Shown: positions 1-64,000 of the stretch, piece by piece
How positions within the stretch are numbered: position 1 is the first letter of the stretch
Layout of the letters: each line of letters begins with the position of its first letter
From: an uncultured Bacteroidales bacterium
Lineage (GTDB): Bacteria; Bacteroidota; Bacteroidia; Bacteroidales; UBA932
Assembly (NCBI GenBank): GCA_944323245.1
Contig: CALURT010000013.1
Location: 274 to 64,273 of the forward strand
Length of the DNA stretch: 64,000 nt
Direction: 5' to 3'
Program-made: the position numbers and the translations under genes
The notes under the pieces: model-generated
Databases searched by the model: none
What the model was told of the DNA's origin: nothing
The model's input: the letters and a program-made list of their open reading frames with translations, nothing else

Positions 1-2
1 AA

Positions 3-1223
3 TTGGACAAATTCAACGGCAACGCAGGAATAGGAGTCATCAGCGACACCGACCCACAGCCGATAATCATCAATTCCCACCTCGGGAAATTCGCCATCGT
101 CACGGTTGCCAAGATCAACAATCTTGCGGAACTCGAAAACGAGCTTCTGTCCAAAAACATGCATTTCGCCGAATTCAGTTCGGGAAAGACAAACCAGACG
201 GAACTTGTGGCACTGCTCATCATACAGGGACATTCTTTCAAGGAAGGCATAGAAAACGTATTCAACAAGGTCAAAGGCTCATGTTCGATGCTGATTCTGA
301 CTGAAAACGGAATAATTGCAGCAAGGGACAAATGGGGCAGGACACCGATCGTAATCGGGAAAAAGGGCGGGGCATACGCCGTCACGAGCGAATCATGCAG
401 TTTCCCGAACCTGGACTACCAGACCGAAAGATACATCGGCCCCGGAGAAATCGTGAGGATATTCCACGACCATGTCGAAGAAATAAGGCCGGCCAACAGG
501 GAAATGCAGATCTGCTCTTTCCTTTGGGTCTATTACGGCTTCCCTACCTCAAGTTACGAAGGAAGGAACGTCGAACTTGCCAGATTTGAAAGCGGCCTCA
601 AAATGGGTAAAAAGGACACTTCCGATGCGGACTGCGTATGCGGGATTCCGGATTCTGGTATCGGACAGGGTTTAGGCTACGCCGAAGGAAAAGGGATTCC
701 GTACCACAGGGCCATCACCAAATACACGCCGACATGGCCGAGAAGTTTCACTCCGAGCAATCAGGAGCGCAGGAATCTCGTGGCCAAAATGAAACTTATA
801 CCGAACCGGGCCATGCTCGAGGGCAAAAGAATCATTTTCTGCGACGACTCCATAGTCAGGGGGACGCAGTTGCGTGACAATGTGAAAATCCTGTACGAAT
901 ACGGGGCAAAGGAGGTACACATGAGAATAGGATGCCCTCCCCTTGTCTACGGTTGTCCGTTCCTCGGATTCTCGGCGTCAAAGACGGATCTCGAACTGAT
1001 TACCCGCCGTATAATAAAGGAATTCGAAGGTGACGAAAACAAGAATGTCGAAAAATACGCCGACCCTTCTACTCCGGAATACAAAAGGATGGTAGACAGG
1101 ATTGCCGCAGAATTCGGGCTTACATCATTGAAATTCAATACAATAGAAACACTGATAGAAGCTATCGGGCTGCCAAGGTGCAAGGTATGCACTCATTGCT
1201 TCGACGGTTCGAGCACGTTCTGA
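3..1223 (+). CDS. purF: Amidophosphoribosyltransferase (5' end outside window)
   Basis: Glutamine amidotransferase region (ARDKWGRTP), PRPP-binding FCDDSIVRGT, Fe-S cysteines CPPLVYGCPF and CKVCTHCFDG. Confidence 0.9.
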   Translation: MDKFNGNAGIGVISDTDPQPIIINSHLGKFAIVTVAKINNLAELENELLSKNMHFAEFSSGKTNQTELVALLIIQGHSFKEGIENVFNKVKGSCSMLILTENGIIAARDKWGRTPIVIGKKGGAYAVTSESCSFPNLDYQTERYIGPGEIVRIFHDHVEEIRPANREMQICSFLWVYYGFPTSSYEGRNVELARFESGLKMGKKDTSDADCVCGIPDSGIGQGLGYAEGKGIPYHRAITKYTPTWPRSFTPSNQERRNLVAKMKLIPNRAMLEGKRIIFCDDSIVRGTQLRDNVKILYEYGAKEVHMRIGCPPLVYGCPFLGFSASKTDLELITRRIIKEFEGDENKNVEKYADPSTPEYKRMVDRIAAEFGLTSLKFNTIETLIEAIGLPRCKVCTHCFDGSSTF

Positions 1224-2533
1224 CCATTCTGACTATTCTGACGGAAACATACAAGGAGCAGGTTTTCCGACTTCCCGTCGGTAAAATCGCACCTCAGGCC
1301 GAAGATATGCGCCGGCAGGTATCCGGGAACGGACTTGCCGGCGCATCGTTTTCCTGACGACGCCTTCGCAAGCATGGTTTCCGTAGTCATAGGAACATTG
1401 CGGGCCGTCATGTCCGCTCCGGGCCATTTCCGTCCCGTTTCCTTGAGAGTCCTGTTGTTCAGGGGAAGTATTTCCCTTATTTCAAATATCTTCCCGTATT
1501 TTTCCAATTCCATGCAGGCGGAAGCATCCTCTGTGTCAACAATATAATAATGTGTGGACACGCCGAGTTTCTTCAACGGGAATCTCGTGCAGAGGGCATT
1601 GAAGGCTGCTGTCTTCATGAGCGACTTTCCCGGTTCGAACAGAAATGCCCCCTTTTGCAATCCGGCAGCCGAGGACAGGAAAACAGGCCTTGAATTTCCG
1701 AGCTCATCCATGGTGAACCGGAGCGACCCGTGCTCTGTCGAAGCCGTCACGCTGCATTCTCCCTGCCATTCCCTGTCCGCCATGACGAGCAATTCCCTGC
1801 ATTCCCCCTCGTAAGACAGGGCATGGATTTCCCTGCAATGAGCGCCAAGTCTGTCGAGGACCATGGAAATATCAGCCATCGGCGAGAGTTTCAGCAGGAG
1901 ATAACGGGCGGCTTCGAAAAGTTCGTCCTTGAGTTTCAGGACATCGGGACTGCAGTCTTCCATAAGGAAAACCTTTTTTCCTGCACCGTCACGCCTCGCA
2001 GGATCGAGAAAGATAATGTCGGGGCTGAAATCCCCGAGAATTTCCTTTATCGAAGTGCCTTCGGCTCCTGCCGGAACAAGCCTCTCCGAAGATACAGACG
2101 CATTCCCGATTCCGAGAAGTCCGAAATTGTGGAGTGCGGCATCTGCAAGGGCCGGAACGGCTTCGTTGTACAGGACCTTTGAGGCAACCTTCGAAAACGC
2201 CCACGAATCCACGCCGAGGCCTCCGGTAAGATCGGCGACTCTGAAAGTGCTGGCCATCCCGTTGTCTTCCCTGAAAATACGTTCGCACAGCGCTGCCTTG
2301 AAGTCCGCCGTAAATTCCGAACTGCATTGCTCTCCGGACAATGCGGAAGGGTAAACCAATTCCGGATTTCCGTACCATGAGGGGACTTTGGTCCTGAGTT
2401 TCTTCCTGACAATAACGGTATTGACTGCTTTTTGGAAATCAAAGCCGCAGTCCCTGAACCTGTCCCTTGACAGAATCAGTTTCTGAACGTCGGCCGTCTC
2501 GTTGGCCGTCACGAAATCGGAGAATCTGCTCAT
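1193..2533 (-). CDS. Class I SAM-dependent methyltransferase, THUMP-like domain family
   Basis: SAM motif ADLTGGLGVD, FLDPARR, KLSPMAD. Start re-called at ATG 2533 (MSRFSDF). 3' end overlaps purF convergently by 31 nt. Confidence 0.75.
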   Translation of the reverse strand: MSRFSDFVTANETADVQKLILSRDRFRDCGFDFQKAVNTVIVRKKLRTKVPSWYGNPELVYPSALSGEQCSSEFTADFKAALCERIFREDNGMASTFRVADLTGGLGVDSWAFSKVASKVLYNEAVPALADAALHNFGLLGIGNASVSSERLVPAGAEGTSIKEILGDFSPDIIFLDPARRDGAGKKVFLMEDCSPDVLKLKDELFEAARYLLLKLSPMADISMVLDRLGAHCREIHALSYEGECRELLVMADREWQGECSVTASTEHGSLRFTMDELGNSRPVFLSSAAGLQKGAFLFEPGKSLMKTAAFNALCTRFPLKKLGVSTHYYIVDTEDASACMELEKYGKIFEIREILPLNNRTLKETGRKWPGADMTARNVPMTTETMLAKASSGKRCAGKSVPGYLPAHIFGLRCDFTDGKSENLLLVCFRQNSQNGQNVLEPSKQ

Positions 2534-2648
2534 GAAATACGATTTAATCACAAAAATAGAACATTTTAAGATAAATTTATTATATTTGTTTGATATGTGT
2601 TTACTGACTGCAATCATAATTAATGACTAACTTTCAAATGACTCAAAT

Positions 2649-4313
2649 ATGGAAAAGGATTTCAAGGCCGTAGCCCAGAGCTGGCTCGACGGCAATTACG
2701 ACCATGCGACCAAATGTCAGATTTTGGAACTGCGCAACAACGACCCTGCAGGATTTGAAGATGCGTTCTACAAGAATCTCGAATTCGGGACAGGCGGACT
2801 CCGCGGCATCATGGGTGTCGGGACCAACAGAATGAACAAATACACTGTCGGAATGGCGACACAAGGTCTTGCCAACTACATCAAGAAGCATTGTACCGGA
2901 GATGACATCAAGGTCTGCATCTCCTTCGACAGCAGGAACCACAGCAAGGAATTCGCCAAAATCACGGCTGACGTCCTTTCGGCCAACGGTATCCATGTAT
3001 TCATTTTCGACAATCTGCGTCCGACTCCCGAGCTCAGTTACGCCATCAGGAAAAAGGGAGCGCAGGCCGGTGTCATGGTGACTGCATCGCACAATCCAAA
3101 GGAATACAACGGCTACAAGGTATTCTGGTCCGACGGTGCACAGATTACCTCCCCTGTGGACAAGGACATCGTAGCTGAAGTAAATGCCATTACCGACCCT
3201 TCAATGGTGAAATTCGAGGCCACCGACGAATGCGGGGAAATCGAAACGATGGGTGCGCAGATGGACGAGGATTATCTCAACGACATCCTTTCCCTCATGC
3301 TGTCTCCTGAAGCAAGGGCAAAGCATACGGACCTGAAATTCGTCTACACACCGCTCCACGGAACAGGCGTAAGGCTCGTGCCTGAAGCTCTGAAAAGGCT
3401 CGGATTCAAGAATGTATATCACGTGCCGGATCAAGACGTCAGCGACGGGAACTTCCCTACGGTAATGTCCCCTAACCCGGAGGAGCCTTCGGCCCTCAAA
3501 ATGGCCATAGAAACAGCTGACAGGAAAAATGCGGACATCGTGCTCGCCACTGACCCGGATGCGGACAGGATGGGTATAGCCGTACGGGACAATGACGGGA
3601 AAATCGTGCTCTTCAACGGCAACCAGACAGGCTCCATGCTTACATACTACATCCTCACCCGCTGGAAGGAACTCGGGAAATTGGATTCCACGAAATACGT
3701 CGTCAAGACGATTGTCACTACGGAACTTATCAGGGCCATTGCCGAAAAGTTCGGGGTCAAGGTCTACAACGTCCTGACCGGCTTCAAATACATAGCTGAA
3801 ATCGTAAAACAGAACGAAGGCAAGGGTGAATTCATCTGCGGCGGCGAGGAAAGCTACGGCTTCAACGTCGGCGAATTCGTACGTGACAAGGATGCTGTAA
3901 TCGCCTGCTCCATGGTAGCTGAATGTGCATGCTGGGCCGCCGAGCAGGGCAAGACCCTTTACCAGCTTCTTCAGGACATATACAAGGAATTCGGATATTA
4001 CAGGGAATCCCTTACCTCCCTTGTCCGCAAAGGAAAATCCGGTGTGGAGGAGATTGCAAAAATAATGTCCGACCTCAGGACGACGCCTCCGACGGAACTC
4101 GCAGGCTCTCCTGTCACCAAGGTAATCGACTACAACAAGCCGGAAGAAACAGGACTTCCGAAATCAAATGTCCTGCAGTTCTTCAACGAAGCCGGGGATG
4201 TCGTATCTGTAAGGCCTTCAGGTACCGAACCTAAGATCAAATTCTATTTCGGTGCGAAAGGTGACGATGCCGATGCCAAGATCGAAAAGCTCAGAAACCA
4301 GTTCATCAAATAA
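2649..4313 (+). CDS. pgm: Phospho-sugar mutase (phosphoglucomutase/phosphomannomutase)
   Basis: FGTGGLRG, catalytic TASHNP, metal loop DPDADR, GGEESYG, RPSGTEPKIK. Confidence 0.92.
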   Translation: MEKDFKAVAQSWLDGNYDHATKCQILELRNNDPAGFEDAFYKNLEFGTGGLRGIMGVGTNRMNKYTVGMATQGLANYIKKHCTGDDIKVCISFDSRNHSKEFAKITADVLSANGIHVFIFDNLRPTPELSYAIRKKGAQAGVMVTASHNPKEYNGYKVFWSDGAQITSPVDKDIVAEVNAITDPSMVKFEATDECGEIETMGAQMDEDYLNDILSLMLSPEARAKHTDLKFVYTPLHGTGVRLVPEALKRLGFKNVYHVPDQDVSDGNFPTVMSPNPEEPSALKMAIETADRKNADIVLATDPDADRMGIAVRDNDGKIVLFNGNQTGSMLTYYILTRWKELGKLDSTKYVVKTIVTTELIRAIAEKFGVKVYNVLTGFKYIAEIVKQNEGKGEFICGGEESYGFNVGEFVRDKDAVIACSMVAECACWAAEQGKTLYQLLQDIYKEFGYYRESLTSLVRKGKSGVEEIAKIMSDLRTTPPTELAGSPVTKVIDYNKPEETGLPKSNVLQFFNEAGDVVSVRPSGTEPKIKFYFGAKGDDADAKIEKLRNQFIK

Positions 4314-4331
4314 TCCTGAACCGATTTCGAT

Positions 4332-4793
4332 ATGGAACGTACTTTGGTAATACTCAAGCCTGGAACAGTCCAAAGGGGACTGATAGGAGAAGTGATTTCG
4401 AGATTCGAAAAGCGGGGTCTGAAGCTCGTGGCGATGAAAATGAAGCAGCTTACGCCTGAGATTCTCGACGTACATTACGCCCATCTTGCCGACAAGCCGT
4501 TTTTCAACTGGCTGAAAGATGCCATGATGGCCGCACCCGTCATCCTGTGCTGCTGGGAAGGATTCGAAGCAGTCAAGGTGGTCAGGGAGATGGCCGGGGC
4601 GACCAACGGCAGGAAGGCGGTACCGGGAACCATCAGAGGTGACTATTCCGTAAGTTCGCAGGAAAACATCGTCCACACTTCAGATTCCGTGGAAAACGCG
4701 AAAATCGAACTCGAGAGATTTTTCTCTCCTGAAGATTACTGCGAGTATCCGTCCCCGTTGGACAAATACCTCTACGCACCGGACGAGCACTGA
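4332..4793 (+). CDS. ndk: Nucleoside diphosphate kinase
   Basis: ERTLVILKP, GTIRGD, catalytic NIVHTSDS. Confidence 0.95.
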   Translation: MERTLVILKPGTVQRGLIGEVISRFEKRGLKLVAMKMKQLTPEILDVHYAHLADKPFFNWLKDAMMAAPVILCCWEGFEAVKVVREMAGATNGRKAVPGTIRGDYSVSSQENIVHTSDSVENAKIELERFFSPEDYCEYPSPLDKYLYAPDEH

Positions 4794-4808
4794 TCTTGTC
4801 TTATTATT

Positions 4809-4841
4809 AATCCGCTGCTTCGGAATACGAAGCAGCGGATT
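4809..4841. terminator. Probable bidirectional intrinsic terminator between convergent ndk and peptidase
   Basis: Perfect 14-bp stem AATCCGCTGCTTCG / CGAAGCAGCGGATT with a 5-nt loop, followed by T residues. Confidence 0.85.
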
Positions 4842-4846
4842 TTCTG

Positions 4847-6946
4847 TCAGTCCGACAGGAGGTATTTTTTCCAGAATTCACGGTTGGCGGCCTTGAAGTG
4901 AGCGCCCTGATAACCGCGGTAGCCGTGCATCCCGTCGGGATAAATCATCAGCTCGAATTTCTTTCCCTGTTTCTGCAGGACATCGACCATCTGCAACGTA
5001 TTCTGGAAATGCACGTTGTCGTCGCCGGTCCCGTGCGTGATTTTCAGCATTACAGGCTCGACACCCGACAGGGAATCCGAATATGACACCGGATATTCAC
5101 CGGCATAATTCAGGACACAGGATTCCTCATAGCCTTCAGGATTGTCCTGAGGAGTACGCATGTACCTTTCGGTATAATGAGAATCATAAAGCCGCCAGTC
5201 GTACACTCCCCCGCCGGCAATCCCGTAATGGAATCTGTCCGAAGCCCTGAAAAGAAGCAACGTCGTCATGGTCCCTCCGAATGAAAAGCCCTCTACTCCT
5301 GTTTTGGCGCCATCGACATAGCCGAGGGAAACCAAGTAATCGGCCCACTCGACGAAATCCCGGACCTCATGCACGGAAAGCCGTCCGTATATCATATCCA
5401 AGCCTTTACGACCGTTGTGACCGGCGGCCCTGCAGTCAGCCGTCACCTGTATGATACCGTTGTCGGGCCACCACTGATTGTCAGCATCCGGAGTTTTCCA
5501 CCTGTCACGCACGAGAGGAGTGGCCGGACCTCCGTAAATATCGACATGGACAGGATATTTCCCCGACGGATCGAAATTTTTAGGATACACTATCGACGCA
5601 GGCAGTTCGAATCCGTCCGAAGTCGTCATGTAAATGATTTCAGGCAAGGCATAATCAGATGGATTGAAATCCTCCCCGGCCATGTCAGCGACGACCTTGC
5701 CGCTTTTCCAACCTTTGCGTGAAGTGAAAATCCCGATTTTGTCCGGAGTGACCGAATTTGAGTAACGGGCGATGAAATATTTCCCGTCGGGGGAAAATGA
5801 CACCGAATGCACATCGTATGAAGTATCCGTAAGGGCGACAATACCGTTTTTGCCTGTTCTGTAAAGGGCCGCCCTGACAGGAGTATCCCTTTTGGCCGTA
5901 AAATAGACAGTCCCCGATTTTTCATCCGCATATTCCAAGGAAATGTTCCTGTTCGTCCCCTCCGTCAGACGCCGGAACTCCTTGCCGTCGTAGGAAAGGA
6001 AATAGATCTGCTCCCAGCCGGTCTCGAAATTCCTGACCATATAAAGACCGTCTTCGGTAAATATTGTTTCAGTAATCCAGTCTATCCATGTAGGATAGGA
6101 TTCCCTGTAAACGGATGTACTGGAACCTGTGGCGGGATCCACGGCGAAAAGTTCGAGGGAATTCTGCAGCCTCGGCATCCTCGATACGAAAAACCGCTGT
6201 CCGTCTCCGTCCCAGAAAGGTATTCCGAAATATCCGTCCTCAGAAGTGTCGGAATCGGCCCATACGACGGACGGCGAGCCTGTCATCGAGGCTTCTACGT
6301 CAGCGAACCCGATTTTCACCACGGGATTGGTTTCCCCGGCCTTGGGATAGCGTGTCTCATTCAGTTTCCCGTCCTGACCGAAAGGCGAATAAATCGGGAA
6401 AACCGGCACGGAAGAATTGTCAAAGCGGTAAAAGCCGATTTTCCGGCTGTCTGGAGACCACCAGAAAGCCCTGTATTTCGACGGCCGGCCCAATATTTCC
6501 TCATAATAGACCCAGGAGGCATAGCCGTTCAATATCACATCCGAACCGTCCGAAGTCAGCCTGTACTCCTTTCCGGAAGCTATGTCAGCCACATACAGAT
6601 CATTGTCCCTGGTAAACGCAAGCATCGTCGAATCGGGAGAATAGGTAAGATTGACGGCTCCTTCCGGCTGCAGCGGAAATTCTCCGTATTTTTCAGGACA
6701 GGATACGCCTGAAGTCATCCTGCCGTCAGCAGCATTCACCGAAAAGGCGGAAGAATCGGCATATGTGCCGTCGTATGAAAATACGGCTTCCTTGTCGGAA
6801 ATCCATTTCCACGAAACCGGAATTTCATTGAATACATTCTCCTGCGTATTTTCAGGAGAAATATTTTCTGCGGAAAGCTTTCCTGCGGAAAGTCCGCAGG
6901 CAACAAACAGGCAGGATACAGCCGATACAGTTCCAATATGAATCAT
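4847..6946 (-). CDS. S9B dipeptidyl-peptidase IV-like serine peptidase (secreted)
   Basis: Signal peptide, YYEEI motif, YPKAG, nucleophile GFSFGG, DDNVH, C-terminal HGY. Confidence 0.88.
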   Translation of the reverse strand: MIHIGTVSAVSCLFVACGLSAGKLSAENISPENTQENVFNEIPVSWKWISDKEAVFSYDGTYADSSAFSVNAADGRMTSGVSCPEKYGEFPLQPEGAVNLTYSPDSTMLAFTRDNDLYVADIASGKEYRLTSDGSDVILNGYASWVYYEEILGRPSKYRAFWWSPDSRKIGFYRFDNSSVPVFPIYSPFGQDGKLNETRYPKAGETNPVVKIGFADVEASMTGSPSVVWADSDTSEDGYFGIPFWDGDGQRFFVSRMPRLQNSLELFAVDPATGSSTSVYRESYPTWIDWITETIFTEDGLYMVRNFETGWEQIYFLSYDGKEFRRLTEGTNRNISLEYADEKSGTVYFTAKRDTPVRAALYRTGKNGIVALTDTSYDVHSVSFSPDGKYFIARYSNSVTPDKIGIFTSRKGWKSGKVVADMAGEDFNPSDYALPEIIYMTTSDGFELPASIVYPKNFDPSGKYPVHVDIYGGPATPLVRDRWKTPDADNQWWPDNGIIQVTADCRAAGHNGRKGLDMIYGRLSVHEVRDFVEWADYLVSLGYVDGAKTGVEGFSFGGTMTTLLLFRASDRFHYGIAGGGVYDWRLYDSHYTERYMRTPQDNPEGYEESCVLNYAGEYPVSYSDSLSGVEPVMLKITHGTGDDNVHFQNTLQMVDVLQKQGKKFELMIYPDGMHGYRGYQGAHFKAANREFWKKYLLSD

Positions 6947-8388
6947 TTTTCGAAAAACTTATCGTTGAAATTTACGAAATAAACCTTTTCCACCCCTCTC
7001 GTCACTGCCGTATAAAGCCATTTCAAATCATCCGGGACAAGGGATTCCTGCCAGAAAGGATTGTCGATGAACACGCATTTCCATTGTCCGCCCTGGGACT
7101 TGTGGCATGTAATGGCATTGGCATATTTCAGTTGCAGGGCATTGTAATATTTGTCTTCCCTCACGGCATCGTAGCGTTTTTTCTTGGAACGGATATGGCC
7201 GTAATCCTCGTTGACGCCGTTGTAGAGCATATTCTGCTGCTCGTATGTCAGGGATGCACTTTCAGAGCACAGGGTATCGAGGATGACGTTTGCCACGATT
7301 TCCTGATCGTCATAGTCAGGAAAGGACAGCCTTGCCTTGGCGAAATGCAGTCCGTAACGGTCCTCGTATCCCGAAATCCTTACAAGCCGTGCAATATCGC
7401 CGTTGGCGATGTAATCCATGCCCTTGACATCCTCCACGAACTGATAGCAGTTCTTGACTATCATCAGTTTGTCTCCCCTTACCAGGCGTTCCTCCTTGAA
7501 CTGGACAGCCGCCCGGATTCCCTGGTTGTATCTTATCGCCCTTTTGTTCGAACGGCAGAGTATCACCGTGTCATCTTCCCCGTAACGGGAATAAGCATCG
7601 GACAGCTTGTCTATAAGGTCACCTCCCGTAATGCGTTCCACGTCATCAAAACCGTCGGTCGAAAGCCTCGGAACAAGATCGCCGAGATCTTCCGAAAAGT
7701 CTTCACACCGGACTATCATTTCCCGCAATACCGTTGCATTGTGAAGTATCCCGGACGCTTTCGGCTGTCTCACCACAGTGGTCAGAGCCGCCCATTCCAC
7801 GTTTCCCATCATCGCCATGTAATCTTCGGAAAGGGCCGGACTTGCATCCAATCCGACAGGCGGAAGTTGCGCAGAATCACCTATTAAAACAAGTTTGTTT
7901 CCTTGAGCGCTTCTCACGTATGTCACGAGGTCGTCGAGAAGATTTCCCGAACCGAACAGTTGTGTGGACTGCTGCTGCATGGAATCTATGCCGAGAAGCG
8001 AGGCCTCGTCCACGAAATAGACAGTATCCTTGTCCTTGTTAGGGGCAAGAGTGAATTGTCCGAAACCGTCTCCTCCGACGGATTTCTGTCTGTAGATGTG
8101 TTTGTGGACAGTATATGCCGGAGCGGCGGCGTATGAAGAAAACACCTTTGCAGCACGACCGGTAGGAGCAAGCAGGACGCATTTCAGATGGAGACTTCCG
8201 AGAAGGGAAACGACAGCTGCCACTGCAGAGGTCTTGCCTGTTCCCGCATAGCCGTTTATGACGAAAATATCTGACTCGTCGCCCAAAAGGAAAGAGGAAA
8301 TCTTCCTTATCATGTTTTCCTGGCACGGAGTCGGTTCGTATTTCAGCCGGGAAATTATGCCTCTTGCTATGAAATCCGCACTTCCCAT
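6943..8388 (-). CDS. RecD-like SF1 ATP-dependent helicase
   Basis: Walker A GYAGTGKT, DEAS, GDSAQLPPVG, AITCHKSQG, LYTAVTR. Confidence 0.88.
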   Translation of the reverse strand: MGSADFIARGIISRLKYEPTPCQENMIRKISSFLLGDESDIFVINGYAGTGKTSAVAAVVSLLGSLHLKCVLLAPTGRAAKVFSSYAAAPAYTVHKHIYRQKSVGGDGFGQFTLAPNKDKDTVYFVDEASLLGIDSMQQQSTQLFGSGNLLDDLVTYVRSAQGNKLVLIGDSAQLPPVGLDASPALSEDYMAMMGNVEWAALTTVVRQPKASGILHNATVLREMIVRCEDFSEDLGDLVPRLSTDGFDDVERITGGDLIDKLSDAYSRYGEDDTVILCRSNKRAIRYNQGIRAAVQFKEERLVRGDKLMIVKNCYQFVEDVKGMDYIANGDIARLVRISGYEDRYGLHFAKARLSFPDYDDQEIVANVILDTLCSESASLTYEQQNMLYNGVNEDYGHIRSKKKRYDAVREDKYYNALQLKYANAITCHKSQGGQWKCVFIDNPFWQESLVPDDLKWLYTAVTRGVEKVYFVNFNDKFFEK

Positions 8389-9840
8389 CTATTTGTTGCG
8401 CCTGAAAATCATGGAGAAAACTATGAAAACAGGATAGATTTCCATACGGCCGAATATCATGTCAATAGAAAATATGAATTTCGCTATGAACGGCTGCGCA
8501 TTGTAGTTTCCCATGGTGCTTAGGGAGTCCAAGCCCGGGCCGGCATTGCCGAGGGACGTCAGCGAGCCTGAAAACGCGTCCACGACGTTCACCCCGGCCA
8601 GAAGCAGTATGAAAAAGGAAATCAGGAAGATACCGATGTAAAGGACGATGTACAGAATGGCTGACAACGCCACTTCTTCCTTGACCGGATGCCTTCCGAC
8701 CATAATCTGCGTGACTGATGAAGGGTGCAGAATTTTCCTTACCTGCCTGCTGATGGCCTTGAAAGTGATCAGTACCCTGTCGGACTTCACACCTCCGGTC
8801 GTAGAGCCCGAGCATCCGCACTGGAACACGGCATACATGAGCAGAATCGATGCGAATACCGGCCAGTCCGCATTGTCGGCCGAGCCGAATCCCGTAGTCG
8901 TGATATGGCTGCTGACCTGGAATACGGCATCACGGAAAGCACGGCCCCATGATTCGTAGTCGCCTCCGATTTTCAGGGAAAAGGTTACAAGGACAGACAG
9001 GACTGCGGTAGTCCCGAGGAAGAATTTCACTACCGGCTGGCCGAAAGGCTTCAAGGAACGTGTGGCGAAGACGGCAAACAGAAGTCCGAAATGAATCGAG
9101 GACAGAAGCATGAATATAATGATGACCGCTTCTATGGCTACCGAGTCATAGTACATTATGGACATGTTCTTCGTACTGAAACCGCCCGTGGCCACAGTGC
9201 TGAAGGAGTGGTTCACGGCATCGAAAAACGGCATTCCGGCAAGCATGAGGCACAACGTCTCGAGTATGGCAAGTCCGACATAGACGAAGGCTATCACGTT
9301 GACTGTCTTCATGGAACGGAAACGGTAACCCTCACGCGAAAGGGATGAAAGTTCCATGTTGGTCAGCCTGAAACGGAAAGGACTTGCGTCTGGCATTATC
9401 AGCAGCAGAAAGACCACTACCCCGAGACCTCCTATGAAATGTGTGGAGGATCTCCAGAAAACAAGGCCTCTCGGAAGCGATTCTACGTCGGTAAGTATGG
9501 TCGAGCCTGTGGTAGTATAACCCGAAACGCTTTCAAACCAGGCATTTATCAACGTAAATTCTCCACCCCACAGCACATACGGGAGCATTCCGAACACGAA
9601 AGAGAGCATCCATGACAGGACGATGATCATGTAGCCGTCCTTCAGGGAAATGGCTGATGTCTTTCTGACGAATATCTGCGGGAAGACTCCTACGATGAAT
9701 GTTATGATAAAACTGATGGCTAACGGGCCGAGAGACGAGTCACCGCCGTCCGCTATGGATACCATCATCGACAAAAACATGAACAGCGCACTGACGAGCA
9801 GGGCTATTCCCACGTTCTTCGATATGACTTTAATATCCAT
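8389..9840 (-). CDS. trkH: TrkH family potassium uptake membrane protein
   Basis: Multi-TM; FESVSGYTTTG, TVATGGFS, SGSTTGGVK, GNAGPG pore loops. Confidence 0.92.
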   Translation of the reverse strand: MDIKVISKNVGIALLVSALFMFLSMMVSIADGGDSSLGPLAISFIITFIVGVFPQIFVRKTSAISLKDGYMIIVLSWMLSFVFGMLPYVLWGGEFTLINAWFESVSGYTTTGSTILTDVESLPRGLVFWRSSTHFIGGLGVVVFLLLIMPDASPFRFRLTNMELSSLSREGYRFRSMKTVNVIAFVYVGLAILETLCLMLAGMPFFDAVNHSFSTVATGGFSTKNMSIMYYDSVAIEAVIIIFMLLSSIHFGLLFAVFATRSLKPFGQPVVKFFLGTTAVLSVLVTFSLKIGGDYESWGRAFRDAVFQVSSHITTTGFGSADNADWPVFASILLMYAVFQCGCSGSTTGGVKSDRVLITFKAISRQVRKILHPSSVTQIMVGRHPVKEEVALSAILYIVLYIGIFLISFFILLLAGVNVVDAFSGSLTSLGNAGPGLDSLSTMGNYNAQPFIAKFIFSIDMIFGRMEIYPVFIVFSMIFRRNK

Positions 9841-9883
9841 AATATAATGTCCGTCTGACGAATATATTGGCGGTTATACTATT

Positions 9884-10744
9884 TTATATATCCGAGACGG
9901 AGGAGGATTCGATGTATTTCTCACGTTCTTCCCTCAGTCCCGTAATTCTCCGCTTGAGCTCGGCGTTCTCTTCCGTAAGGTCCTTCAAGCCTTCGTTCAG
10001 TTCCACAAGTTCGTCGTCCCCGTCGAAATCATGGACATATTGCTTGCCTGCCGCACGATAGTCCTTCAGTCCGCCGAGCATCCTCTTGAGAGGCTTGACA
10101 TAATACAGGAGTATGAACACAAGGAACAGCATGACAAGAAGCAGCCCAGCACCTACAGACACCACTCCCGGGATGATACTGCGGTAAAAACCGGCTTCGA
10201 ACGTCTTGGAGTTTTCCCTCAGTTCGACATAAATCATGTCATTGAGCTTCTCTATATCGGATTTTAGCCGTGAATACCGCGGCTGGAGCCTGTCGAAATA
10301 CCATGCTCTCGCATCGATGAAGTCGGACATTACGGCATAGCTCATCTCAAGCGATGTCAGCATGTATGCCGAATAGGAATACATCACAGAATCCACCCTT
10401 GCCACGGCCTCTTCCGAAGAAAAAATCGTCGCCAAGCTGTCGTAATGCGACATGAAAACCTCATTGTCATCCTCGAAATCGAGCGTTGGATTATTGGCAC
10501 CGATAGCGTCGAGGATGCGGAGATTGTAGTTGTCTGCCGCATTGGACAATTTCTGTGAAATATTTATACCGTTGATATTCGTGGCAATAAGGTCCGAGAC
10601 ATAGTCGCTCATCCGCCTGTATTCCAAAAGCGAAATTATACCGGAAAGAAGAAGGATGGCGGCAATGGCGCTCAGTCCGAGTGTCAGCTTGGAACTGAGC
10701 GACAGCCTTATGCCTTTGAATCTCTTGGAGAATTTACGGAACAT
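9884..10744 (-). CDS. Two-TM protein with MCP-type four-helix-bundle periplasmic region and short HAMP-like/coiled-coil tail
   Basis: Two hydrophobic segments flank a ~150 aa helical region; YVKPLKRM...DELVELNE tail; no output domain. Confidence 0.6.
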   Translation of the reverse strand: MFRKFSKRFKGIRLSLSSKLTLGLSAIAAILLLSGIISLLEYRRMSDYVSDLIATNINGINISQKLSNAADNYNLRILDAIGANNPTLDFEDDNEVFMSHYDSLATIFSSEEAVARVDSVMYSYSAYMLTSLEMSYAVMSDFIDARAWYFDRLQPRYSRLKSDIEKLNDMIYVELRENSKTFEAGFYRSIIPGVVSVGAGLLLVMLFLVFILLYYVKPLKRMLGGLKDYRAAGKQYVHDFDGDDELVELNEGLKDLTEENAELKRRITGLREEREKYIESSSVSDI

Positions 10745-10748
10745 GCTT

Positions 10749-12419
10749 TCAGAACTTGAAAGAATCCTTCAATGAAGTGGTCTTGTTGAATACGTAATGT
10801 TCTTCCGTAGAGTCCGGATCCTTGAAGAAATACCCCACTCTCTCGAACTGCACGGCTATTCCAGACCTGTCCTCAAGCAAAGCAGGCTCGCAATAACCGG
10901 TCGCCGTCTTCAGGGAATCCGGATTCAGATAATTCTTGTAGTCCTCACCCTCCGGAATGGAGCCCATCTCGGCTTCAGTGAAGAGTTTGTCGTACAGTCT
11001 GAGTTCGATTTCCTTGCAGAAATCAGCAGATACCCAGTGAATCGTGCCTTTCACGGAACGCCACTCGCCCGCTCCCGGCTTGGTCGAAGGATCGTACGTA
11101 CATCTGATTTCGACGATATTGCCGGCTTCATCCTTTACGACTTCGTTGCATTTGACGATGTAGGTGTATTTCAGACGCACTTCACCGTCCGGTTTGAGCC
11201 TGAAATATTTTTTAGGAGGCTCTTCCATGAAATCCGCCCTTTCTATTAGGATTTCTCCGGTGAACGGCACCTTGCGGGACGGGCCGTCAGGTGCGGCAGG
11301 ATTCAGCGGAGCGTCGAACCATTCGACCTTGCCCTTTTCCCAGTTCGTGATCACGAGCCTTACAGGGTCCTGAACTGTCATGTACCTGTTTGAACGTTCG
11401 TTCAGGTCCTGACGCACACACCATTCCATGAGCTGGAGGTCTATGAGCTGTTCCCTCTTGGCCACGCCCACCTTTTCGGCGAACATCCTTATGGATTCAG
11501 GGGTATATCCGCGCCTCCTTATACCGCAGATGGTAGGCATGCGTGGGTCGTCCCAACCGCTCACATAATGGTTTTTCACCAATTCGAGGAGTTTCCTCTT
11601 GCTCATCACGGTATAGGTAAGGTTCAGCCTTGCGAATTCGTACTGATGTGACGGGAAGATACCGAGTTTCTCGATGAACCAGTCGTACAGCGGCCTGTGC
11701 ACATCGAATTCGAGTGTGCAAATCGAATGCGTTATGTGCTCTATGCTGTCGCATTCACCGTGGGCGAAATCGTACATCGGATAAATGCACCATTTGTCGC
11801 CTGTCCTGTGGTGATGTGCATGTATAATCCTGTACATCAGCGGGTCACGCAGCAGCATGTTCGGATGAGACATGTCTATCTTGGCACGGAGGACCTTCTC
11901 GCCGTCGGCATATTTGCCGGCTTTCATTTCCCTGAAAAGCCTGAGATTTTCCTCCACGGACCTGTCACGGTATGGGCTGTTCACACCAGGAGTCTGTACC
12001 GTACCCCTGCCAAGCCTTATTTCTTCCTGAGTCTGGTCGTCGACATAGGCCAATCCTTTCTTTATCAACTCTTCGGCCCATTCGTATAGCTGGTCGAAAT
12101 AATCCGAGGCATATCTTTCGTTTTCCCACTCGAATCCGAGCCAGCGTATGTCCTCCTTGATGGAATCGACGTATTCCGTATCCTCCTTGACCGGATTGGT
12201 ATCGTCGAACCTGAGATTGGTCTTGCCGCCGTATTTCTTTGCAAGTCCGAAGTTCAGGCAGATACTTTTGGCGTGACCTATATGAAGATAGCCGTTAGGT
12301 TCCGGAGGGAAGCGTGTCATGATGCTTTCGCACTTGCCGGAAGCCAGGTCCGACTCTATGATTTCTTCGAGAAAATTGAGATTTTTCGTCGTAGCGACGT
12401 CTTTGACTGTTTCTTCCAT
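10749..12419 (-). CDS. glnS: Glutamine--tRNA ligase
   Basis: RFPPEPNGYLHIGH (HIGH), FDDTNP, MSKR, QFERVGYF. Confidence 0.95.
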   Translation of the reverse strand: MEETVKDVATTKNLNFLEEIIESDLASGKCESIMTRFPPEPNGYLHIGHAKSICLNFGLAKKYGGKTNLRFDDTNPVKEDTEYVDSIKEDIRWLGFEWENERYASDYFDQLYEWAEELIKKGLAYVDDQTQEEIRLGRGTVQTPGVNSPYRDRSVEENLRLFREMKAGKYADGEKVLRAKIDMSHPNMLLRDPLMYRIIHAHHHRTGDKWCIYPMYDFAHGECDSIEHITHSICTLEFDVHRPLYDWFIEKLGIFPSHQYEFARLNLTYTVMSKRKLLELVKNHYVSGWDDPRMPTICGIRRRGYTPESIRMFAEKVGVAKREQLIDLQLMEWCVRQDLNERSNRYMTVQDPVRLVITNWEKGKVEWFDAPLNPAAPDGPSRKVPFTGEILIERADFMEEPPKKYFRLKPDGEVRLKYTYIVKCNEVVKDEAGNIVEIRCTYDPSTKPGAGEWRSVKGTIHWVSADFCKEIELRLYDKLFTEAEMGSIPEGEDYKNYLNPDSLKTATGYCEPALLEDRSGIAVQFERVGYFFKDPDSTEEHYVFNKTTSLKDSFKF

Positions 12420-12506
12420 ATCGAATGTTTTATCATAAACAGAATATCATGCAAATTTACGGATAAATTTAGTATTTTTGTGTTCTTATACGAAAATTTT
12501 TGAAAG

Positions 12507-13403
12507 ATGATACTATCCATGACCGGCTACGGAAAAGCCGAGACCAATATCCCGGGCGGCAAAATCACCGTCGAAATCAAATCCCTCAACGGGAAAAACG
12601 CCGACATCAGCATCAAGACGACCCTTCTTCCGAAAGACAGGGAACTGAATGTGCGCCAGTATATCGCTCAGAAACTGTACAGGGGCAACATAGACTTCTT
12701 CATGACTTTCGAACCGAATGCCGCCGAGGACGCCAAGGAAATAGACGCGGAAACGGCATTGGCCTACTATCGACAGATACACAATATAAATTCTCTGATA
12801 GACAATGAATTTCCCGGAGAAGGGAATATAGACGCCCGGCACATCCTTTCCACAATCCTGAGATTCCCCGACGTGATGGACAGCGGGAAAAAGCAGGACA
12901 TAATAGACGATGAAAACTGGCCGGAAGTCTTCGGATGTATAAGCCGGGCAGTGGACAACCTGTGCGCATACAGGGAGGAGGAGGGGAAATCCCTGCTTGC
13001 CGACGTGTCTGCAAAGGTGGCCAACATCGTGAATTTCATTCCTGAAATCGAAGCATTGGAGGGAGAAAGGGTTACGGCAGTCAAGGAAAAGATAAATTCC
13101 AGATTGTCCGAGCTTGCCGTTGCCCCGAATCCGGAAAGGTTGGAACAGGAAATGATTTTCTATCTTGAGAAATTGGACATCAACGAAGAAAAGGTCCGCC
13201 TGCGCCAGCATTGCAAATATTTCATGGAAATCGTCGAATCCGACCCGTATCCGGGCAAGAAATTGGGTTTCATAGCCCAGGAAATGGGACGAGAAATCAA
13301 TACCACCGGCTCCAAGGCCAACCACAGCGGCATACAGAAAATCGTCGTCCGCATGAAGGACGAACTTGAAAAGATCAAGGAGCAGACTCTAAACATCCTC
13401 TAA
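12507..13403 (+). CDS. yicC: YicC/YloC family endoribonuclease
   Basis: SMTGYGK, EIKSLN, GKKLGFIAQEMGREINTTGSKAN. Confidence 0.9.
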   Translation: MILSMTGYGKAETNIPGGKITVEIKSLNGKNADISIKTTLLPKDRELNVRQYIAQKLYRGNIDFFMTFEPNAAEDAKEIDAETALAYYRQIHNINSLIDNEFPGEGNIDARHILSTILRFPDVMDSGKKQDIIDDENWPEVFGCISRAVDNLCAYREEEGKSLLADVSAKVANIVNFIPEIEALEGERVTAVKEKINSRLSELAVAPNPERLEQEMIFYLEKLDINEEKVRLRQHCKYFMEIVESDPYPGKKLGFIAQEMGREINTTGSKANHSGIQKIVVRMKDELEKIKEQTLNIL

Positions 13404-13525
13404 CCGGAGCGTTAAAATAAGGCATCTGCTGCGTTGCGCTCAGTCCGGCAATCCTCACATACACCAGTATGCTGCGGTTGCCGCACTTTCGTGCGCCTTG
13501 CATCTGCCTCATTTTAACGCTCCGG
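13404..13525. repeat. REP-like palindromic intergenic element
   Basis: Perfect 15-bp terminal inverted repeat CCGGAGCGTTAAAAT (13404-13418 / 13511-13525) with nested internal hairpins; core related to elements at 55454-55828. Confidence 0.8.
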
Positions 13526-16327
13526 CGGAGTGGGAAGTTGGCGAAGAAAAAACGTATAGGTGCCCTTCACAGGGGCGTTTTTCTTCGAGACGAACGAAAT
13601 GCGGCGCAGGCTGTCGCCCCAGACGTTGCTTATCCTCGGATCATCGAGTTTCCTGACTTCGACCGAAGGTTCGAGCGATGACGGGTATTTCAGCGAAAAT
13701 ACCCCCGCCTCCGTCAAAACGGCCATTGTCCCTTTGCCTACAGTGTGCAAGGAACCGTCAGCATCCGTATAACCTTCGCCCGGAAGCCGCACTTCTCCGA
13801 CGACCATGAAATTGACCGTGTCCGCGGCAACCCTTTTGTCGAGACTGAAGGCATCGGTGATTTTCAGGGAATTTTTCCCGAGCGAGTAGGACCTCGTCCA
13901 TGAGCGGCAAGAGGCATTCGGGCCATATGCACCCGAGATGTCTGCGCTGAACGTCATTCTATCCGGATTACACGATACGTTTTCCGCCCTGAATTCAGGT
14001 CCGGCTATCTGGGATGCCCCGTTTATCATCGGCAGGTTGTGCCAGTCGCTCTGCATCGACCATATCGTGTATCTTTCGTAACTGAAAGTCTTTTTCGTGT
14101 AAGTCCCTACCCCGGCGTCAACGAATACCGGAACATTGTCTGCATAAAGGACAAATGTGCCGACATCGTTGTGGTTGTGGCTTTCATTGTTGTGCCCGCC
14201 CTTGGCCGCAAAAAACCATCCTGAGACATTGCGGAAATAGCAGAACTGGGTTTCCCCGTACCATGTGTTGGCCGGGACTTCAGCCCGCAATGAAGCGAGC
14301 ACTTCAGGGAGTCCGTTCCGGGAAGCAAGCTGCCTCAGGGAATCTGCGGCATAGGTCATTTCCCCGCAATATCTGACAGATTCAAGGAAACGGTAGGCAT
14401 CATGTCCCACTGTCAGCGGCATCCTGTTCTTCGGAGCCCGAAGCATCAGATAAAGTGCGAAATCCTTCATCTCGTCACTGCCTGTGGCTTTCCCGAATCT
14501 GTAAACCAACGGAAAATCCGGAGACAGCACTGCCGTGGCATCCGCAAAATTGACCACATAGTCATCGCCTATGTACGAACGGGAAATGTATTCTCCCATC
14601 CTTTTTACGGTCTCATTGTCGAAAAACGAAAGTTTTCCGCCTGAGGCATCATATATTATCTGAAGATAATCATACAGTTTGCCTGCCGCATGGCCCCAAT
14701 AGGACGGACCTTCCTCGCAGGCCCCGTCGCTCTTTACAAAGCCGATGAACCTGTCCACGGACTCTGCCGACATTCGCATGGCACGGGCCAACCTGTCATG
14801 GTCCTTTTCCATCAGGAGAAAGCACAGGATAACGTTCGAGTTGCACCATGGATTCCAATTGTTGACAACGGCTCCCGGAGCGAGACCTTCAGCCATCCAC
14901 CAGTTCGCCTTCCTTACGGACAAGTCGAAATAAGGGTCGAGAATCTTCTCCTTTACCGCCTGCTCCACGCAATAGTTTACCGACGGATCGATCTTATCAA
15001 TCTCGTCAGCGAAAAAGTGCCAGGCGACAGCCATCAAGGCCCCGTAGCCTCCCGAGCCGAGGTCTATTATCTGTTCCCGGGGATCGGGAAGTGACCGTCC
15101 TGAATGTTGGCGGGGATTATGGGCTGAAAGGACCCACGACGGCATGGACGCACTGAACCACAGTCCGTTCACGATATCATCCATGAATCTTCCCTCACCT
15201 TCGGCCAATTCCGCCATCATGAAAAGTGCAAGGGCCTTGCGGTTCCTGTCATAAGGTTTTTCCATTACGGTACGCTCACCAGTCCTCTCGTATTCCAAAT
15301 ATGCTGTAGCAGGGATGTTCTCCCATTTATAACCGAGATTTTTCTCAGCCATCGAAATTATCCTGCCGCCGTATCCGCCGAAAATGGCGTTCCACGCTTC
15401 CCTGTCTTCATAATCAGGATACGGGAACCAGTCGCCGCCCGTCGTGAAAAGCGTGTCGGCGTCCAATCTGTCGTATTCCGATGCTATCAGATGCTCTTTC
15501 TGCAGGTTTTCCGTATAAATATCCGCCTGGCCTATGTTCAGTCCCCAAAGGCCGTCTGTAACCACAGGGATTTTCCGTCCCGTCCTGTCGGTTATGTACT
15601 CGGGCTTTTCGAGAAAGGTATGGGAATGGCCGCCGATGACCATGTCCACGTTCTCTATCTGTGGCACGAGGACCCTGTCGGTATAGACTTCCTTTTCGAT
15701 TCCGAGGTGGGAAAGGCATATAACCATGTCGCAGTTTCTTTCCTCCTTGAGGTATTTCGCATACCTGTTGGTGACTTCGGCGGGGTCAAGGTACCTGATT
15801 CTGTCTGCAATCTCCCTGTCCACCACCACTGTCAGGTCGGTAAGCAGACCTATGAAGCCTATTTTCAGCCCGCCTCTATACAATATGGTATAAGGTTTCA
15901 CGACTCCGTCGAGTACGCATTGCGAAAAGTCGTAATTGGAGCATAGAACCGGAAAATCAGCGTTCCTGACCCTGCGGGCAAGTTCTTCAAGACCGTTGTC
16001 GAATTCATGGTTCCCGAGGCATGCCACGTCATAGCGCATTGCGTTCATCACATCGATTTCGATAACGCCGTTCATGAGGGTGAAATACGACGAACCCTGA
16101 CTGAAATCACCTGCGTCGACAAGAAGCACATTGCCTTCACCGGCCGCATTCCTGACACTGTCCACAAAAACAGCCCTTTCCACGACTCCTCCGAGTCCTG
16201 CATCCTTTCCGGAACGCACCGGTTCGATGTGGCTGTGGGTGTCGTTGGTGTGAAGTATCACCAGATTCTGCCCGTAGGCAAAAAAACACGGCAGCAGGAC
16301 CGCTGCGACCAATAGTAGCTTCCTCAT
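13514..16327 (-). CDS. Fusion of 5'-nucleotidase-type metallophosphoesterase (aa 1-270) and heparinase II/III-like polysaccharide lyase (aa 271-937)
   Basis: N-part: HTNDTH, DAGD, GNHE, GGHSH. C-part: NNWNPWC, GACEEGPSYW, ESHNHND, YHN-like WHNLP. One open frame. Confidence 0.8.
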   Translation of the reverse strand: MRKLLLVAAVLLPCFFAYGQNLVILHTNDTHSHIEPVRSGKDAGLGGVVERAVFVDSVRNAAGEGNVLLVDAGDFSQGSSYFTLMNGVIEIDVMNAMRYDVACLGNHEFDNGLEELARRVRNADFPVLCSNYDFSQCVLDGVVKPYTILYRGGLKIGFIGLLTDLTVVVDREIADRIRYLDPAEVTNRYAKYLKEERNCDMVICLSHLGIEKEVYTDRVLVPQIENVDMVIGGHSHTFLEKPEYITDRTGRKIPVVTDGLWGLNIGQADIYTENLQKEHLIASEYDRLDADTLFTTGGDWFPYPDYEDREAWNAIFGGYGGRIISMAEKNLGYKWENIPATAYLEYERTGERTVMEKPYDRNRKALALFMMAELAEGEGRFMDDIVNGLWFSASMPSWVLSAHNPRQHSGRSLPDPREQIIDLGSGGYGALMAVAWHFFADEIDKIDPSVNYCVEQAVKEKILDPYFDLSVRKANWWMAEGLAPGAVVNNWNPWCNSNVILCFLLMEKDHDRLARAMRMSAESVDRFIGFVKSDGACEEGPSYWGHAAGKLYDYLQIIYDASGGKLSFFDNETVKRMGEYISRSYIGDDYVVNFADATAVLSPDFPLVYRFGKATGSDEMKDFALYLMLRAPKNRMPLTVGHDAYRFLESVRYCGEMTYAADSLRQLASRNGLPEVLASLRAEVPANTWYGETQFCYFRNVSGWFFAAKGGHNNESHNHNDVGTFVLYADNVPVFVDAGVGTYTKKTFSYERYTIWSMQSDWHNLPMINGASQIAGPEFRAENVSCNPDRMTFSADISGAYGPNASCRSWTRSYSLGKNSLKITDAFSLDKRVAADTVNFMVVGEVRLPGEGYTDADGSLHTVGKGTMAVLTEAGVFSLKYPSSLEPSVEVRKLDDPRISNVWGDSLRRISFVSKKNAPVKGTYTFFLRQLPTPPER

Positions 16328-16338
16328 AAAAGAACTGT

Positions 16339-17175
16339 TTACAAAATTACGACTCTTCCGTCCTTATGGTAGGTTATAGGTCTCCCTTCCCGGGTTTCCT
16401 CCTCGACATACTCGAGCATGACATCCTTGATGTCCACCTGGAAAATCTTCATATTCTCCGCATTTCTTGCGAGATAGAGATTGTCTCCCCCGTTGAGAAG
16501 GAAGGAAATCGTAGCGACTCCGTACATTTCATCCTCCTCCACTGGCTCATCGCCTATCATTACCGACTTCAGAGCCCCGTTTTCCGCCACTATCCTGACA
16601 CCTCCGAGTATCTGGAACTCCGTCCTTGCCATTCCCGAAAAGATTTCCATGAGGTCATGACCGCTCAATTCCAGATAGACAAGCGTATTCCTGAACGGAA
16701 ACATGGACAGTATGTCGTCGAGAAGAATGTCTCCCTCCGGCATGTCTATCCTGAGGCCCCCGAAATTGGTAATGCCTACATCGACATCCTCATCTGAAAG
16801 TTCCTCCACGCTCTCCATGATCACATCCACGAAAAGATTGGATATCCCGCTTTCCGGATATTCACGCGGCATGGCTTCAGGGGAATACCCCACCACCTGC
16901 TTCACATCCTTCATTACCGGCTGGGCGGCCAATACTATTGCTGCGACCGAAGGTGCCGTCCCGCCCTTGAATATTCTTCCGTCGGGAGCGAAATAGACGC
17001 TGTCCCGGACTTCGCCGATGGCTTCAGCGATATTGTCCGCACTTGCCGAAACACAGCCGGTCCTTGAACCGTCAATCGCATGTTTCGACCATTGCAGCCT
17101 GAAATCGCCGGCAGCCGCAGAAACTGCGGCTGCAACAAGAAGAAAGGTGACGATGCCTATTTTTGCTTTAACCAT
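16339..17175 (-). CDS. 5'-nucleotidase C-terminal (substrate-binding) domain protein
   Basis: ESGISNLFVD, NFGGLR, MFPFRNTL, YGVATISFL; signal peptide. Confidence 0.8.
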   Translation of the reverse strand: MVKAKIGIVTFLLVAAAVSAAAGDFRLQWSKHAIDGSRTGCVSASADNIAEAIGEVRDSVYFAPDGRIFKGGTAPSVAAIVLAAQPVMKDVKQVVGYSPEAMPREYPESGISNLFVDVIMESVEELSDEDVDVGITNFGGLRIDMPEGDILLDDILSMFPFRNTLVYLELSGHDLMEIFSGMARTEFQILGGVRIVAENGALKSVMIGDEPVEEDEMYGVATISFLLNGGDNLYLARNAENMKIFQVDIKDVMLEYVEEETREGRPITYHKDGRVVIL

Positions 17176-18548
17176 TTATACAGATCTTTGAATGTGGTTT
17201 TCTTGCCGAACATCAGGATTCCCACCCTGTAAATCTTGGCTGAAATATATGCCATCAGCACGAAAGTCAGCAGGAGCAGGCCTATCGAAAGGGCGATTTC
17301 CCATGTCGGGACACCGAAAGGTATGCGGGCAAGCATCACGATAGGTGACGTAAACGGTATTATCGAGCCCCAGAAGACCACCTGGCTGTCAGGCGCCCTG
17401 AAAGCGTAGAACGCCAAGAAGAAAGCTATGAGAAGCGGAATGGTCACCGGCATCTGCAGCTGCTGTGTGTCCGCCTCGTTTTCCACTGCCGAGCCTATTG
17501 CTGCGAACAGAGAGGCATAAAGCAGGTAACCCAATACGAAATATACTATGAATGAAAGTATTATCTGACCGTAATTCAGGTCCATGAGGGTTGTAAGCAC
17601 GGCAGACATTTCATTGTCTGCAGCATTCGCCGCAATGTCAGTCGTAGCGGTAAGTCCGGCAGCATCCATCGCCGCAGAATCCACGCCAAGGCCCTCTGCC
17701 ATCGTATTCATCTGCTCGGTCTGCACCGTAGCCGAGGACATCATGGTATCCATGCCTACCAACGAACCGATACCTGCCACAAGTATTACCGTAAGGACAA
17801 TCCACAGGAAGAACTGCGTAAGTGCCACGGCTGCCACTCCGATGATCTTGCCGAACATGAGTTCGAGGGAATTGACGGAGGAAACAAGGACTTCCACCAC
17901 CCTGCTTGACTTCTCCTCGATGACGCTCTGCATCACCATGGCCGAGAACATCGCTATGAACATGTAGATTATCACGGAAAGGATGAGGGACACGAACATG
18001 TAGACTTCGGACGAGGATATCTTCTCTTCCCCGCTGTCATCCATGGTGTAGGTTGAGACCGGTATGTCGGCCTTGACATCCTCCATTATCTGCTTCAGGT
18101 CCTTGATATTGTATGAGGCGAGCCTGTATTCCTCGATGGCATTGTTCACGTTCCTGCCTATGGCTTCCTTCATGTCCATGCTGAGAGGTTTGCCGGAATA
18201 TGCCGATACGGAAACCGTCTTGGCAACCGTATCCATCGGAGAAATGAGCACGAGGGCATCGAGTCCGAGAGACGCATAATTGTTTTTCAGGCTGTCCAAT
18301 GACTGCCCCGAATAATCCTCGTAAACGAATTGTTCGGTATCTGTCATGTACGGCATCACAATGCCCGATTCATCCATGACGCCTATTTTCTTGCCCTTGT
18401 CCTCCGCCATGAACATTATCACGCTCGGCAGGATGCACAGCGCAGCGAAGAAAATCGGACCGAGAAAAGTCGTCAGAAGAAATGACTTTTTCTTTACTCT
18501 TGTAAGGTATTCCCTTGAAATTATGACGTTTACAGTGCGAAAATTCAT
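17157..18548 (-). CDS. ABC-2 type transporter permease (NatB-like)
   Basis: REYLTRVKKKSF, VIEEKSSRVVEVL, GKIIG, IPFTSP. Confidence 0.85.
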   Translation of the reverse strand: MNFRTVNVIISREYLTRVKKKSFLLTTFLGPIFFAALCILPSVIMFMAEDKGKKIGVMDESGIVMPYMTDTEQFVYEDYSGQSLDSLKNNYASLGLDALVLISPMDTVAKTVSVSAYSGKPLSMDMKEAIGRNVNNAIEEYRLASYNIKDLKQIMEDVKADIPVSTYTMDDSGEEKISSSEVYMFVSLILSVIIYMFIAMFSAMVMQSVIEEKSSRVVEVLVSSVNSLELMFGKIIGVAAVALTQFFLWIVLTVILVAGIGSLVGMDTMMSSATVQTEQMNTMAEGLGVDSAAMDAAGLTATTDIAANAADNEMSAVLTTLMDLNYGQIILSFIVYFVLGYLLYASLFAAIGSAVENEADTQQLQMPVTIPLLIAFFLAFYAFRAPDSQVVFWGSIIPFTSPIVMLARIPFGVPTWEIALSIGLLLLTFVLMAYISAKIYRVGILMFGKKTTFKDLYKWLKQK

Positions 18549-18551
18549 AGA

Positions 18552-19460
18552 TTATTCCTCCTCAGTTACCAATTTGATGAAAATATCGTTCATTCTCGGG
18601 ACAAGTTCCCTGTAGGAATTTACGGAAACCGGCAGTGCCGCAATCGCCTTCAGTACGTCCGACGACGGGGCCTCCAATGCCAGTACCGCCGTATGCCGTC
18701 CCGTATCCTCCGAGTCCGAAAGGACCTTGAACAGAGCCGGAACGGACTGTATCGCCGTATCGGAAGTATATATCAGTTCCACGTTGTTGCTTCCGTATTT
18801 GTGACGTATTTCGTTCACGCCTCCGGTAATCACCACATGCGACTTGTTTATGAGGGCTATGTTGTCGCAGAGTTCTTCCACGGATTCCATGTTGTGGGTG
18901 GAAAGGACTATAGTCGCCCCTTCGTCCTTCAGCCTCAGGATTTCTTCCCTTATGATCTTGGTATTGACAGGGTCGAAGCCCGAAAACGGCTCGTCGAGAA
19001 TCAGCAGCGACGGTTTGTGTACCACTGTCGTGATGAACTGGACTTTCTGGGCCATACCCTTGGAAAGTTCCTCGACCTTCTTGTTCCACCAGCTTTCGAT
19101 GCCGAAACGCACGAACCATTGTTTGAGTTCCGATGCGGCATCCCGGGAGCTCATGCCTTTCAGCCTTGCGAAATACATGGCCTGGTCTCCCACCTTCATT
19201 TTCCGGTACAGCCCCCTTTCCTCCGGAAGGTAGCCTATCTTGCGGACATCGTCGTTGGTTATGGGACGTCCGTCGAAAAGTACGGTCCCCTCGTTAGGAA
19301 TCGTAATCCTGTTGATTATCCTTATAAGCGTGGTCTTGCCGGCACCGTTCGGACCGAGAAGACCGAAAATCTTCCCTTTGGGGATTTCAAGGGAGACATG
19401 GTCGAGCGCAACTTTCTCGCCGAAACGCTTGCTCACATCAATGCATTGTATCATTCCCAT
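18552..19460 (-). CDS. ABC transporter ATP-binding protein (NatA-like)
   Basis: GPNGAGKT, LSKGMAQK, LILDEPFSGFD, STH. Confidence 0.9.
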   Translation of the reverse strand: MGMIQCIDVSKRFGEKVALDHVSLEIPKGKIFGLLGPNGAGKTTLIRIINRITIPNEGTVLFDGRPITNDDVRKIGYLPEERGLYRKMKVGDQAMYFARLKGMSSRDAASELKQWFVRFGIESWWNKKVEELSKGMAQKVQFITTVVHKPSLLILDEPFSGFDPVNTKIIREEILRLKDEGATIVLSTHNMESVEELCDNIALINKSHVVITGGVNEIRHKYGSNNVELIYTSDTAIQSVPALFKVLSDSEDTGRHTAVLALEAPSSDVLKAIAALPVSVNSYRELVPRMNDIFIKLVTEEE

Positions 19461-19478
19461 TATATTCAGATAGTTAAG

Positions 19479-20519
19479 TTAAATATTCAGTATTTTCGCC
19501 GTAAGCTCCATAAGGAGTTCCGACTGTCCGGCTTCCCCGGAATTCCCTCCCTTGCCCTTGAAATCGTATTCCTTGAGCAGGGAAATTACCGCCATGCATT
19601 TCCTGCAGGGATAATTGGCCGCCGCACTGTCGTATTCCTTCAGGAAAAACGGATTCACCCCGAGCACCCTTGCCCGTACATCGTTGCCGGCTCCGGGATT
19701 TTTCATGGTGAAAGCCTCGTATTTCAATATCCTGTAAAAATGGGTGAACAGCGGGGCGGTAGCCGTCAGAAGCATGAACCGCGGAGCCGATCCTATATAT
19801 GCGGCTATTTTCAGAGCCTTGGCGGCATTCCTGTATGAAAGTTCCTTCGTAAATTCGAATATGCTGTACTGCCTGCTTATGCCGATGTTCTCTTCTATGT
19901 CTCCGACGGTGATTTCCGTACGGGATTCGGGCAGGTTCTTCCTCATTTTCTCCGTTTCCACGGCTATCTTGTTCAGGTCGGTCCCCGCATGTTCGGCGAG
20001 CAGTACCGCCGCCTCCGGAGAAATTTTCAGTCCTTGTCCGGCATAGAACGATGAAATCCACCTGTTTATCTCATAATCCCTCACGGGTAGGGACTCCACG
20101 ACAATTCCGTTTTTGGCGACAGCCTTGTACAGGGACTTCCTCTTGTCCACAGACGCACCGTGCAATGCTATCACGAGAACAGTCGACGGAATCGGATTCG
20201 TGCAATAAGCGGCGAGGCCTTCGATGTTTTTCATGGCCTGCGCCTCCTTTACCACCACCAACTGCCTGTCTGCGAATACGGGATAACGCATTGCCGCCGT
20301 GACTACCTTGTCCGTCTCGGCGTCAGTACCGTAGAAAACCGTCTGGTTGAAATCTCGCTGGCTCTCGTCCAATGCGTATTCCATTATGGCGTTGCACACC
20401 ATGTCGGGATAATACGGCTCCTCACCCATAAGCAGGTACACCGGGCTGAAGACACCTCTGCGGGCATCTTCGACGAGTTTCCGGCATTGAGCGTCCGTAT
20501 CTGAAAATCCTTTTGCCAT
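19479..20519 (-). CDS. holA: DNA polymerase III delta subunit
   Basis: PVYLLMGEEPYY, FNQTVFYG, QLVVVKEAQ, IGISRQYSIFE. Confidence 0.88.
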   Translation of the reverse strand: MAKGFSDTDAQCRKLVEDARRGVFSPVYLLMGEEPYYPDMVCNAIMEYALDESQRDFNQTVFYGTDAETDKVVTAAMRYPVFADRQLVVVKEAQAMKNIEGLAAYCTNPIPSTVLVIALHGASVDKRKSLYKAVAKNGIVVESLPVRDYEINRWISSFYAGQGLKISPEAAVLLAEHAGTDLNKIAVETEKMRKNLPESRTEITVGDIEENIGISRQYSIFEFTKELSYRNAAKALKIAAYIGSAPRFMLLTATAPLFTHFYRILKYEAFTMKNPGAGNDVRARVLGVNPFFLKEYDSAAANYPCRKCMAVISLLKEYDFKGKGGNSGEAGQSELLMELTAKILNI

Positions 20520-20610
20520 AGCCCCGCAAAGTTAAAAGAATTATGCGAGTTTGCAACCCGATTGCGTCGAAAACGGAGTAGTTTTGTGTCGGATTTAACA
20601 AAATTGTAAA

Positions 20611-22521
20611 ATGAGTCACACTCACGGAGACAGTCATTCTTCAAAATCCCGGTTGGTATGGGCTGCCCTGTCGCTCATCCTGCTTGCAGCGGGTACGGTA
20701 ATCGGCAGAACGGATTCCGGATGGTTCGAAAACAGGACCGTGGAAATTATATGGTATATTGCGGCCTTTCTGCCGGTCGGCCTCCCCGTAATGAAAGAGG
20801 GATGGGAAGAATGTCTGAAAAAGGATTTTTTCAATGAATTCGTACTGATGAGCATAGCTTCAGTCGGAGCTTTCTGCATAGGCGAATATCCGGAAGCCGT
20901 AGCGGTAATGCTGTTCTACAGCATAGGAGAGTCATTGCAGGGAATGGCCGTGGACAAGGCGACGCGCAATATCGGCGCTCTCCTTGATGTCAGGCCGGAA
21001 CGTGCGAGAGTCCTGAGAAACGGTGATTTCGTCGAAATCCCGCCTGAAGAGGCTGTTCCTGGAGACATAATAGGGCTCAGGCCCGGGGAAAGGGTACCTT
21101 TGGACGGAAAAATGGACGAAGGTGAAGCGATGTTCGACACGTCGGCCCTTACCGGAGAAAGTCTTCCCCGGAATATAAAGACAGGAGAAGAAGTACTGGC
21201 GGGAATGATAGTATGCGACAGGCCTGTCAGGATCATGGTCACCAAGCCGTACGACCAGAGCGCGTTGGCACGGATTCTCGACCTTGTCAGGGACGCTTCC
21301 GAAAGGAAGGCCCCGGCTGAACACTTCATCCGGAAATTCGCCCGTGTCTATACTCCGGCGGTAATCCTTCTGTCGGCACTTATAATATGTGTTCCGGCAG
21401 TCATCGGAGCGACAGTCCCTTCATTTGAGTACGATTTTCAGGAATGGCTGTACCGCGGACTCGTATTTCTCGTCATCTCATGTCCGTGCGCCCTCGTCAT
21501 CAGCATACCTCTCGGATATTTTGCCGGAATAGGCGCAGCTTCCCGCAGAGGCATCCTCTTCAAGGGAGGCAACTATCTCGATGCGATCACGAAAGTGACG
21601 GATGTGGCTTTCGACAAGACAGGCACGCTGACCACGGGCAGATTCCATGTCTCGGCAGTCGTACACGAACCTCATGTCAGCGAGGAAAAACTGCTCGGGA
21701 CAATGGCTTCGGCTGAAGGAAAAAGCAATCATCCCCTTGCCAAGGCAATTGCGGAACATGCGGAAAGGCGCAATATCATGACGACCGGACCCTCCTCCGT
21801 CACGGAAATACCGGGATACGGGATAGAAGCGTCTGTCGGAGGGGAAAACGTCCTTGTCGGAAACGGCGCACTTTTGGAAAAACACGGGATTCCTGTCCCC
21901 GGAGCAGGCATAGCAAGCGGCGTGACTGCGATATACTGTGCCATTGACGGTCGGTTCGCAGGATATGTTCTGCTCGCAGATACTCTGAAGGAAGATGCCA
22001 AGGCTGCCGTTGCCGGTCTCAGGGCGGCAGGCGTGGAAAACCTGTGCATGCTGTCGGGAGACAGGCAGGAAACCGTCAGAGCCTATGCTGAAGAACTCGG
22101 ACTTACGGAAGCGCACGGGGAAATGCTGCCGGAAGACAAGGCCGCATACGTGGAAGGTCTGTCCCGCTCCGGCGGACACACTGTAGCATTCGTGGGTGAC
22201 GGGATGAACGATGCTCCGGTACTTGCCGTCAGCGACATCGGAATCGCCATGGGAGGTCTCGGCTCCGATGCCGCCATAGAAAGCGCAGACATAGTGATAC
22301 AGACCGACAGTCCGTCGAAAATCGTCACCGCATTGGCGATAGGCCGGTACACAAGGAGAATCGTGATACAGAACATCGTCGGCGCAATATCAATTAAAAT
22401 GATTATTTTGCTTGCGGGTGCGTTCGGTTTTGTATCTTTGTGGGCGGCCGTGTTCGCTGACGTCGGCGTCGCCCTGTTGGCCGTCATGAACTCGATGCGG
22501 ATCATGGCCAAGAAGTTTTGA
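20611..22521 (+). CDS. Heavy-metal (Zn/Cd/Co-type) P1B ATPase
   Basis: His-rich N-terminus [29 protein letters not shown]. Confidence 0.88.
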
Positions 22522-22558
22522 CCAAGGGATTATATTCGTCAGACCGCCATTATTGACA

Positions 22559-25033
22559 ATGAAGAAAACAGAAATATTTCCGGTAACAGGCATGAGCTGT
22601 GCGGCTTGCGCAGCCCGTGTGGGCAAAACGCTTCAGCAGCAGAAAGGAGTCGAAGATGCCAACGTCAATTATGCATCCGCTTCCGTACGCGTGACATACG
22701 ACACGTCCGTCTGTAGTGCCGAAAACCTGAAGACAGCCGTGCAGAATGCAGGATACGACCTCATAACGGAAGAAAAGCCGGGAGAAAATCCTGCGGAAGA
22801 AGCAGCCCGGAAAAATTACCGCCAGCTCGTAAGACAGACGACAGCATCAGTCGTGCTTGCCGTACCGGTAGTCATCCTGAGCATGTTGTTCATGGACTCC
22901 GAACCCGTAAAATACATAGTCTGGGCCCTCTCCACCGTAGTGGTATTTCTTTTCGGCAGAAGATTCTACATAAACGCATGGAGGCAGCTCAGGCACGGCT
23001 CCGCCAATATGGACACATTGGTCGCATCGAGTACCGGCATAGCCTATCTTTTCAGCCTTTTCAATCTGTTTTTCCCTGAATTCTGGATCTCAAGAGGCAT
23101 GGAACCCCACCTTTATTTCGAATCCTCCGCAGTCATCATTGCCTTCATACTCTTGGGCAGGACATTGGAAGACAGGGCGAAACGGAAAACTTCCACCGCC
23201 ATCAGAAGTCTGATGGGACTGCAGCCGAAAACCGTCACGTTAATCACGGAATCCGGAGAAAAGACCGTCCCTGTGGAAAGCACAATGGCAGGAGACATCA
23301 TCCTCGTCAGGCCGGGAGAAAGAATTGCCGTTGACGGGAGCGTAGTTTCAGGAGAATCATACGTGGATGAAAGCATGCTGACGGGAGAACCTCTGCCGGC
23401 CTTCAAGAAGAGCGGAGATGCGGTATTTGCAGGGACAGTAAACCAGAAGGGAGGTTTCAGGTTCAGGGCCGAAAAGACAGGTCAGGATACCATGCTTGCA
23501 CAGATAATCCGCATGGTACAGGATGCCCAAGGGAGCAAGGTACCGGTCCAGCAGCTTGCCGACAGGATTTCCGCAGTCTTCGTTCCGGTGATAATGTCAA
23601 TAGCCGTCATCGTCTTTTTCGCTTGGTGGATTTTCGCTCCGGAAGAAGGGTTGGCACACGGCATTTCATCGATGATTACCGTATTGATAATCGCCTGCCC
23701 GTGCGCTTTGGGGCTTGCCACACCTACAGCAATTATCGTGGGTATCGGCAAGGGGGCTGAAAACGGAATCCTCATCAAGGATGCGTCGGCATTGGAAACG
23801 GCAAGGAAGGTCGATACCATAGTGATGGACAAGACAGGGACTGTTACCGAAGGTCATCCAGCCCTTGTCGGGTTGTACTGGAGACGGGATACGCCTGCAC
23901 TCCGCTCTGTCCTGCTGAGTTTGGAAAAACTTTCCGGCCATCCCGTGGGTGAAGCGGTGGCAAAAGCCTTAGGTGACGAAAAAACTGTGGATATAACCGG
24001 ATTTGAAACCGTCCCGGGCAGAGGCGTCTGCGGAATGGCAAACGGAGAAAAATATTTTGCCGGCAACCGGGAAATGCTCGTCGAAAACGGAATTGCAATC
24101 CCGTCCGACATCGAAAAGAAGGCTTCGCAGTGGATTGAAGAGGGAAAGACGGTGGTCTGGTTTTCCGACTCGTCGGAAGCAGTGGCAGCGGCAGCCGTGT
24201 CCGACAGGATAAAGGAATCTTCAGCAAAAGCCGTGGAAACCCTCGGACAGATGGGCATCAAGGTCTGCATGCTGACCGGAGACAATGAACGTTCGGCTGC
24301 AGCCACAGCACGGGAAACCGGTATTCATGAATATGTGGCGGGGATGCTCCCGCAGGACAAGGCCTTGTTTATCAAAAAACTGCAGGCAGAAGGACATTGC
24401 GTCGGAATGATCGGAGACGGGATAAACGACAGCGCCGCATTGGCCCAGGCCGACCTGAGCATCGCCATGGGCAAAGGGAGTGACATAGCCATGGAGACGG
24501 CCATGATTACAATACTTTCTTCCGACCTCATGAAAATTCCGGATACTGTCAGACTGTCACGGCTTACATTGAGAACGATCCACCAGAACCTGTTCTGGGC
24601 ATTCATATACAATATCATTGCCGTACCGATAGCCGCCGGTGTCCTCTATCCGTTGAACGGATTTCTTCTGAATCCGATGATAGGAGGCGCAGCCATGGCA
24701 TTCAGCAGCGTCAGTGTGGTAACGAACAGTCTCAGACTCAAGGGAAAGAAACTGCACGCCGGCAAATGTTCCGGACGTCAGGATACCTCTGTACAGGAAA
24801 CAATATTGAAAAAGGATAACAAGATGAAAAAGGAATTCAAGGTAGACGGCATGATGTGCAATCACTGCCGCACACACGTGGAAAACGCCCTCAACAGCAT
24901 GGAAGGCGTCTCGGCAACAGTAACTTTGGACCCTCCGGTGGCAACCGTGGAAGCTGACCGGGAAATCAGTACGGCAGAACTTCAGTCTGTAATATCCGAA
25001 AAAGCCGGGGACTATACCATACATGAAATCTGA
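22559..25033 (+). CDS. copA: Copper-translocating P1B ATPase with N- and C-terminal HMA domains
   Basis: [27 protein letters not shown] and MAFSS Cu(I) motifs, C-terminal GMMCNHC. Confidence 0.9.
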
Positions 25034-25457
25034 TTCCATGGACGACAGAAACGAAAGCCTGATTTTAGAGAGGAAAGGCGTCAGGCCTACCGCCAACAGA
25101 ATCCTTGTACTTAGGGCCATACGTTCCCAGTCAAGGCCTGTATCGCTGACAGAACTGACGGAAATAATGGAAACCGTGGACAAGTCCAGCATTTTCAGGG
25201 TGCTGGGCCAGTTCGTGGAACATCATGTCGTGCATACCATCGAAGACGGCAACGGCATATTGAAATACGAAATATGCGACGGCGAAGACGACTGCACCTT
25301 GGACGACATGCACGCCCATTTTTATTGCGAAATCTGCCACCGCACATTCTGTTTCAAGACTACGCCGATACCGGAAATAGAACTCCCGGACGGATTCACA
25401 GCAGAATCCGTCACCTACATGGTCAAGGGAATCTGCCCGCATTGTTCGCGGGCATAA
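25023..25457 (+). CDS. Fur family metal-responsive regulator
   Basis: wHTH RPTANR...[15 protein letters not shown] and CPHC zinc sites. Confidence 0.85.
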
Positions 25458-25516
25458 CGCTACATTGCCGAAAAGATTTTTCCGTGGAATCATCATTGTT
25501 TCCGCCAATATTTTTG

Positions 25517-25524
25517 TATCTTTG
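25517..25524 (+). promoter_or_regulatory. Bacteroidota housekeeping -7 promoter box upstream of kinase operon
   Basis: TATCTTTG matches TAnnTTTG, 35 nt before ATG 25559. Confidence 0.6.
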
Positions 25525-25558
25525 TCAGAATTGGGAAAACAACTAAACCACAACTGAT

Positions 25559-26230
25559 ATGAGATGTAAAAACTGCGGTTGGGAAAATGAATCCGGCAGT
25601 ACAAAATGCGAAAAATGCAATGCTCCCCTTTCCGACCCGGCAACGGCCCAATACGAAAACAGATCATTCGGTTCTTCTGAGAACGTAAACCTTAAAGGTA
25701 CAGTTTCGGAAGACAGTTTCTTCGGCAACAGACCAGCATCCGGGGGGGGCAATTTTCATGAATCCGGCAAATGCCGCAAATGCGGCTATCCTTTGGCACA
25801 TGGCATGACCGTATGCCCGATGTGCGGGACACCAACCGGGAACAACACCAATCACGACTTCAACAGGGGCTACGACTCCGGCCCTTCAAACCAAGCATCC
25901 CCATCAAGACAAGGGACTGTAAATCCGTGGGCTGCTCCCAATTCCGGAGCATCCTGCTCCTTGAAACCATTGGCGTGGGACAATGAGGGCGAACACGAAG
26001 CAATGCGTCTGTCCGGGGACAGGATTATCCTCAACAGGGCGAATACTGACCCTGCCAACAATACGATTACTTCTGGAGAACAGGCCGAACTGACTTTCGA
26101 AAACGGAGCCTGGTATATCTGCGACAAGAGCTATCAGAAGACGACATACGTCCATGCCGGCCACAAGATGAAACTCGAAAAGGGTGACATCATAATCCTC
26201 GGGAACAGACGGTTCGAATTCAATTCCTGA
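25559..26230 (+). CDS. Zinc-ribbon + FHA domain protein
   Basis: Four CxxC pairs (CKNC, CEKC, CRKC, CPMC); C-terminal FHA-like region ILNR...TYV...LEKGDIIILGNRRF. Confidence 0.75.
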   Translation: MRCKNCGWENESGSTKCEKCNAPLSDPATAQYENRSFGSSENVNLKGTVSEDSFFGNRPASGGGNFHESGKCRKCGYPLAHGMTVCPMCGTPTGNNTNHDFNRGYDSGPSNQASPSRQGTVNPWAAPNSGASCSLKPLAWDNEGEHEAMRLSGDRIILNRANTDPANNTITSGEQAELTFENGAWYICDKSYQKTTYVHAGHKMKLEKGDIIILGNRRFEFNS

Positions 26231-26236
26231 TTTGCC

Positions 26237-27520
26237 ATGCCGGAATATGACATAGCGGAAAGGTGTGAATTCCATTGCGGGGACACCCTTGACGGCAAAT
26301 ACAGGATAGAACGTCTGTTGGGAGAAGGTTCTTTCGGGACTGTCTACAAGGTAAGCGACGCCGGCGGCAATGAATATGCTGCCAAACTGCTGAAATTGTG
26401 GGCCGTAATGCCTGAAATATCCAAAAACCTCCGGGACAGGTTCACGATGGAGTTCGAGACCGGACGGATAAAAAGCGACAACCTTGTACATTCCCATTCC
26501 TACGGCGAAGTAAAAGGCAATCCGTACATTGTGATGGAGTATTGCCCGAACGGTGATTTGCGCCACTATGCCTCCTCGCACCACGTAGACTATGTCCGTG
26601 TCGGGAAACAGGTCCTGAGAGGCTTGGGCGACCTGCACGGCTGCGGCAAGGTACATAGAGACCTGAAGCCGGAAAATGTCCTGCTCCGCAGGGACAATAC
26701 CGCCGTTCTGACGGATTTCGGAATTTCCGGAGACAGGAACAAGCGCATGACCGAGCGAGGCTGGATAGGCAAGCCGCAGCAGATATTCGGGACATATCCC
26801 TACATGCCTCCGGAACAGGTAAACCCTCCGAGAGGTGGCCAGGCTACGGTATTGCCGACCACAGACATTTTCTCTTTCGGAGTCATGATGTATGAACTCC
26901 TTGTCGGGGATCTGCCTTTCGGCGAACTGAATGAAGATACCCTGCACACCTATCTTGCAAACGGCAAGACGGGTAAATGGGACAGGGATGCCCTGCGGAA
27001 AGCCGACAGGTCGGGAGTATGGCTTCCGGTCATTGAAGGCTGCCTTGTCCCGGACTTCAAGAAAAGGCTTCAGAGCACGGAAGAAATCATAAGGATGTTG
27101 CCATGCGATCCCGAAGCATACCGTCAGGAACCTGTGTACAGGTCTTTCATGAATGTCCGCACCGGCATTCTGTTAAGAGTGATGCAGGGAGAGGAATACG
27201 GCAAGGTCTACTGTCTTGACAGCCTGCTGCATGGGAACAGGATTCTGACAGTCGGACGTATGGACCGATCCGTAAGGAATTCCATTCCCGTACAGGAAAC
27301 CGGAAGCGCATACGTATCACGCATGCACTGCACACTTGAAAAGGACGGCACGACAGGGAAATGGTTCATCAGGGACGGGCAATGGGACGGGAACTGGTGG
27401 AAACCGTCCCTCAACGGGACTTACGTCAACTCGACCGAAGTCGGTGAATCCGGAATGCCGGTAAAGCCGGGGGACATCATCTCAATCGGCGACGTGAAAC
27501 TACGTGTAGAAGGATATTAA
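26237..27520 (+). CDS. Hanks-type Ser/Thr protein kinase with C-terminal FHA domain (soluble)
   Basis: LGEGSFGTVY, YAAK, HRDLKPEN, DFG, YMPPE; FHA motifs VGR, VSRMH, NGTYVN. Confidence 0.9.
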   Translation: MPEYDIAERCEFHCGDTLDGKYRIERLLGEGSFGTVYKVSDAGGNEYAAKLLKLWAVMPEISKNLRDRFTMEFETGRIKSDNLVHSHSYGEVKGNPYIVMEYCPNGDLRHYASSHHVDYVRVGKQVLRGLGDLHGCGKVHRDLKPENVLLRRDNTAVLTDFGISGDRNKRMTERGWIGKPQQIFGTYPYMPPEQVNPPRGGQATVLPTTDIFSFGVMMYELLVGDLPFGELNEDTLHTYLANGKTGKWDRDALRKADRSGVWLPVIEGCLVPDFKKRLQSTEEIIRMLPCDPEAYRQEPVYRSFMNVRTGILLRVMQGEEYGKVYCLDSLLHGNRILTVGRMDRSVRNSIPVQETGSAYVSRMHCTLEKDGTTGKWFIRDGQWDGNWWKPSLNGTYVNSTEVGESGMPVKPGDIISIGDVKLRVEGY

Positions 27521-27534
27521 TCAAAGTAATTTAT

Positions 27535-28425
27535 ATGGTCATTATGGTCAGAAGAATTGTCATTCAGATACTTTTCATGCTGCTCTGCACGGCGGTGCCT
27601 GTCCTTGCGCAGGACTGCTACAAATTTACCCGCACGCAGGCGATTTCATATTACGAAAAGGGAGAGTACCGTATTGCACGCGACCAATTCATTGCAGCAA
27701 AGGACTGTCCCGACAAACCTGAGGATAACGACCTCGACTCGTGGATAGCCAGATGCGACTCCGCAATCGCCGAAATTGGGCGAAAAGCCGAAGCGGAACG
27801 GCAACGCCGCATCGAGGAAGAACGGATAAAGGCAGAGGAGCGAAAGAGGGAGGAACAGGCCCGCATTGCCGAAGAGAAACGGCTTGCCGAGGAAAAGAAG
27901 CGTGAGGAAGAACGGAGACAGCAGGAAATCAGGGACAGTATAGCAAGGTACAGTTTGACTGAAACCCAAATGGTCCTGTACCCGTTCGGAGTGCTTACGG
28001 ACAAAACGGAAACCCTTACTATTGCGGATGTGCTGAGCGGATTGGAGTCTGTATTTGCCGGAAATGTCAGCAAATATCAAAGTTCTGTATTCCTTTACGG
28101 CATATCTCCTTATTTCTATAAAGGATTTTCCGACAAAATAATCGCCACATGTTATTTTTCCGAAGGAAAAGTTTCCCTATATTCATACGACCTCACATTC
28201 CTCAAGTCAGAATATTCCCAAAAGGAAGTGCTGGACATGGCAAATGAATTTGCCGCCGCTCTGACTGCAGCAGGAGCTGAAATGTCCGTGGTTGAACCGA
28301 TTGGAACAGAGTCTTTGCGAATTGAAGGAGAATTTGCCGGAAAAACAATATGGATTAATTCCTCAGAGTGTTCTTATGTCCAAAAATTCGACAGCTGGTA
28401 TTTTAGAGTGACTTGTCTCCAATGA
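27535..28425 (+). CDS. Secreted protein with TPR-like helices, E/R/K coiled coil and unknown C-terminal domain
   Basis: Signal peptide ending VLA-Q, YYEKGEY...AKDCPDKP...WIARC, long charged helix. Confidence 0.65.
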   Translation: MVIMVRRIVIQILFMLLCTAVPVLAQDCYKFTRTQAISYYEKGEYRIARDQFIAAKDCPDKPEDNDLDSWIARCDSAIAEIGRKAEAERQRRIEEERIKAEERKREEQARIAEEKRLAEEKKREEERRQQEIRDSIARYSLTETQMVLYPFGVLTDKTETLTIADVLSGLESVFAGNVSKYQSSVFLYGISPYFYKGFSDKIIATCYFSEGKVSLYSYDLTFLKSEYSQKEVLDMANEFAAALTAAGAEMSVVEPIGTESLRIEGEFAGKTIWINSSECSYVQKFDSWYFRVTCLQ

Positions 28426-28462
28426 TTCTCACCTGTAAATACATGAATATATAGACAAAGCG

Positions 28463-29397
28463 AACTATGGAACTGCAACCCGGAACATTGTTCAACGACC
28501 GCTACCGCCTTATCAGGGAAATCAGCCGGGGCTCGTTCGGCGAGGTCTGGCTCGCCCAGGACGAACGCCTCGACCTCGAAGTGGCGGTAAAAGTGTACAT
28601 CGCCCTCGACAGCAGAGGAATCGAGGAGTTCAAGACCGAGTACAAGGTCGCATATACTCTAAACCATCCGAACCTTCTCCATGCACATCATTTCGATGTC
28701 TGCGGGAACAGGCCTTTCCTCGTGATGCCGTTCTGTCCCTCCTCGGCAGTCGCACATATCGGACAGACAGACGAACAGACAGCATGGAGGTTCATCATGG
28801 ATGTCGCTGCTGGTCTCGATTTCCTTCACGGGCAGAACATCGTACACAGGGATATAAAGCCCGACAACATCCTGTGCGATGCCGAAGGACATTTCCTCAT
28901 CACGGACTTCGGAATCAGCGTAAAGATGAAAAGCACATTGCGCAGGAACTCAACCCGCAAGATGGATACTAATGCCGCAGGGACTATCGGATACATGGCC
29001 CCGGAACTCTTTTCAGCGAATCCCGACGCAGTGATGGCCACTGACATCTGGGCTTTGGGGGCTTCACTTTATGAAATGATTACGGGAGAACTTCCGTTCA
29101 TGGGACAGGGAGGCGTAATGCAGCTCCACGGGGCAGAAGTCCCGGAACTGAAAGGGGATTTCTCCCAGGCCCTGAAGGAGACGCTCGCTGCATGTCTTGC
29201 AAAGGACCCGTGGGACAGGCCGACTGCCGATCGGCTCCACGAATTCGCCAAGGCCGTCCTCGATGGAGGCTGCCCCTCCGCCCCGTGGATAGAATCCGCA
29301 GCGAAAAAACGAGAGTCGAAAAGTACCGTCAAAACCTCTCGCCGGACCGTGAAACAGAATGCTCCGCAGCCTGTCCCCGCCGACCCAAACGCCACCC
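28463..29397 (+). repeat. Kinase-module direct repeat, copy 1 (partner 33775-34709)
   Basis: Near-identical DNA at constant offset 5312, with scattered mostly synonymous differences. Confidence 0.92.
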
Positions 29398-30041
29398 GGC
29401 CAGTCGGGGAACAATCGCAAAAACTGCTTCGGCAGAATGATTCTGACAGAAAAATCTGGGTACTGCTGATTATCAGCATAGGAATACTTGTATTCAATCA
29501 GTTGATACGCCTGTTCTCATACGAATATCCGATACTGCCGCAATGGGAACACGTTTTCCGACATGGTTACGGAGAGACAATTCTGATTCTTCCGGCATTG
29601 GCTGCATTGGTATTACTCACTGCCAGAGCCGTGCTTTTCTGCATGATATTCAGAAAAAGCAAAACCCCGCTACAAAAAATATCCGCAGCAACAGTAGCGA
29701 TAAGTATCATCTACGACGTGATCATCACCATTTGGCTTAACGCGTCAAAAGAAACGTTGGGGAATGAAATTTTAGGATTGCGTTTCCCGGTGTGGCTTTG
29801 GGCAGTGTCATTCATTTTAATGAATATCCGCACTTTGGGTATATGCATTCTGATCTGGTGCACAGGCAAAAACATTGCAGCTAAGATAACGGCAGGAATA
29901 TACCTGCTCCTGCTACTGGCTGACTTGGTCAATCATGACATCAGCAATTTGTATTACGTCACGGTACATTCCATTGCATTAATTTCCATGGTTATAATAT
30001 ACAATATCTACATGAAATCAGCAATGCTTCCAAAACAATAG
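28467..30041 (+). CDS. Membrane Ser/Thr protein kinase A (kinase + multi-TM tail)
   Basis: SRGSFGEVW, VAVK, HRDIKPDN, DFG, GTIGYMAPE; about six hydrophobic segments after aa ~330. Confidence 0.9.
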   Translation: MELQPGTLFNDRYRLIREISRGSFGEVWLAQDERLDLEVAVKVYIALDSRGIEEFKTEYKVAYTLNHPNLLHAHHFDVCGNRPFLVMPFCPSSAVAHIGQTDEQTAWRFIMDVAAGLDFLHGQNIVHRDIKPDNILCDAEGHFLITDFGISVKMKSTLRRNSTRKMDTNAAGTIGYMAPELFSANPDAVMATDIWALGASLYEMITGELPFMGQGGVMQLHGAEVPELKGDFSQALKETLAACLAKDPWDRPTADRLHEFAKAVLDGGCPSAPWIESAAKKRESKSTVKTSRRTVKQNAPQPVPADPNATRPVGEQSQKLLRQNDSDRKIWVLLIISIGILVFNQLIRLFSYEYPILPQWEHVFRHGYGETILILPALAALVLLTARAVLFCMIFRKSKTPLQKISAATVAISIIYDVIITIWLNASKETLGNEILGLRFPVWLWAVSFILMNIRTLGICILIWCTGKNIAAKITAGIYLLLLLADLVNHDISNLYYVTVHSIALISMVIIYNIYMKSAMLPKQ

Positions 30042-30065
30042 ACAACAAAGAAAACAGATAACATC

Positions 30066-31643
30066 ATGCCACAATCTACACAAACCTACAGACGTTCCCT
30101 TGCCGGCTCGGTCGGAGCCGGAATGAAATCGGTCTTCGGAGGAAGCGGCCGGCGGTTCTATACCTTGGTACACAAAGTATCCAGCAAATACCACAAGGCC
30201 GGAGAAGCCCAGCAGATCATCGTCGACCAGATAGAGATCGGACGCGACCCTCTCTGCCAAGTCAGGTTCGACGAGTCATTCGTTACGGTCAGCCGCCGCC
30301 ATGCGGCCATAGTCAAGGACGGCGACAACTGGAAACTCATCCAACTCTCGCAGACCAACTCCACCTATCTCAACGGCCACAAGGTCCAGAAAGAATGGTA
30401 TCTTCAGAACGGAGACGAAATTCAGCTCTCCACAAACGGACCGAAACTCGGGTTCATCATACCCGAAGGCAAGAAAGGACTTGTCAGCAGTATCAACCTG
30501 ACTGCCCGTCTCAATCTGTTCCGCCAGCAGGCTCTGCGTCCGTATAAAAATGCCATTACGGCATTGGCGTGCCTTCTCGTCGCCGGTGCAGGAGTTGCCG
30601 GTGCGCTGATATACAGCCAGCACAAGGAAATCAGCGAACTGAACAGGATGTACGTACAGGCGCAGGATGTAATAGAATCCGTCAAAAGAGAAAACAATGA
30701 ACTCGGTAAGGCCTTCGAAGACATGGAGGAAAAAGCCCGTCAGCAGGACTCCATAATAGATGCCGGCCGAAAGGAAATCAACCGCATCAAATCGGCTTCC
30801 CCTCAGGCCAACGTGGCCCGGCTCATCGAGTCCGTGCGGTCAAGCGTCTATTTTATCGTGACCACGGTATATGTCAGGATAGGAAATGAAACGCAGGCAA
30901 TCGGAGCAAGCAGCGGAACAGGATTCCTGCTCAAGGACGGCAGATTCGTGACGGCCCGGCATTGCGTGGAGCCATGGCTGTTCGGAGGAGACATCGAGCT
31001 CAATGTAATGAACGAATCCTATGACAATGTCACCGTATGGTCGGAGATCAAGGCTTATGGAGTGAAGAACGATGACTTTACCCTACGCAGTTCGGACTTT
31101 ACCATTGACCGCAGCATGGATGTCATGTTGAACGCCGGTACGGATGACTACGGAAATCCGATGAAAATGAGATTGGCTTACTATTACGAATACACGGACC
31201 CGGAAACAGGGAAAGTCACGAAATACGGGGACATCAGAATGGGAGGCACGGACTGGGCAGTCGCAAGGACAGCCAAACGCGGGACAATCGAAGCTGACGC
31301 CAACCTTTCAGCATCCTTGACACAGGGAACTGAAGTCCATGTGCTCGGATTCCCTGCCGGTTTGGGTGCAGGAGACGGACAAAGCCGTATCGAACCGATA
31401 TATAACAAGATGAATGTGGCACGCAACGGGCTGAACAGGCAGGGCTGCATTATGGTAAGCCAGGGCGTGGCCCACGGAAATTCCGGCGGCCCGGTATTTT
31501 CCGTCAAAGACGGCAGGATTTATGCTGTCGCCATCGTCTCAAAACTCGAATCCGCCACGCAGCAATACAATGACAGCGGAACAGCCATAACACAACAGCA
31601 ACAGCAATATGACCAATTGGTCCCTATAAGGAACATACGATGA
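30066..31643 (+). CDS. FHA - TM - coiled coil - trypsin-like serine protease
   Basis: FHA motifs IGR, VSRRH, NSTYLNG; TM AITALACLLVAGAGVAGALIY; catalytic triad motifs TARHC, TDWAV, GNSGGP. Confidence 0.88.
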   Translation: MPQSTQTYRRSLAGSVGAGMKSVFGGSGRRFYTLVHKVSSKYHKAGEAQQIIVDQIEIGRDPLCQVRFDESFVTVSRRHAAIVKDGDNWKLIQLSQTNSTYLNGHKVQKEWYLQNGDEIQLSTNGPKLGFIIPEGKKGLVSSINLTARLNLFRQQALRPYKNAITALACLLVAGAGVAGALIYSQHKEISELNRMYVQAQDVIESVKRENNELGKAFEDMEEKARQQDSIIDAGRKEINRIKSASPQANVARLIESVRSSVYFIVTTVYVRIGNETQAIGASSGTGFLLKDGRFVTARHCVEPWLFGGDIELNVMNESYDNVTVWSEIKAYGVKNDDFTLRSSDFTIDRSMDVMLNAGTDDYGNPMKMRLAYYYEYTDPETGKVTKYGDIRMGGTDWAVARTAKRGTIEADANLSASLTQGTEVHVLGFPAGLGAGDGQSRIEPIYNKMNVARNGLNRQGCIMVSQGVAHGNSGGPVFSVKDGRIYAVAIVSKLESATQQYNDSGTAITQQQQQYDQLVPIRNIR

Positions 31644-32497
31644 AATCACTGACAGCAACATTGGCCCTGTCATTCATCACATTGACAGGATTTGCCCAAA
31701 TCTCGTTTCAGACAAACAACCAGCAGATTATCGAAGACGCCGTAGCCGGAGGTCTCCTGATCGTCCGTCAGGAATATCAGTTGGAGGATACGGTGTCCAT
31801 GAAGCGTTATACTTGGAACAACCGTCCCGAATTCGGCAGTACCCTTTCGTTCTGCGTGCTCGCGGAAAACGGATATGTCATCTCCAATTCCGTCCTCAAG
31901 CCATGGATGCATGACCCCAAATTCGACAAATACAAGGATTCCGCATATCGCCCGGTACTCACTGACACATGGTACAAGTCCGCTGCCTCAAGGGATTTCC
32001 GCAAGGCGGACTGCGTTGCAACGGACGACACCGTACATTTGTCCGACTCAAGTTTGGTTTATGTCAAGGACACTCTTTTCGGACAGGGCTTTGCAATTGA
32101 CACTATGCCCGGGACAAAGGACGGCTGGATAGTATGGCTGACTTCCAAAGATGAGGAGAGCATCGGATCCGACTCCCTTATGCTGATAACTTATCGCCAC
32201 AAACTGACCGTACTGGCAGACAGGGACATTTACGAAATCCCTGCCCCGACCTCATCAAGATACGTCATCGGAGGTGTCTATGTGGAACCGGGATACACCG
32301 GCATAGGCAAAATTGAATTCCGACTCGCTGGAATAATCGTGAAAAACGGAGAAAAGTGGCAGATGTGCAAAATATGCCGGACGAAAAAGGCAGGCAATGA
32401 AAGCACCCTGTCCGAAGATACCGGGACACTGACTCCGGCAGCATCGGAAACGCATGGAATGGAAGAAACAAAAGAACAAGGTCATGAAAAAGATTAA
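31640..32497 (+). CDS. Secreted hypothetical protein, possibly a catalytically inactive trypsin-fold protein
   Basis: Signal peptide; 4-nt overlap with the upstream stop; loose similarity to the neighbouring protease without catalytic His/Ser. Confidence 0.6.
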   Translation: MKSLTATLALSFITLTGFAQISFQTNNQQIIEDAVAGGLLIVRQEYQLEDTVSMKRYTWNNRPEFGSTLSFCVLAENGYVISNSVLKPWMHDPKFDKYKDSAYRPVLTDTWYKSAASRDFRKADCVATDDTVHLSDSSLVYVKDTLFGQGFAIDTMPGTKDGWIVWLTSKDEESIGSDSLMLITYRHKLTVLADRDIYEIPAPTSSRYVIGGVYVEPGYTGIGKIEFRLAGIIVKNGEKWQMCKICRTKKAGNESTLSEDTGTLTPAASETHGMEETKEQGHEKD

Positions 32498-33776
32498 GTT
32501 CAGGTTAGCTGCATATACCGATGCAGCGGGCAAAAGGAACGATGTCCCTCCCCTTTATGGCAACGAGGACAATTTTTACGTGGACGCAGACCTGTCGGAA
32601 GAGCCGCAGGGAGAATTTTCTTCCGACGAGGAAAAGGCCCTGTCCGATTACGGTTCGCTCTTGGTCATTGCAGACGGCATGGGCGGGATGAATGCCGGAG
32701 AAGTCGCATCCGAAATAGCCGTCCGTACCGTCAAGGAATGTTTCGCACATAAAAATCTGACTGACCGGATCGTCGCAGACGCTGAATCGAGGGAACGCTA
32801 TATGGAGCATGTCGTGGAGGAAGCGGATGCTGCAATCAAGGCCCGTTCGCAGGAAAACAAGGAATGCGAAGGGATGGGAAGCACCATAATCATGGTATGG
32901 ATATGCGACGGAGTTGCTTCCGTCACATGGTGCGGCGACAGCAGGGCATACCTGTTCCGTGAACCGAAAGGCATAGCGCAAATCTCGAAAGACCATTCTT
33001 ATGTGCAGTCCCTTGTAGACGACGGCAAAATTACCGAAGAAGAGGCGTTTGACCACCCTTATGGGAACATCATTACACGGAGCCTCGGAGATCCGGAGAA
33101 AAAGGCAAAGGCTGACAGCGTGACTGTGCCTTTGTACAAGGGGGACATAATTCTGGTCTGCAGTGACGGCTTGAGCGGAGTTCTGCGGGACCATCCTTTG
33201 TCCGACGGCACACCTGCGGCAAATCTCGAAGAAATCATACGCTCCAACCGCTCTTCGATGCAGTCCTGCCGAGAAGCCCTGTTCTCTGCTGCCGAACAGG
33301 CCGACTGGTATGACAACGTGACCGCAATCCTGTATGAGATTACGGACGGGGCTGCGGCTCCGGAACCTGAATGTGACAAGGCAGGAACTGAAACCGCCGT
33401 CAGCAAGAGTTTCATCAATATCAGAATCAGCAAAAAAAGGCTTCTGTACTGGATCATTGCACTGATTGCGGTTGCAGCCGTCGCCTGCGGCGGATTTTTC
33501 GGGATAAAGTTCCTGAAAGAAACGGACCAGCCGGCACCTGTGGAGGAGCAACTGCAGCAACCGGTTCCTGAAAATCCCGGCACGCAAGTACCTGCTCCAG
33601 GAGAATCTCAGGACGAACCTTCGGCTTCTGCCTCCGTTGATGTCTCCGCTCCCCTGACTGACGAAAAAATCTCAGGCAATAGTCTGACACCGGTGACTGA
33701 CTCAATCAATAGTCTGACACCGGCAACTGATTCAATCAATGGACTTACACCTGCCCCTGAACCTCAAAGACAATAA
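32484..33776 (+). CDS. PP2C-family Ser/Thr phosphatase with C-terminal TM and low-complexity tail
   Basis: IADGMGG, CGDSRAY, CSDGL, DNVT; TM LLYWIIALIAVAAVACGGFFGI; start re-called at ATG 32484. Confidence 0.9.
   Translation: MKKIKFRLAAYTDAAGKRNDVPPLYGNEDNFYVDADLSEEPQGEFSSDEEKALSDYGSLLVIADGMGGMNAGEVASEIAVRTVKECFAHKNLTDRIVADAESRERYMEHVVEEADAAIKARSQENKECEGMGSTIIMVWICDGVASVTWCGDSRAYLFREPKGIAQISKDHSYVQSLVDDGKITEEEAFDHPYGNIITRSLGDPEKKAKADSVTVPLYKGDIILVCSDGLSGVLRDHPLSDGTPAANLEEIIRSNRSSMQSCREALFSAAEQADWYDNVTAILYEITDGAAAPEPECDKAGTETAVSKSFINIRISKKRLLYWIIALIAVAAVACGGFFGIKFLKETDQPAPVEEQLQQPVPENPGTQVPAPGESQDEPSASASVDVSAPLTDEKISGNSLTPVTDSINSLTPATDSINGLTPAPEPQRQ
33678..33757 (+). repeat. 30-bp coding tandem repeat (~2.7 copies) in PP2C tail
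   Basis: AATAGTCTGACACCGG(TG/CA)ACTGA(C/T)TCAATC twice plus a degenerate third copy; encodes NSLTPVTDSI NSLTPATDSI NGLTP. Confidence 0.85.
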
Positions 33777-34709
33777 CTATGGAACTGCAACCCGGAACAT
33801 TGTTCAACGACCGCTACCGCCTGATCATGGAAATCAGCCGGGGCTCGTTCGGCGAGGTCTGGCTCGCCCAGGACGAACGCCTCGACCTCGAAGTGGCGGT
33901 AAAAGTGTACATCGCCCTCGACAGCAGAGGAATCGAGGAGTTCAAGACCGAGTACAAGGTCGCATATACTCTCAACCATCCGAATCTTCTCCATGCACAT
34001 CATTTCGATGTCTGCGGGAACAGGCCTTTCCTCGTGATGCCGTTCTGCCCTTCCTCGGCGGTCGCACATATCGGACAGACAGACGAACAGACAGCATGGA
34101 GGTTCATCAGGGATGTCGCTGCTGGTCTCGATTTCCTTCACGGGCAGAACATCGTACACCGGGATATAAAACCCGACAACATCCTGTGTGATGCCGAAGG
34201 ACATTTCCTCATCACGGACTTCGGAATCAGCGTGAAGATGAAAAGCACATTGCGCAGGAACTCAACCCGAAAGCTCGAATCAAACGCCGCAGGGACTATC
34301 GGATACATGGCCCCGGAACTCTTTTCCTCGAATCCGGACGCAGTGATGGCCACTGACATCTGGGCTTTGGGGGCTTCCCTGTATGAAATGATTACAGGGG
34401 AACTTCCGTTCATGGGACAAGGAGGCGTAATGCAGCTCCACGGGGCAGAAGTCCCTGAACTGAAAGGGGATTTTTCCCAGTCCCTGAAGGAGACCCTCGC
34501 TGCATGCCTTGCGAAAGACCCATGGGACAGGCCGACCGCCGACAGACTCAATGAATTCGCCAAGGCCGTCCTCGATGGAGGCTGCCCCTCCGCCCCGTGG
34601 ATAGAATCCGCAGCGAAAAAAAGAGAGTCGAAAAGTACCGTCAAAACCTCCCGCCGGACCGTGAAACAGGATTCTCCGAAGCCTGTCCCCACCGCCACGA
34701 ACGCCACAG
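33775..34709 (+). repeat. Kinase-module direct repeat, copy 2 (partner 28463-29397)
   Basis: Near-identical to 28463-29397. Confidence 0.92.
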
Positions 34710-35938
34710 TCCCGTATTCCGGCGACATGAATGACGGCCCGGTCATAAGGGAACGCAACTGGTTCGTAAACGTGTGTATATGGCTCTCTATCGTGGCGAG
34801 TGTATTGTACACTGCAATCTATTGCATTTTGACTATCAACAACTATGAATATACAGGAGCGTCCCGTGCAGCAGCGGTGTGCAGCACATTGTCCGCGATT
34901 GCCGGATGGATGGTCTGGAAATACAATCGTCTCGGACTTTGGCTGTATCTTGTCGCCCAATGTGTAATTTATGTTGTCATGCCACTTAAGATCACCGGCA
35001 TGACTATTCTCTGGCCCGGCACTATAATCGGAGCGGTCTTCGTCATCGGGATTTTTCTGATACGCAGGAACGGGATTTCCACATGGAAACTCATGGATTA
35101 CAGGATAAGAGGCATAAGCACGTATATTGTAGCAGCTATAGGAGCGGTTGCCATGATTGTGTCGATGGTAATTCCGAACGGAGCGGTCATAGGCGCCCGC
35201 AAAAGTATTGAAAAATACCTGCTCAATGTCGGCGAATGCAAAGAGATAATAGCTCAGGAACAGCCTTCTGCAGAGTCACTGATAGACGCAAAGAGAATCC
35301 TTGAGAGAATCGAGAGCGATGATGTCCGTTATAGAGACATCGACAGTCGTTACTCGGAAAGTCCGGCACTCAAAAATGCCCTGAAAGACAAGACAGAAGC
35401 TGTCGCAGAACAGTGGGCGACAGCCGCCAAGTCACAGACACGAATCGGAAACACTGACAAGGCGGCCGAATTCCTGTCAACCGCCTTGCTGTTGGACGAA
35501 AAATACAGGCCGGATTTCGAAAAGGCGGCTGAAAAGGTGGGGTACATGAAGCCGCTGTCTATAGAATTGAAGACAGACGGCGGGGAATGGGGAGAAATTC
35601 TCTACGCCGACAAAATCAGATACCTATACCCGAGGCTTACGTACAAATCATTGGATTCCAAAGAAAATCATGACGTCAAGCTGATTGTGAAAATATACAA
35701 CAACGGACAACTGAAATACAATGCTTCAGAATACTCATCCTCCTATAGTTACAGTGAAGACATTACGGTAGATTCAGCGGGAGGAAGATGTGAACTGACA
35801 GGCTGGGGCAGCGATAAGGGTGGCGTATATTCGGCCGGCCCACTCCTCGTGGAAGTGTGGTGCAATGGCAACAAACTGATAAGCAAGTCAGCCACAATAT
35901 ACAACAGCGACCTTCGTCCCAACTACATTGGTGATTAA
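33779..35938 (+). CDS. Membrane Ser/Thr protein kinase B (kinase + multi-TM + extracytoplasmic domain)
   Basis: Same kinase motifs as kinase A; about five TM segments, then a helical region and a beta-rich C-terminal domain (LTGWGS...VEVWCNG). Confidence 0.9.
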   Translation: MELQPGTLFNDRYRLIMEISRGSFGEVWLAQDERLDLEVAVKVYIALDSRGIEEFKTEYKVAYTLNHPNLLHAHHFDVCGNRPFLVMPFCPSSAVAHIGQTDEQTAWRFIRDVAAGLDFLHGQNIVHRDIKPDNILCDAEGHFLITDFGISVKMKSTLRRNSTRKLESNAAGTIGYMAPELFSSNPDAVMATDIWALGASLYEMITGELPFMGQGGVMQLHGAEVPELKGDFSQSLKETLAACLAKDPWDRPTADRLNEFAKAVLDGGCPSAPWIESAAKKRESKSTVKTSRRTVKQDSPKPVPTATNATVPYSGDMNDGPVIRERNWFVNVCIWLSIVASVLYTAIYCILTINNYEYTGASRAAAVCSTLSAIAGWMVWKYNRLGLWLYLVAQCVIYVVMPLKITGMTILWPGTIIGAVFVIGIFLIRRNGISTWKLMDYRIRGISTYIVAAIGAVAMIVSMVIPNGAVIGARKSIEKYLLNVGECKEIIAQEQPSAESLIDAKRILERIESDDVRYRDIDSRYSESPALKNALKDKTEAVAEQWATAAKSQTRIGNTDKAAEFLSTALLLDEKYRPDFEKAAEKVGYMKPLSIELKTDGGEWGEILYADKIRYLYPRLTYKSLDSKENHDVKLIVKIYNNGQLKYNASEYSSSYSYSEDITVDSAGGRCELTGWGSDKGGVYSAGPLLVEVWCNGNKLISKSATIYNSDLRPNYIGD

Positions 35939-35942
35939 GAGT

Positions 35943-37076
35943 TCAACGAACGTGTACCAATTCATACCGGCGGGTACCGAGGCCGATTTTCTCGGCATGG
36001 GCAAGGCATGACTTGTACTCGGTATTCGGGTTCGTATTGTCGAAATGGTCATGATGGTCATGGAAACCGGGACGTTGCATTTCATCCGTCAGCTGGCTTC
36101 CCGGAAGAGGTGTCTGTTTCAGGCATGCGTCCACGCAGGCCTGGTCCAAAGCCAAAGGATCGGATGAGGCGAACATTCCCACGTCAGGGATGATAGGAGT
36201 GTCGTTGCCGGAATGGCAGTCGCATGTCGGGGATACATCGCAAATCAGCGAAATATGGAAATTCGGTCTCCCCTGCACCACGGCCTTGGCATATTCCGCC
36301 ATCCTGCAGTTCAGTTCCCTGATGGCTGCATCCTGGGCGAAGTCTATTGCATCGAAGTTGCAGGCTCCTATGCAGCGTCCGCATCCGACGCAATTCTCCT
36401 CGTTTATTGTCATTTTCCTGCGCTCCGCGTCGAATACGAGTCCGTCGTTGGCGCATTCCTTCAGGCAGGCCTTGCATCCGCGGCATTTGCTTTCGTCTAT
36501 CACGGCCTTGCCGTTGCAATGCTGTTCCTTCTTTCCGGCCCTCGAACCGCAGCCCATGCCTATGTTCTTGATTGTGCCGCCGAATCCCGTCATTTCGTGC
36601 CCCTTGAAATGCGTCAGGGAGATGAAGATATCGGCATCCATGACGGCTCGGCCTATTTTGGCAGACTTGACATATTCCCCGTTCTCCACAGGAACTTCTA
36701 TGTCATCCGTACCTTTCAATCCGTCACCGATAATGACAGGGCAGCCTGCCGACAAAGGCGTGAATCCGTTTTCCCATGCGCAATACAGGTGTTCAAGGGC
36801 GTTTTTCCTGCTTCCCGGATACAGGGTATTGCAATCGGTCAGAAACGGTTTCCCTCCGCATTCCCTGACCATGTCCGCCACTGCCTTGGCATAGTTCGGC
36901 CTCAGATAGGTCATGTTTCCGAGTTCTCCGAAATGCATCTTTATCGCCACGAACTTCCCTTCCATGTCTATCTTGTCGATTCCCGCTGTTTTGATAAGTC
37001 GCTTCAATTTGTCAACCGGACCCTCGTCGGGCCTGCACCTGAAATCGGTGTAAAAAACTTTCGATACTTCGTTCAT
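35943..37076 (-). CDS. DUF362 family protein with 2x[4Fe-4S] ferredoxin domain
   Basis: VAIKMHFGE, HFKGHE, KNIGMGC, CRGCKAC and CVGCGRCIGAC clusters. Confidence 0.85.
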   Translation of the reverse strand: MNEVSKVFYTDFRCRPDEGPVDKLKRLIKTAGIDKIDMEGKFVAIKMHFGELGNMTYLRPNYAKAVADMVRECGGKPFLTDCNTLYPGSRKNALEHLYCAWENGFTPLSAGCPVIIGDGLKGTDDIEVPVENGEYVKSAKIGRAVMDADIFISLTHFKGHEMTGFGGTIKNIGMGCGSRAGKKEQHCNGKAVIDESKCRGCKACLKECANDGLVFDAERRKMTINEENCVGCGRCIGACNFDAIDFAQDAAIRELNCRMAEYAKAVVQGRPNFHISLICDVSPTCDCHSGNDTPIIPDVGMFASSDPLALDQACVDACLKQTPLPGSQLTDEMQRPGFHDHHDHFDNTNPNTEYKSCLAHAEKIGLGTRRYELVHVR

Positions 37077-37123
37077 TGTAATGTAAGAAATGTTGGAAAT
37101 CCAAAGATAATGGATTTTTCAAT

Positions 37124-38035
37124 TCATTGTACGGCTATTGTCTCATAAACAATGCGTGAAATTCCGGCAATCGCCGCTTCGCAGGCCTCTGCCGGTTCAT
37201 CGGCATTCTTCACGAACACCGCTATACAGTAATGCCTTCCGTCGGACAATTCCACTATTCCGACATCGTTGACTGCTGTCAGGCGTCCGGTTTCATCCGT
37301 ATCCCCCGTGCCTGTCTTGTGTGCGAGGACTGCATCCGAGCCTTCAAGACCTTTCTGCAGGCGGGCATTTCCGGTCGTGCATGAGAGCATTATTTCCATC
37401 AGCTCTCCTTGCATTTCCGGGCCGAGAATTTCTCCAGAATAGAGTTTTTCCAAAAGGTGTACGGCAGCAGCAGGCGAAGCCGTGTTGAAATATGAATTTC
37501 CGATATTTTCGTGCATCTGTGCCTCGGTCATGGATATGCTGAACCCGTCTATTCCGTATGAACGTATGCACGAATCCGTCTGTGCAGGAGTTACGAAGCG
37601 GCTGAAAAGGATGTCGCAGGCATTGTTGTCGCTCAATCCCAAGGAATACTCCAACAATTCCCTGACGGTCAGGTCAATATTACCTTCAGGAAAAGTATCC
37701 CGCAACGGGCTATAGGTGTTTTCCTGCAGGTCCTGCCGTGTAATATGCACAGTCTCGTCAAGAGACCTTCCGCTCCTTTCAAGGAAACCGCAGACCGCTA
37801 TCGCCTGAGGCAGTTTGACAACGCTCGCCAACGGATACTCCCCCGGCTCTCCCGCTACCGCCGATTCCCCGTCATACAACACTGCCACGCCGACCTCCGC
37901 ATCCACCTGAACTGCAATGGAATCTATCCGGCTTTCCAATTCCCCTGCATCAAATACGTTCCTGCTCCCGCAGGATACGGAAAGGATTCCCGCCACGCCC
38001 CACACTACCGCCGCAATCAAACATTTCAGCTTCAT
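37124..38035 (-). CDS. Class A (subclass A2-like) serine beta-lactamase, predicted lipoprotein
   Basis: SxxK (ASVVK), SDN, omega-loop EAQMH, HKTG; lipobox-like LSVS-C at aa 22. Confidence 0.85.
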   Translation of the reverse strand: MKLKCLIAAVVWGVAGILSVSCGSRNVFDAGELESRIDSIAVQVDAEVGVAVLYDGESAVAGEPGEYPLASVVKLPQAIAVCGFLERSGRSLDETVHITRQDLQENTYSPLRDTFPEGNIDLTVRELLEYSLGLSDNNACDILFSRFVTPAQTDSCIRSYGIDGFSISMTEAQMHENIGNSYFNTASPAAAVHLLEKLYSGEILGPEMQGELMEIMLSCTTGNARLQKGLEGSDAVLAHKTGTGDTDETGRLTAVNDVGIVELSDGRHYCIAVFVKNADEPAEACEAAIAGISRIVYETIAVQ

Positions 38036-38053
38036 AAACGATGAGATTTTTCA

Positions 38054-38090
38054 GTTTGTCAAAGATAAAGAATTTGAAAGCAATTCACAA
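38054..38090. repeat. 37-bp direct repeat, left copy; contains the minus-strand -7 box for the beta-lactamase
   Basis: GTTTGTCAAAGATAAAGAATTTGAAAGCAATTCACAA; one mismatch to 38914-38950; CAAAGATA (38060-38067) reads TATCTTTG on the minus strand. Confidence 0.85.
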
Positions 38091-38131
38091 CAAATTGTTG
38101 TATAATTATACAATTTTTGTATATTCGCAGA

Positions 38132-38464
38132 ATGAAACGGATAATTGCATATAAATGTTATTTCAGCGACTTCATAAATAAATTGTCGTATGATGAAATC
38201 CGGAAGATACAACGTGCCTTGGACTTGTTCAAAGTCGAGGAATTGATGCCACGGCATTTCATCAAGTATATCCGTGACGGGATTTATGAGTTCAGAGTGA
38301 CATGCAGACGCAATGAGTTCCGCATATTTTTCATTTATGACGGCGATACTATTGTAGTATTGTTCAACGCTTTCAAAAAGAAAACGCAGAAGATTCCAGA
38401 CACAGAAATCAGAAAGGCGATAAAATTAAAGGAGGAGTATTATGAAACTAAAGGAAATAAGTAA
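38132..38464 (+). CDS. Type II TA toxin, RelE/ParE superfamily (Gp49/DUF891-like)
   Basis: DGIYEFRV, FRIFF, VVLFNAFKKKTQK; precedes an HTH gene. Confidence 0.8.
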   Translation: MKRIIAYKCYFSDFINKLSYDEIRKIQRALDLFKVEELMPRHFIKYIRDGIYEFRVTCRRNEFRIFFIYDGDTIVVLFNAFKKKTQKIPDTEIRKAIKLKEEYYETKGNK

Positions 38465-38747
38465 GGACATTTACGATGTCGATGCCTGGCTCGACGAAGG
38501 CCTCGGCAAAGAAGGAACTCCGGAACGGGAGAAAAACAGGGAAAAGGCATGGGAGGAATACAATGCACAGATTCTCCTTGATGCAAGGAAGAACGCCCAT
38601 CTGACACAGGCGGAGCTTGCGGCTCGCATCGGTGCGGATAAATCATACATCTCACGAGTTGAACGCGGACTGACTGTCCCTTCCGTAGCCACACTTTATA
38701 AAATAGCTGCAGCAATGGGACTGACCGTGGAACTCCGCCCGATGTAA
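38442..38747 (+). CDS. XRE-family HTH antitoxin
   Basis: LTQAELAARIGADKSYISRVERG; overlaps the toxin 3' end. Confidence 0.85.
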   Translation: MKLKEISKDIYDVDAWLDEGLGKEGTPEREKNREKAWEEYNAQILLDARKNAHLTQAELAARIGADKSYISRVERGLTVPSVATLYKIAAAMGLTVELRPM

Positions 38748-38913
38748 ATTCAGTATTTGACTAATCAAAGTCCGGATTTTCCGGGCTGCTTCATCAGCAT
38801 TTGATTGATGTTTGATTAGGACTCATCAAAAGTTCGGGGGCGTTTTCACAATTCCCCTTTTTATTTCCGGCAAAAATGAAGATCGCGACTGCCAACAGAA
38901 TTTCAAAGAGGAG

Positions 38914-38950
38914 GTTTGTCAAAGATAAAGCATTTGAAAGCAATTCACAA
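38914..38950. repeat. 37-bp direct repeat, right copy
   Basis: GTTTGTCAAAGATAAAGCATTTGAAAGCAATTCACAA, offset 860 from the left copy. Confidence 0.85.
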
Positions 38951-38997
38951 TTGCAACGCTGTCAGATACGATAATAAATCAGTTAAAATAAAAAACA

Positions 38998-39192
38998 TCA
39001 GCGGCTGAATTTATCCCTGATTGAATCAACAAGAGAATTAAATATCCCAGGCTTCAATAGGAGCACGGCCACTACAAGCACCAATAATCCGGCAAGTCCA
39101 AAATATACATCAACGGAGAACGCTGCACCAAGCAATATGATCACTGCCACGACAAGAATAAAAGTCAGGCATCCTTTGTTTGTTGTATTCAT
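38998..39192 (-). CDS. Small two-TM hypothetical membrane protein
   Basis: 64 aa with two hydrophobic stretches; ATGA-coupled to the upstream ORF. Confidence 0.5.
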   Translation of the reverse strand: MNTTNKGCLTFILVVAVIILLGAAFSVDVYFGLAGLLVLVVAVLLLKPGIFNSLVDSIRDKFSR

Positions 39193-39392
39193 ACTTTATA
39201 AATTCTATTCACTCTTTGGAAAGCCACTCCATAAGCCATAAAAGCAATGCTATGCCACCGAGAAAGAGTGCAGCCAGAAGCAGGAAATACATAAACATTC
39301 CAAAATTCTGAAAGATTATCAATGATATAAAAAAGAAGTGCCGCCTCTATGATAGCGACAAGTTTCAAGACTTTTTTACTGAATGTATTCAT
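39189..39392 (-). CDS. Small hydrophobic hypothetical protein
   Basis: 67 aa; its stop overlaps the next start (ATGA). Confidence 0.4.
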   Translation of the reverse strand: MNTFSKKVLKLVAIIEAALLFYIIDNLSEFWNVYVFPASGCTLSRWHSIAFMAYGVAFQRVNRIYKV

Positions 39393-39731
39393 ATCATTTC
39401 ACTGCTTTAATAGTTCCTTCGATAATCATTATCACATGCCTCGGGTTGCGGCATTCAGTATGCGTCAAATGACAGATTTCAAGTATCCGTAGACGTATTT
39501 GTCATATTTATGCCATGAGAAAATATGTATACCTGCATAAATTAAATCATGCCTGTCTTCAAGAACAAATATGTTATCGGATTGGTTCATGTATGGCATA
39601 AAAATATAAACTTTAATTTGATAAACAATGTCTACCATGTTGTTTCCGGTTTGTCAAAGATTAAAAAAGTTGAATTGTGCTTTAATATGGCGCATCAGTG
39701 CTTCATCTTTGCATCGTAAAAACAATTCATT

Positions 39732-40037
39732 ATGAAACAGGAAAAGCAACAGGAAAAGAAACGACATCTTGCAAATTTTCACATTGCAGGATTCGGTTAT
39801 TGGGATGGCTGTGAAGCGTTTGAACATCTCAAAATCGGTACATTGTTAGAACTCTCCAGAGAAGATGAAAATCATTTCGATCCTTATGCAGTAGCCATTT
39901 ACTACCATGAACACAAATTAGGCTTTATTCCCCGTGGAGACAACTCTGAAATTAGCAAATATCTTGATATGGGGTGGAATGATCTTTACGAGGTTCGGGT
40001 TACAAGAGTCTCCCCTGACGCCCCACCGGAATGGTAA
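39732..40037 (+). CDS. HIRAN domain protein, possibly C-terminally clipped
   Basis: FHIAGF, LELSREDENHFDPYAVAIY, KLGFIPR; ends abruptly at PPEW. Confidence 0.75.
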   Translation: MKQEKQQEKKRHLANFHIAGFGYWDGCEAFEHLKIGTLLELSREDENHFDPYAVAIYYHEHKLGFIPRGDNSEISKYLDMGWNDLYEVRVTRVSPDAPPEW

Positions 40038-40119
40038 CTTTCATCTTTAACTTTAGAATGCGCCAAAAAAGTGCATAAATAATCATTTTTTGATTACCTT
40101 TGCACTAAAATTGCTCAAC

Positions 40120-40923
40120 ATGACAATCAGAGAATGGATCCGACATAGAGAAATAAGTGGCTTCCCCACTTTTTCGGTTGAAGAAATAAAGCAGGAATTT
40201 CATAATTATTCGGAACAGGTCATCAGAAATGAACTTTTTCGATTATCGTCTCATGGGATTTTATATCCTGCGTACAGGGGGTTTTATGTTATCATCCCGC
40301 CACAATACGCAGCTAAAAGAATTGTACCTCCGCAATATTACATTGACCAGCTGATGTCATATCTGAAAAAGCCATACTATATAAGTCTGTTGAATGCTGC
40401 GGAAATTTTAGGTGCTGCACATCAGCGTCCTCAAAGATTTTCAGTAACGACAATATTCCCGAAGTCGTCCGTTTCGTCATCAAAGAACAATACACTTGTC
40501 TGGACATACCGTAAAGAGATTCCATCGGACTTTTTACTATCAAAAAACTCTGAGACCGGAGTAATCCATTACTCAAATGTAGAATTGACAACCATTGACA
40601 TTGTACAGTATGAACAATATATCGGAGGTCTTTCCAGAGCCGCTACTATTCTGGAAGAATTGGCTGAGAAAATGGATTTTCGAAATGCGTCCAGGAATTT
40701 GTTCCGGCATACTTCAATCTCCACTATACAACGTTTAGGATATATACTGGAAGAGGTTCTTGGACAGAAAGAAATTGCTGAAGTGTTGCATACAGAATTG
40801 ATGTTATATGCCAACCGTTTCAGATACGTCCCGTTAAAGACCAATCGGTCAGATAATAATGCAGAAAAGAATACTCGCTGGAAAGTTAATATAAATTCGA
40901 TAATAGAAGTAGACGAAATATGA
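40120..40923 (+). CDS. Type IV TA antitoxin, AbiEi family
   Basis: N-terminal wHTH, YRGFYVIIPP, YYISLLNAA...GAAHQ, IQRLGYILE; -7 box TACCTTTG at 40095-40102 supports start at 40120. Confidence 0.82.
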   Translation: MTIREWIRHREISGFPTFSVEEIKQEFHNYSEQVIRNELFRLSSHGILYPAYRGFYVIIPPQYAAKRIVPPQYYIDQLMSYLKKPYYISLLNAAEILGAAHQRPQRFSVTTIFPKSSVSSSKNNTLVWTYRKEIPSDFLLSKNSETGVIHYSNVELTTIDIVQYEQYIGGLSRAATILEELAEKMDFRNASRNLFRHTSISTIQRLGYILEEVLGQKEIAEVLHTELMLYANRFRYVPLKTNRSDNNAEKNTRWKVNINSIIEVDEI

Positions 40924-41388
40924 TAAACAGAGATACCTCCTACCATTCCGCTTCGATTGAAAATTGAGATAAATTGTTTTGAACATTTCAATGAACTCGG
41001 ATTGGTCAAAATGCCGTTTGAGATGGAAAACAGTTGGTTCTCGGGTAAATGCGAAATAACGACATATTGCCTGAATGAACTTTTGGGGACAAAACTCAGT
41101 GCTCTGTATCAACGAAAAAAAGGAAGAGACCTTTTTGATTTATATGTAGCTCTGTCGGAAGCCTCCGTAAATATTGATGAAATACTCCGTTGTTACAGAC
41201 GTTATATGTCCTTTGTCGTACAACAGCCGCCAACATACAAACAATTCATCAATAATGTGGAGGAGAAAATGTCAGATCCGGAATTCCTTGGTGACACTCA
41301 AAATCTGATTCGCCCTGACAGAGAATTTGATCCACAGTCTGGTTATAAACTTGTTTTAGAAAAATTAATAGAACGAATGCACAAATAA
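40920..41388 (+). pseudogene. AbiEii nucleotidyltransferase toxin, internally deleted and frameshifted
   Basis: Coupled ATG 40920 reads MINRD then stops after 15 codons; the C-terminal half (EIPPTIPLRLKIEINC...ALYQRKKGRDLFDLY) is in another frame; no GGT/SEDID region. Confidence 0.78.
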
Positions 41389-41423
41389 ATATCGCTATAT
41401 TTACCAATTCAAAATTACAGGAA

Positions 41424-42161
41424 ATGAAATACGGGAAATGGTTGGGAGGAGGGCTCGGATGGGCTTTCGGAGGTCCGATAGGAGCGCTCATAGGATTCGT
41501 GCTCGGGGCTCTGATCGACAACGAAGAAAAGGCAGCGGAGCAGCAGACGGGCAGGTCATCACGAAGACACACGTTTGAGGGAGACTTCAAGATAAGCCTC
41601 CTCGTGTTGATTGCCTGCATCATAAAGGCAGACGGGATCAGGAAGACATCGGAACTCGCCACGGTAAGACGCATACTTATCAGGGTATTCGGTGACTACG
41701 GGACGGACGATGCCATGGAAATACTCGAAAGACTGTTGCAGCAGGACATCGACGAGACGCAAGTGGCATGGCAGATAAGCCGCAGCACGAACTACTCCAC
41801 GAAACTTGAACTGATACACATACTCTTCGAAGTGGCATACGCCGACGGTCATGTATGCAATTCGGAAATGACAGCAATCGAAAGAATTGCGTCGCTTTTC
41901 GGAATATCCGCCATCGATTTCAACGCCATCCGTGCGCCCTACACAAAATCGAATGATTCAAATTGGGCATACACGGCCCTCGGGATAAGTTCTTCCGCCT
42001 CTGACGAAGAAGTCAAGAAAGCCTACCGGCGAATGGCGATGAAATATCATCCGGACAAATTGACCGGTCTTGGGGAAGATGTCAAAAAAGCCGGAGCGGA
42101 AAAATTCCGTGCCGTGCATGAAGCCTACGAATTCCTGAAAAAAGAACGTGGAATGAAATAA
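41424..42161 (+). CDS. DjlA-like co-chaperone (TM + TerB-like + J domain)
   Basis: Gly-rich N-terminal TM, IIKADG, ADGHV, J-domain KYHPDK. Confidence 0.85.
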
Positions 42162-42174
42162 TCTCTACTCTACC

Positions 42175-43026
42175 CTACCCTTCTATCACAAGGCCGTCAT
42201 AGGCGGGGAGGATGCCTGAGGGAAGTTCCCGGCAGAGGTCCTCGTATTTCGGAAGCTGGTGCGACAGATGTGTCAGCCATGAATGCTTCGCCCCGACCCG
42301 CTGCGCCACTGCCACGGCCTCCTCAAGGGAAAAATGCGATATGTGCTTCCCCCGCCTCACGCAATTGATGACGAAATGCTCCAGACCCTCCAATTTCGCA
42401 AATTCGCTTTCGGGAATGAAATTCATATCCGTAAGATAGGCTATGTCGCCGAAACGGTAGCCGAGGACAGGCAGATTGAAATGCCTGCCCCTGACAGGAA
42501 TGACTTCCACGCTTTTGAGATGTTCCGGAACGGCGCACGGAATTTTCTCGTATCCAGTACCGTCCTTCCACACCAATTTCACCTTGGGCACATTCTCACA
42601 AACAGTAAAAGGAGTCTCCCCGATATGGGTAATCTGCCATTCCGGGACGCCGGGATACCTTTTTTCGGCAAAGGCATAACTGTATTCCTGCCTCAACGAA
42701 TCTTCGACGTATTTTTCGCAGTAAATCCTTATCGGCGCACGTTCGATATAGTTGAAAGCCCGCACATCGTCTAACCCTCCCGTATGATCCTTATGATTGT
42801 GAGTCAAGAGAATAGCATCCAAATGCCGGATTCCGGCCCTCAACATCTGCGACCTGAAATCCGGACCTGCATCCACGAGGATGTCGAGGCCGCCATATTC
42901 GACGAAGGCGGAAGCCCTGTATCTTTTGTCACGAGGGTCGGATGACCTGCATACTTCGCAGCTGCAGCCTATCATCGGCACACCCTGTGACGTACCTGTT
43001 CCAAGAAATGTCAGCCTTGTCTTCAT
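42175..43026 (-). CDS. MBL-fold metallo-hydrolase (PhnP-like)
   Basis: GTGTSQGVP, LVDAGPD, THNHKDH, THLSH. Confidence 0.85.
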   Translation of the reverse strand: MKTRLTFLGTGTSQGVPMIGCSCEVCRSSDPRDKRYRASAFVEYGGLDILVDAGPDFRSQMLRAGIRHLDAILLTHNHKDHTGGLDDVRAFNYIERAPIRIYCEKYVEDSLRQEYSYAFAEKRYPGVPEWQITHIGETPFTVCENVPKVKLVWKDGTGYEKIPCAVPEHLKSVEVIPVRGRHFNLPVLGYRFGDIAYLTDMNFIPESEFAKLEGLEHFVINCVRRGKHISHFSLEEAVAVAQRVGAKHSWLTHLSHQLPKYEDLCRELPSGILPAYDGLVIEG

Positions 43027-44282
43027 TTCAATTCGATTTCTACGATTTGTCCGGAGAGGGAGGCGTCATAAGGTCTCTCCACCCTGATGTAATTTTCAGT
43101 ATATCCCGACATCGTTCCCTTTCTGTCCGTACTTTCGAAAAGGACATTGTAGCTGCGTCCCCTGCAACTTTCCACGAAAGCACCGTGCAATTCATCGGAA
43201 AGCCGTTCCAATCTTTCCACCCTTGCGGTCTTGACTGACTCGGGAACCTGGTCCTTGCGCAATGCAGCCCGTGTCCCGGCCCTTTTGGAATAAGGGAAGA
43301 CATGGATGAATGCCGGCTTGACCCTGTCGGAAAGGAAGGAGACCGTGCTTTCAAACATTTCGTCCGTTTCCCCCGGAAATCCGACTATCACGTCTATTCC
43401 GAAAAATACCTTCGGCCGGCCGCAGGTTTCCATCTTCGAACGGATATAATCTATTTTGGAAGCAAATGCAGCCGTATCATACCTCCGTCCCATTTCCTTC
43501 AGGACGGAATCGCATCCTGACTGCAGCGGAATATGGAAATGAGGCAGGAATTTAGTACCGGAAGCAATCCAGTCCACGATTTCTTCAGTAAGAAGATTAG
43601 GCTCTATCGAGGAAATCCTGTACCTTTCTATCCCCTCCACCCTGTCCAAGGCTTTCAGCAAATCGAGGAAACTCTCCCCCGTCGTTTTCCCGAAATCCCC
43701 TGTATTGACTCCGGTCAACACTATTTCCCTGATTCCGGCTGCCGCAATTTCACGGGCCTGAGCGGCTGCTTCGGCAATCGGAATATTCCTGCTGCGCCCC
43801 CTTGCATACGGCACGGTACAATATGCGCAGAAATAATCGCAACCGTCCTGGACTTTTAGGAACGACCTCGTCCTCTCCCCGCTCGAATACGCAGGGAAGA
43901 AGTCACCGCATGCGGAGTCTCCCGAAGCCGGAGTCCTGCCCTCAAGCAACTGCATGGTAAACGGTACCACATTTCCTTTCTCATCTGCCCCGAAAACCGC
44001 TTTTACACCTTCTATTTTCAATATCTCATCACGTTTGAGCTGGGCGTAGCATCCTGTCACGATTATGGCGGCCTCAGGAGACACTCGGTGTACTTTCCTG
44101 ATTATGTTCCGGCACTTCTTGTCCGAATGTTCCGTAACGGTGCAGGTGTTTACGAGATAGACATCGGCCCTGGCATTCCACGGCACGACTTCTAGCCCGT
44201 GCCGTACAAATTCCCTTTCGTATGTGGATGTCTCGGCGTAATTCAGTTTGCAGCCGAGTGTAAGAAACGCTATTTTCGTCAT
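43023..44282 (-). CDS. mtaB: tRNA t6A37 methylthiotransferase
   Basis: TLGCKLN, NTCTVT, radical SAM GCDYFCAYC, TRAM-like end; start re-called at 44282. Confidence 0.88.
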   Translation of the reverse strand: MTKIAFLTLGCKLNYAETSTYEREFVRHGLEVVPWNARADVYLVNTCTVTEHSDKKCRNIIRKVHRVSPEAAIIVTGCYAQLKRDEILKIEGVKAVFGADEKGNVVPFTMQLLEGRTPASGDSACGDFFPAYSSGERTRSFLKVQDGCDYFCAYCTVPYARGRSRNIPIAEAAAQAREIAAAGIREIVLTGVNTGDFGKTTGESFLDLLKALDRVEGIERYRISSIEPNLLTEEIVDWIASGTKFLPHFHIPLQSGCDSVLKEMGRRYDTAAFASKIDYIRSKMETCGRPKVFFGIDVIVGFPGETDEMFESTVSFLSDRVKPAFIHVFPYSKRAGTRAALRKDQVPESVKTARVERLERLSDELHGAFVESCRGRSYNVLFESTDRKGTMSGYTENYIRVERPYDASLSGQIVEIELK

Positions 44283-44653
44283 GATAAAGTCTTCCCTCCG
44301 TTCAATGTGACTCTCGACCATGCACAGACTCCGCCCACAGGAGGATTGCTTTTGGAAACCCTGACGGAAAACCTTGTGAAAGCCGGAATCTCGGATTCTA
44401 TCGCCTTTACGATTCTGCCTGCAACATGTTCCAAAAGGTCCGACGGAGACGACATTTCCCGTTTTATTACGGAATACACCGCTCCGTAATCCGCCGTATC
44501 GGCAAGAGCGTCCGTTTCAACCGCTGCTGTCATGTCAATCTCCCCGGTAAAATCCACCACGAAGAGATTGCCGGCCGTCTTTTCTTCCTCGAAACAGCCG
44601 TGATATGCGTGGAACTTCATTCCTTCCAATTCTATCTTTCCCGTTCTGTCCAT
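44279..44653 (-). CDS. folB: Dihydroneopterin aldolase
   Basis: FHAYHGCFEEE, DYGAVY, LLEHVA, VSKSNPP. Confidence 0.92.
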   Translation of the reverse strand: MDRTGKIELEGMKFHAYHGCFEEEKTAGNLFVVDFTGEIDMTAAVETDALADTADYGAVYSVIKREMSSPSDLLEHVAGRIVKAIESEIPAFTRFSVRVSKSNPPVGGVCAWSRVTLNGGKTLS

Positions 44654-44654
44654 T

Positions 44655-45374
44655 TCATGCCTGAATTATGAAGACACATGGTCTTTTGCCTATTGTGACT
44701 CCCGATTTTTTCCATTCTCCGACACTCGCAGTCCTTATGAATGCGTCCGGCAGCGTAATGTCGGCCGCTATGCAGAGTCTCGTTTCCGGCCTGCACACAG
44801 ACAGAATGTCCTCCATCATGGAATCATTGCGATATGGAGTTTCTATGAAAATCTGCGTCTGTCCCGAAGCGGCCGATATTTTTTCTATGCTTTTCAGCTT
44901 CAAACGGCGTTCATCCCGTTTCGCAGGAAGATAGCCGCAGAAAGCGAAAGACTGGCCGTTCAGTCCTGAGGACATGAGTGCCAACATAAGTGAAGACGGC
45001 CCGACAAGAGGAATCACGGAAATGCCGTGCCTATGCGCAAGGGCAACAAGCTGCGCACCCGGATCCGCCACAGCCGGCAGTCCGGCCTCCGAAATGAGGG
45101 CCACATCGTTCCCTCCGTCGAAGAGAGAGAGATAGCCTTCTATTTCCTCCCGTGAAGTATGCTCGTTGAGTTCATGAAACTCCAATCCGTCTATTTGACC
45201 TTTCAATCCTGCCCTTGACAGATACCTTCTCGCCGTCCTCGCTTCCTCCACCACGAATGTCCCGATATGCCCGAGTATCTCCAAAACAGGCCCCGGAATC
45301 ACTTCTTCGGGAGCATTGTCCCCGAGAGGTGAGGGTACGAGGTACAGTTTTCCCTTATCTCCGCTTGTCGTCAT
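44655..45374 (-). CDS. Tetrapyrrole-methylase-family SAM methyltransferase (RsmI-like)
   Basis: LYLVPSPLG, SEAGLPAVADPG, LVGPSS, FIETPYR. Confidence 0.82.
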   Translation of the reverse strand: MTTSGDKGKLYLVPSPLGDNAPEEVIPGPVLEILGHIGTFVVEEARTARRYLSRAGLKGQIDGLEFHELNEHTSREEIEGYLSLFDGGNDVALISEAGLPAVADPGAQLVALAHRHGISVIPLVGPSSLMLALMSSGLNGQSFAFCGYLPAKRDERRLKLKSIEKISAASGQTQIFIETPYRNDSMMEDILSVCRPETRLCIAADITLPDAFIRTASVGEWKKSGVTIGKRPCVFIIQA

Positions 45375-48300
45375 CTGCTTCTATTTTTATACGTTTCCGT
45401 TTTTCAAATGCCTTGTTTTCCGCTTCTTCCGCCGCTATGGCTTGCCGTTTCTTCCGTCCGGAGAACAGGTTCCGGAAAAACTCCTTGAAAGTATTGAACT
45501 CCTGCTGGTATGCGATACCGACCCCGTTGCGCTGGGAATTGTCAAGATAGTTCGTGTACTGGTCGGAAGAATGCGAGAAAATGTTGAGTCTGAAGAGCCC
45601 CGTCCTGTCCAGCTTTATCTCGATGTCCAAATCGCCCACGACGTCGCTGTTGGAAGTTCCGGAATTGTACTGGCGGTTGCCGATATTGCCGTTGACCACG
45701 ACCCTGTTGTTGAAAAGCTGCGTGGATACCGCCACATCGAAAAAGTCATCCCCCCTCTCGTTCGCCTGATAGTTCAGACCGAGGTCGAGCGGTATGTCCA
45801 GTTTCTGGAATATGCTGTTCAACTGGTTGTACATCAGTTCCGAAACCGTGGAATACAGCATGGAAGTATTGTTGTTCACCACTCCGGACTGCTCGTCAGG
45901 AAGGAAATTGTTGAATACTATAAGGGCAAGGAACTGCTTCTGCACCTTGTCTTCCGTACTCAGGGCGCTTTCCACACGGGACTTGACCGTAGGGTCGATA
46001 TCCGGGATGTCTATCGAAAACGAAAGCCTCGGATTGCTGATGTTGTCGCTTATGCTGATTCCGCATTCGACCGTCCGCCTCGTCGCCACCGAAGAAGTAT
46101 CCGCTATCAATGCCGAAAGGGATGTCTTGGTCCGGTAAACTGCATCGATGTCCAGCGTGGACTGCATGATGTCTCCGTTGAATTTCACGGAACTTCCGTC
46201 CTGAATGGTGAAATCCCTGTATGCAAGCCCCTGTACGACGAAATTGTAACTTCCTTCATTGAGAGTGTAGTCGCCGTAGATATTGAAATTGTCGTTTGCG
46301 ATTTCGATGTCCATCACACCAGAGCCCCTGCCTCTGAGGACATTGCCTGTAGCCTTGTCGACTTCGATGAAGGCTTCCAACCCCGGCGTTGCCGTTATCC
46401 TTGCGTTGACCGTAAGGTCGGACGGAGTCTTGGCCGTCCTGCTTATTTTCCTTATCATCTCCTCGTACGGGTCGACATATACGACTTTCTCCTCTTCCTT
46501 GAAGGTAAGGAGATCGCTTGTGGATGCCGTGGCAGAACCCGACAGCGGGATATGCAGCTGGCCGTTCCCTGTTGTAGTGGCTTCTATGTTCATTTTCAAG
46601 GCATCAGCCCTGCCGGTAAGCCTCAGATTGCCCGAGCCGGAAATATTTCCGTACAACGTAGGATTGTCCCCTTCGCCGAGGTCGATGCACTCCATCTCGT
46701 TGACGGTAATCAAGGTATTGAATCTTATGTCCCTGAATCCTCCGAGGGATATTCCTCCGGTCACTGAACCGGTCTTGCCGTGCCTGTCCCTTATCGATAT
46801 GTCGTCGAAATGTACGCCTTCGTCATCGAGGCTGAATGCTCCCGAGGCTTCGTAAGGAACATTGGTATAGGCTATTTTCAGGACAGAATCATCTATCCTC
46901 GCATTCCTGCTCGAAAGTTTCAGGTCATCCAAAGGCCCTGCAATGCCGAACTCTCCTGAAACATGTCCTTTCAGCTCGCTGAAAACCGACTCTGCGAACG
47001 GTTTTACACAGGATATGTCGAATCTGTCAAGGGTAGCATTCATTTCGAGCCTCTGCTGCGACGGAGTATAGCTGCCTGTCACATCGAATGTACGCATCCC
47101 GCCGAGTTCGTTCCTTGCAACGATATCAAAACGCCTGTAGCCGTCGTTCCATTCGCTTCCGAGTCTGAGAGTCCCGAGTGAAGTGCCGGCAAACGAAGTG
47201 GAGTCGCAAAGGAAGCCGAGGAGAATCCCCTTATCGGTAAAACTCCTGTCGGATGAGGAGGATATGATGCGGGCCCGGCCGGTAGCTGCTCCCGATATTG
47301 ACATATCCCTGTCCAAAAGGGAATTGACCACGGAAATATCGAACCTCTCCAACTGGAAATTCAAGGTATCCGCACGGGACTGGGACAATCCGCCGTAAAG
47401 GCTTACCGCCTGCTCCTCGTTGGTCAGTCTGAAATTGTCAATCCTGATTTCATTGTCCACGAGGTCGATGGCGGAAGGACTGATGCTCCACTCCGCCGAA
47501 TTAAGCAGGATTCGGGAGGGCAGGAACTCCATACGTCCGGTAATCTTTCCGTTTTCATCCCGGCCGAGCCTTGTCGTTGTCACCAATTCTCCCCTGTTTA
47601 TCAGATCTCCGTCATTCTCATAATTGTAACCGATTCCTACGAAATTGTCATGGACATAGAACTGCAGACGGCTGTTTTCAAGGTTCACGGTCGAGACACG
47701 GACGGTGTCGCCGATCAGTTCTCCGCTTACGCTGTGTTCCCTGTTATCGAATGCGAATTGCATGTTTTTCACATAGTTTTCCCCGTAGGCGATTCTCGAG
47801 GTCTTCATGCCTGCGTCAAGAAGTCCCGTACCGTCGATATTCAGATGGAAATCAGTGCTGTCCGCCACATAAAGTCCGGGCATCATAAAGGCCATGAGAT
47901 CCCGGCTGTCGTGACTGTGGAATGCAAACGAATATCTGTCGTCCGTGTACACGGAAGTCGTATCGCTGAACAGGGCCGGAAGTTCCCGTTTGAAGGTGAT
48001 GTCGTTCAGATCCCTGACGAATTTCATAAAAGAGCCCGAACCTGAAAACGATGCATCCGCAAACTCTGATTCCATGATTATCCTGTACAGGTCATCTCCC
48101 GAATGCGATGAAACGGAAATTGTGCCGATATCATGTTTACCGAGAGAATTTTCGAGGATTATGTCCCCCACCTCAATATTGCCGAGTATGTCACCTGCCC
48201 CGATTCTGTTGAAATTGGCCGTTGTGCGCAGGCTTATCTTGGAAATGTCCCTCTTGTCTATATTCAGCGCATTGAGGTCGGCATAACCTATGTTTGCGTA

Positions 48301-49893
48301 GAACTTGTACAGGGCATTGTTGGTCTTCGGGGAAAGGGAGAATATTCCCTGAAGCATGAAGTTGAGATTAGGGTCGCTGCAGATGATTCTTCCGTCGAAT
48401 TCCCCTGTCTTCATTTTTCCTGCTGCAGCAATTCCGCTGTAATCGTATCCGTTGAAATGAAGCCGGGATACCTTGAGAGAGTCTATTTCGGCTGTCAGAC
48501 CTCCCGATTTCTTTCCAGCGAATGAAGCGGAAAAGGCTGTTTCCATGCTGCATTCACGGACCATGGACGTCCCCGTCACCCTGCCTATGTCGAAATTTTC
48601 CGAAGATACGTGCCCGTCTATTCCCACAGGTCTGCGGCGGGACAGAAGATTTTCCACCGTCACATCTGCGGAAATCCTGCCCGAATCGGCAGCAAACACC
48701 ATATCGGCGGAGAAGTCATCCAATTTTCCTTCGAAATGCCCGTCCATGCCGAACTGCATGCCCGAAGCGTATTCAGTCACGGCATCGGATATCCTGCCGT
48801 TGCCTGCCACAGCAATTATATCGTCGGAAGCAAAACGCATTCCGGCAATGTCCGCATCGATATGCGCCCCTGCAATGTCCGGCAGTCCGGTGATCCTGCC
48901 GTCAAGGCCCAGACATGCCCCTGTTTCGGTGCGGATATCCATGTTCATGAAATTCAGGTCCGCAACAGGGCCGGAGACAGTCCCGCTCAGGACGGTTTTC
49001 AGAGGCACGCCCGAGAGGCCCGGAGCGAAATACGAGAGCGATTTCATGTCCACGGTACTCGGAGATATTTCCGCATACATGCTTACCTTGTTGATAAAGT
49101 CTTCGAAATCCCTTCCCCACGAATAGGTCATCGTGTATTCGGGAATATCGAGTTCGGACCAGGGGTCGGAGAGGCGCAGTCGTCGGATTTCCGCCTTGCC
49201 GTTCCCCACACGTGCGAAACCGGAAACAGCATTGCAGACATAGCCGCTTTTCTCCTCGAAAGACATGAAGTCCAATATTCCCGACATTACCTTTCCGGTA
49301 AGGCTCAGATGCCTTGCATTCAGATTGATGGAATTCACCTCGAGATCGCTCCAGTCTATACCGGTTCCGGAATACGGAGGAAGGCTGTCCGAAGCGTTCT
49401 TCATCCGGAAAGACATGTTGTGGATATTCACCCTGTTTATTGTAAAGACGTGCAGCCCCGGATCCGGCTTGGGTGCTTCCGGTCTCGGTATCCTGAATAT
49501 GCGTGTCAGATTGACCGACTTGTTCCTGACGGCAAGGTTCATGTACGCGTCAGCGATGTATGCCCTGCGGATATATATGCCCTCTTCCTCCGTCAATCCC
49601 TTGAGGGAAAGTCTCGCTATGATATATTCGGCATGGAAGAGCGTGTCCATGCCCTCGATTACAGGAGCATCGTCCACGACGGACACGTTTTTCAGGACAA
49701 GGGTATTGAACGGTTTGAAATGGATTTTTTCGATATTGACCTTGCCGTCGAACTTGTCGGAAAGACCGTCAATGACTTTTTTTGCAAAAAAAGTCTGGAC
49801 CTGCGGGGTCTGGATTGCCAAAACCGACGCGAACAGGAATGCAGCAACGGCGACGACTGTCAACCATAATATTTTCAGTGTCTTTTTCAACAA
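45355..49893 (-). CDS. tamB: TamB/AsmA-like translocation and assembly module protein
   Basis: N-terminal TM, long beta-rich repeats, C-terminal FNNRVVVNGNIG...GDLDIE...GVGIAYQQEF. Confidence 0.78.
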   Translation of the reverse strand: MLKKTLKILWLTVVAVAAFLFASVLAIQTPQVQTFFAKKVIDGLSDKFDGKVNIEKIHFKPFNTLVLKNVSVVDDAPVIEGMDTLFHAEYIIARLSLKGLTEEEGIYIRRAYIADAYMNLAVRNKSVNLTRIFRIPRPEAPKPDPGLHVFTINRVNIHNMSFRMKNASDSLPPYSGTGIDWSDLEVNSINLNARHLSLTGKVMSGILDFMSFEEKSGYVCNAVSGFARVGNGKAEIRRLRLSDPWSELDIPEYTMTYSWGRDFEDFINKVSMYAEISPSTVDMKSLSYFAPGLSGVPLKTVLSGTVSGPVADLNFMNMDIRTETGACLGLDGRITGLPDIAGAHIDADIAGMRFASDDIIAVAGNGRISDAVTEYASGMQFGMDGHFEGKLDDFSADMVFAADSGRISADVTVENLLSRRRPVGIDGHVSSENFDIGRVTGTSMVRECSMETAFSASFAGKKSGGLTAEIDSLKVSRLHFNGYDYSGIAAAGKMKTGEFDGRIICSDPNLNFMLQGIFSLSPKTNNALYKFYANIGYADLNALNIDKRDISKISLRTTANFNRIGAGDILGNIEVGDIILENSLGKHDIGTISVSSHSGDDLYRIIMESEFADASFSGSGSFMKFVRDLNDITFKRELPALFSDTTSVYTDDRYSFAFHSHDSRDLMAFMMPGLYVADSTDFHLNIDGTGLLDAGMKTSRIAYGENYVKNMQFAFDNREHSVSGELIGDTVRVSTVNLENSRLQFYVHDNFVGIGYNYENDGDLINRGELVTTTRLGRDENGKITGRMEFLPSRILLNSAEWSISPSAIDLVDNEIRIDNFRLTNEEQAVSLYGGLSQSRADTLNFQLERFDISVVNSLLDRDMSISGAATGRARIISSSSDRSFTDKGILLGFLCDSTSFAGTSLGTLRLGSEWNDGYRRFDIVARNELGGMRTFDVTGSYTPSQQRLEMNATLDRFDISCVKPFAESVFSELKGHVSGEFGIAGPLDDLKLSSRNARIDDSVLKIAYTNVPYEASGAFSLDDEGVHFDDISIRDRHGKTGSVTGGISLGGFRDIRFNTLITVNEMECIDLGEGDNPTLYGNISGSGNLRLTGRADALKMNIEATTTGNGQLHIPLSGSATASTSDLLTFKEEEKVVYVDPYEEMIRKISRTAKTPSDLTVNARITATPGLEAFIEVDKATGNVLRGRGSGVMDIEIANDNFNIYGDYTLNEGSYNFVVQGLAYRDFTIQDGSSVKFNGDIMQSTLDIDAVYRTKTSLSALIADTSSVATRRTVECGISISDNISNPRLSFSIDIPDIDPTVKSRVESALSTEDKVQKQFLALIVFNNFLPDEQSGVVNNNTSMLYSTVSELMYNQLNSIFQKLDIPLDLGLNYQANERGDDFFDVAVSTQLFNNRVVVNGNIGNRQYNSGTSNSDVVGDLDIEIKLDRTGLFRLNIFSHSSDQYTNYLDNSQRNGVGIAYQQEFNTFKEFFRNLFSGRKKRQAIAAEEAENKAFEKRKRIKIEADDDKRR

Positions 49894-50007
49894 TACCTAA
49901 CCCCCAGAACAATAAAACTCCAATCTGCAAAAATAGTAAAAATATCGAATAAATATCGTAATTTTGCGGCCTTGGAACTTGAAAAGAGAGCGATTGATTT
50001 CGAACGT

Positions 50008-51036
50008 ATGAAACCGGATATAATTTTAGGAATCGAATCTTCCTGCGACGACACTTCCGCCGCCGTGATAAAGGACGGATACCTTCTGTCGAACGTGCTT
50101 GCGAGTCAGGACGTACACAAGGCCTACGGCGGTGTCATCCCGGAATTGGCCTCAAGGGCGCACCAGTTGAACATAGTCCCTGTCGTAAGCCAGGCATTGG
50201 ACAGGGCCGGTGTCGGATTGTCCGATATTACGGCGATAGCCTTTACCCGCGGTCCGGGACTTCTCGGCTCCCTTCTCGTGGGGACTTCATTTGCAAAGGC
50301 CCTGTCGGTCGCATTGGACAAACCTCTTGTGGAAGTAAACCACCTGCAGGGACATATCCTTGCGAACTTCATCAAACAGTACGACAAGGAGAATGTACAT
50401 CCCGAGTTCCCGTATCTGTGTCTTCTCGTTTCCGGAGGCAATTCCCAGATAGTAAGGGTGGACAGTCCGCTGGATTTCGAGATTCTCGGACAGACAATCG
50501 ACGATGCTGTGGGCGAGGCGTTCGACAAATGTTCCAAAATGATGGGGCTCGGATATCCGGGTGGGCCGGTAGTGGACAGGCTTGCAAAAGAGGGGGATCC
50601 ATGGAAATTCAGATTCGCCAAGCCGCATGTTCCCGGGTATGACTACAGTTTCAGCGGTGTGAAGACGTCTCTTCTGTATTTCGTCCGTGACCGCATGGCG
50701 GAAGACCCTGATTTCATCGGAAAAAACAAGGCGGACATCTGTGCGTCATTCCAGCGCACGCTGATAGAAATCCTGATGGACAAGCTGATACGTGCAGCCA
50801 AGGATACCGGCATACGTCAGATAACCATAGGAGGAGGTGTTTCGGCGAACAGCGGACTGAGGGCGGCCGTCACTGAAGAAGGCAGGAAACGCGGGTGGAC
50901 CACATACCTGCCCGAATTCAAGTTCACCACCGACAACGCAGCCATGATCGCCATCGCCGGCTACTTCCACTACCTGCACGGGGAACGCACCCCGTTAAAC
51001 GTCGCCCCAGTATCAAGAATCGCCGATTTTCATTGA
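50008..51036 (+). CDS. tsaD: tRNA N6-adenosine threonylcarbamoyltransferase
   Basis: GIESSCDDT, ELASRAH, NHLQGH, GEAFDK, TDNAAMI. Confidence 0.95.
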   Translation: MKPDIILGIESSCDDTSAAVIKDGYLLSNVLASQDVHKAYGGVIPELASRAHQLNIVPVVSQALDRAGVGLSDITAIAFTRGPGLLGSLLVGTSFAKALSVALDKPLVEVNHLQGHILANFIKQYDKENVHPEFPYLCLLVSGGNSQIVRVDSPLDFEILGQTIDDAVGEAFDKCSKMMGLGYPGGPVVDRLAKEGDPWKFRFAKPHVPGYDYSFSGVKTSLLYFVRDRMAEDPDFIGKNKADICASFQRTLIEILMDKLIRAAKDTGIRQITIGGGVSANSGLRAAVTEEGRKRGWTTYLPEFKFTTDNAAMIAIAGYFHYLHGERTPLNVAPVSRIADFH

Positions 51037-51084
51037 TTTCCCCTGATGCTGAGTATAACATAATTCGTCTGACTGGTATTATAT

Positions 51085-52620
51085 ATGAAAGAATTCGAAA
51101 TTGCCTTTCCTGTCGGGAAAGAAATTGATATGGAAGCCGTCAGGGCAGCTGCGGCTAAAACCATGGGAATTTCCCCGAAAAACGTCGGACAATGCGTGCT
51201 TCTGCGCAAATCGCTCGATGCAAGGAACGAAATCCTGTACAGATACCGCATGGCGGCATACAGAAACGATGAAACCCCGTCGGAATTCAGGCTTGAAGAG
51301 TTCCGTAACGTAGCGGCTGCTGAACCAGTGACAATAATAGGAGCAGGACCTGCAGGAATGTTCGCTGCCATGAAACTCCTTGAAAAAGGCTTCAAGCCGG
51401 TCATCCTTGAAAGAGGAAAGGACGTCCACCACAGGCGGTTCGACGTGGCAGGCCTCTCCCGGGAGGGCAATCTCGTTCCCGATTCCAACTACTGCTTCGG
51501 AGAAGGCGGCGCAGGAACGTTTTCCGACGGAAAGCTCTACACGAGATCCACTAAAAGAGGCGACATAAGGGAGGTGCTGCACCGGCTCGTGCAGTTCGGA
51601 GCCTCTCCCGAAATCCTGACTGACGCACATCCGCACATAGGCAGCGACAGGCTTCCGTCCATCGTGGAAAACATCAGGAAATGCATCGAAGACCACGGCG
51701 GAGAATATCATTTCGGATGCAGGGTGACGGATATTGTCAGAAAAGGGGACGGGACGTTCGACATCATGACAGCTGACGGCAGCAAATGGTCTTCAAAAAA
51801 GGTAATTTTGGCCACAGGTCACTCCGCACGGGATATTTATGAAATGTTTGCAGCCAAGGGCTGGGCATTGGAAGCCAAAGGTTTCGCTCTCGGAGTAAGG
51901 GTCGAGCACCCGCAGTCCCTCATCAACAGGATACGTTACCATGGGAAATACCAGCCGTACATGCCTGCCGCAGAATATTCTTTCGTGACTCAGATCGAGG
52001 GCCGCGGGGTATTCTCGTTCTGCATGTGCCCGGGAGGAATCCTCGTTCCGTCATCTACGGAAAACGACGGATTGGTCCTGAACGGAATGTCCAATTCCGC
52101 AAGAAATTCAAAATGGGCCAACTCGGGCGTCGTGGTTTCCGTGGAACCTGAAGATTGTCCTGAATATGCCAAATACGGAGCTCTCGCCCTGATGCATTTC
52201 CAGCGGGATGTGGAAAAACGTATGTTCGATGTCACCGGTTCATTCAAGTCCCCGGCCCAGAGGATGATGGATTTCTGCCGTAGGGTGGTCTCGACGGGAC
52301 TTCCCGCTACATCCTATCACCCGGGAACTGTCAGTGCTCCGCTGCACGAACTTCTTCCTGAAAACATTTCCCTCAGGCTCAAATACGCTTTTCCGCAAAT
52401 CGGTAACAAGGAAATGAAAGGCTATTACACCAACGAGGCCCTTCTGCTCGGCGTGGAATCGAGAACCTCGTCACCAGTCCGCATTCCGAGGGATCCCGAG
52501 ACATTGGAGCACATCGGACTCCCGGGACTTTATCCTTGCGGAGAAGGAGCCGGCTATGCAGGAGGAATAGTGTCGTCCGCCCTCGACGGAATCAACTGTG
52601 CATCGAAAATCCGGGCTTGA
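51085..52620 (+). CDS. Uncharacterised FAD/NAD(P)-dependent oxidoreductase
   Basis: IGAGPAG, GEGGAGTFSDGKL, LATGHSAR, GEGAGYAGGI. Confidence 0.85.
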   Translation: MKEFEIAFPVGKEIDMEAVRAAAAKTMGISPKNVGQCVLLRKSLDARNEILYRYRMAAYRNDETPSEFRLEEFRNVAAAEPVTIIGAGPAGMFAAMKLLEKGFKPVILERGKDVHHRRFDVAGLSREGNLVPDSNYCFGEGGAGTFSDGKLYTRSTKRGDIREVLHRLVQFGASPEILTDAHPHIGSDRLPSIVENIRKCIEDHGGEYHFGCRVTDIVRKGDGTFDIMTADGSKWSSKKVILATGHSARDIYEMFAAKGWALEAKGFALGVRVEHPQSLINRIRYHGKYQPYMPAAEYSFVTQIEGRGVFSFCMCPGGILVPSSTENDGLVLNGMSNSARNSKWANSGVVVSVEPEDCPEYAKYGALALMHFQRDVEKRMFDVTGSFKSPAQRMMDFCRRVVSTGLPATSYHPGTVSAPLHELLPENISLRLKYAFPQIGNKEMKGYYTNEALLLGVESRTSSPVRIPRDPETLEHIGLPGLYPCGEGAGYAGGIVSSALDGINCASKIRA

Positions 52621-52621
52621 C

Positions 52622-54040
52622 ATGAGGAGAATCGGAAACGGCAGCAGCGGTCTTCTGAAATTGGTGCAGGACGGGAAACCGATGACTCTCGGCCAACAGC
52701 TCAAACTGACCGTACAGCTCAGTATTCCGGCCATCATCTCCCAACTGTCATCGATTCTGATGCAGTTCATCGATGCTTCGATGGTAGGCAGCCTCGGTGC
52801 AGAAGCGTCCGCATCCATAGGGCTCGTATCCACTACGACATGGCTGTTTGCCGGACTTGCAGCAGCCTGTGCCACCGGGTTCTACGTTCAGGTTTCTCAT
52901 CTTCTCGGCTCGAAGGACACCGTCAACGCACGGAATGTGCTGAGGCAGTCATTGACCATGGTCCTGATATTCAGCGTCATAGTTGCAGCCGTCGGTTGTG
53001 CGATAAGCATGCCTCTTCCGGGCTGGCTCGGAGGCGATGAAGCCATCAGGCATGATGCCTCGTCATATTTCCTCATATTCGCCCTGTCTCTCCCTTTCCT
53101 GCAACTCAATATCCTGTGCAGCGGAATGTTGCGAAGCAGCGGGAACATGTACACTCCGAGCATGCTGAACATTTTCATGTGCCTGTTGGACGTGGTTTTC
53201 AACTTTTTCCTGATTTTCCCTACCCGCTCCGTCTCATTGTTTGGAGCGGAAATCACCGTACCGGGGGCCGGTCTCGGAGTCACGGGGGCTGCCATAGGCA
53301 CGGCATTGGCCACAATCGCAGTAGCCGCCATGCTGCTGTATTCGCTGTGCGTCAAGTCGCCTGAACTGAATCTCCGACAGGAAAAGGGAAGTTTCCGGCC
53401 TACGGGGAAATGTTTCCGGAATGCAGTCGGAATCGCTTTCCCTATGGGATGTGAAAGGGTGATAATGTGCGGCGCACAGATCATGTCGACAGTCATAGTC
53501 GCTCCGTTGGGAACCGTCGCAATAGCCGCCAACTCATTCGCCATCACTGCTGAAAGCCTCTGCTACATGCCGGGGCACGGAATCTCGAATGCCGCCACGA
53601 CATTGGTCGGACAAAGCATAGGGGCGAGACGCAGGGATCTGACATGGAGGTTCGCCCATATATCCGTACTCCTCGGCATTGCAGTAATGACTCTGATGGG
53701 CGTGATAATGTATATTGCAGCTCCGCTGATGATGGGCGTCATGACCCCGGATTTGGCGGTACAGGAACTCGGTACGAAAATCCTCAGGATAGAAGCCTTT
53801 GCAGAGCCGATGTACGCTGCATCGATAGTAGTCTACGGAGTTTTCGTCGGAGTCGGCGACACCCTTGTCCCGAGCATCATGAATCTCGGAAGCATCTGGG
53901 CCGTGCGTCTGTCACTGGCCGCAGCCCTTGCCCCGGAACACGGCCTTGAAGGGGTCTGGATAGCCATGTGTGTCGAGCTCTGCTTCCGCGGAGCCATTTT
54001 CCTGATCCGCCTCTACCGCCGGAAATGGATAAAGGTGTGA
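52622..54040 (+). CDS. MATE family efflux transporter
   Basis: About 12 TM; FIDASMVGSLG, LRSSGNMYTP, TTLVGQSIGA; start re-called at 52622. Confidence 0.88.
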   Translation: MRRIGNGSSGLLKLVQDGKPMTLGQQLKLTVQLSIPAIISQLSSILMQFIDASMVGSLGAEASASIGLVSTTTWLFAGLAAACATGFYVQVSHLLGSKDTVNARNVLRQSLTMVLIFSVIVAAVGCAISMPLPGWLGGDEAIRHDASSYFLIFALSLPFLQLNILCSGMLRSSGNMYTPSMLNIFMCLLDVVFNFFLIFPTRSVSLFGAEITVPGAGLGVTGAAIGTALATIAVAAMLLYSLCVKSPELNLRQEKGSFRPTGKCFRNAVGIAFPMGCERVIMCGAQIMSTVIVAPLGTVAIAANSFAITAESLCYMPGHGISNAATTLVGQSIGARRRDLTWRFAHISVLLGIAVMTLMGVIMYIAAPLMMGVMTPDLAVQELGTKILRIEAFAEPMYAASIVVYGVFVGVGDTLVPSIMNLGSIWAVRLSLAAALAPEHGLEGVWIAMCVELCFRGAIFLIRLYRRKWIKV

Positions 54041-54063
54041 GATTTCCCTTGCGTGCGACGGGG

Positions 54064-55326
54064 TCAAATCAGGCTCATGACCATGATCACGCAGAGCATG
54101 AGCAGGGTAATCGAATAAGTATAGAATATGGTCTTGAGGGCCTTGAGGAGGGCGATGAATTTGACGTTTTTCTTGGGTGTCCAAATCAGTCCGATGGACA
54201 GACACGCACAGAAGATGTTGGCGATGAAAAATATCGGCAGATAGGACGGAATGCTTTCAATCAGGCTGAACGTGAGTGGAAGCATGAATGAAATCAGCGT
54301 TATGATGGTGGCCGTGTTTTTCTCCACTATGACAACCCTTTTCTCATACCATGAGAACTTGTCGTTTTCCGCTTCCGCATCATAAAAACTGCTGAAATAC
54401 AGATTCATGATGAGGAAAATGTTTCCGAGAGCCCATGGAAAGAAATATATCGGGGAATTTACCTTTATGATATTGTCGTTCATCATGCCGATAATGAGCA
54501 GGTTCCACAGGAGTATCGATATGTAGAAAGCGATGCTTCCGGCGTCAACCTTTATAATCTTCGAGTTTTCGATCATCCGGATTTCCCTGGTAAAGAAAAT
54601 CTGATACATGAGGTATCCTGCCGTCTGCAGAAGAACATAGTTTGAAAAACTCCATACGGCGATGTACTCCAACCTCTCCCCTGCCGGAATCCCGTTCAGG
54701 AATGCCGCTACGGAACTGATTATCACGGACGGGAGCAATGCTATCATGAAAGTGAAATACAGCAATCTGACATCCCTGGCCACTGCCGCCTTTATCAAGG
54801 TGATGATCATTACCGCGCCGAAAAACATTCCCAATAGCGACAGCGAACCTTTTTCGGCAGACATGCAGGCCACGATATAGCCGATGAAAATCAGGATAAG
54901 CAGGAAATTGTAGACGGAAACGAAAAAATCCCCCTTGGAATACATGTTGAGATTTTGGGTCCTGATTTTCTTCAGTCCGAGATAGGAAAGAAGAAGGAGG
55001 ACAATCTGGCCTATGTTCAGGATGCTGTTCAGGAAAATCACGCCCGGCTCAAACCGGTAGAAAAGACCGCAAATGGTAAATGTGAACGCTGCCAGCAACA
55101 CTCCGTACCACTTGTAGTACATGACTCCCACGAACAATAGCAGAACCGCTATGTAAAAGGGCTGGCTGCTGTAGAAAATCGAGGAATCCTTATTCAGCAA
55201 CAACGGTATTATACTTATTACCAATGAAATAAGAAACAGAATGGATATGTTTGCACAAAAGCCGTTCGTGCTTATCTTATAAGTTTCGGGAGTCTGATTG
55301 CTGTCCATGATAACTGATTTTGCCAT
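54064..55326 (-). CDS. Polytopic membrane protein of unknown function
   Basis: About 11-12 hydrophobic segments; start moved to 55326 because the longer call overlaps the tRNA. Confidence 0.65.
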   Translation of the reverse strand: MAKSVIMDSNQTPETYKISTNGFCANISILFLISLVISIIPLLLNKDSSIFYSSQPFYIAVLLLFVGVMYYKWYGVLLAAFTFTICGLFYRFEPGVIFLNSILNIGQIVLLLLSYLGLKKIRTQNLNMYSKGDFFVSVYNFLLILIFIGYIVACMSAEKGSLSLLGMFFGAVMIITLIKAAVARDVRLLYFTFMIALLPSVIISSVAAFLNGIPAGERLEYIAVWSFSNYVLLQTAGYLMYQIFFTREIRMIENSKIIKVDAGSIAFYISILLWNLLIIGMMNDNIIKVNSPIYFFPWALGNIFLIMNLYFSSFYDAEAENDKFSWYEKRVVIVEKNTATIITLISFMLPLTFSLIESIPSYLPIFFIANIFCACLSIGLIWTPKKNVKFIALLKALKTIFYTYSITLLMLCVIMVMSLI

Positions 55327-55334
55327 AAACCAAA

Positions 55335-55362
55335 AATCCCGAAGTCGTCGGACTTCAGGATT
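55335..55362 (-). terminator. Intrinsic terminator after tRNA-Val
   Basis: Stem AATCCTGAAGTC / GACTTCGGGATT with a 4-nt loop, then a T-run on the minus strand. Confidence 0.7.
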
Positions 55363-55374
55363 GTAACTTTCGGA

Positions 55375-55452
55375 TGGTGGGAGCAGAGGGAGTCGAACCC
55401 CCGACCCTCTGCTTGTAAGGCAGACGCTCTGAACCAACTGAGCTATGCTCCC
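55375..55452 (-). tRNA. tRNA-Val (anticodon TAC), CCA encoded
   Basis: Reverse complement GGGAGCATAGCTCAGTTGGTTCAGAGCGTCTGCCTTACAAGCAGAGGGTCGGGGGTTCGACTCCCTCTGCTCCCACCA folds as a cloverleaf. Confidence 0.97.
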
Positions 55453-55453
55453 G

Positions 55454-55828
55454 TTTTTCGTTTCTTGTCAGCGATTGCTGCGTTGGACTTCGCATCCTCC
55501 CTCCTCACAACCGTGAGGTTGCTGCGTCGGTCGTCGCTCGTCCGCCTTGCACTCACTGGCAATAAACTTCAAACTTACTTGTCTCTTTTGGGCGATAATT
55601 GCGTCAAACTTCCTCTCCTCGCATCCTCATTACCTCAAGGTAACTGCGGTGCTCGTCAGTCGTTTTCCTTATTCTCGCCGCAAAATGAACTTCGTCTCAT
55701 TTTTCGTTTCTTGTCAGCGATTGCTGCGTTGGACTTCGCATCCTCCCTCCTCACAACCGTGAGGTTGCTGCGTCGGTCGTCGCTCGTCCGCCTTACACTC
55801 ACTGGCAATAAACTTCAAACTTACTTGT
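55454..55828. repeat. A-B-A' array of palindromic elements: 129-bp direct repeats (55454-55582, 55700-55828) flanking a related 117-bp element
   Basis: A copies differ at one base (55549 G / 55795 A); B shares the core motif. Confidence 0.88.
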
Positions 55829-55859
55829 TTCTAAAGAACTCTTTTCCCGAATGGGATTG

Positions 55860-55890
55860 CAAAGATATGCAAGATTTTCGTCTCTGCAAA
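55860..55890 (-). promoter_or_regulatory. Bacteroidota housekeeping promoter driving the tRNA-Val leader
   Basis: On the minus strand: TTTG (55890-55887), 19-nt spacer, TATCTTTG (55867-55860); boxA-like GTTCTTT just downstream. Confidence 0.7.
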
Positions 55891-55990
55891 TTTTTTTTGA
55901 TTTTTTATAAGTTTTTAATGTGTCCTGCGTTCAGGATGACAATGCGCTCGGTCGGGATGACAAACGTCCGCAGTGGAAGGTCGCAATGCC

Positions 55991-56150
55991 AATTGGCCGG
56001 GAATGAAAAAGGAAGGCGAACGCTTTTCTTCGCGTGAGCCGGTTTTCCATTCCCGACCAATTCACTTCCGAGCCGCAGCAGCTTCGAGCCGCAGCAGCTT
56101 CGTGCCGCAGCCACATCGAAGCCGCAACCGCTTCCGAGACGCAACCGAAC
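55991..56150. repeat. Imperfect inverted repeat plus degenerate 16-17 bp minisatellite
   Basis: 20-bp arms 55991-56010 / 56043-56062 (2 mismatches); five CGAGCCGCAGCAGCTT-like units at 56069-56150. Confidence 0.7.
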
Positions 56151-56158
56151 CCGGTCCG

Positions 56159-59100
56159 CTACCTGTCAGCCACACTCGTCATCCTGAAGGAATAGTCCGC
56201 ATTCCCGCGGTAATGAGGCGCATAGAGACATTCGATTTCAGCTGCCGGACAATTGAAAACCCCGCATTGCGTGACATGGAAAGTCTCACGAATCTGCATC
56301 TTCTCTTCCGGAAATACATCGAAATACCAGTTGCTCCTGTCAGCCTTGACCTCCCTGTAGGCGTATGGCCGGATAATCCGGAATCCGTCCATCCTGAGCG
56401 GCCCGAAAGAAAACCCTGCGTAGCCGGACAATTGTTTTTCCGGTCTCAGACAAGGATGATGCGGAGCTGACAGCCTTACGAAACTCCGGTTTTCGGCACT
56501 CCAGAGATCATAGACGGCCACGACCTTGTCCCCGACATTCAGCATGTCCCCGGCTCCGATTTTTTCGAAATCAGACAAATCACTCTGTTCGGAAACACCT
56601 GCCGGAATCCTGTAATATGCACATTGTACGGAAATTCCGTTGGATGCAGCCTTGATATCCTCGAAAGGCTTCACGTATTCTGCCGTCAGGACGAGTATTT
56701 TCGTCGACAGCAATTTCTCGGAACCGTCCATTACCGAGCCTATGGCGAAGAGGAATGCAGGGTCGGAAGACCATTGCTGGGTCTCTTTCTGCAGCATTAT
56801 CCACAGCCTGATGCCTTCGGCGATTGCCGAGGCGGAGCCGTCTGATTCACGTTCACCGTAGCGGGACATCAGATCGCAGATAAGATAATGGGCGTAGACT
56901 TCGTTTTCAAGAAGTCCCCGGAAAGGCAGCACTGCGTTTGGATAATACATTCCGCCTGAAGGATGGTTGACAGCATACTCTTTCAAAGACTCCATATAAC
57001 CGCGGACGGCTTTTCCCATCCGTTTGCCCGTCAGTCCTGCCGCTTCGGAAAAAGTATCTCCGCCGCCCGACTCCATGAAATTCAGCATCGTGGATATTCT
57101 CCGTGCCTTTGCAAGGATATATCCCGCAGGGTCGTCTTTCTTTTTCGGAACGAGATACTCCTTGACGGCTTTCCTGAAATTCTTCATTTCCTTTTTATCT
57201 GCGATGTCGTCCGGAAGCGGAATCCAGTTGTACATCGATCTTATATAAAGGTATTGTTCCAATGAGATTCCACCGCCCCATAAAGGATATTTTTCCACTG
57301 AAAACATTTCTCCGTCAAGGAATCGGACTGCTTTTTCCAACTGCTCCCCGCTTATGGCGGAAGACAGTTCCGGACTCCGTTGCATGATGGCAGCGAATCT
57401 TTCCAGCACGAGAGCCGTGATGACAGGAGATGAAACGGAACCTTTGAACCATCCGAACCCGCCGTCGTTGTTCTGATATGACAACACCTCTCCGGCCAGA
57501 CCCATCGCCTTTGCCGGTTCGGAGCCTTTCAGCCCGGAGGCCAACACATCAGCGAGAAGTACCCCGGACACGGACACAACGTCGGAACCTTCGTCCGACA
57601 CGGATTCCGGAATCGCCTTTTCAATCATCGAATAAACGGAAATTTCGCTTTTGACGGCCTTGCTGCCGTCCGTATTGACGAACATCCCCTGTAACTCTGC
57701 ATACAGAGAATCTGCATCCATGCTTTCATTCCATACGGCGGAATGCGATTCAGTCAATGTCTGTACGGCCTTTCTTACAGGGATTGTAACGAAGATGCCG
57801 TCGGAATAACCGTTTTCCGCACAGTAGACGAGCTTGATTCCGAGTGTGTCGACACCTTCAGGTACTTCGATGTCGAACGAGCCGCCTGCTGATTTCCCGC
57901 TTCCGACATTGCACGGCAGGCTGCTTACCGATACCGGAGTGGCGTTCTCATAGTCGGATCTGTCGTAAATATACAGTGTAGCCATGCCTTCCGAAGTCTC
58001 TCCGCTCATGTTGGACAAGGAGAATCTCAAAGAGTAACTGTCCTTTTCATAAAGGAAATCAGGCTGGACGACAGAAAGTTCCACCGGAAGTGAAACGGTC
58101 ATCTGTCGGCGCAATGTGTTGTTCCTCAAATTTCTGTCATGGGCGAAAACCGAGACATAGAATGTCGACAGCCTGTCTCCGGCATCGAACGAGAATCTTA
58201 CCGTACCGTCAGCGTCGGATTCCAGATGAGGATAAAATGCCAGCACCTTGCTGAAATTGTCCCGGATCTTCACCTCTGCAGCCCCGGCTTCAGCACTCCT
58301 TGATGAGGAATTTCCGTATGATACCGTAACGTTTTCAGAAAGAGCCATGTCCGATGCCGCAGCCTTGAACATTGGAGTTTCTTCTGTCAATTGGAATGGA
58401 ATGGCTTCAGAGCGTGAAGTTCTTTTCGGGTAGTAGCGACCCCATCCATCCACATCCCCGGTACAATACGCACAGCTGATGTATGAGTACGGCTTGGACA
58501 GGGATGTTATCCTGTTCCAGCGATTTGTCCGGAAAGCCTCCGTGCTCTTGTCGAAGACGGACACGAGACATTCCGTTCCCGGCTCAGTCGCAAGCTCATA
58601 ATGGCATTTGTCCCCTGAGTATGCCTTTTCCGTAAATCTCGAAAATACGAGAGGCAATGACGTATCCTTTTCCGGTCTGTCGAAATCGTGTGAATACCGG
58701 TATATGTCTCCGTTGCGGAAATACAGGACGGAAACTCTTACCGATTCGGGATATTCGTCCCTGTATTCGTATTTCAATTCGGTCAGCGAACCTTTCCTGT
58801 ACGGAATGCCGTCGAGATATACCGTTTCGGAGCGCAGGATGCTTCTGTCGCAGCCGAGAAGCTGCACTACGGCCCACACAGGTCCGTCCCCCGCTCCGAA
58901 CTGCAGTCGGATGTCTTCGGAACCTATGACCTTGAAATAATTTTCAGCCTTGAAGGTCAGAACGGAATCTTCAGGAGCGGTCTTTACAAGGTCGCAGACG
59001 AATTTCCTTTCCTCGTCCCTGAATGAGGCGCTTGCTTCCAACCGGAACATTCCCGAACCGTATGACGACAAATCTATCATGGCAGGTTCGCCGGTGCGGG

Positions 59101-61462
59101 CTTTGCTCTCTGACAATGTTTCACCGTCTTTCGAAATGCTGTATTCAATGACGGTATCCACTTCACAGTAATTTGCATTCCTTACAGAAAACGTCACGGC
59201 AGCCGTGTCCCCGTCCACGAGCATGGCCTTCGGGTCATAATAACCGTCTTCCCCTGGAATGCGGTGTATTGCCCCATCGGCCTCTGATATGGCCATGTCC
59301 AACCGGAAATCGGAAATGATGACTCCTGCCGATGCTTCCATGGTTTCGCCTGTGGCATCTGTAATTCTTATGTTCACCGAATAATAATCCCATATTTCCT
59401 TCAGAGGCTTTTCACTGTCATCTGCCTTGAAAATGACTGAGAACGAGCCGTCGTCGCCGGGATGCAATGCCCCTGAACTTATTTCCTCACCCGATTTGGA
59501 AACCATATATGAGATGTCGGCAGCCGAAAGGGAGCGTCCGGAGTAGCTTTCTATTTTTCCAGTCACTTCCACAGTGTCTCCCGGCAGATAACACTTGTCG
59601 ACGTCGTCGAATCCGATATGGAGATTCGGCAATTCGAATTCATCGACGGTAAGGGAGCTGCTGTCCAATGTCTTGCCGTTATGGAGCAGCCTGAGGACAA
59701 ATGTCCCGTTCCTTTGGTCGTCAGGAAGACGGAACGCCCCTGAAACAGAGCCGAAACCGTTTGTATATGTTGTCAGCGAATCGATGGCCTCGTTTTTGGC
59801 GTTCCGCAATTCCAACTTTACTTCAAGCCCCTCGTCCGCTACCTTGTTTTTCCCTGCTTTCTCACCTGAACCGAGGGTATAGAGAATGGCCTTGAAATTG
59901 AGCGTGTCTCCCGGATTGAACGCCGCCCTGTCCATGAATATCCTTCCTCCGAAAACTTCTTCGGGACTGTCCGCTCCGGATTCCGAAATTCTTCGTACCG
60001 GATTGAACCGCATTTCTTCGGATTTCCTGACAAACCCGTCCTTGTCCGTGTATGAGCATGATATGTAATACCATGCATCGGAATCCACTATAGACGGGAA
60101 ATCATTGCCGAGACGGGTGAATCCGTTGACGGACAATCCTTTTTCGGACCATATTTCCTTTCCCTGATATGACACGCTCACGTTGACCGTATCCGCAGGC
60201 CTGCCGCTCATGAAGTCTGCCGCATATATCGAGCACCCCTCGTCGTCGAACTGCATTGCCATGGAGACGGTATATCTCGACATGTGGAATTCTGTGGCGA
60301 TTTTCCCGTTCCTGCAGGTCACGTTGTAGTCCCCGTCATCCATTCCCGGGAGCAGGACTTCGACCGTATCTTCCGTATAATAGCTTTTCCTGTCATTCAG
60401 GACCGTCTTTTCAAAAATTATCCTGCCTTCCCCGTCTTTATTTTCGGGTATGGAGACAACGGTCACGTCGGCCCTGTCCATATTCTTGAAATAGACGGAC
60501 AACCTGTCGTTCACGGTTTTTGCAGCCAATCCCGGGGCGTCCATTTCCTTGATCAATTCCTTTACGGACGTCAGTTTCCCGACAAGTTTTTTTTCGTCAC
60601 CTTTCATTGCAGCCCGTCTTTCTTCAAAACCAGCACAGCTTTCTCTGAATTTACGGTAATCTTCGGACACTGCTTCGTCATTTTCCATTTCTTCGAATCT
60701 GTCCTGCAGGATGAGTGCTTCAGCGAACAGGGCTACGGCTTTCCCGTCATATTTCCTTGCGAATTCTTCGAGTTCTCCGGAATTTTCCTCCCTTGAGGCT
60801 TCAAGGAATTCCACGTATGCCTCCTGCGGGTATTTGCCGGAAAAAAGTTCTCTGAGAGCCTTTGCGGCGGATGCGAAAGTTTCATCGTCTCCGTATCTGT
60901 ATTCCGACATCAGGCAGGACCACAGCAGGTATTCGAGGTCGCATGAAATATTGTCCCTTAGATATTCCGGGAAACTTCCGCTGAGGTTCCGGTCGTATCC
61001 GTAGAATTGCGGTGACCTTCTGACAGCAAGGCCCTTGTCGGCGGTCAGGCTGTCGATGTCCGGAGTTTCTATCCTGCCTACGGGCAAATTCCGGGAGATA
61101 TTGTATGTCACCACCGGGTCACCGTATCCTACGGTCTTTTCCTCAATTTCATCCAAAACGTCGTCGAGCCGTTTCCAGTCCCTGCTGCGCACTGTCGCAT
61201 AATACTTTATGGACGCGTCGAAAAAGTCCCATGAAAGCCGTTTCGGGATTGCTTCGTCGATAATGTCTTTCAGAGTTTCTTCCTGTTTCTGCGGAAGATC
61301 CTTTTCCGCATACTTTTCGTAGGTTTCCCATTTCCTGACGAGAACATGTCCGTCCCCGTCCGTAGTCCTTTCTTTCATTACAAATGCTTCCGAACAAATC
61401 AGAGTTGCCGCAAATGCTGCAATTACGGCAAACCCCTTTCTCAAAGATTTCCCAAGTTCCAT
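56159..61462 (-). CDS. Bacterial alpha-2-macroglobulin family protein
   Basis: MG2 FMDRAAFNPGD, TNGFGSVSG, EFELP, RDNFSK...FYPHL, YQNNDGGFGWF, AEIECLYAP. Confidence 0.85.
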   Translation of the reverse strand: MELGKSLRKGFAVIAAFAATLICSEAFVMKERTTDGDGHVLVRKWETYEKYAEKDLPQKQEETLKDIIDEAIPKRLSWDFFDASIKYYATVRSRDWKRLDDVLDEIEEKTVGYGDPVVTYNISRNLPVGRIETPDIDSLTADKGLAVRRSPQFYGYDRNLSGSFPEYLRDNISCDLEYLLWSCLMSEYRYGDDETFASAAKALRELFSGKYPQEAYVEFLEASREENSGELEEFARKYDGKAVALFAEALILQDRFEEMENDEAVSEDYRKFRESCAGFEERRAAMKGDEKKLVGKLTSVKELIKEMDAPGLAAKTVNDRLSVYFKNMDRADVTVVSIPENKDGEGRIIFEKTVLNDRKSYYTEDTVEVLLPGMDDGDYNVTCRNGKIATEFHMSRYTVSMAMQFDDEGCSIYAADFMSGRPADTVNVSVSYQGKEIWSEKGLSVNGFTRLGNDFPSIVDSDAWYYISCSYTDKDGFVRKSEEMRFNPVRRISESGADSPEEVFGGRIFMDRAAFNPGDTLNFKAILYTLGSGEKAGKNKVADEGLEVKLELRNAKNEAIDSLTTYTNGFGSVSGAFRLPDDQRNGTFVLRLLHNGKTLDSSSLTVDEFELPNLHIGFDDVDKCYLPGDTVEVTGKIESYSGRSLSAADISYMVSKSGEEISSGALHPGDDGSFSVIFKADDSEKPLKEIWDYYSVNIRITDATGETMEASAGVIISDFRLDMAISEADGAIHRIPGEDGYYDPKAMLVDGDTAAVTFSVRNANYCEVDTVIEYSISKDGETLSESKARTGEPAMIDLSSYGSGMFRLEASASFRDEERKFVCDLVKTAPEDSVLTFKAENYFKVIGSEDIRLQFGAGDGPVWAVVQLLGCDRSILRSETVYLDGIPYRKGSLTELKYEYRDEYPESVRVSVLYFRNGDIYRYSHDFDRPEKDTSLPLVFSRFTEKAYSGDKCHYELATEPGTECLVSVFDKSTEAFRTNRWNRITSLSKPYSYISCAYCTGDVDGWGRYYPKRTSRSEAIPFQLTEETPMFKAAASDMALSENVTVSYGNSSSRSAEAGAAEVKIRDNFSKVLAFYPHLESDADGTVRFSFDAGDRLSTFYVSVFAHDRNLRNNTLRRQMTVSLPVELSVVQPDFLYEKDSYSLRFSLSNMSGETSEGMATLYIYDRSDYENATPVSVSSLPCNVGSGKSAGGSFDIEVPEGVDTLGIKLVYCAENGYSDGIFVTIPVRKAVQTLTESHSAVWNESMDADSLYAELQGMFVNTDGSKAVKSEISVYSMIEKAIPESVSDEGSDVVSVSGVLLADVLASGLKGSEPAKAMGLAGEVLSYQNNDGGFGWFKGSVSSPVITALVLERFAAIMQRSPELSSAISGEQLEKAVRFLDGEMFSVEKYPLWGGGISLEQYLYIRSMYNWIPLPDDIADKKEMKNFRKAVKEYLVPKKKDDPAGYILAKARRISTMLNFMESGGGDTFSEAAGLTGKRMGKAVRGYMESLKEYAVNHPSGGMYYPNAVLPFRGLLENEVYAHYLICDLMSRYGERESDGSASAIAEGIRLWIMLQKETQQWSSDPAFLFAIGSVMDGSEKLLSTKILVLTAEYVKPFEDIKAASNGISVQCAYYRIPAGVSEQSDLSDFEKIGAGDMLNVGDKVVAVYDLWSAENRSFVRLSAPHHPCLRPEKQLSGYAGFSFGPLRMDGFRIIRPYAYREVKADRSNWYFDVFPEEKMQIRETFHVTQCGVFNCPAAEIECLYAPHYRGNADYSFRMTSVADR

Positions 61463-61477
61463 GATAATGATGCAAGA

Positions 61478-62854
61478 TTAATGTCCTCCGGACCGATTCA
61501 AGAGTCCGCCAAGTTTGAGCGCAGCCATGGCTTCCGCCACCACATATGCGCTGCCGCCGATATATATCAAAGGTAATGCCTGAGACCCGGCTCTTTCGAC
61601 GGCCGCACTGACGGCATCTTTCACGGAATTGAAAGCCATGCAGTTCCCGCCTTTTGACTCTCTGAATTTTTCTGCAAGTCTGTTTGCCGGCAGAGCCCTT
61701 CGGCTTGAAGCCTCGGTGAAAAAATATTCGGCGTCGTCAGGCATCAGACGGACCACGGCATCGGAATCCTTGTCGGCGACCATCCCGTAGACGATGAGCA
61801 GTGACGAGCATTTTCCTTCGGTCTTCAATCTTTCCAATTCGGCAAAATTGTATTTCAGGCCATGGGCGTTATGCCCGATGTCAGCGATTATCAGAGGGCT
61901 TTCCGACAATTTTTCCCATCTCCCGTGAAATTCCATCCTTTCAGCAGTATGTATTATCGCATCTTCGACTGTCGTGTCGGTGCATGGCGGTATGTTTTCC
62001 CTCAATATGCCGACGGCGGTGAGGACGGTCCGCAGATTTTTCTCCTGATAGCTGCCTTGCAGGTCCATTTCACGGAGAATCCTTTCCCTGTCTTCCCAAA
62101 GCGCAGGGACTGTCTTGTCGGCGAATGTCAGCAGAGACATTATCTTTTTCCTGTCGCCCATGAATTCCTGTTCCGGAAGATTGGTGTACAGCACCTTCCT
62201 TTCGAATACGTCATCCGTTTCAGGGGAACTTTCCCCAATGACGACAGGTGTGTGCGGCTTGATTATCCCGGCTTTTTCAAACGCTATTTCAGGGAGGGTG
62301 CTGCCGAGGAGGTCGCAATGGTCGAGCCCGATGTTGGTTATGATCTCAAGGACAGGGGATATGATATTGGTACTGTCCAATCTGCCTCCGAGCCCCGTTT
62401 CGATTACGGCAATGTCCACATTCCGTCGTGCAAACCAGTCGAATGCCATCATGGTGGTGATTTCGAAGAATGAAAGATCGAGATGTTCGAAAACCTCCTT
62501 CCACCTCACAATAAAGTCGAACACCTCTTCTTTCTCTATATATTCGAGACTGTTTCCGTCGGAAATCCTCATCCTTTCCCTGAAATCGATGAGGTGCGGG
62601 GAAGTGTACAGCCCGGTTTTCAACCCGGATGCCGAAAGGACCGAGGCGAGCATGTTGGAAACGGAGCCTTTTCCGTTGGTGCCGGCAATGTGGATTGTCC
62701 TGTATCTGCGGTGCGGGTGGCCGAGGATGCCGTCGAACATTACCATGTGTTCAAGGCCCGGCTTGTATGCGCTCCTCCCGGCATTCTGGAACGACGGGAA
62801 ACGTACGAACAGGTCCTGCAGCAATTTATCGTAGGATTCTTCAGAATATTCCAT
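61478..62854 (-). CDS. folC: Folylpolyglutamate synthase / dihydrofolate synthase
   Basis: HIAGTNGKGS, YTSPHL, ETGLGGRLDSTN, IGLDH, DIGHN. Confidence 0.92.
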   Translation of the reverse strand: MEYSEESYDKLLQDLFVRFPSFQNAGRSAYKPGLEHMVMFDGILGHPHRRYRTIHIAGTNGKGSVSNMLASVLSASGLKTGLYTSPHLIDFRERMRISDGNSLEYIEKEEVFDFIVRWKEVFEHLDLSFFEITTMMAFDWFARRNVDIAVIETGLGGRLDSTNIISPVLEIITNIGLDHCDLLGSTLPEIAFEKAGIIKPHTPVVIGESSPETDDVFERKVLYTNLPEQEFMGDRKKIMSLLTFADKTVPALWEDRERILREMDLQGSYQEKNLRTVLTAVGILRENIPPCTDTTVEDAIIHTAERMEFHGRWEKLSESPLIIADIGHNAHGLKYNFAELERLKTEGKCSSLLIVYGMVADKDSDAVVRLMPDDAEYFFTEASSRRALPANRLAEKFRESKGGNCMAFNSVKDAVSAAVERAGSQALPLIYIGGSAYVVAEAMAALKLGGLLNRSGGH

Positions 62855-62973
62855 TGTACATGAGATTGATAGTGGTGCAAAAATAGTATTTTTGAGGGCA
62901 AAGCCAATTTTTGCGGAAAAGTTTTTGTATCTTTACAAGGATTTGTAAAGTGTTCCATTAACAGGGTTGAAAT

Positions 62974-64000
62974 ATGAAACGGCGAGTATCCGCATTCGAT
63001 TCCTATTATATCATCGACGGGGTGCAGACAGACAATACGCCCGGCCAGCTTTTGAACGACTGCATGGCTTGTCCGGAAATTTCCCCTGAAGACGGAGCGG
63101 TCCGGGAAACCATCGTGGACGAAATTGTGGATCCGTCTCCGACCATTGCCAGATATGATTTTTCCGATCCAATGCGATATACCGTTCCTGTCATGGAACG
63201 GGCTGGGAAAAACGGGAACGGCAGATGTCTTTATCCCGAGTCATACGCACGTCGCAGGATTGCCTGGGCCCTGACGGAAACCTTATGGCTGAAAGGCCAT
63301 TTTTCCCTTGAAGACATCGGAGTGGAACTGTCGTGGTCATGGGATTCTTCCCCTCTCGGGAATATGGCTGCCTTTTACCGTTCGGCGGAGTCTGCCGCAG
63401 GGTATCTTTTCGATTTGTCCGTGAAACTCCGCGGGTATGGTTTTACCGATGCAGAAGGCGAGACGGGAATCGACGTACGCACCTCGGTGAACGGCAGGGA
63501 GGAAGAAACCGACGGAAATGACGATGAGTACGATTTCCTCGACATGAAGTCAGGTGAAGAGGTGACCAAGCGATACTGCTGGGTTTCCGATGACCTGAAA
63601 TGCGGGAACCGCCTTTTGACCGACAATGAGAGCGACTGGCTGATATACATCCCGTTCGATACCTGCGATTTCCGCCTTGGCGGTTCGGTGTTCGAGACCG
63701 TGGCCGGAATCAGCGGAGATCCGGCTCCGGATATGGCCGATCCGGATTATTTCATGGATTGTTATGAAGTTATCCGGGAACTTGTGGAGGACGGTGTCGT
63801 GGTGGCGGGCAGGACGGTTGGTCCGGGCGGACTTGCGGCTGCAGCGGCTGCCATGTGCGGGAAAGACAGCGGTATCAATATGGATGTAAGCGGTATTGAA
63901 GCGGCTTATTCCGAGAAAAACATCATGAGGATTCTCTATTCGGAAATTCCGGGTGTCCTTATCCAGATCAGGGATGACGATTATGACTATGTCGATTCGC
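62974..64000 (+). CDS. Degenerate PurL (FGAM synthase)-like protein, runs off the window; missing from the ORF track
   Basis: Hand translation from ATG 62974 is open to the edge: MKRRVSAFDSYY...WALTETLW...FRLGGSVF...YFMDCYEVIRELVEDGVVVAGRTVGPGGL...ILYSEIPGVLIQI. Confidence 0.65.
   Translation, partial: MKRRVSAFDSYYIIDGVQTDNTPGQLLNDCMACPEISPEDGAVRETIVDEIVDPSPTIARYDFSDPMRYTVPVMERAGKNGNGRCLYPESYARRRIAWALTETLWLKGHFSLEDIGVELSWSWDSSPLGNMAAFYRSAESAAGYLFDLSVKLRGYGFTDAEGETGIDVRTSVNGREEETDGNDDEYDFLDMKSGEEVTKRYCWVSDDLKCGNRLLTDNESDWLIYIPFDTCDFRLGGSVFETVAGISGDPAPDMADPDYFMDCYEVIRELVEDGVVVAGRTVGPGGLAAAAAAMCGKDSGINMDVSGIEAAYSEKNIMRILYSEIPGVLIQIRDDDYDYVDS

Follow-up and report, generated by a model that had tools for sequence, protein, structure and literature searches.

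Several of the closest known systems combine FHA proteins with Hanks-type Ser/Thr kinases and a phosphatase. In the actinobacterial operon fhaA-fhaB-pstP-rodA-pbpA-pknA-pknB (Mycobacterium, Corynebacterium), FHA adaptors, one of them membrane-anchored, are encoded in a single operon with paralogous membrane Hanks kinases and a PP2C phosphatase that carries a transmembrane (TM) helix and an outward tail. The TagQRST-PpkA-PppA-Fha1 pathway of the Pseudomonas H1-T6SS is a switch across the envelope in which a receptor kinase acts with a PP2C, an FHA protein and accessory proteins of the periplasm. ArnA of Sulfolobus is a Zn-finger-FHA protein of the archaellum regulatory network (PDB 5a8i; PMC7472852, PMC12852372). 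Inner-membrane-anchored, periplasm-facing proteases are represented by DegS/HtrA and MarP (Rv3671c), and in GarA/OdhI of Actinobacteria an N-terminal peptide with a conserved Thr directly precedes the FHA domain.

Here we describe a gene cluster of an uncultured Bacteroidales bacterium, contained in a 64,000-nucleotide stretch of DNA (hereinafter, the window), that resembles each of these systems in part. As the first-pass annotation had stated and the ORF coordinates and Pfam domains confirm, the cluster consists of eight co-oriented, tightly packed ORFs on the + strand (g1 to g8; 25559-35938), with intergenic distances of -44 to +41 bp. A candidate promoter box, TATCTTTG (25517-25524, + strand), fits the Bacteroides -7 consensus TAnnTTTG by direct reading and is followed by the ATG of g1 35 nt downstream; a -33 TTTG at the canonical distance of 17-23 nt is missing. 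Metatranscriptome contigs bridge four junctions (g1/g2, g3/g4, g6/g7 and g7/g8), in agreement with the proposed co-transcription; these contigs may include DNA, and their source strains are 95-99% identical to the window rather than the window strain itself. The Prevotellaceae versions of the cluster are headed by a gene for an UpxY-family antiterminator, which fits one long transcript. The eight genes are a real, tightly packed operon. In the predicted topology, the FHA, kinase and PP2C domains are inside, and the protease, the pseudo-protease, the PP2C tail and the g8 ectodomain are outside.

The cytoplasmic g1 protein (25559..26230, +) has an ArnA-like architecture, with two zinc ribbons (Pfam Zn_Ribbon_1/DZR) and a divergent C-terminal FHA domain that was not picked up by Pfam. 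A profile of 12 g1 orthologs matches ArnA (5a8i; E 2.7e-9) in both its Zn-ribbon and its FHA portion, the g1 and g5 FHA domains match each other by hhalign (E 8e-5), and residues R160, S172 and T196 are invariant in the orthologs. The next gene, g2 (26237..27520, +), encodes a soluble Hanks-type Ser/Thr kinase with a C-terminal FHA domain (Pfam Pkinase, 2.5e-39; FHA, 2.7e-12), in which a hydropathy scan found no hydrophobic segment; its orthologs, 50-86% identical, immediately follow g1 in 17 loci.

The g5 protein (30066..31643, +) comprises an N-terminal tail with Thr5, an FHA domain, one TM helix, a variable coiled-coil stalk and a periplasmic trypsin-fold serine protease (Pfam FHA, 4e-16; Trypsin_2, 1.7e-9), with no PDZ domain detected by Pfam. 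Across 19 sequences, the catalytic triad H299/D396/S473 and the FHA residues G59, R60, S76, R77, H79 and N98 are invariant, and a Thr at position 5 or 6 precedes the FHA domain in all 19. The cytoplasmic part is far better conserved than the protease: mean identity is 71% in the N-terminal tail and 84% in the FHA domain, compared to 26% in the stalk and 46% in the protease. The FHA domain has weak matches to the FhaB/FipA and OdhI models (OdhI, 6.6e-10).

The adjacent gene, g6 (31640..32497, +), encodes a secreted protein with no Pfam match and a C-terminal L-T-P motif. Its AlphaFold model (pLDDT 80) retrieved only chymotrypsin-fold proteases as top Foldseek matches in the PDB, including HtrA1, Deg9, TEV, MarP and DegS. 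No catalytic His or Ser is conserved in the g6 orthologs, which identifies it as a pseudo-protease; judged by its sequence, g6 is a catalytically dead trypsin-fold protein. Thus, the initial claim that all catalytic motifs are intact holds for the kinases, the PP2C and the g5 triad, but not for g6. The gene adjoins the 3' end of g5 in 18 of the 20 fetched loci, is missing from both Aphodosoma loci, and directly follows g5 also in all four independently sampled genomes with downstream sequence.

The phosphatase gene g7 (32454..33776, +), for which the true start is probably the ATG at 32484, encodes a PP2C (Pfam PP2C_2, 1e-15) with metal-binding motifs that are invariant in 14 orthologs, one TM helix (residues 333-351) and, outside the cytoplasm, a tail of low complexity in which the LTP[VA] motif occurs three times. 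Its NCBIfam match to Stp1/IreP, at 193 bits, is below the cut-off of 230. A [LIV]TP[VIA] motif is conserved in the outward-facing tails of both g6 and g7: it occurs 17 times in the 14 orthologous PP2C tails compared to a mean of 0.78 in shuffles, an approximately 20-fold enrichment, and in 13 of 14 g6 tails, where T265 is invariant and L264 and P266 are nearly so. An LTP-like string is present also in cytoplasmic g1 orthologs (the window g1 has K for T), so the meaning of the motif may not be purely periplasmic. This motif and the invariant N-terminal Thr preceding the g5 FHA domain are new in this analysis.

Receptor kinase B, encoded by g8 (33779..35938, +), consists of a Hanks kinase (Pfam Pkinase, 5e-44), about five TM helices (hydropathy, with a positively charged loop at 429-445) and an ectodomain composed of a five-helix bundle and an Ig-like beta sandwich. 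Residues 475-719 were modeled by AlphaFold with a pLDDT of 93, and the ectodomain has only generic beta-sandwich matches in Foldseek; the beta module is found in at least 500 representative protein clusters, frequently as repeats. Membrane kinase A, encoded by g4 (28467..30041, +), has a Hanks kinase (Pfam Pkinase, 1e-43) followed by about six TM helices (six hydrophobic segments), without a large ectodomain. It differs from g8 at 8 positions in the first 297 residues (about 95% nucleotide identity) and is an accessory paralog. The motifs VAxK, HRD, DFG and APE/PPE were found in the kinases of the cluster. The accessory secreted protein g3 (27535..28425, +) has one N-terminal hydrophobic segment and combines a signal peptide with a helical, Cys-containing N-module, a charged coiled-coil stretch and a domain at the C-terminus, with no match in Pfam, PADLOC or NCBIfam. 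The N-module recurs in the ORF immediately 3' of a membrane kinase gene in loci L002, L003, L006 and L019, with different tails: BACON in L006, PEGA in L002, a g8-type beta module in L006 and L019, and an unannotated one in L003.

The order g1-g2-(variable)-g5-g6-g7-kinase is held in 18 of the 20 loci, from at least eight Bacteroidales lineages; the two Aphodosoma loci show the same order without g6, and the g5-g6(-g7) arrangement was seen again in four independently sampled genomes. Gene order is therefore conserved across families, and the conserved core is a set of six genes: g1, g2, g5, g6, g7 and at least one receptor kinase (g8). Genes g3 and g4 are lineage-specific additions to this core. 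The accessory neighbors in other loci are all envelope proteins (BACON, PEGA, CarboxypepD_reg, OMP beta-barrel, TPR and MotA/ExbB). The carriers are scattered among gut and rumen Bacteroidales and include Muribaculaceae, Prevotellaceae, Paludibacteraceae, Lentimicrobiaceae, Odoribacter, Coprenecus and Bacteroidaceae MAGs, as well as the cultured Segatella copri and Palleniella intestinalis. The module was detected in 7 of 401 genomes sampled across Bacteroidales and is missing from about 98% of them; within the genus, it is present in 4 of 49 genomes, that is, in 3 of 48 genomes of other species, at 49-57% identity, with 45 of the 48 congeners lacking it. Such sporadic spread is a pattern typical of conflict systems, too. 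In the 98.9%-complete genome of the window strain, all Pkinase hits (three Hanks kinases) and all FHA hits lie inside the cluster, which bears out its description as a self-contained phospho-signaling unit. The first-pass annotation also suggested novelty, and no published description of this architecture was found in the literature searched.

We favor, with roughly even confidence, the interpretation of the locus as an autonomous, accessory trans-envelope Ser/Thr phospho-relay of Bacteroidales that is coupled to periplasmic proteolysis and most likely serves envelope adaptation or surveillance in a subset of strains rather than housekeeping. An envelope or external cue would switch the receptor kinases, which bear interchangeable sensor modules, and these would phosphorylate threonines on themselves and on their cluster partners. 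The three FHA proteins would then bind the phosphothreonines, so that a membrane complex would be built around the kinase. The invariant N-terminal Thr beside the g5 FHA domain suggests a GarA/OdhI-like intramolecular switch driven by putative phosphorylation of Thr5, which, via the TM helix and the stalk, might alter how the periplasmic protease oligomerizes or where it is positioned. The g6 protein and the LTP tails of g6 and g7 could be periplasmic docking or cleavage partners of g5, and this partnership may couple proteolysis back to phosphatase activity; the PP2C would reset the system. The protease had been considered the only evident output, which is not established, because g1, the ArnA-like Zn-ribbon-FHA protein, could provide a second, cytoplasmic one.

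An unlikely alternative, already raised in the first-pass annotation, is an anti-phage or inter-bacterial conflict system, in which infection or damage to the envelope is sensed by the kinases, and abortive infection or envelope remodeling follows from the action of the protease or from hyper-phosphorylation by the kinases. The patchy accessory distribution, even inside the genus, agrees with such a role, as do a Gp49/HTH toxin-antitoxin pair, HIRAN and AbiEi/AbiEii genes at 38-41 kb, about 2 kb downstream of the cluster, and, in eight related loci, a MotA/ExbB-like channel, weakly similar to ZorA of Zorya, which lies with a coiled-coil protein immediately before g5. However, no defense family recurs among the 73 flanking ORFs of 14 loci, the flanks consist of diverse, mostly housekeeping genes, no copies of the module were found on plasmids or phages, and the cluster does not differ from the genome in GC content. 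The PADLOC models PD-T4-6 and mad6 give good scores with the kinase domains, but the PADLOC/NCBIfam matches are confined to the generic kinase domain and far under the family cut-offs (MAD6, 144 vs 460 bits; PglW, 60 vs 990 bits), and g1, g3, g6 and g7 have no PADLOC match. A periplasmic effector would also be unusual in abortive infection. A conflict role is thus not established. Slightly less probable is a growth or cell-wall control module akin to the actinobacterial operon, with FHA adaptors regulating peptidoglycan synthesis or division; the similar parts list (FHA proteins, one membrane-anchored, a PP2C-TM and at least two membrane kinases in one operon), the weak g5 FHA matches to FhaB/FipA and OdhI, and the proximity of the PP2C to Stp1/IreP point this way, but RodA/FtsW, PBP and PASTA domains are absent from the cluster (Pfam), the PknB_PASTA model scores 177 against a cut-off of 450 bits, and a housekeeping role is at odds with absence from most sampled Bacteroidales and congeners.

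It is also improbable that the variable downstream genes encode a surface structure (polysaccharide, or proteins of the outer membrane or surface) under the control of the cluster, with the protease processing these surface proteins. The UpxY-family antiterminator of the Prevotellaceae clusters is otherwise typical of capsule loci, six Prevotellaceae-type loci carry a conserved trio after the kinase (proteins of 232 and 319 aa and a beta-barrel-like protein of 595 aa), and BACON, PEGA, CarboxypepD_reg, TPR and FGE-sulfatase proteins are encoded downstream in other loci. These partners vary by lineage and none is present in the window, where g8 is immediately followed by a convergent DUF362 gene; hence, the conserved core works without them. 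A post-translational switch for a T6SS encoded elsewhere, of the PpkA/PppA/Fha1 kind, would employ the same kind of kinase/PP2C/FHA triad, but is very improbable and largely refuted for this subfamily: consistent with the earlier statement that there is no T6SS target, PF05943, a model possibly insensitive to Bacteroidales-type sheaths, detected no VipB/TssC in the window strain's genome or the 20 genomes carrying L001-L020, and TIGR03354, the TagH/Fha model, gives 17-28 bits where 120 are required. Overall, the self-contained unit and the absence of a T6SS in the original interpretation stood, the gene order proved to be conserved, the sole protease output and the conflict role are not established, and an active g6 was wrong.

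Compared with the actinobacterial operon, the phospho-relay proposed here lacks RodA, PBP and a PASTA sensor; its membrane FHA protein bears a periplasmic serine protease; a pseudo-protease, a Zn-ribbon-FHA protein and a kinase-FHA fusion are additional; and its distribution is sporadic and accessory rather than universal. Unlike in the H1-T6SS pathway, no T6SS was detected in its own genome or in the 20 carriers, the Fha1/TagH model falls below its cut-off, and the visible output is a protease. Like ArnA, whose two domains are both covered by the g1 profile, g1 is paired with Hanks kinases and a phosphatase, but the system is bacterial, with no archaellum; the Zn ribbons of g1 number two or three, its FHA domain is a variant (Q for His, TT for NG), and the ArnB (vWA) partner is missing from the cluster; as noted previously, the cluster contains no vWA/TerY gene (Pfam). 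The g5 protease and the g6 fold match the structures of DegS/HtrA and MarP, and g5 shares their membrane anchoring and periplasmic orientation, but it has no PDZ domain, scores 31 bits against the 250-bit cut-off of the MarP model NF033740, is anchored through a cytoplasmic FHA domain and a coiled-coil stalk, and is paired with a dead paralog-like partner. Finally, GarA and OdhI are small soluble metabolic regulators, whereas here the FHA domain with its preceding conserved Thr forms the cytoplasmic end of a protease that spans the membrane.

Eight ORFs occupy the plus strand of the window at 25559-35938, with intergenic distances between -44 and +41 bp, and their Pfam domains agree with the eight-gene operon proposed in the first-pass annotation. 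Two zinc ribbons were detected in g1 (25559-26230), which also contains a variant FHA domain; g2 (26237-27520) combines Pkinase and FHA domains; g4 (28467-30041) and g8 (33779-35938) are membrane proteins with Pkinase domains; g5 (30066-31643) encompasses FHA and Trypsin_2 domains; and g7 (32454-33776) is a PP2C phosphatase. The two remaining, predicted secreted proteins, g3 (27535-28425) and g6 (31640-32497), have no family match in Pfam, PADLOC or NCBIfam, and the search of PDB sequences with g3 yielded nothing informative either. Upstream of the operon, the predicted promoter is represented by the box TATCTTTG (25517-25524, plus strand), which is located 35 nt 5' of the first ATG and fits the Bacteroides -7 consensus TAnnTTTG, although a canonical -33 partner was not found. 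A scan for sigma-70 promoters and terminators, with models ill-suited to Bacteroidota, showed no enrichment compared to shuffled sequences. The GC content of the cluster is the same as that of the genome. Three gut metatranscriptomes yielded contigs with 95-99% identity to the window that span parts of most of the cluster genes and bridge the g1/g2, g3/g4, g6/g7 and g7/g8 junctions; these contigs are short, originate from related strains and could include carried-over DNA, and provide weak evidence consistent with co-transcription of the cluster.

In g5, a single TM helix (residues 164-182) connects a cytoplasmic FHA head with a stalk and a protease domain. The catalytic triad, H299, D396 and S473, is invariant in the alignment of 19 family members, and so are the FHA pocket residues G59, R60, S76, R77, H79 and N98. 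The regions of the protein differ sharply in their mean identity to the window sequence: 71% for the N-terminal tail, 84% for the FHA domain and 74% for the juxtamembrane segment vs 37% for the TM helix, 26% for the stalk and 46% for the protease, so that the cytoplasmic head is the part under the strongest constraint. A threonine is present at position 5 or 6 in all 19 sequences. In GarA and OdhI, an N-terminal phospho-switch involves a phospho-acceptor Thr peptide that binds the FHA domain of the same protein; the N-terminal Thr of g5 resembles this arrangement, a putative analogy for which the sole backing is a weak match between the OdhI model and the g5 FHA domain.

The adjacent gene, g6, encodes a protein for which the AlphaFold model, built from 14 orthologs (pLDDT 80, pTM 0.75), matches chymotrypsin-fold proteases only, namely, HtrA1, Deg9, TEV protease, MarP and DegS. 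No invariant His or Ser was found in the family, and because this absence is combined with the chymotrypsin-type fold, g6 is predicted to be a secreted pseudo-protease. The fold assignment comes from the structural model because the sequence match to the g5 protease in hhalign is weak (35 columns, E-value 1.3e-3, probability 19%). Thus, the initial assessment that all catalytic motifs in the cluster were intact applies, among the proteases, to g5 but not to g6.

The metal-binding motifs of the PP2C domain of g7 are invariant, and the domain is followed by a TM helix (residues 333-351) and a variable tail that is predicted to be periplasmic. The tails of 14 PP2C orthologs contain 17 occurrences of the motif [LIVM]TP[VIATL], distributed over 11 of the 14, whereas 2000 composition-preserving shuffles yielded 0.78 occurrences on average and no more than 4, an approximately 20-fold enrichment. 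The motif is also present in 13 of the 14 g6 C-terminal tails, with T265 of g6 being invariant, against a background of 0.24 per 1000 residues in the proteins of the window. The [LIV]TP[VIA] sites map to outward tails, at residues 411-434 of g7 and 264-267 of g6, and both tails should be extracytoplasmic; g6 residues 264-266 form a short strand with raised confidence in the AlphaFold model. This motif, hereafter LTP, could serve the protease/pseudo-protease pair as a site of docking or cleavage. The periplasmic interpretation calls for caution given that a related string, CxL[T/K]P[IL]xW, appears N-terminal to the FHA domain in the cytoplasmic g1 orthologs.

For the g1 profile, which was constructed from 12 orthologs, the best solved relative is the Zn-finger-FHA regulator ArnA of Sulfolobus (5a8i; E-value 2.7e-9), in an alignment that covers the ribbon as well as the FHA region. 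The g1 FHA domain also matches that of g5 (hhalign, E-value 8e-5) and is a variant, in which R160 and S172 of the pThr pocket are retained and Gln replaces His. This protein may be a second, cytoplasmic output, so that the system need not act through the protease alone.

The kinase cassettes of g4 and g8 (28467-29360 and 33779-34672, respectively) are nearly identical, differing at 8 of the first 297 residues, and share about 95% identity at the nucleotide level; the similarity stops abruptly near codon 298, beyond which the two proteins are fully divergent. This pattern suggests a recent event of duplication or gene conversion, followed by a sensor swap. Downstream of the cassette, g4 has approximately six TM helices and g8 approximately five, a count that for g8 depends on the application of the positive-inside rule to the loop at 429-445. 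The g8 ectodomain was modeled as a five-helix bundle and an Ig-like beta sandwich (pLDDT 93); the fold search, with nothing beyond generic beta-sandwich and helical matches, gives no indication of a ligand. The beta-sandwich module (35585-35908, residues ~603-710) is widespread: at least 500 representative protein clusters contain it, often as 2-6 tandem repeats, together with MORN, SH3_3, kinase and AbiJ_NTD4 domains; in eight matched proteins that were scanned, no above-threshold Pfam family covered the module. Both g3 and g4 were identified only in the closest relatives and hence are accessory components. The N-terminal module of g3 reappears in the ORF directly 3' of the membrane kinase gene in four related loci, where it is joined to the g8-type beta module in both L006 and L019, in the former with BACON domains as well, to PEGA in L002 and to an unannotated tail in L003.

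Twenty related loci (L001-L020) were collected from other genomes by a pattern-seeded search and mapped by tblastn and ORF maps. The order g1-g2-[variable]-g5-g6-g7-membrane kinase is retained in loci labeled as Muribaculaceae, Prevotellaceae (including the cultured Segatella copri HF1825 and Palleniella intestinalis PINT), Paludibacteraceae, Lentimicrobiaceae, Odoribacter, Coprenecus, Bacteroidaceae MAGs and Aphodosoma, with the pseudo-protease g6 missing in both Aphodosoma loci. In an independent whole-genome search, for which loci with 1.5 kb on either side were used (L031-L035), g5 is followed by g6 in four genomes and then by g7 where the flank is long enough. Conservation of the gene order, on which the original proposal depended, is therefore supported by the 20 fetched loci and the four independent genomes.

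The distribution of the module is sporadic. The g5 family is represented in 1 of 401 genomes in the sample of the phylum, the genome analyzed here; in 7 of 401 genomes and 6 of 236 genera in the sample of the order; and in 3 of 48 further congeneric species, with 49-57% identity. Copies that are 83-92% identical were found in MAGs from elsewhere, and no g5 homologs were detected among 72,556 plasmids or 50,697 phage records. This patchy pattern fits an accessory module subject to gain and loss, for which horizontal transfer is the probable route. In a congener genome (G406), the homolog of the Cu-ATPase is followed by the homolog of the window gene at 52598-54040, a rearrangement that extends over about 27 kb; with synteny broken in this manner, the comparison to the empty site revealed no clean insertion boundary. 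The genome analyzed here (2.32 Mb, 98.9% complete) has three Pkinase matches and two strong FHA matches, none of which falls outside the cluster.

Apart from the conserved core, the related clusters contain variable neighbors that are all envelope-related. Three Prevotellaceae-type clusters are headed by a gene for an UpxY-family NusG-like antiterminator (L018:7070-7807, L011:886-1623 and L014:601-1323; NF033644, 134 bits vs the cut-off of 100). Genes of this family are otherwise typical of Bacteroides capsule loci. In L009, the head of the cluster is occupied by an unannotated 256-aa ORF (7120-7890) that has no tblastn match to the L018 UpxY gene. Also in Prevotellaceae, a conserved trio of genes encoding proteins of 232, 319 and 595 aa is located 3' of the membrane kinase (L018:15428-18896 and equivalents in L009, L010, L011, L014 and L015); the 595-aa protein has weak matches to OMP beta-barrel and CarboxypepD_reg, and a 34% identical relative of the 319-aa protein is encoded elsewhere in the genome analyzed here (C5:46963-47577). 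Eight loci encode a coiled-coil protein (about 290 aa) and a MotA/ExbB-family channel directly upstream of g5 (L002:9255-9989, L005:515-2159, L007:8372-9989, L008:8372-9989, L031-L032 and L034-L035), which suggests a putative proton-motive-force-coupled subtype. The channel, which shows weak similarity to ZorA and TolQ, is well conserved, with 43-75% identity between loci; neither gene is present in the window, and no homolog was detected in the same genome (tblastn, E-value 1e-5). Other variable neighbors contain BACON, PEGA, CarboxypepD_reg, TPR or FGE-sulfatase domains. Three loci encode an additional small protein, FHA-only and about 223-230 aa long, within the cluster (L016:6098-6769, L020:6931-7602 and L006:13959-14651).

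The surroundings of the cluster bear on the alternative explanation, that the module functions in biological conflict and, if so, would represent a new envelope-based defence. A low-GC islet at 38054-42161 (GC 0.39-0.42 vs 0.50 for the genome) encodes a Gp49/HigB-like toxin paired with an HTH antitoxin, a HIRAN protein, AbiEi, a truncated AbiEii of 143 aa and a TerB-DnaJ (DjlA-like) fusion (41424-42161). Between this islet and the cluster lie a convergent gene for a DUF362 Fe-S protein, directly downstream of the cluster, and a gene of the class A beta-lactamase family (37124-38035, minus strand; Beta-lactamase2, 4.6e-35), two genes downstream. On the other side, the cluster is directly preceded by genes for two P-type ATPases, one of them with a pair of HMA metal-binding domains, and by a Fur-family gene, which shares an 11-nt overlap with the second ATPase gene (20611-25457, plus strand). 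Among 73 flanking ORFs of 14 loci, no PADLOC family recurs, and the Pfam annotations are mixed housekeeping ones, for example, Rnf, DnaA, RF3 and ribosomal protein S3, so that the module has neither a fixed external partner nor a consistent defence-island setting. We consider a role in conflict to be quite unlikely and, given the sporadic distribution, favor an accessory role in envelope adaptation over a housekeeping one.

With the parts, their conserved residues and topology, the conservation of the module and its self-containment established, we infer a model of signaling in envelope adaptation. Receptor kinases with interchangeable sensors would be triggered by a cue from the envelope or the outside and produce pThr sites, on which the three FHA proteins would gather. 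The FHA head of g5, possibly via Thr5, would signal through the stalk to the periplasmic protease, or else the signal would travel in the reverse direction; g6 and the LTP tails would be periplasmic partners, PP2C would reset the system, and g1 could provide the second output, in the cytoplasm. The trans-envelope protease circuit suggested in the first-pass annotation is supported with respect to self-containment, the retained gene order and the failure to detect a T6SS sheath gene in the genomes, but not with respect to the protease being the only evident output. More speculatively, the core might define a new class of protease-coupled phosphothreonine receptors, in which FHA docking on pThr produced by the kinases, together with an N-terminal Thr switch of the GarA type, would gate a periplasmic serine protease via a coiled-coil stalk, and the pseudo-protease and the LTP tail of the phosphatase would close a periplasmic feedback loop. 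This version, which we regard as tentative and on the whole rather doubtful, would imply a bidirectional trans-envelope signaling device without a described counterpart.

To our knowledge, Hanks-kinase signaling in Bacteroidota is almost unexplored. Here, the module accounts for the entire Ser/Thr kinase repertoire of the host genome, and its carriers include abundant human and animal gut taxa, among them the cultured Segatella copri and Palleniella intestinalis. Its compact parts, namely, the FHA-TM-protease, the pseudo-protease, the LTP tails and the swappable kinase sensors, are amenable to testing, and the module could shed light on envelope sensing and remodeling in some gut Bacteroidales.

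Comparison with the known anti-phage kinase systems (Stk2, PD-T4-6, mad6 of MADS, PglW of BREX and MkoA of Mokosh) yielded matches to the kinase domains only, with no partner genes. The scores are far below the respective cut-offs (MAD6, 116-145 bits vs 460; PglW, 37-60 bits vs 990), and g1, g3, g6 and g7 have no PADLOC match. With the PADLOC and NCBIfam matches being generic kinase-domain ones under the cut-offs and no defence family recurrent in the flanks, the known defence systems were rejected. The TerY-P triad requires a vWA/TerY gene beside the kinase and PP2C, and none is present in the cluster; the TerB-DnaJ fusion of the islet is the sole Ter-related gene in the window.

The cluster works similarly to the kinase/PP2C/FHA switches of the actinobacterial division-wall cluster and of the Pseudomonas T6SS, but lacks the features that define either. 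The TagH/Fha1 family (TIGR03354) scores 16.7 bits for g1 and 28.1 bits for g5, far under the cut-off of 120.25. The sheath protein TssC/VipB (PF05943) was detected neither in the genome analyzed here nor in any of the 20 carriers L001-L020, a result to be read with the qualification that PF05943 may miss Bacteroidales sheaths; a T6SS link was rejected on these grounds, and the refuting alternative of a T6SS encoded elsewhere in the genome found no support. With ArnA-type regulators, g1 shares an N-terminal Zn ribbon and a C-terminal FHA domain in one small soluble protein, whereas the vWA partner ArnB, which is phosphorylated and bound, has no counterpart in the cluster, where Pfam detects no vWA gene. 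In g5, the invariant His-Asp-Ser triad and the Trypsin_2 domain correspond to the chymotrypsin-fold protease of HtrA/DegS, whereas the C-terminal PDZ domains of those proteins have no Pfam match in g5 or g6. The MarP family (NF033740) combines a polytopic N-terminus with a protease, in contrast to the single TM helix of g5, which scores 31 bits vs the cut-off of 250.

The actinobacterial Fha-PstP-RodA-PbpA-PknAB cluster shares with g1-g8 the TM-anchored PP2C, FHA proteins and paired membrane kinases, a similarity of architecture only: the Pfam domains of RodA/FtsW, PBP and the PASTA kinase are absent from g1-g8, and PknB_PASTA (NF033483) scores 177 and 172 bits vs the cut-off of 450. No description of the present architecture was found in the literature searched, the coverage of which leaves subscription journals outside; in the same literature, the direct joining of phosphothreonine reading to extracytoplasmic proteolysis, in bacteria or elsewhere, is undescribed. 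Compared to these systems, the cluster represents Hanks kinase/PP2C/FHA signaling equipped with an undescribed output and feedback arm that consists of the FHA-TM-protease and the pseudo-protease.

Follow-up and report, generated by a model that had tools for sequence, protein, structure and literature searches.

KinA and KinB, two receptor-type kinase genes in a conserved FHA/PP2C/kinase/protease operon, very probably undergo domain-limited concerted evolution by gene conversion, in which the kinase parts of the two genes are homogenised and their membrane tails are old and stable. The operon lies in a window of 64,000 nucleotides (the whole stretch of DNA that was analysed) from an uncultured Bacteroidales bacterium. 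The pair adds a clear-cut case to a process already known, concerted evolution, and is not a tail-swapping conflict system. Concerted evolution is limited here to a single domain in each of the two signalling receptors, recurs in two sister species, and can be seen as a population-level mosaic.

The genes of the operon run in the order zinc-ribbon protein, kinase-FHA, lipoX, KinA, FHA-TM-trypsin, 285-aa protein, PP2C and KinB (Table 1). In the first of these Pfam matched zinc ribbons alone, and an FHA domain was not confirmed. The soluble kinase encoded by gene 2 is just 30% identical to the KinA/KinB core and lies outside the repeat, while lipoX is fast-evolving and had no family match. The phosphatase is Stp1-like in NCBIfam but below the cut-off (193 vs 230 bits). 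Gene callers place the start of its gene at 32484.

Table 1. Features of the kinase operon and of the repeat pair within it, in window coordinates.
Feature	Position	Strand	Description
Operon gene 1, double zinc-ribbon protein	25559-26230	+	Pfam zinc ribbons, residues 3-92
Operon gene 2, soluble Ser/Thr kinase with C-terminal FHA domain	26237-27520	+	
Operon gene 3, lipoX	27535-28425	+	Signal-peptide protein, charged coiled coil
KinA gene	28467-30041	+	524 aa; Hanks-type Ser/Thr kinase and 6-TM tail, without a large soluble domain
Repeat copy A	28463-29397	+	4-nt leader, KinA kinase domain and juxtamembrane linker (codons 1-310); PF00069 E=1e-43
Diagnostic sites, codons 65 and 69	28661-28673	+	KinB state in the KinA copy of strain L043
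Linker tract	29255-29295	+	Window KinA and KinB identical (OWN_A = OWN_B); KinA alleles L102 and L103 share another haplotype at ~16 sites
A-type tail	29398-30041	+	6 TM segments by Kyte-Doolittle scan
Operon gene 5	30066-31643	+	FHA - TM - trypsin-like protease
Operon gene 6	31640-32497	+	285-aa protein without assigned function; kept in all related operons
Operon gene 7	32454-33776	+	Stp1-like PP2C phosphatase, one TM segment, C-terminal tail
KinB gene	33779-35938	+	719 aa; kinase core as in KinA, 4-5 TM, 255-aa C-terminal domain
Repeat copy B	33775-34709	+	4-nt leader, KinB kinase domain and linker (codons 1-310); Pkinase E=5e-44
Paralogous diagnostic sites	33973-33985	+	KinA state in the KinB copy of strain L041
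B-type TM region	34710-35170	+	4 strong TM segments and a weak one at residues 361-379
B-type outer domain	35171-35938	+	Five-helix bundle, then Ig/Fn3-like beta-sandwich; AF2 pLDDT 88.5

KinA and KinB share a direct repeat of 933 nt, the single direct-repeat family returned by the repeat finder, which agreed with a sequence-only reading of this DNA in placing the two copies 5312 nt apart. The copies are 94.6% identical (51 differences over 930 nt). The 5' edge of the repeat lies 4 nt before the ATG in both genes, with unrelated DNA further upstream. At the other end similarity was said to break off sharply at PNAT/TNAT, and it does indeed fade across codons 298-310 and stop past ADPNAT in KinA and TATNAT in KinB, near codon 310. 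A codon-by-codon comparison of codons 1-297 gave exactly the eight amino-acid differences counted before (codons 17, 111, 166, 167, 168, 184, 235 and 258) and bore out the many synonymous changes (~31 codons differing synonymously; ~34 synonymous sites). Within the window genome, core A and core B are separated by a dS of 0.19 and a dN of 0.012 (omega 0.06). Differences thin out toward the 5' end of the repeat, and the longest identical run between the two cores is 144 nt (p=0.007). Both proteins belong to the Hanks-type family, with PF00069 scores of 150.1 bits for KinA and 151.1 for KinB (cut-off 31.7), and their translations retain complete catalytic motifs (SRGSFGEV, VAVKVY, HRDIKPDN, DFG and YMAPE).

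Beyond this constant kinase module the two genes continue into unrelated membrane tails, as had been described: about six TM segments only in KinA, and about five different ones plus a large outer domain in KinB. Our scan accords with both counts, and the positive-inside rule favours a KinB topology of five TM segments with the C-terminus outside. The AF2 model of the KinA tail is a six-helix bundle of low confidence (pLDDT 68). Only three other clusters in a collection of 5.8 billion proteins matched the A-type tail, and every one of them is fused to a kinase. The beta-sandwich of the KinB outer domain is also present, by homology, in signal-peptide lipoX-like proteins of relatives; a fold search of the outer domain against the PDB returned only generic beta-sandwich or helical matches (TM-score ~0.3), from which no ligand can be inferred. 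The tails are AT-richer than the cores, again as first noticed, with a GC content of 0.42 (A) and 0.48 (B) against 0.55, and a GC3 of 0.49 (A) and 0.54-0.57 (B) against 0.66.

The second copy, together with the mosaics described below, could in principle come from a collapsed or duplicated repeat or from chimeric contigs; metagenome assembly is error-prone where repeats are 95% identical, and contigs L043, L046 and L104 terminate near the operon. We consider such an artefact very unlikely. The copies are set apart by 51 differences and by unlike flanks at either end, each retains its own variants across assemblies, and the same two copies are present in at least four independent metagenome assemblies. 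The exact KinA protein was found on 11 contigs, as was the exact KinB protein, which upholds the earlier view that the repeat was not created by assembly. Two independent assemblies match the window at 100% identity across the 10,380-nt operon, and a third differs at 2 sites. The operon of a sister species was recovered from four samples, of which the two compared at the DNA level are identical in both cores. As to the mosaics, the KinB haplotype of L104 was observed twice, and the microhomology of 1-3 nt at the junction of the hybrid gene of L103 is too little for a k-mer path switch.

Close relatives were found via exact-protein look-ups of the clusters retrieved with the tails; a scan of metagenome contigs with the kinase core gave no match above 60% identity. 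The resulting sample is thin, with a single sister species and some five strain haplotypes. In the sister species (L098-L101) the gene with the A-type tail stands behind lipoX and the gene with the B-type tail behind the PP2C gene, exactly as in the window. The order of the operon is the same and the chromosomal flanks match, with P-type ATPases and Fur upstream and DUF362 downstream. Between the two species the A tails are 55% and the B tails 64% identical, with a tail omega of 0.25-0.35. Comparison of the window cores with those of the sister species gave a dS of 1.15-1.27 in all four pairings, and the flanking orthologues gave 0.66-1.6. The sister species' own A' and B' cores are 90% identical (dS 0.505) and are nearer each other than to their window orthologues. 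A tree of the cores joined the window's KinA and KinB (OWN_A, OWN_B) with support of 100/99, and the AU test rejected both an A-tail clade (p=5e-6) and a B-tail clade (p=0.002), the log-likelihood falling by ~102.

The paralogues within a genome are thus less diverged than the orthologues between species, synonymous sites included, and the duplicates are older than the species split, their tails and all flanking genes being syntenic in L098-L101. Since each tail is found at an unchanged place in the sister-species operon, the tails are older than the similarity of the cores. On the basis of the synteny, the contrast in dS and the AU test, the A and B tails are old positional orthologues that predate the split from the sister species, and the core is the part that has been exchanged. 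Homogenisation took place independently in the two species. Its edges differ rather than forming a shared breakpoint, which the earlier reading had proposed to look for: the homogenised part stops near codon 270 in the sister species and near 310 in the window, and the edge lies at 349 in L103.

That extreme purifying selection alone, without any sequence exchange, has kept the cores alike is hardly conceivable. The cores are certainly constrained (omega 0.06-0.1), but their synonymous sites are alike too, with a dS of 0.19 within the genome against ~1.2 between species. The rejection of orthology by tail in the AU test also contradicts this explanation, as do the mosaic tracts and four-gamete failures found among strains.

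Strains of the window's species differ little in the flanks (dS 0.02-0.14, mostly <0.09), and their cores have a dS of 0.14-0.30. Across six core alleles the four-gamete test fails in 833 of 1711 site pairs, a PHI-like statistic is significant (p<0.0005), and A genes can be told from B genes at only 3 of the 59 informative sites, all of them synonymous. Tests for gene conversion, which the sequence-only reading had called for, were positive, the tract maps included; the recombination signal and the mosaic tracts between copies are those of metagenome contigs. In the near-identical strains L041 and L043, both in-repeat SNPs of each strain switch to the state of the paralogue, at the same pair of sites but in opposite directions. 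KinA of L102 carries B states at ~20 successive diagnostic sites (28736-29024), and KinB of L104/L105 carries A states over 28661-28968, a haplotype seen in two assemblies. The linker tract of Table 1 was converted in the window's lineage. The within-species alleles are mosaics, and haplotype tracts of the 'A' and of the 'B' kind occur in either gene.

All strain data are short-read metagenome contigs, and L102, L103 and L106 are each single observations. Assemblers may switch paths between 95%-identical paralogues or from strain to strain, and the within-species mosaic could be artefactual in part. The left arm of contig L104 (positions 1-1895), taken as a probe for a trypsin paralogue, had no match in the window's genome.

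Alternatively, a kinase cassette might have been recently duplicated and fused to, or swapped among, unrelated sensor tails. This corresponds to the sequence-only reading, which had seen in the locus a constant core with an exchangeable, polymorphic input, as in diversifying receptors or conflict systems. The sharp junction and the AT-richer tails fit such a scheme. So does the variation between genera, in which the operon has one to five such kinases and at least three tail families, and in other MAGs core similarity and tail similarity are discordant. The A tail of L103 is a hybrid, which opens with the linker and TM1 of B, remains B-like up to codon 349 and then becomes A-type, the in-frame junction of the two parts showing 1-3 nt of microhomology. 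Nevertheless, we consider tail swapping improbable. Both tails occupy equal operon positions in the sister species, and the tail types are fixed by position in all strain haplotypes recovered from the window's species. At the species level an exchangeable input therefore fails, and the proposed hypervariability of the tails was not borne out: every sampled strain has the same two tail types, and these are 95% (A) and 93-96% (B) identical among strains, apart from the hybrid (73%). It is the kinase core that moves between genes, as synteny, the AU test and dS indicate, while the tails stay put.

Measures of dN/dS by region, proposed as a check for a diversifying input, likewise gave a tail omega below 1 throughout. 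Within the species it is 0.28-0.9 on few changes, the A tail reaching ~0.8-0.9, a point in favour of tail swapping that is based on very few changes; for L103 only the A-type part of the tail was used, as the B-type TM1 inflates omega. Inverted repeats of at least 40 nt, such as would flank a shufflon or invertible segment, are absent from 26000-38000. PADLOC matched the three kinases to generic kinase-domain models only and the FHA-trypsin protein weakly to trypsin-domain models (RT-Protease_XI, LmuA and PDC-M35A), with no match for the four other operon proteins and no other defence family represented. Apart from the PP2C match, NCBIfam likewise returned nothing beyond generic kinase-domain and weak trypsin-domain hits. 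A survey of conflict systems (Kaur et al. 2020, PMC7159879) contains no system with this gene set, and FHA and PP2C appear there in other contexts only.

Under domain-limited gene conversion, KinA and KinB would be old receptor-type Hanks Ser/Thr kinases whose kinase domains undergo concerted evolution. Tracts would be copied non-reciprocally from gene to gene through homologous recombination of the two direct repeats, which are separated by 5.3 kb, and copying would halt where homology ends, at the start codon on one side and at the linker/PNAT motif on the other. The mechanism is presumably RecA-type gene conversion. Homogenisation would be tolerated or favoured if, as seems likely, the two kinases have to bind the FHA proteins and the PP2C phosphatase as common docking partners, and two differing membrane inputs would then drive one common phospho-output. 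Ectopic recombination with DNA imported from another strain would give a pattern equal to that of intragenomic conversion.

It is possible, though we think it doubtful, that homogenisation is actively maintained by selection and is more than a neutral by-product of the closeness and homology of the copies. Selection would then keep a common output domain, with its Thr-rich linker for FHA docking, in step with the shared FHA and PP2C partners while the sensors diverge freely; the repeats would also shuffle domains and so now and then make hybrids such as that of L103. Were this true, the locus would parallel, in bacteria, the modular evolution of receptor kinases. Gene conversion confined to the kinase domain, our preferred reading, has practical consequences, in that orthology will be mis-assigned by trees built from the kinase domains of such operons, and short-read assemblies of such loci need care. 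This reading also suggests that the FHA/PP2C/protease network shared by the two receptors receives one identical catalytic output from both, a wiring which offers a simple testable hypothesis for an uncharacterised Bacteroidales signalling operon.

The closest known process is concerted evolution by gene conversion, as in tufA/tufB of Salmonella, the rRNA operons and a set of 26 genes (Wang and Chen 2018, PMC6053082); the kinetics of such conversion between paralogues have also been treated (PMC5485169). For prokaryotic protein-coding paralogues concerted evolution is considered rare, with 26 genes in the former study, and the known cases are mostly entire genes serving translation or the energy machinery. 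KinA and KinB resemble them in that paralogues within a genome are nearer than orthologues between species, in recurrence, and in the mosaic tracts; their products also share a complex or pathway, which fits the 'gene balance/co-evolution' idea of PMC6053082. The family differs, being a Hanks kinase here, and the word 'kinase' is absent from the text of that paper. Also in contrast to the known cases, only one domain per gene is homogenised and the remaining parts of KinA and KinB share no homology, both copies belong to a single operon, at a distance of 5.3 kb, and the homogenised extent varies by lineage.

Modules of the PknB/Stk1 - Stp1(PstP) - FhaA/FhaB type occur in Actinobacteria and Firmicutes. 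The present operon is like these modules (reviewed in PMC6213207) in co-encoding membrane Hanks kinases, PP2C and FHA partners, and in having a Thr-rich juxtamembrane linker, probably the region where FHA proteins usually dock there. Unlike them it has no RodA/PBP genes, and Pfam found no PASTA domain in KinA or KinB; against NCBIfam PknB_PASTA (NF033483) the two proteins score 177 and 172 bits (cut-off 450), with the kinase part alone aligning. Its tails are instead of a 6-TM type and of a 5-TM type with a helical bundle and beta-sandwich. It also encodes a third kinase, which is soluble and carries an FHA domain, as well as a protease of FHA-TM-trypsin architecture.

In pilE/pilS, vlsE and opa, gene conversion from silent donors diversifies the exposed variable part of surface proteins. 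KinA and KinB have in common with these systems that homologous stretches are copied in segments, non-reciprocally and with sharp edges. Here, however, homogenisation acts between two expressed genes and on their conserved catalytic part in the cytoplasm, and it is the exposed parts that are fixed.

KinA and KinB, two membrane-bound Hanks-type Ser/Thr kinases, belong to an eight-gene plus-strand operon in a 2.3 Mb Bacteroidales assembly (see table). A repeat finder returned a single family of direct repeats, at 28463 and 33775, with a spacing of 5312 nt. Identity starts 4 nt before each ATG, upstream of which the DNA is unrelated, fades over codons 298–310 and stops after ADPNAT (KinA) or TATNAT (KinB); N308, A309 and T310 do not vary among the seven aligned relatives. 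Codon-by-codon comparison of codons 1–297 gave about 31 synonymous codon differences and eight amino-acid differences (17, 111, 166–168, 184, 235 and 258), reproducing the repeat and count of the sequence-only reading, with dS 0.19, dN 0.012 and omega 0.064 (Nei-Gojobori). The longest stretch free of differences spans 144 nt (p = 0.007), and differing sites become sparser toward the 5′ end. Beyond this shared core (kinase domain and linker, codons 1–310), the KinA tail contains six hydrophobic segments, while the KinB tail has four strong ones, one weak one (361–379) and, at its C-terminus, a domain of 255 residues. Both tails have a higher AT content than the cores, third positions included (GC3 0.49 for A and 0.54–0.57 for B versus 0.66). 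Exact KinA and KinB proteins were each found on 11 contigs, and the fetched loci that carry them derive from four separate metagenome assemblies (two ONAT22-1 samples, BRZ_R and BRZ_AI). Over the 10,380-nt operon, two fetched loci are 100% identical to the window and one has 2 differing sites; the duplicate is therefore real.

Genes of the two-receptor kinase operon (window positions)
Gene	Product	Position	Strand	Length
1	Double zinc-ribbon protein	25559-26230	+	
2	Soluble kinase with FHA domain	26237-27520	+	
3	lipoX (working name), signal-peptide coiled-coil protein	27535-28425	+	
4	KinA	28467-30041	+	524 aa
5	FHA-TM-trypsin-like protease	30066-31643	+	
6	Function unknown	31640-32497	+	285 aa
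7	Stp1-like PP2C phosphatase, one TM	32454-33776	+	
8	KinB	33779-35938	+	719 aa

Searches with the A tail returned only three other protein clusters, and those with the B tail only three, all of them kinase fusions. A sister species contributed one tail-matched cluster, and four samples yielded an assembly of its whole operon (contigs L098–L101). Gene order is as in the window, likewise with P-type ATPases and Fur upstream and a DUF362 Fe-S protein downstream; the A-type kinase follows lipoX and the B-type kinase follows the PP2C gene. Between the two species, dS is 0.66–1.6 for orthologous flanking genes, about 1.05 for the tails (omega 0.25–0.32) and 1.15–1.27 for the cores in four of four comparisons (82–84% amino-acid identity). 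Within each genome, the core dS between the A and B kinases is 0.19 in the window and 0.505 (90% identity) in the sister species. The core tree accordingly pairs KinA with KinB of the window (support 100/99) and groups the sister-species cores together, and an AU test rejected both an A-tail clade (p = 5e-6) and a B-tail clade (p = 0.002); the log-likelihood fell by about 102. Homogenisation reaches to near codon 310 in the window and to near codon 270 in the sister, where the linker has 47 differences per 90 nt. Taken with the shared tails and positions, the core dS, tree and AU test therefore show that both receptors predate the species split, and that the kinase domains were homogenised after it, independently in each lineage. 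These sequences indicate that the core undergoes concerted evolution and that the tails are not swapped; gene conversion of the kinase domain is the best explanation and a probable one.

Contigs from strains of the window's species, with flanks of 96–98% DNA identity to the window, carry either KinA (L102, L103) or KinB (L104/L105, L106). For these strains, dS is 0.02–0.14 (mostly < 0.09) in flanking genes, 0.04–0.09 in tails and 0.14–0.30 in cores. Across 891 nt, the three A and three B core alleles compared show 37–71 nt pairwise differences and no A/B partition: the genes are separated at only 3 of 59 informative sites, all synonymous (29066, 29069 and 29087), with no fixed amino-acid difference. 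In the same set the four-gamete test fails for 833 of 1711 site pairs, and none of 2000 permutations gave a PHI-like statistic as low as the observed one. In the L102 KinA an unbroken run of about 20 diagnostic sites (28736–29024) is in the 'B' state, the L104/L105 KinB, one haplotype in two assemblies, has 'A' states over 28661–28968, and at 29255–29295 the window's genes are identical while the L102 and L103 KinA genes have another haplotype in common. The sole cluster of amino-acid differences between the window's kinases, MDT/LES in the activation loop (codons 166–168), occurs as variants in either gene among other strains. In two near-identical strains, SNPs within the repeat fall at one shared pair of paralogous sites (codons 65 and 69) and switch them to the paralogue's state, in opposite directions in the two strains. 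The L103 KinA has a B-type linker and TM1, with a 1052-nt match (96.5%) to the L106 KinB up to codon 349, and returns in frame to the A tail at codon 363 with microhomology of only 1–3 nt; this strain shows that the exchanged stretch can extend past its usual limit.

The strain sequences all come from metagenome contigs assembled from short reads, with L102, L103 and L106 each observed once, and assemblers that switch path from one paralogue or strain to another could have produced part of the mosaic. The between-species pattern is independent of fine-scale phasing, as are the haplotypes recovered from at least two assemblies (the window's, L098–L101 and L104/L105).

MAGs from several Bacteroidales families share the zinc-ribbon protein, kinase-FHA, FHA-trypsin, 285-aa protein and PP2C set, which in related operons is accompanied by 1–5 membrane kinases and lipoX-like proteins. 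Across related loci the kinase tails sort into few conserved families: A-type (window and L012/L098), B-type (window, L013, L017_6357 and L019_15182) and a C-type common in other genera. The sequence-only reading finds partial support: it described the shared cassette and unrelated tails correctly, but its diversifying-conflict interpretation is rejected on tail variability, omega and family matches. A PADLOC search of the operon proteins gave only generic kinase-domain and weak trypsin-domain matches, and a paper on conflict systems (PMC7159879) contained nothing with this gene set. KinA and KinB fall outside the PknB/PASTA group, though Hanks-type. In another Bacteroidales MAG, two adjacent kinases (L014:13278–17341) have cores 96% identical and same-type tails only 71% identical, and in its other kinase pairs the tails are more similar than the cores; core/tail discordance is therefore not confined to the window's species.

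Two sister-species genes are absent in the window: one of 177 aa between KinA and FHA-trypsin (L098:11650–12183), and one of 448 aa after KinB (L098:18270–19616) with a weak DUF8428 match. The latter is syntenic with a lipoX-like gene following KinB in L013, which combines a lipoX-type N-terminus with the KinB beta-sandwich. Downstream of the window's operon (38117–38747 and ~40090–41300) lie a Gp49/HTH toxin-antitoxin-like pair, a HIRAN protein and an AbiEi/AbiEii pair, annotated by synteny from a 99.98%-identical strain contig (L045). One arm of L104 (1–1895) joins window homology at 30899, in frame at 'IGASSGTGF'; on this contig a signal peptide and an unrelated ~115 aa stand in place of the FHA-TM-coiled coil ahead of the trypsin-like domain, which is 99% identical to residues 279–525 of the window protein. 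Upstream in this arm is a beta-rich repeat protein whose C-terminal end resembles, by eye, a T9SS sorting domain. A search of the window's genome did not find the arm, which is either a structural variant uncoupling the protease from FHA input or a chimeric contig. In L102 (3364–4868; window 30500–30599) the FHA-TM-trypsin gene has lost ~73 nt and is predicted as two ORFs, of 156 aa (FHA) and 331 aa (trypsin); this could reflect either pseudogenisation or separation into an FHA protein and a protease. Between-strain divergence is highest in the charged coiled coil of lipoX (27700–27900 and 28100–28200), at 55–81% identity with indels between flanks of ~99%; omega is 0.63 (L102) and 1.8 (L103; very few sites). 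lipoX is the operon's best candidate for a truly fast-evolving exposed component.

The AF2 model of the outer part of KinB (pLDDT 88.5) shows a bundle of five helices and then an Ig/Fn3-like beta-sandwich, with only generic matches in the PDB. Since the sandwich is present too in relatives' signal-peptide lipoX-like proteins, and in keeping with the positive-inside rule, we place it outside the cell. On sequence grounds, the kinase domain appears functionally interchangeable and catalytically intact in two receptors with different membrane parts. Both would phosphorylate the same partners and present the same Thr-rich linker to the FHA proteins encoded in the operon; the FHA-TM-trypsin protein would pass the signal to the periplasm and PP2C would reset it. 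Homologous recombination between the two direct repeats would homogenise the core, a state that selection for a matched interface may maintain.

Gene conversion between bacterial copies is established for rRNA operons. It is established likewise for the paralogous tuf genes (PMC5485169), and a genome-wide survey, in which kinases are not mentioned, identified only 26 prokaryotic genes with lasting concerted evolution (PMC6053082). The case described here is limited to one domain, lies within a single operon, recurs in a sister species and involves Hanks kinases.

Follow-up and report, generated by a model that had tools for sequence, protein, structure and literature searches.

The window analysed here, 64,000 nt of DNA from an uncultured Bacteroidales bacterium, contains a gene whose product is best read as a bitopic inner-membrane protein that couples Ser/Thr phosphorylation state to periplasmic proteolysis, a reading to which we assign a probability of roughly one half. 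From its N-terminus, the protein combines an FHA domain, a single transmembrane (TM) helix, a stalk, and a trypsin-like protease domain (Table 1). Its gene, present as a single copy in its genome and encoding an N-terminus that lines up with those of its homologues, lies among genes for Hanks-type kinases and a PP2C phosphatase. The order of this operon is conserved: a zinc-ribbon protein with FHA, a Ser/Thr kinase with FHA, the FHA-TM-protease, a secreted 285-aa protein, a membrane PP2C, and a membrane Ser/Thr kinase, with gene junctions that overlap or nearly abut. Specifically, all loci (71/71) have the PP2C gene on the downstream side of the protease gene; the kinase-FHA gene lies upstream in 56/62, the zinc-ribbon-FHA gene upstream in 53/59, and the membrane kinase gene after PP2C in 49/60. 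This setting in a kinase/phosphatase cluster suggests a link between Ser/Thr phosphorylation and periplasmic proteolysis. Within the window, the two membrane kinases share about 97% identity over residues 1-300, and only the N-terminal module (~65 aa) of the coiled-coil protein recurs, beside kinases at other loci. The start of the PP2C gene in Table 1 was chosen to fit its homologues, the longest ORF beginning at 32454.

Table 1. Genes of the cluster and features of the FHA-TM-protease, in window coordinates.
Feature	Position	Strand	Basis
Double zinc-ribbon protein with degenerate C-terminal FHA-like domain, first cluster gene	25559..26230	+	Pfam Zn_Ribbon/DZR, with no more than a weak FHA match (E 0.011)
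Soluble Hanks-type Ser/Thr kinase with C-terminal canonical FHA	26237..27520	+	Pfam Pkinase and FHA; FHA alignment
Secreted or lipoprotein-like coiled-coil protein, variable cluster member	27535..28425	+	ORF; no Pfam family
Membrane Hanks kinase 1, kinase domain and multi-TM C-terminus	28467..30041	+	Pfam Pkinase
FHA-TM-stalk-protease gene	30066..31643	+	Open ORF, 525 aa plus stop; Pfam/NCBIfam domains
Conserved N-terminal tail, residues 1-30, T5-x-x-Y8 and [ST]11	30066..30155	+	Conservation
FHA domain, predicted cytoplasmic, residues 31-131 (R60, S76, H79, N98)	30156..30458	+	Pfam PF00498
Juxtamembrane segment, predicted cytoplasmic, residues 132-161	30459..30548	+	Mean column identity 0.78
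Single transmembrane helix, predicted N-in, residues 162-184	30549..30617	+	Hydropathy 2.3, K+R asymmetry
Helical stalk of heptad periodicity plus flexible linker, predicted periplasmic, residues 185-249	30618..30812	+	AlphaFold2, periodicity
D228-S229-I230, matching the Bacteroidota O-glycosylation sequon	30747..30755	+	Conservation in stalk
S1 (PA clan) protease domain, predicted periplasmic, HtrA-like fold, PDZ absent	30813..31640	+	Pfam Trypsin_2, AlphaFold2, Foldseek
Secreted 285-aa predicted pseudoprotease, chymotrypsin-like double beta-barrel, disordered tail with LTP motif	31640..32497	+	AlphaFold2, Foldseek
PP2C Ser/Thr phosphatase with TM helix and periplasmic tail	32484..33776	+	Pfam PP2C_2, NCBIfam Stp1-like
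Membrane Hanks kinase 2, kinase domain, TM segments, extracytoplasmic domain	33779..35938	+	Pfam Pkinase

The domain order proposed in the first-pass annotation, FHA followed by one TM, a stalk, and trypsin, is borne out by Pfam matches to FHA (residues 57-121) and Trypsin_2 (284-488) on either side of the TM helix, and the motifs named there are likewise in place (TARHC at 296, TDWAV at 395, GNSGG at 471, and DSI at 228). The membrane span comprises one hydrophobic segment with a Kyte-Doolittle value of 2.3. K+R content is 4.6 on its N side versus 2.0 on its C side, and the N side exceeds the C side in 114/119 family members; this excess points to an N-in topology. Given a single TM helix and the positive-inside rule, the FHA and protease domains must sit on opposite faces of the membrane, a sequence-based prediction that agrees with the earlier placement of FHA in the cytoplasm and protease in the periplasm. 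The cytoplasmic parts are the better conserved, with mean column identities of 0.83 for FHA and 0.78 for the juxtamembrane segment, versus 0.56 for the protease. In a 69-sequence alignment, juxtamembrane residues R148, L151, F152, Q155, P159, and Y160 are invariant, and AlphaFold2 begins a helix at residue 145 of this segment that runs on into the TM.

The FHA match (E 4e-16; 59.5 bits versus a gathering threshold of 20.7) is accompanied by the full canonical set of pThr-binding residues, such that pThr binding is predicted. Among the 119 closest relatives, G59-R60, S76, H79, N98, T100, and N103 are each kept in at least 98%, and the same residues, together with G104, are invariant in the 69-sequence alignment. 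Among 118 divergent representatives of the family, R60/S76/H79/N98 are present in 116-118, and the set extended to include G59 and N103-G104 in 109-118. The nearest solved FHA relatives, by both sequence and fold, are GarA/OdhI (TM-score 0.88 to 6i2q_B), and the canonical pThr-binding residues align to GarA. The best NCBIfam match, FhaB_Rv0019c (NF049868), scores 41.6 bits against a cut-off of 125, and the domain is not a member of that family. The N-terminal tail of GarA/OdhI becomes phosphorylated and then binds its own FHA domain. Here too, a conserved Thr-containing tail precedes FHA, with T5 kept in 111/119 members, Y8 in 94/119, and S/T11 in 114/119; low AlphaFold2 confidence over this region suggests that it is flexible. 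By conservation and by analogy with GarA/OdhI, T5-x-x-Y8 is a candidate phospho-acceptor and FHA ligand. Unlike GarA/OdhI, which are soluble and regulate TCA-cycle enzymes, the FHA domain here is tethered to a membrane protease.

On the far side of the membrane, the stalk is probably a coiled coil, and hence the protein an oligomer. Its hydrophobic periodicity peaks at 3.5 residues (power 12.3 versus 2-3 at periods 3 and 4), which is consistent with such a structure, and AlphaFold2 draws one helix over residues 145-241, with pLDDT dropping to about 50; a coiled-coil stalk had been noted at first pass. Stalk length varies from 56 to 92 residues across the family. The first-pass annotation had also matched D228-S229-I230 to the Bacteroidota O-glycosylation sequon, D-(S/T)-(A/I/L/V/M/T) on an extracytoplasmic segment, and conservation strengthens that claim: D-S-[IAVL] occupies the aligned position in 93/119 members, within an otherwise variable stalk, and at least one sequon occurs in the stalks of 96% of members versus 23% of shuffled stalks. 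The site is a putative Bacteroidota-type O-glycosylation site on the predicted periplasmic side.

The periplasmic head is an S1/PA-clan protease with an HtrA-like fold. Trypsin_2 (PF13365) was matched at E 2e-9 (39 bits versus a cut-off of 27.6), and AlphaFold2 models a double beta-barrel with a pLDDT of about 95. The best PDB matches by Foldseek are all HtrA members (DegP/DegS/HtrA1, E 2e-9 to 1e-7), and the HtrA sequence-profile match is marginal (E about 1e-5). The catalytic triad is found in order, at H299 (30960-30962), D396 (31251-31253), and S473 (31482-31484), with codons checked, and the His-Asp spacing of 97 residues accommodates an inserted beta-rich subdomain. H299/D396/S473 do not vary across the 69-sequence alignment, and at least 98% of the 119 closest relatives keep them; the oxyanion-hole motif GNSGGP (residues 471-476) is also kept in at least 98% of those relatives. 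On this evidence the domain is catalytically intact. A Pfam search for a PDZ domain, already thought to be missing at first pass, gave no match, and the chain ends 5 residues past the last barrel strand, such that the protease lacks the PDZ domain of the HtrA family (S1C). The C-terminus, ...QQQQQYDQLVPIRNIR, had been described as odd, and this impression was not upheld: P520 is invariant, the LVPI end forms an ordinary terminal beta-strand that corresponds to AVPI or VVPI in relatives without the preceding Q-rich loop, and that loop is a lineage-specific insertion. Finally, the NCBIfam MarP model (NF033740) gave a weak match over residues 396-490, and its score of 31 bits, against a curated cut-off of 250, places the protease outside the MarP family.

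The protease gene overlaps the next gene by ATGA, a checked junction that provides for translational coupling. The encoded 285-aa protein is predicted to be secreted and to adopt a catalytically dead chymotrypsin fold, a call that rests on AlphaFold2 (pLDDT 88.6, pTM 0.79) and Foldseek, in which all top matches were PA-clan proteases. It has no catalytic triad, and only P88, W89, and G223 are invariant. A common origin with the protease domain is plausible; a duplication of that domain was considered and rejected, profile-profile comparison giving a probability of only 40-52%, over the His-motif region. The pseudoprotease gene lies directly downstream of the protease gene in 55/71 loci and is missing from 16/71. 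Its disordered tail shares an LTP[VIA] motif with the periplasmic tail of PP2C, which in the window holds three LTP and two D-S-I repeats, and in the window [LI]TP is confined to these two tails. It lies near residue 264 of the pseudoprotease and within residues 405-440 of PP2C. Among orthologues, [LI]TP occurs in 44/64 pseudoprotease tails versus 1.7 expected (about 25-fold) and in 33/75 PP2C tails versus 5.6 expected (about 6-fold), with more than half of the latter tails lacking it. In the AlphaFold2 model, the pseudoprotease motif forms a short docking strand (local pLDDT about 70) in a tail that is otherwise disordered.

How might such a protein work? The cluster's two to three Hanks kinases would write pThr docking sites, either in their own juxtamembrane segments (KRESKSTVKTSRRTVKQ, NAT-x-P-V/Y) or in the protease N-tail at T5-x-x-Y8, the latter as a GarA/OdhI-like switch, and the membrane PP2C would remove them. 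Engagement of pThr by FHA would then shift the location and oligomerisation of the protease in the membrane, thereby altering which targets its periplasmic head can cleave. The best candidate partners or substrates would be the pseudoprotease and the PP2C periplasmic tail, through the common L-T-P-[V/I/A] motif of their disordered tails; the motif is not tied to protease specificity by any result. That pThr binding controls protease activity, "replacing the PDZ input" as first proposed, we infer only, and recruitment or co-localisation is at least as likely as a truly allosteric effect relayed by the helix, to which outside-in signalling is equal in plausibility. Passage of a signal via a single TM helix is itself speculative, and further counterpoints are the loss of catalytic His and/or Ser in ~20% of divergent family representatives, the conservation of the cytoplasmic part above that of the protease, and the loci that lack a pseudoprotease gene. 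It is tempting to imagine a complete trans-envelope phospho-switch, in which kinase-written, PP2C-erased pThr is read by FHA, possibly through the protease's own T5-x-x-Y tail, and gates periplasmic cleavage or capture of LTP tails to close a feedback loop. This elaboration is doubtful, and a literature search found no characterised bacterial precedent for it.

The Bacteroidales family that includes the protease is large and uncharacterised, and clustering at 50% identity divides it into about 305 groups. Its distribution is patchy, with presence in 7/401 genomes of an order-wide sample and in 3/37 genomes of the same genus, and this latter figure points to an accessory physiological role. Cultured carriers include Odoribacter laneus YIT 12061 and Palleniella intestinalis. 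In two genomes of that genus (L082, L083), the DUF362 flank gene had no neighbours in common. The architecture has already been catalogued: the domain table of a 2008 survey (PMC2605481) lists "FHA-FHA-Tryp" for B. thetaiotaomicron NP_811686.1. That Bacteroides protein likewise combines FHA with a trypsin-like domain and is a candidate ortholog, although it is a table entry alone, its function not having been studied there. A full-text literature search found no study of the protease family or of guessed B. thetaiotaomicron locus tags.

A possible but rather unlikely alternative reverses the direction of signalling. The PA-fold head, together with the pseudoprotease, would mainly bind or sense peptides in the periplasm or envelope proteins that have been damaged, much as DegS does with its PDZ domain, and FHA would serve as the cytoplasmic output by sequestering, scaffolding, or activating phosphorylated kinases or phosphatase, with catalysis secondary or auxiliary. 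Such an arrangement would suit the strong conservation of FHA and the juxtamembrane segment, the co-encoding of a dedicated non-catalytic PA-fold partner, and the predicted docking of that partner's tail motif as a short strand. It would also suit the wider family, in which ~20% of divergent representatives have lost the catalytic His and/or Ser yet keep the FHA pThr residues, indicating that proteolysis is not a conserved core function there. However, the near-universal retention of the triad and GNSGGP among the 119 closest relatives argues for selection on catalysis in the window's own branch, where coupling of phosphorylation to proteolysis remains our preferred reading.

Improbable, in our estimation, is a constitutive quality-control or processing protease of the envelope, with the FHA fold as a mere structural anchor in a membrane complex and phospho-regulation absent. 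The topology is that of YscD (an N-in FHA fold, one TM, and a periplasmic domain), and the cytoplasmic domain of this T3SS protein (Pfam PF16697, Yop-YscD_cpl) gives a weak match of 30.7 bits, but that score falls under the gathering score of 33.2, and both the near-invariance of R60/S76/H79/N98 and the obligate synteny with kinases and PP2C speak against a structural role alone. We consider very improbable an accessory conflict or defence module in which the kinase/FHA/PP2C cluster senses attack by phage or competitors and the protease carries out a response aimed at the envelope. The patchy distribution would be in keeping with this idea, as would PADLOC matches to kinase models (mad6, PD-T4-6) and to RT-Protease_XI. 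These matches, however, reflect generic Hanks-kinase and Trypsin_2 similarity, for which reason defence was rejected as the main reading; the genes for FHA-only proteins, the pseudoprotease, and PP2C had no PADLOC match, and the system-specific partner proteins are absent. Moreover, neither the ORF list nor Pfam revealed nuclease, methylase, reverse transcriptase, or mobile-element genes in the cluster, whose G+C content is uniform with its flanks.

Several known systems share parts of this design. DegS of E. coli, among the best Foldseek matches, has an N-terminal membrane anchor, a periplasmic chymotrypsin-fold head, and GNSGG, and regulated rather than bulk proteolysis, as in DegS, is plausible here. 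Unlike DegS, the present protein lacks PDZ and possesses a cytoplasmic FHA domain and a heptad-periodic stalk of ~65 residues; its TARHC motif and its His-Asp spacing and insertion also set it apart from HtrA-type proteases. MarP (Rv3671c) of M. tuberculosis is likewise a membrane-anchored periplasmic S1 protease without PDZ, but crosses the membrane with four TM helices and carries no FHA domain. In the actinobacterial fhaA-fhaB(fipA)-pstP-...-pknA-pknB cluster, a gene for a small one-TM FHA protein similarly adjoins Hanks kinases and a membrane PP2C; in contrast, FhaB/FipA has the reverse domain order and no extracytoplasmic enzyme, and the cluster described here is accessory rather than core and contains neither rodA nor pbpA. 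Finally, in T3SS YscD/PrgH/MxiG and in FHA-bearing membrane machines such as the Rv1747 ABC exporter, a cytoplasmic FHA fold is linked across the membrane to transport or to an extracytoplasmic function. For control of a membrane machine by a Ser/Thr kinase via FHA domains, Rv1747 offers a precedent. YscD-type folds lack the pThr-binding residues, and none of these proteins bears a protease.

Both regulated envelope proteolysis (DegS, MarP, and the site-1 proteases) and Hanks-kinase/FHA signalling have been studied in depth, and no characterised case uniting them in one polypeptide was found in the literature. To our knowledge, hardly any work has addressed Ser/Thr kinase signalling in Bacteroidota. 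As a defined and conserved module of six genes, the cluster of these gut and rumen Bacteroidales makes the link between phosphorylation and proteolysis directly testable, with R60, S76, S473, T5, and S229 as mutational handles and the LTP-motif tails as candidate substrates. In addition, the pseudoprotease and the dead-protease branches offer a natural system for the conversion of a PA-fold protease into a binding module. If true, a trans-envelope phospho-switch would join eukaryote-like kinase signalling with regulated periplasmic proteolysis. A first mechanism by which Ser/Thr kinases of Bacteroidota produce an output would serve the study of gut-microbiome physiology.

The 525-residue FHA-TM-protease combines an FHA domain (residues 57-121, Pfam E 4e-16) with a Trypsin_2 domain (284-488, E 2e-9), and Pfam detected no PDZ-like domain. 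This agrees with the first-pass annotation, whose quoted motifs are located at residues 296 (TARHC), 395 (TDWAV), 471 (GNSGG) and 228 (DSI), and whose one membrane span corresponds to the single strongly hydrophobic stretch, residues 162-184. Across 119 relatives, Lys+Arg averages 4.6 in the 15 residues before the TM versus 2.0 after it, and in 114 of them the N side is the richer in these residues, a bias that places the N-terminus and FHA in the cytoplasm and the protease in the periplasm, on predicted opposite sides of the membrane as had been proposed. An AlphaFold2 model (69-sequence input alignment, mean pLDDT 86) predicts, in order, an FHA sandwich, a continuous helix (145-241) that includes the TM, a flexible linker and the protease (250-525), the last being the very confident part. 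The suggested coiled-coil stalk is borne out by a sharp 3.5-residue period in its hydrophobicity, which implies an oligomer-prone segment. Mean column identity is 0.83 for the FHA, 0.78 for the cytoplasmic juxtamembrane segment, 0.56 for the protease and 0.29 for the stalk. Judged by sequence, the FHA is pThr-competent and the protease of the window's branch catalysis-competent.

Despite the poor conservation of the stalk, the D-S-I site noted after the TM is kept, with D-S-[I/L/A/V] at the aligned position in 93 of 119 members. The stalk of 96% of members, versus 23% of shuffled stalks, contains one or more D-(S/T)-(A/I/L/V/M/T), the Bacteroidota O-glycosylation sequon, making D-S-I a candidate O-glycosylation site better supported than the first-pass annotation could know. 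The N-terminal tail is also conserved (T5 in 111/119, Y8 in 94/119, S/T11 in 114/119). FHA domains prefer a hydrophobic or aromatic residue at pT+3, which the T-x-x-Y of this tail would fit, and the tail may recall that of GarA/OdhI, where a phospho-tail binds its own FHA. The C-terminus, which reads ...QQQQQYDQLVPIRNIR, is not odd, as it had seemed: P520 is invariant, and in relatives without the Q-rich loop the ending is ...FNWAVPICSIY or ...GFVVPISAVK, so that LVPI forms the normal final strand of barrel 2. The nearby poly-Q is, on alignment and model, a lineage-specific loop of low model confidence.

The nearest fold to the protease is the HtrA group (DegP/DegS/HtrA1), with a marginal sequence match (E ~1e-5). 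Unlike HtrA, the protein has no PDZ domain, carries TARHC as its His motif, and separates His from Asp by 97 residues with an inserted beta-rich subdomain; its FHA is nearest to GarA/OdhI and FhaB. Membership in the MarP, FhaB or YscD families was rejected, since all scores fell below curated cut-offs. The FHA-TM-protease is a variant of membrane-anchored HtrA-like proteases, and a real, well-defined feature. The FHA + trypsin architecture was tabulated in Bacteroides in 2008 (PMC2605481), and the best 120 of >2,500 homologues (word-index search), nearly all with the FHA + trypsin Pfam signature, are named, where named, only "FHA domain-containing protein" or "S1-C subfamily serine protease"; the architecture itself is therefore not new. 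A literature search found no functional study of the family. New here are the conservation of both operon and sequon, the N-tail, the dead-protease branches, and the pseudoprotease partner with the LTP motif that its tail shares with PP2C.

The gene stands fifth in a run of eight on one strand, separated by short gaps or overlaps. Its synteny shows an obligate link with kinases and a phosphatase.

Genes of the operon (25559 to 35938) and their occurrence around the FHA-TM-protease gene in 80 genome loci, each count limited to loci with enough flank
Gene	Product	Coordinates	Strand	Occurrence
1	ZnR-FHA (zinc ribbon-FHA protein)	25559-26230	+	upstream, 53/59
2	STK-FHA (kinase with FHA)	26237-27520	+	upstream, 56/62
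3	Coiled-coil secreted protein	27535-28425	+	
4	STK-TM1 (membrane kinase)	28467-30041	+	
5	FHA-TM-protease	30066-31643	+	
6	Secreted 285-aa protein	31640-32497	+	immediately adjoining, 55/71
7	PP2C-TM (phosphatase)	32484-33776	+	downstream, 71/71
8	STK-TM2 (membrane kinase)	33779-35938	+	membrane kinase downstream, 49/60

The interval between STK-FHA and the protease varies in content, with extra kinases at some loci. In Paludibacteraceae (L060, 4159-4845) it holds an extra small FHA-TM protein, and in Odoribacter laneus (L038, 6259-7903) a MotA/ExbB-like membrane protein together with a TM coiled-coil protein. STK-TM1 and STK-TM2 are ~97% identical over residues 1-300 (kinase domain and Thr-rich juxtamembrane segment), and their TM and sensor parts beyond residue 300 are unrelated, which suggests that the catalytic cassette was recently duplicated or underwent gene conversion. 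The coiled-coil secreted protein has an N-terminal, Cys-flanked module of ~65 aa (CYKF...AAKDC) that matches no Pfam family and recurs, in matches to residues 12-78, beside or after membrane kinases at many related loci. ZnR-FHA joins a double zinc ribbon to a C-terminal FHA-like domain (Pfam match only E 0.011) with TSGEQ where SRRH, bearing the canonical His, is expected, and may be a non-pThr-binding FHA. Further downstream, 38001-42000 has a G+C of 0.39-0.42 versus ~0.51 in the rest of the window, and may be foreign DNA.

The genes for the protease and the 285-aa protein overlap at an ATGA that includes the protease stop codon. The 285-aa product carries a signal peptide and matches no Pfam (even at E <= 10) or NCBIfam family; its model is a chymotrypsin-like double barrel (pLDDT 88.6, pTM 0.79) whose top PDB matches are all PA-clan proteases (TEV, HtrA1, 3CL, MarP). 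Invariant residues across 64 orthologues are limited to P88, W89 and G223, with no conserved His/Asp/Ser set, and the segment aligned to ...TARHCVEPW reads ...ISNSVLKPW. By sequence and model, it is a secreted pseudoprotease. Its disordered C-tail contains [LI]TP, usually as x-L-T-P-[V/I/A], in 44/64 orthologues versus 1.7 expected from shuffles, and the PP2C periplasmic tail does so in 33/75 versus 5.6; among 12 window proteins checked, the motif is confined to these two tails. The window's PP2C tail is a tandem repeat, SLTPVTDSIN-SLTPATDSIN-GLTPAPE, that includes two D-S-I sequons.

Of 118 divergent representatives, 95 keep His-Asp-Ser, the others falling into classes such as R-D-D and Q-S-L/F/Y, but the FHA residues scarcely vary across the set. 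About 20% of divergent 50%-identity representatives (P0150-P0254) have replaced the catalytic His and/or Ser; in these, the TAR-x-x-x-E-P-W framework is retained, as are the pThr residues of the FHA.

We infer a phospho-coupled protease, at a probability of about one half. The kinases would create pThr sites, in their own Thr-rich juxtamembrane segments or in the protease's N-tail, that bind the FHA, and PP2C would undo this engagement. Engagement would determine where the protease is placed and how it assembles, and hence its reach to periplasmic targets, the leading candidates being the pseudoprotease and phosphatase tails that bear the LTP motif. Allosteric activation replacing the PDZ input, as first envisaged, is the strict version and only part of this reading. 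The main rival, rather unlikely but favoured by the dead-protease branches, runs the opposite way: periplasmic peptides would be sensed by the PA-fold head and pseudoprotease, and the FHA would act on the kinases. A pure scaffold is improbable given the conserved pThr residues, and a role as a defence system, for which PADLOC matches are generic, is very doubtful.

The FHA-TM-protease is single-copy in its own 2.3-Mb genome. An exhaustive HMMER search gave 305 matches at E <= 1e-30 among 50%-identity representatives, and the loci come from many families of Bacteroidales, namely Muribaculaceae, Prevotellaceae, Paludibacteraceae, Rikenellaceae, Odoribacteraceae, Tannerellaceae, Dysgonomonadaceae and Bacteroidaceae. 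Frequencies, which depend on the search's first-look filter, are 3/37 in the genus, 7/401 in an order-wide sample and 1/401 in a phylum-wide one, where the only carrier is the window's own genome. One same-genus genome (G818) has two copies (C34:8803-10401 and C2:185264-186742), and the gene is missing from most genomes of that genus. This patchy occurrence marks the family as an accessory rather than a housekeeping module.
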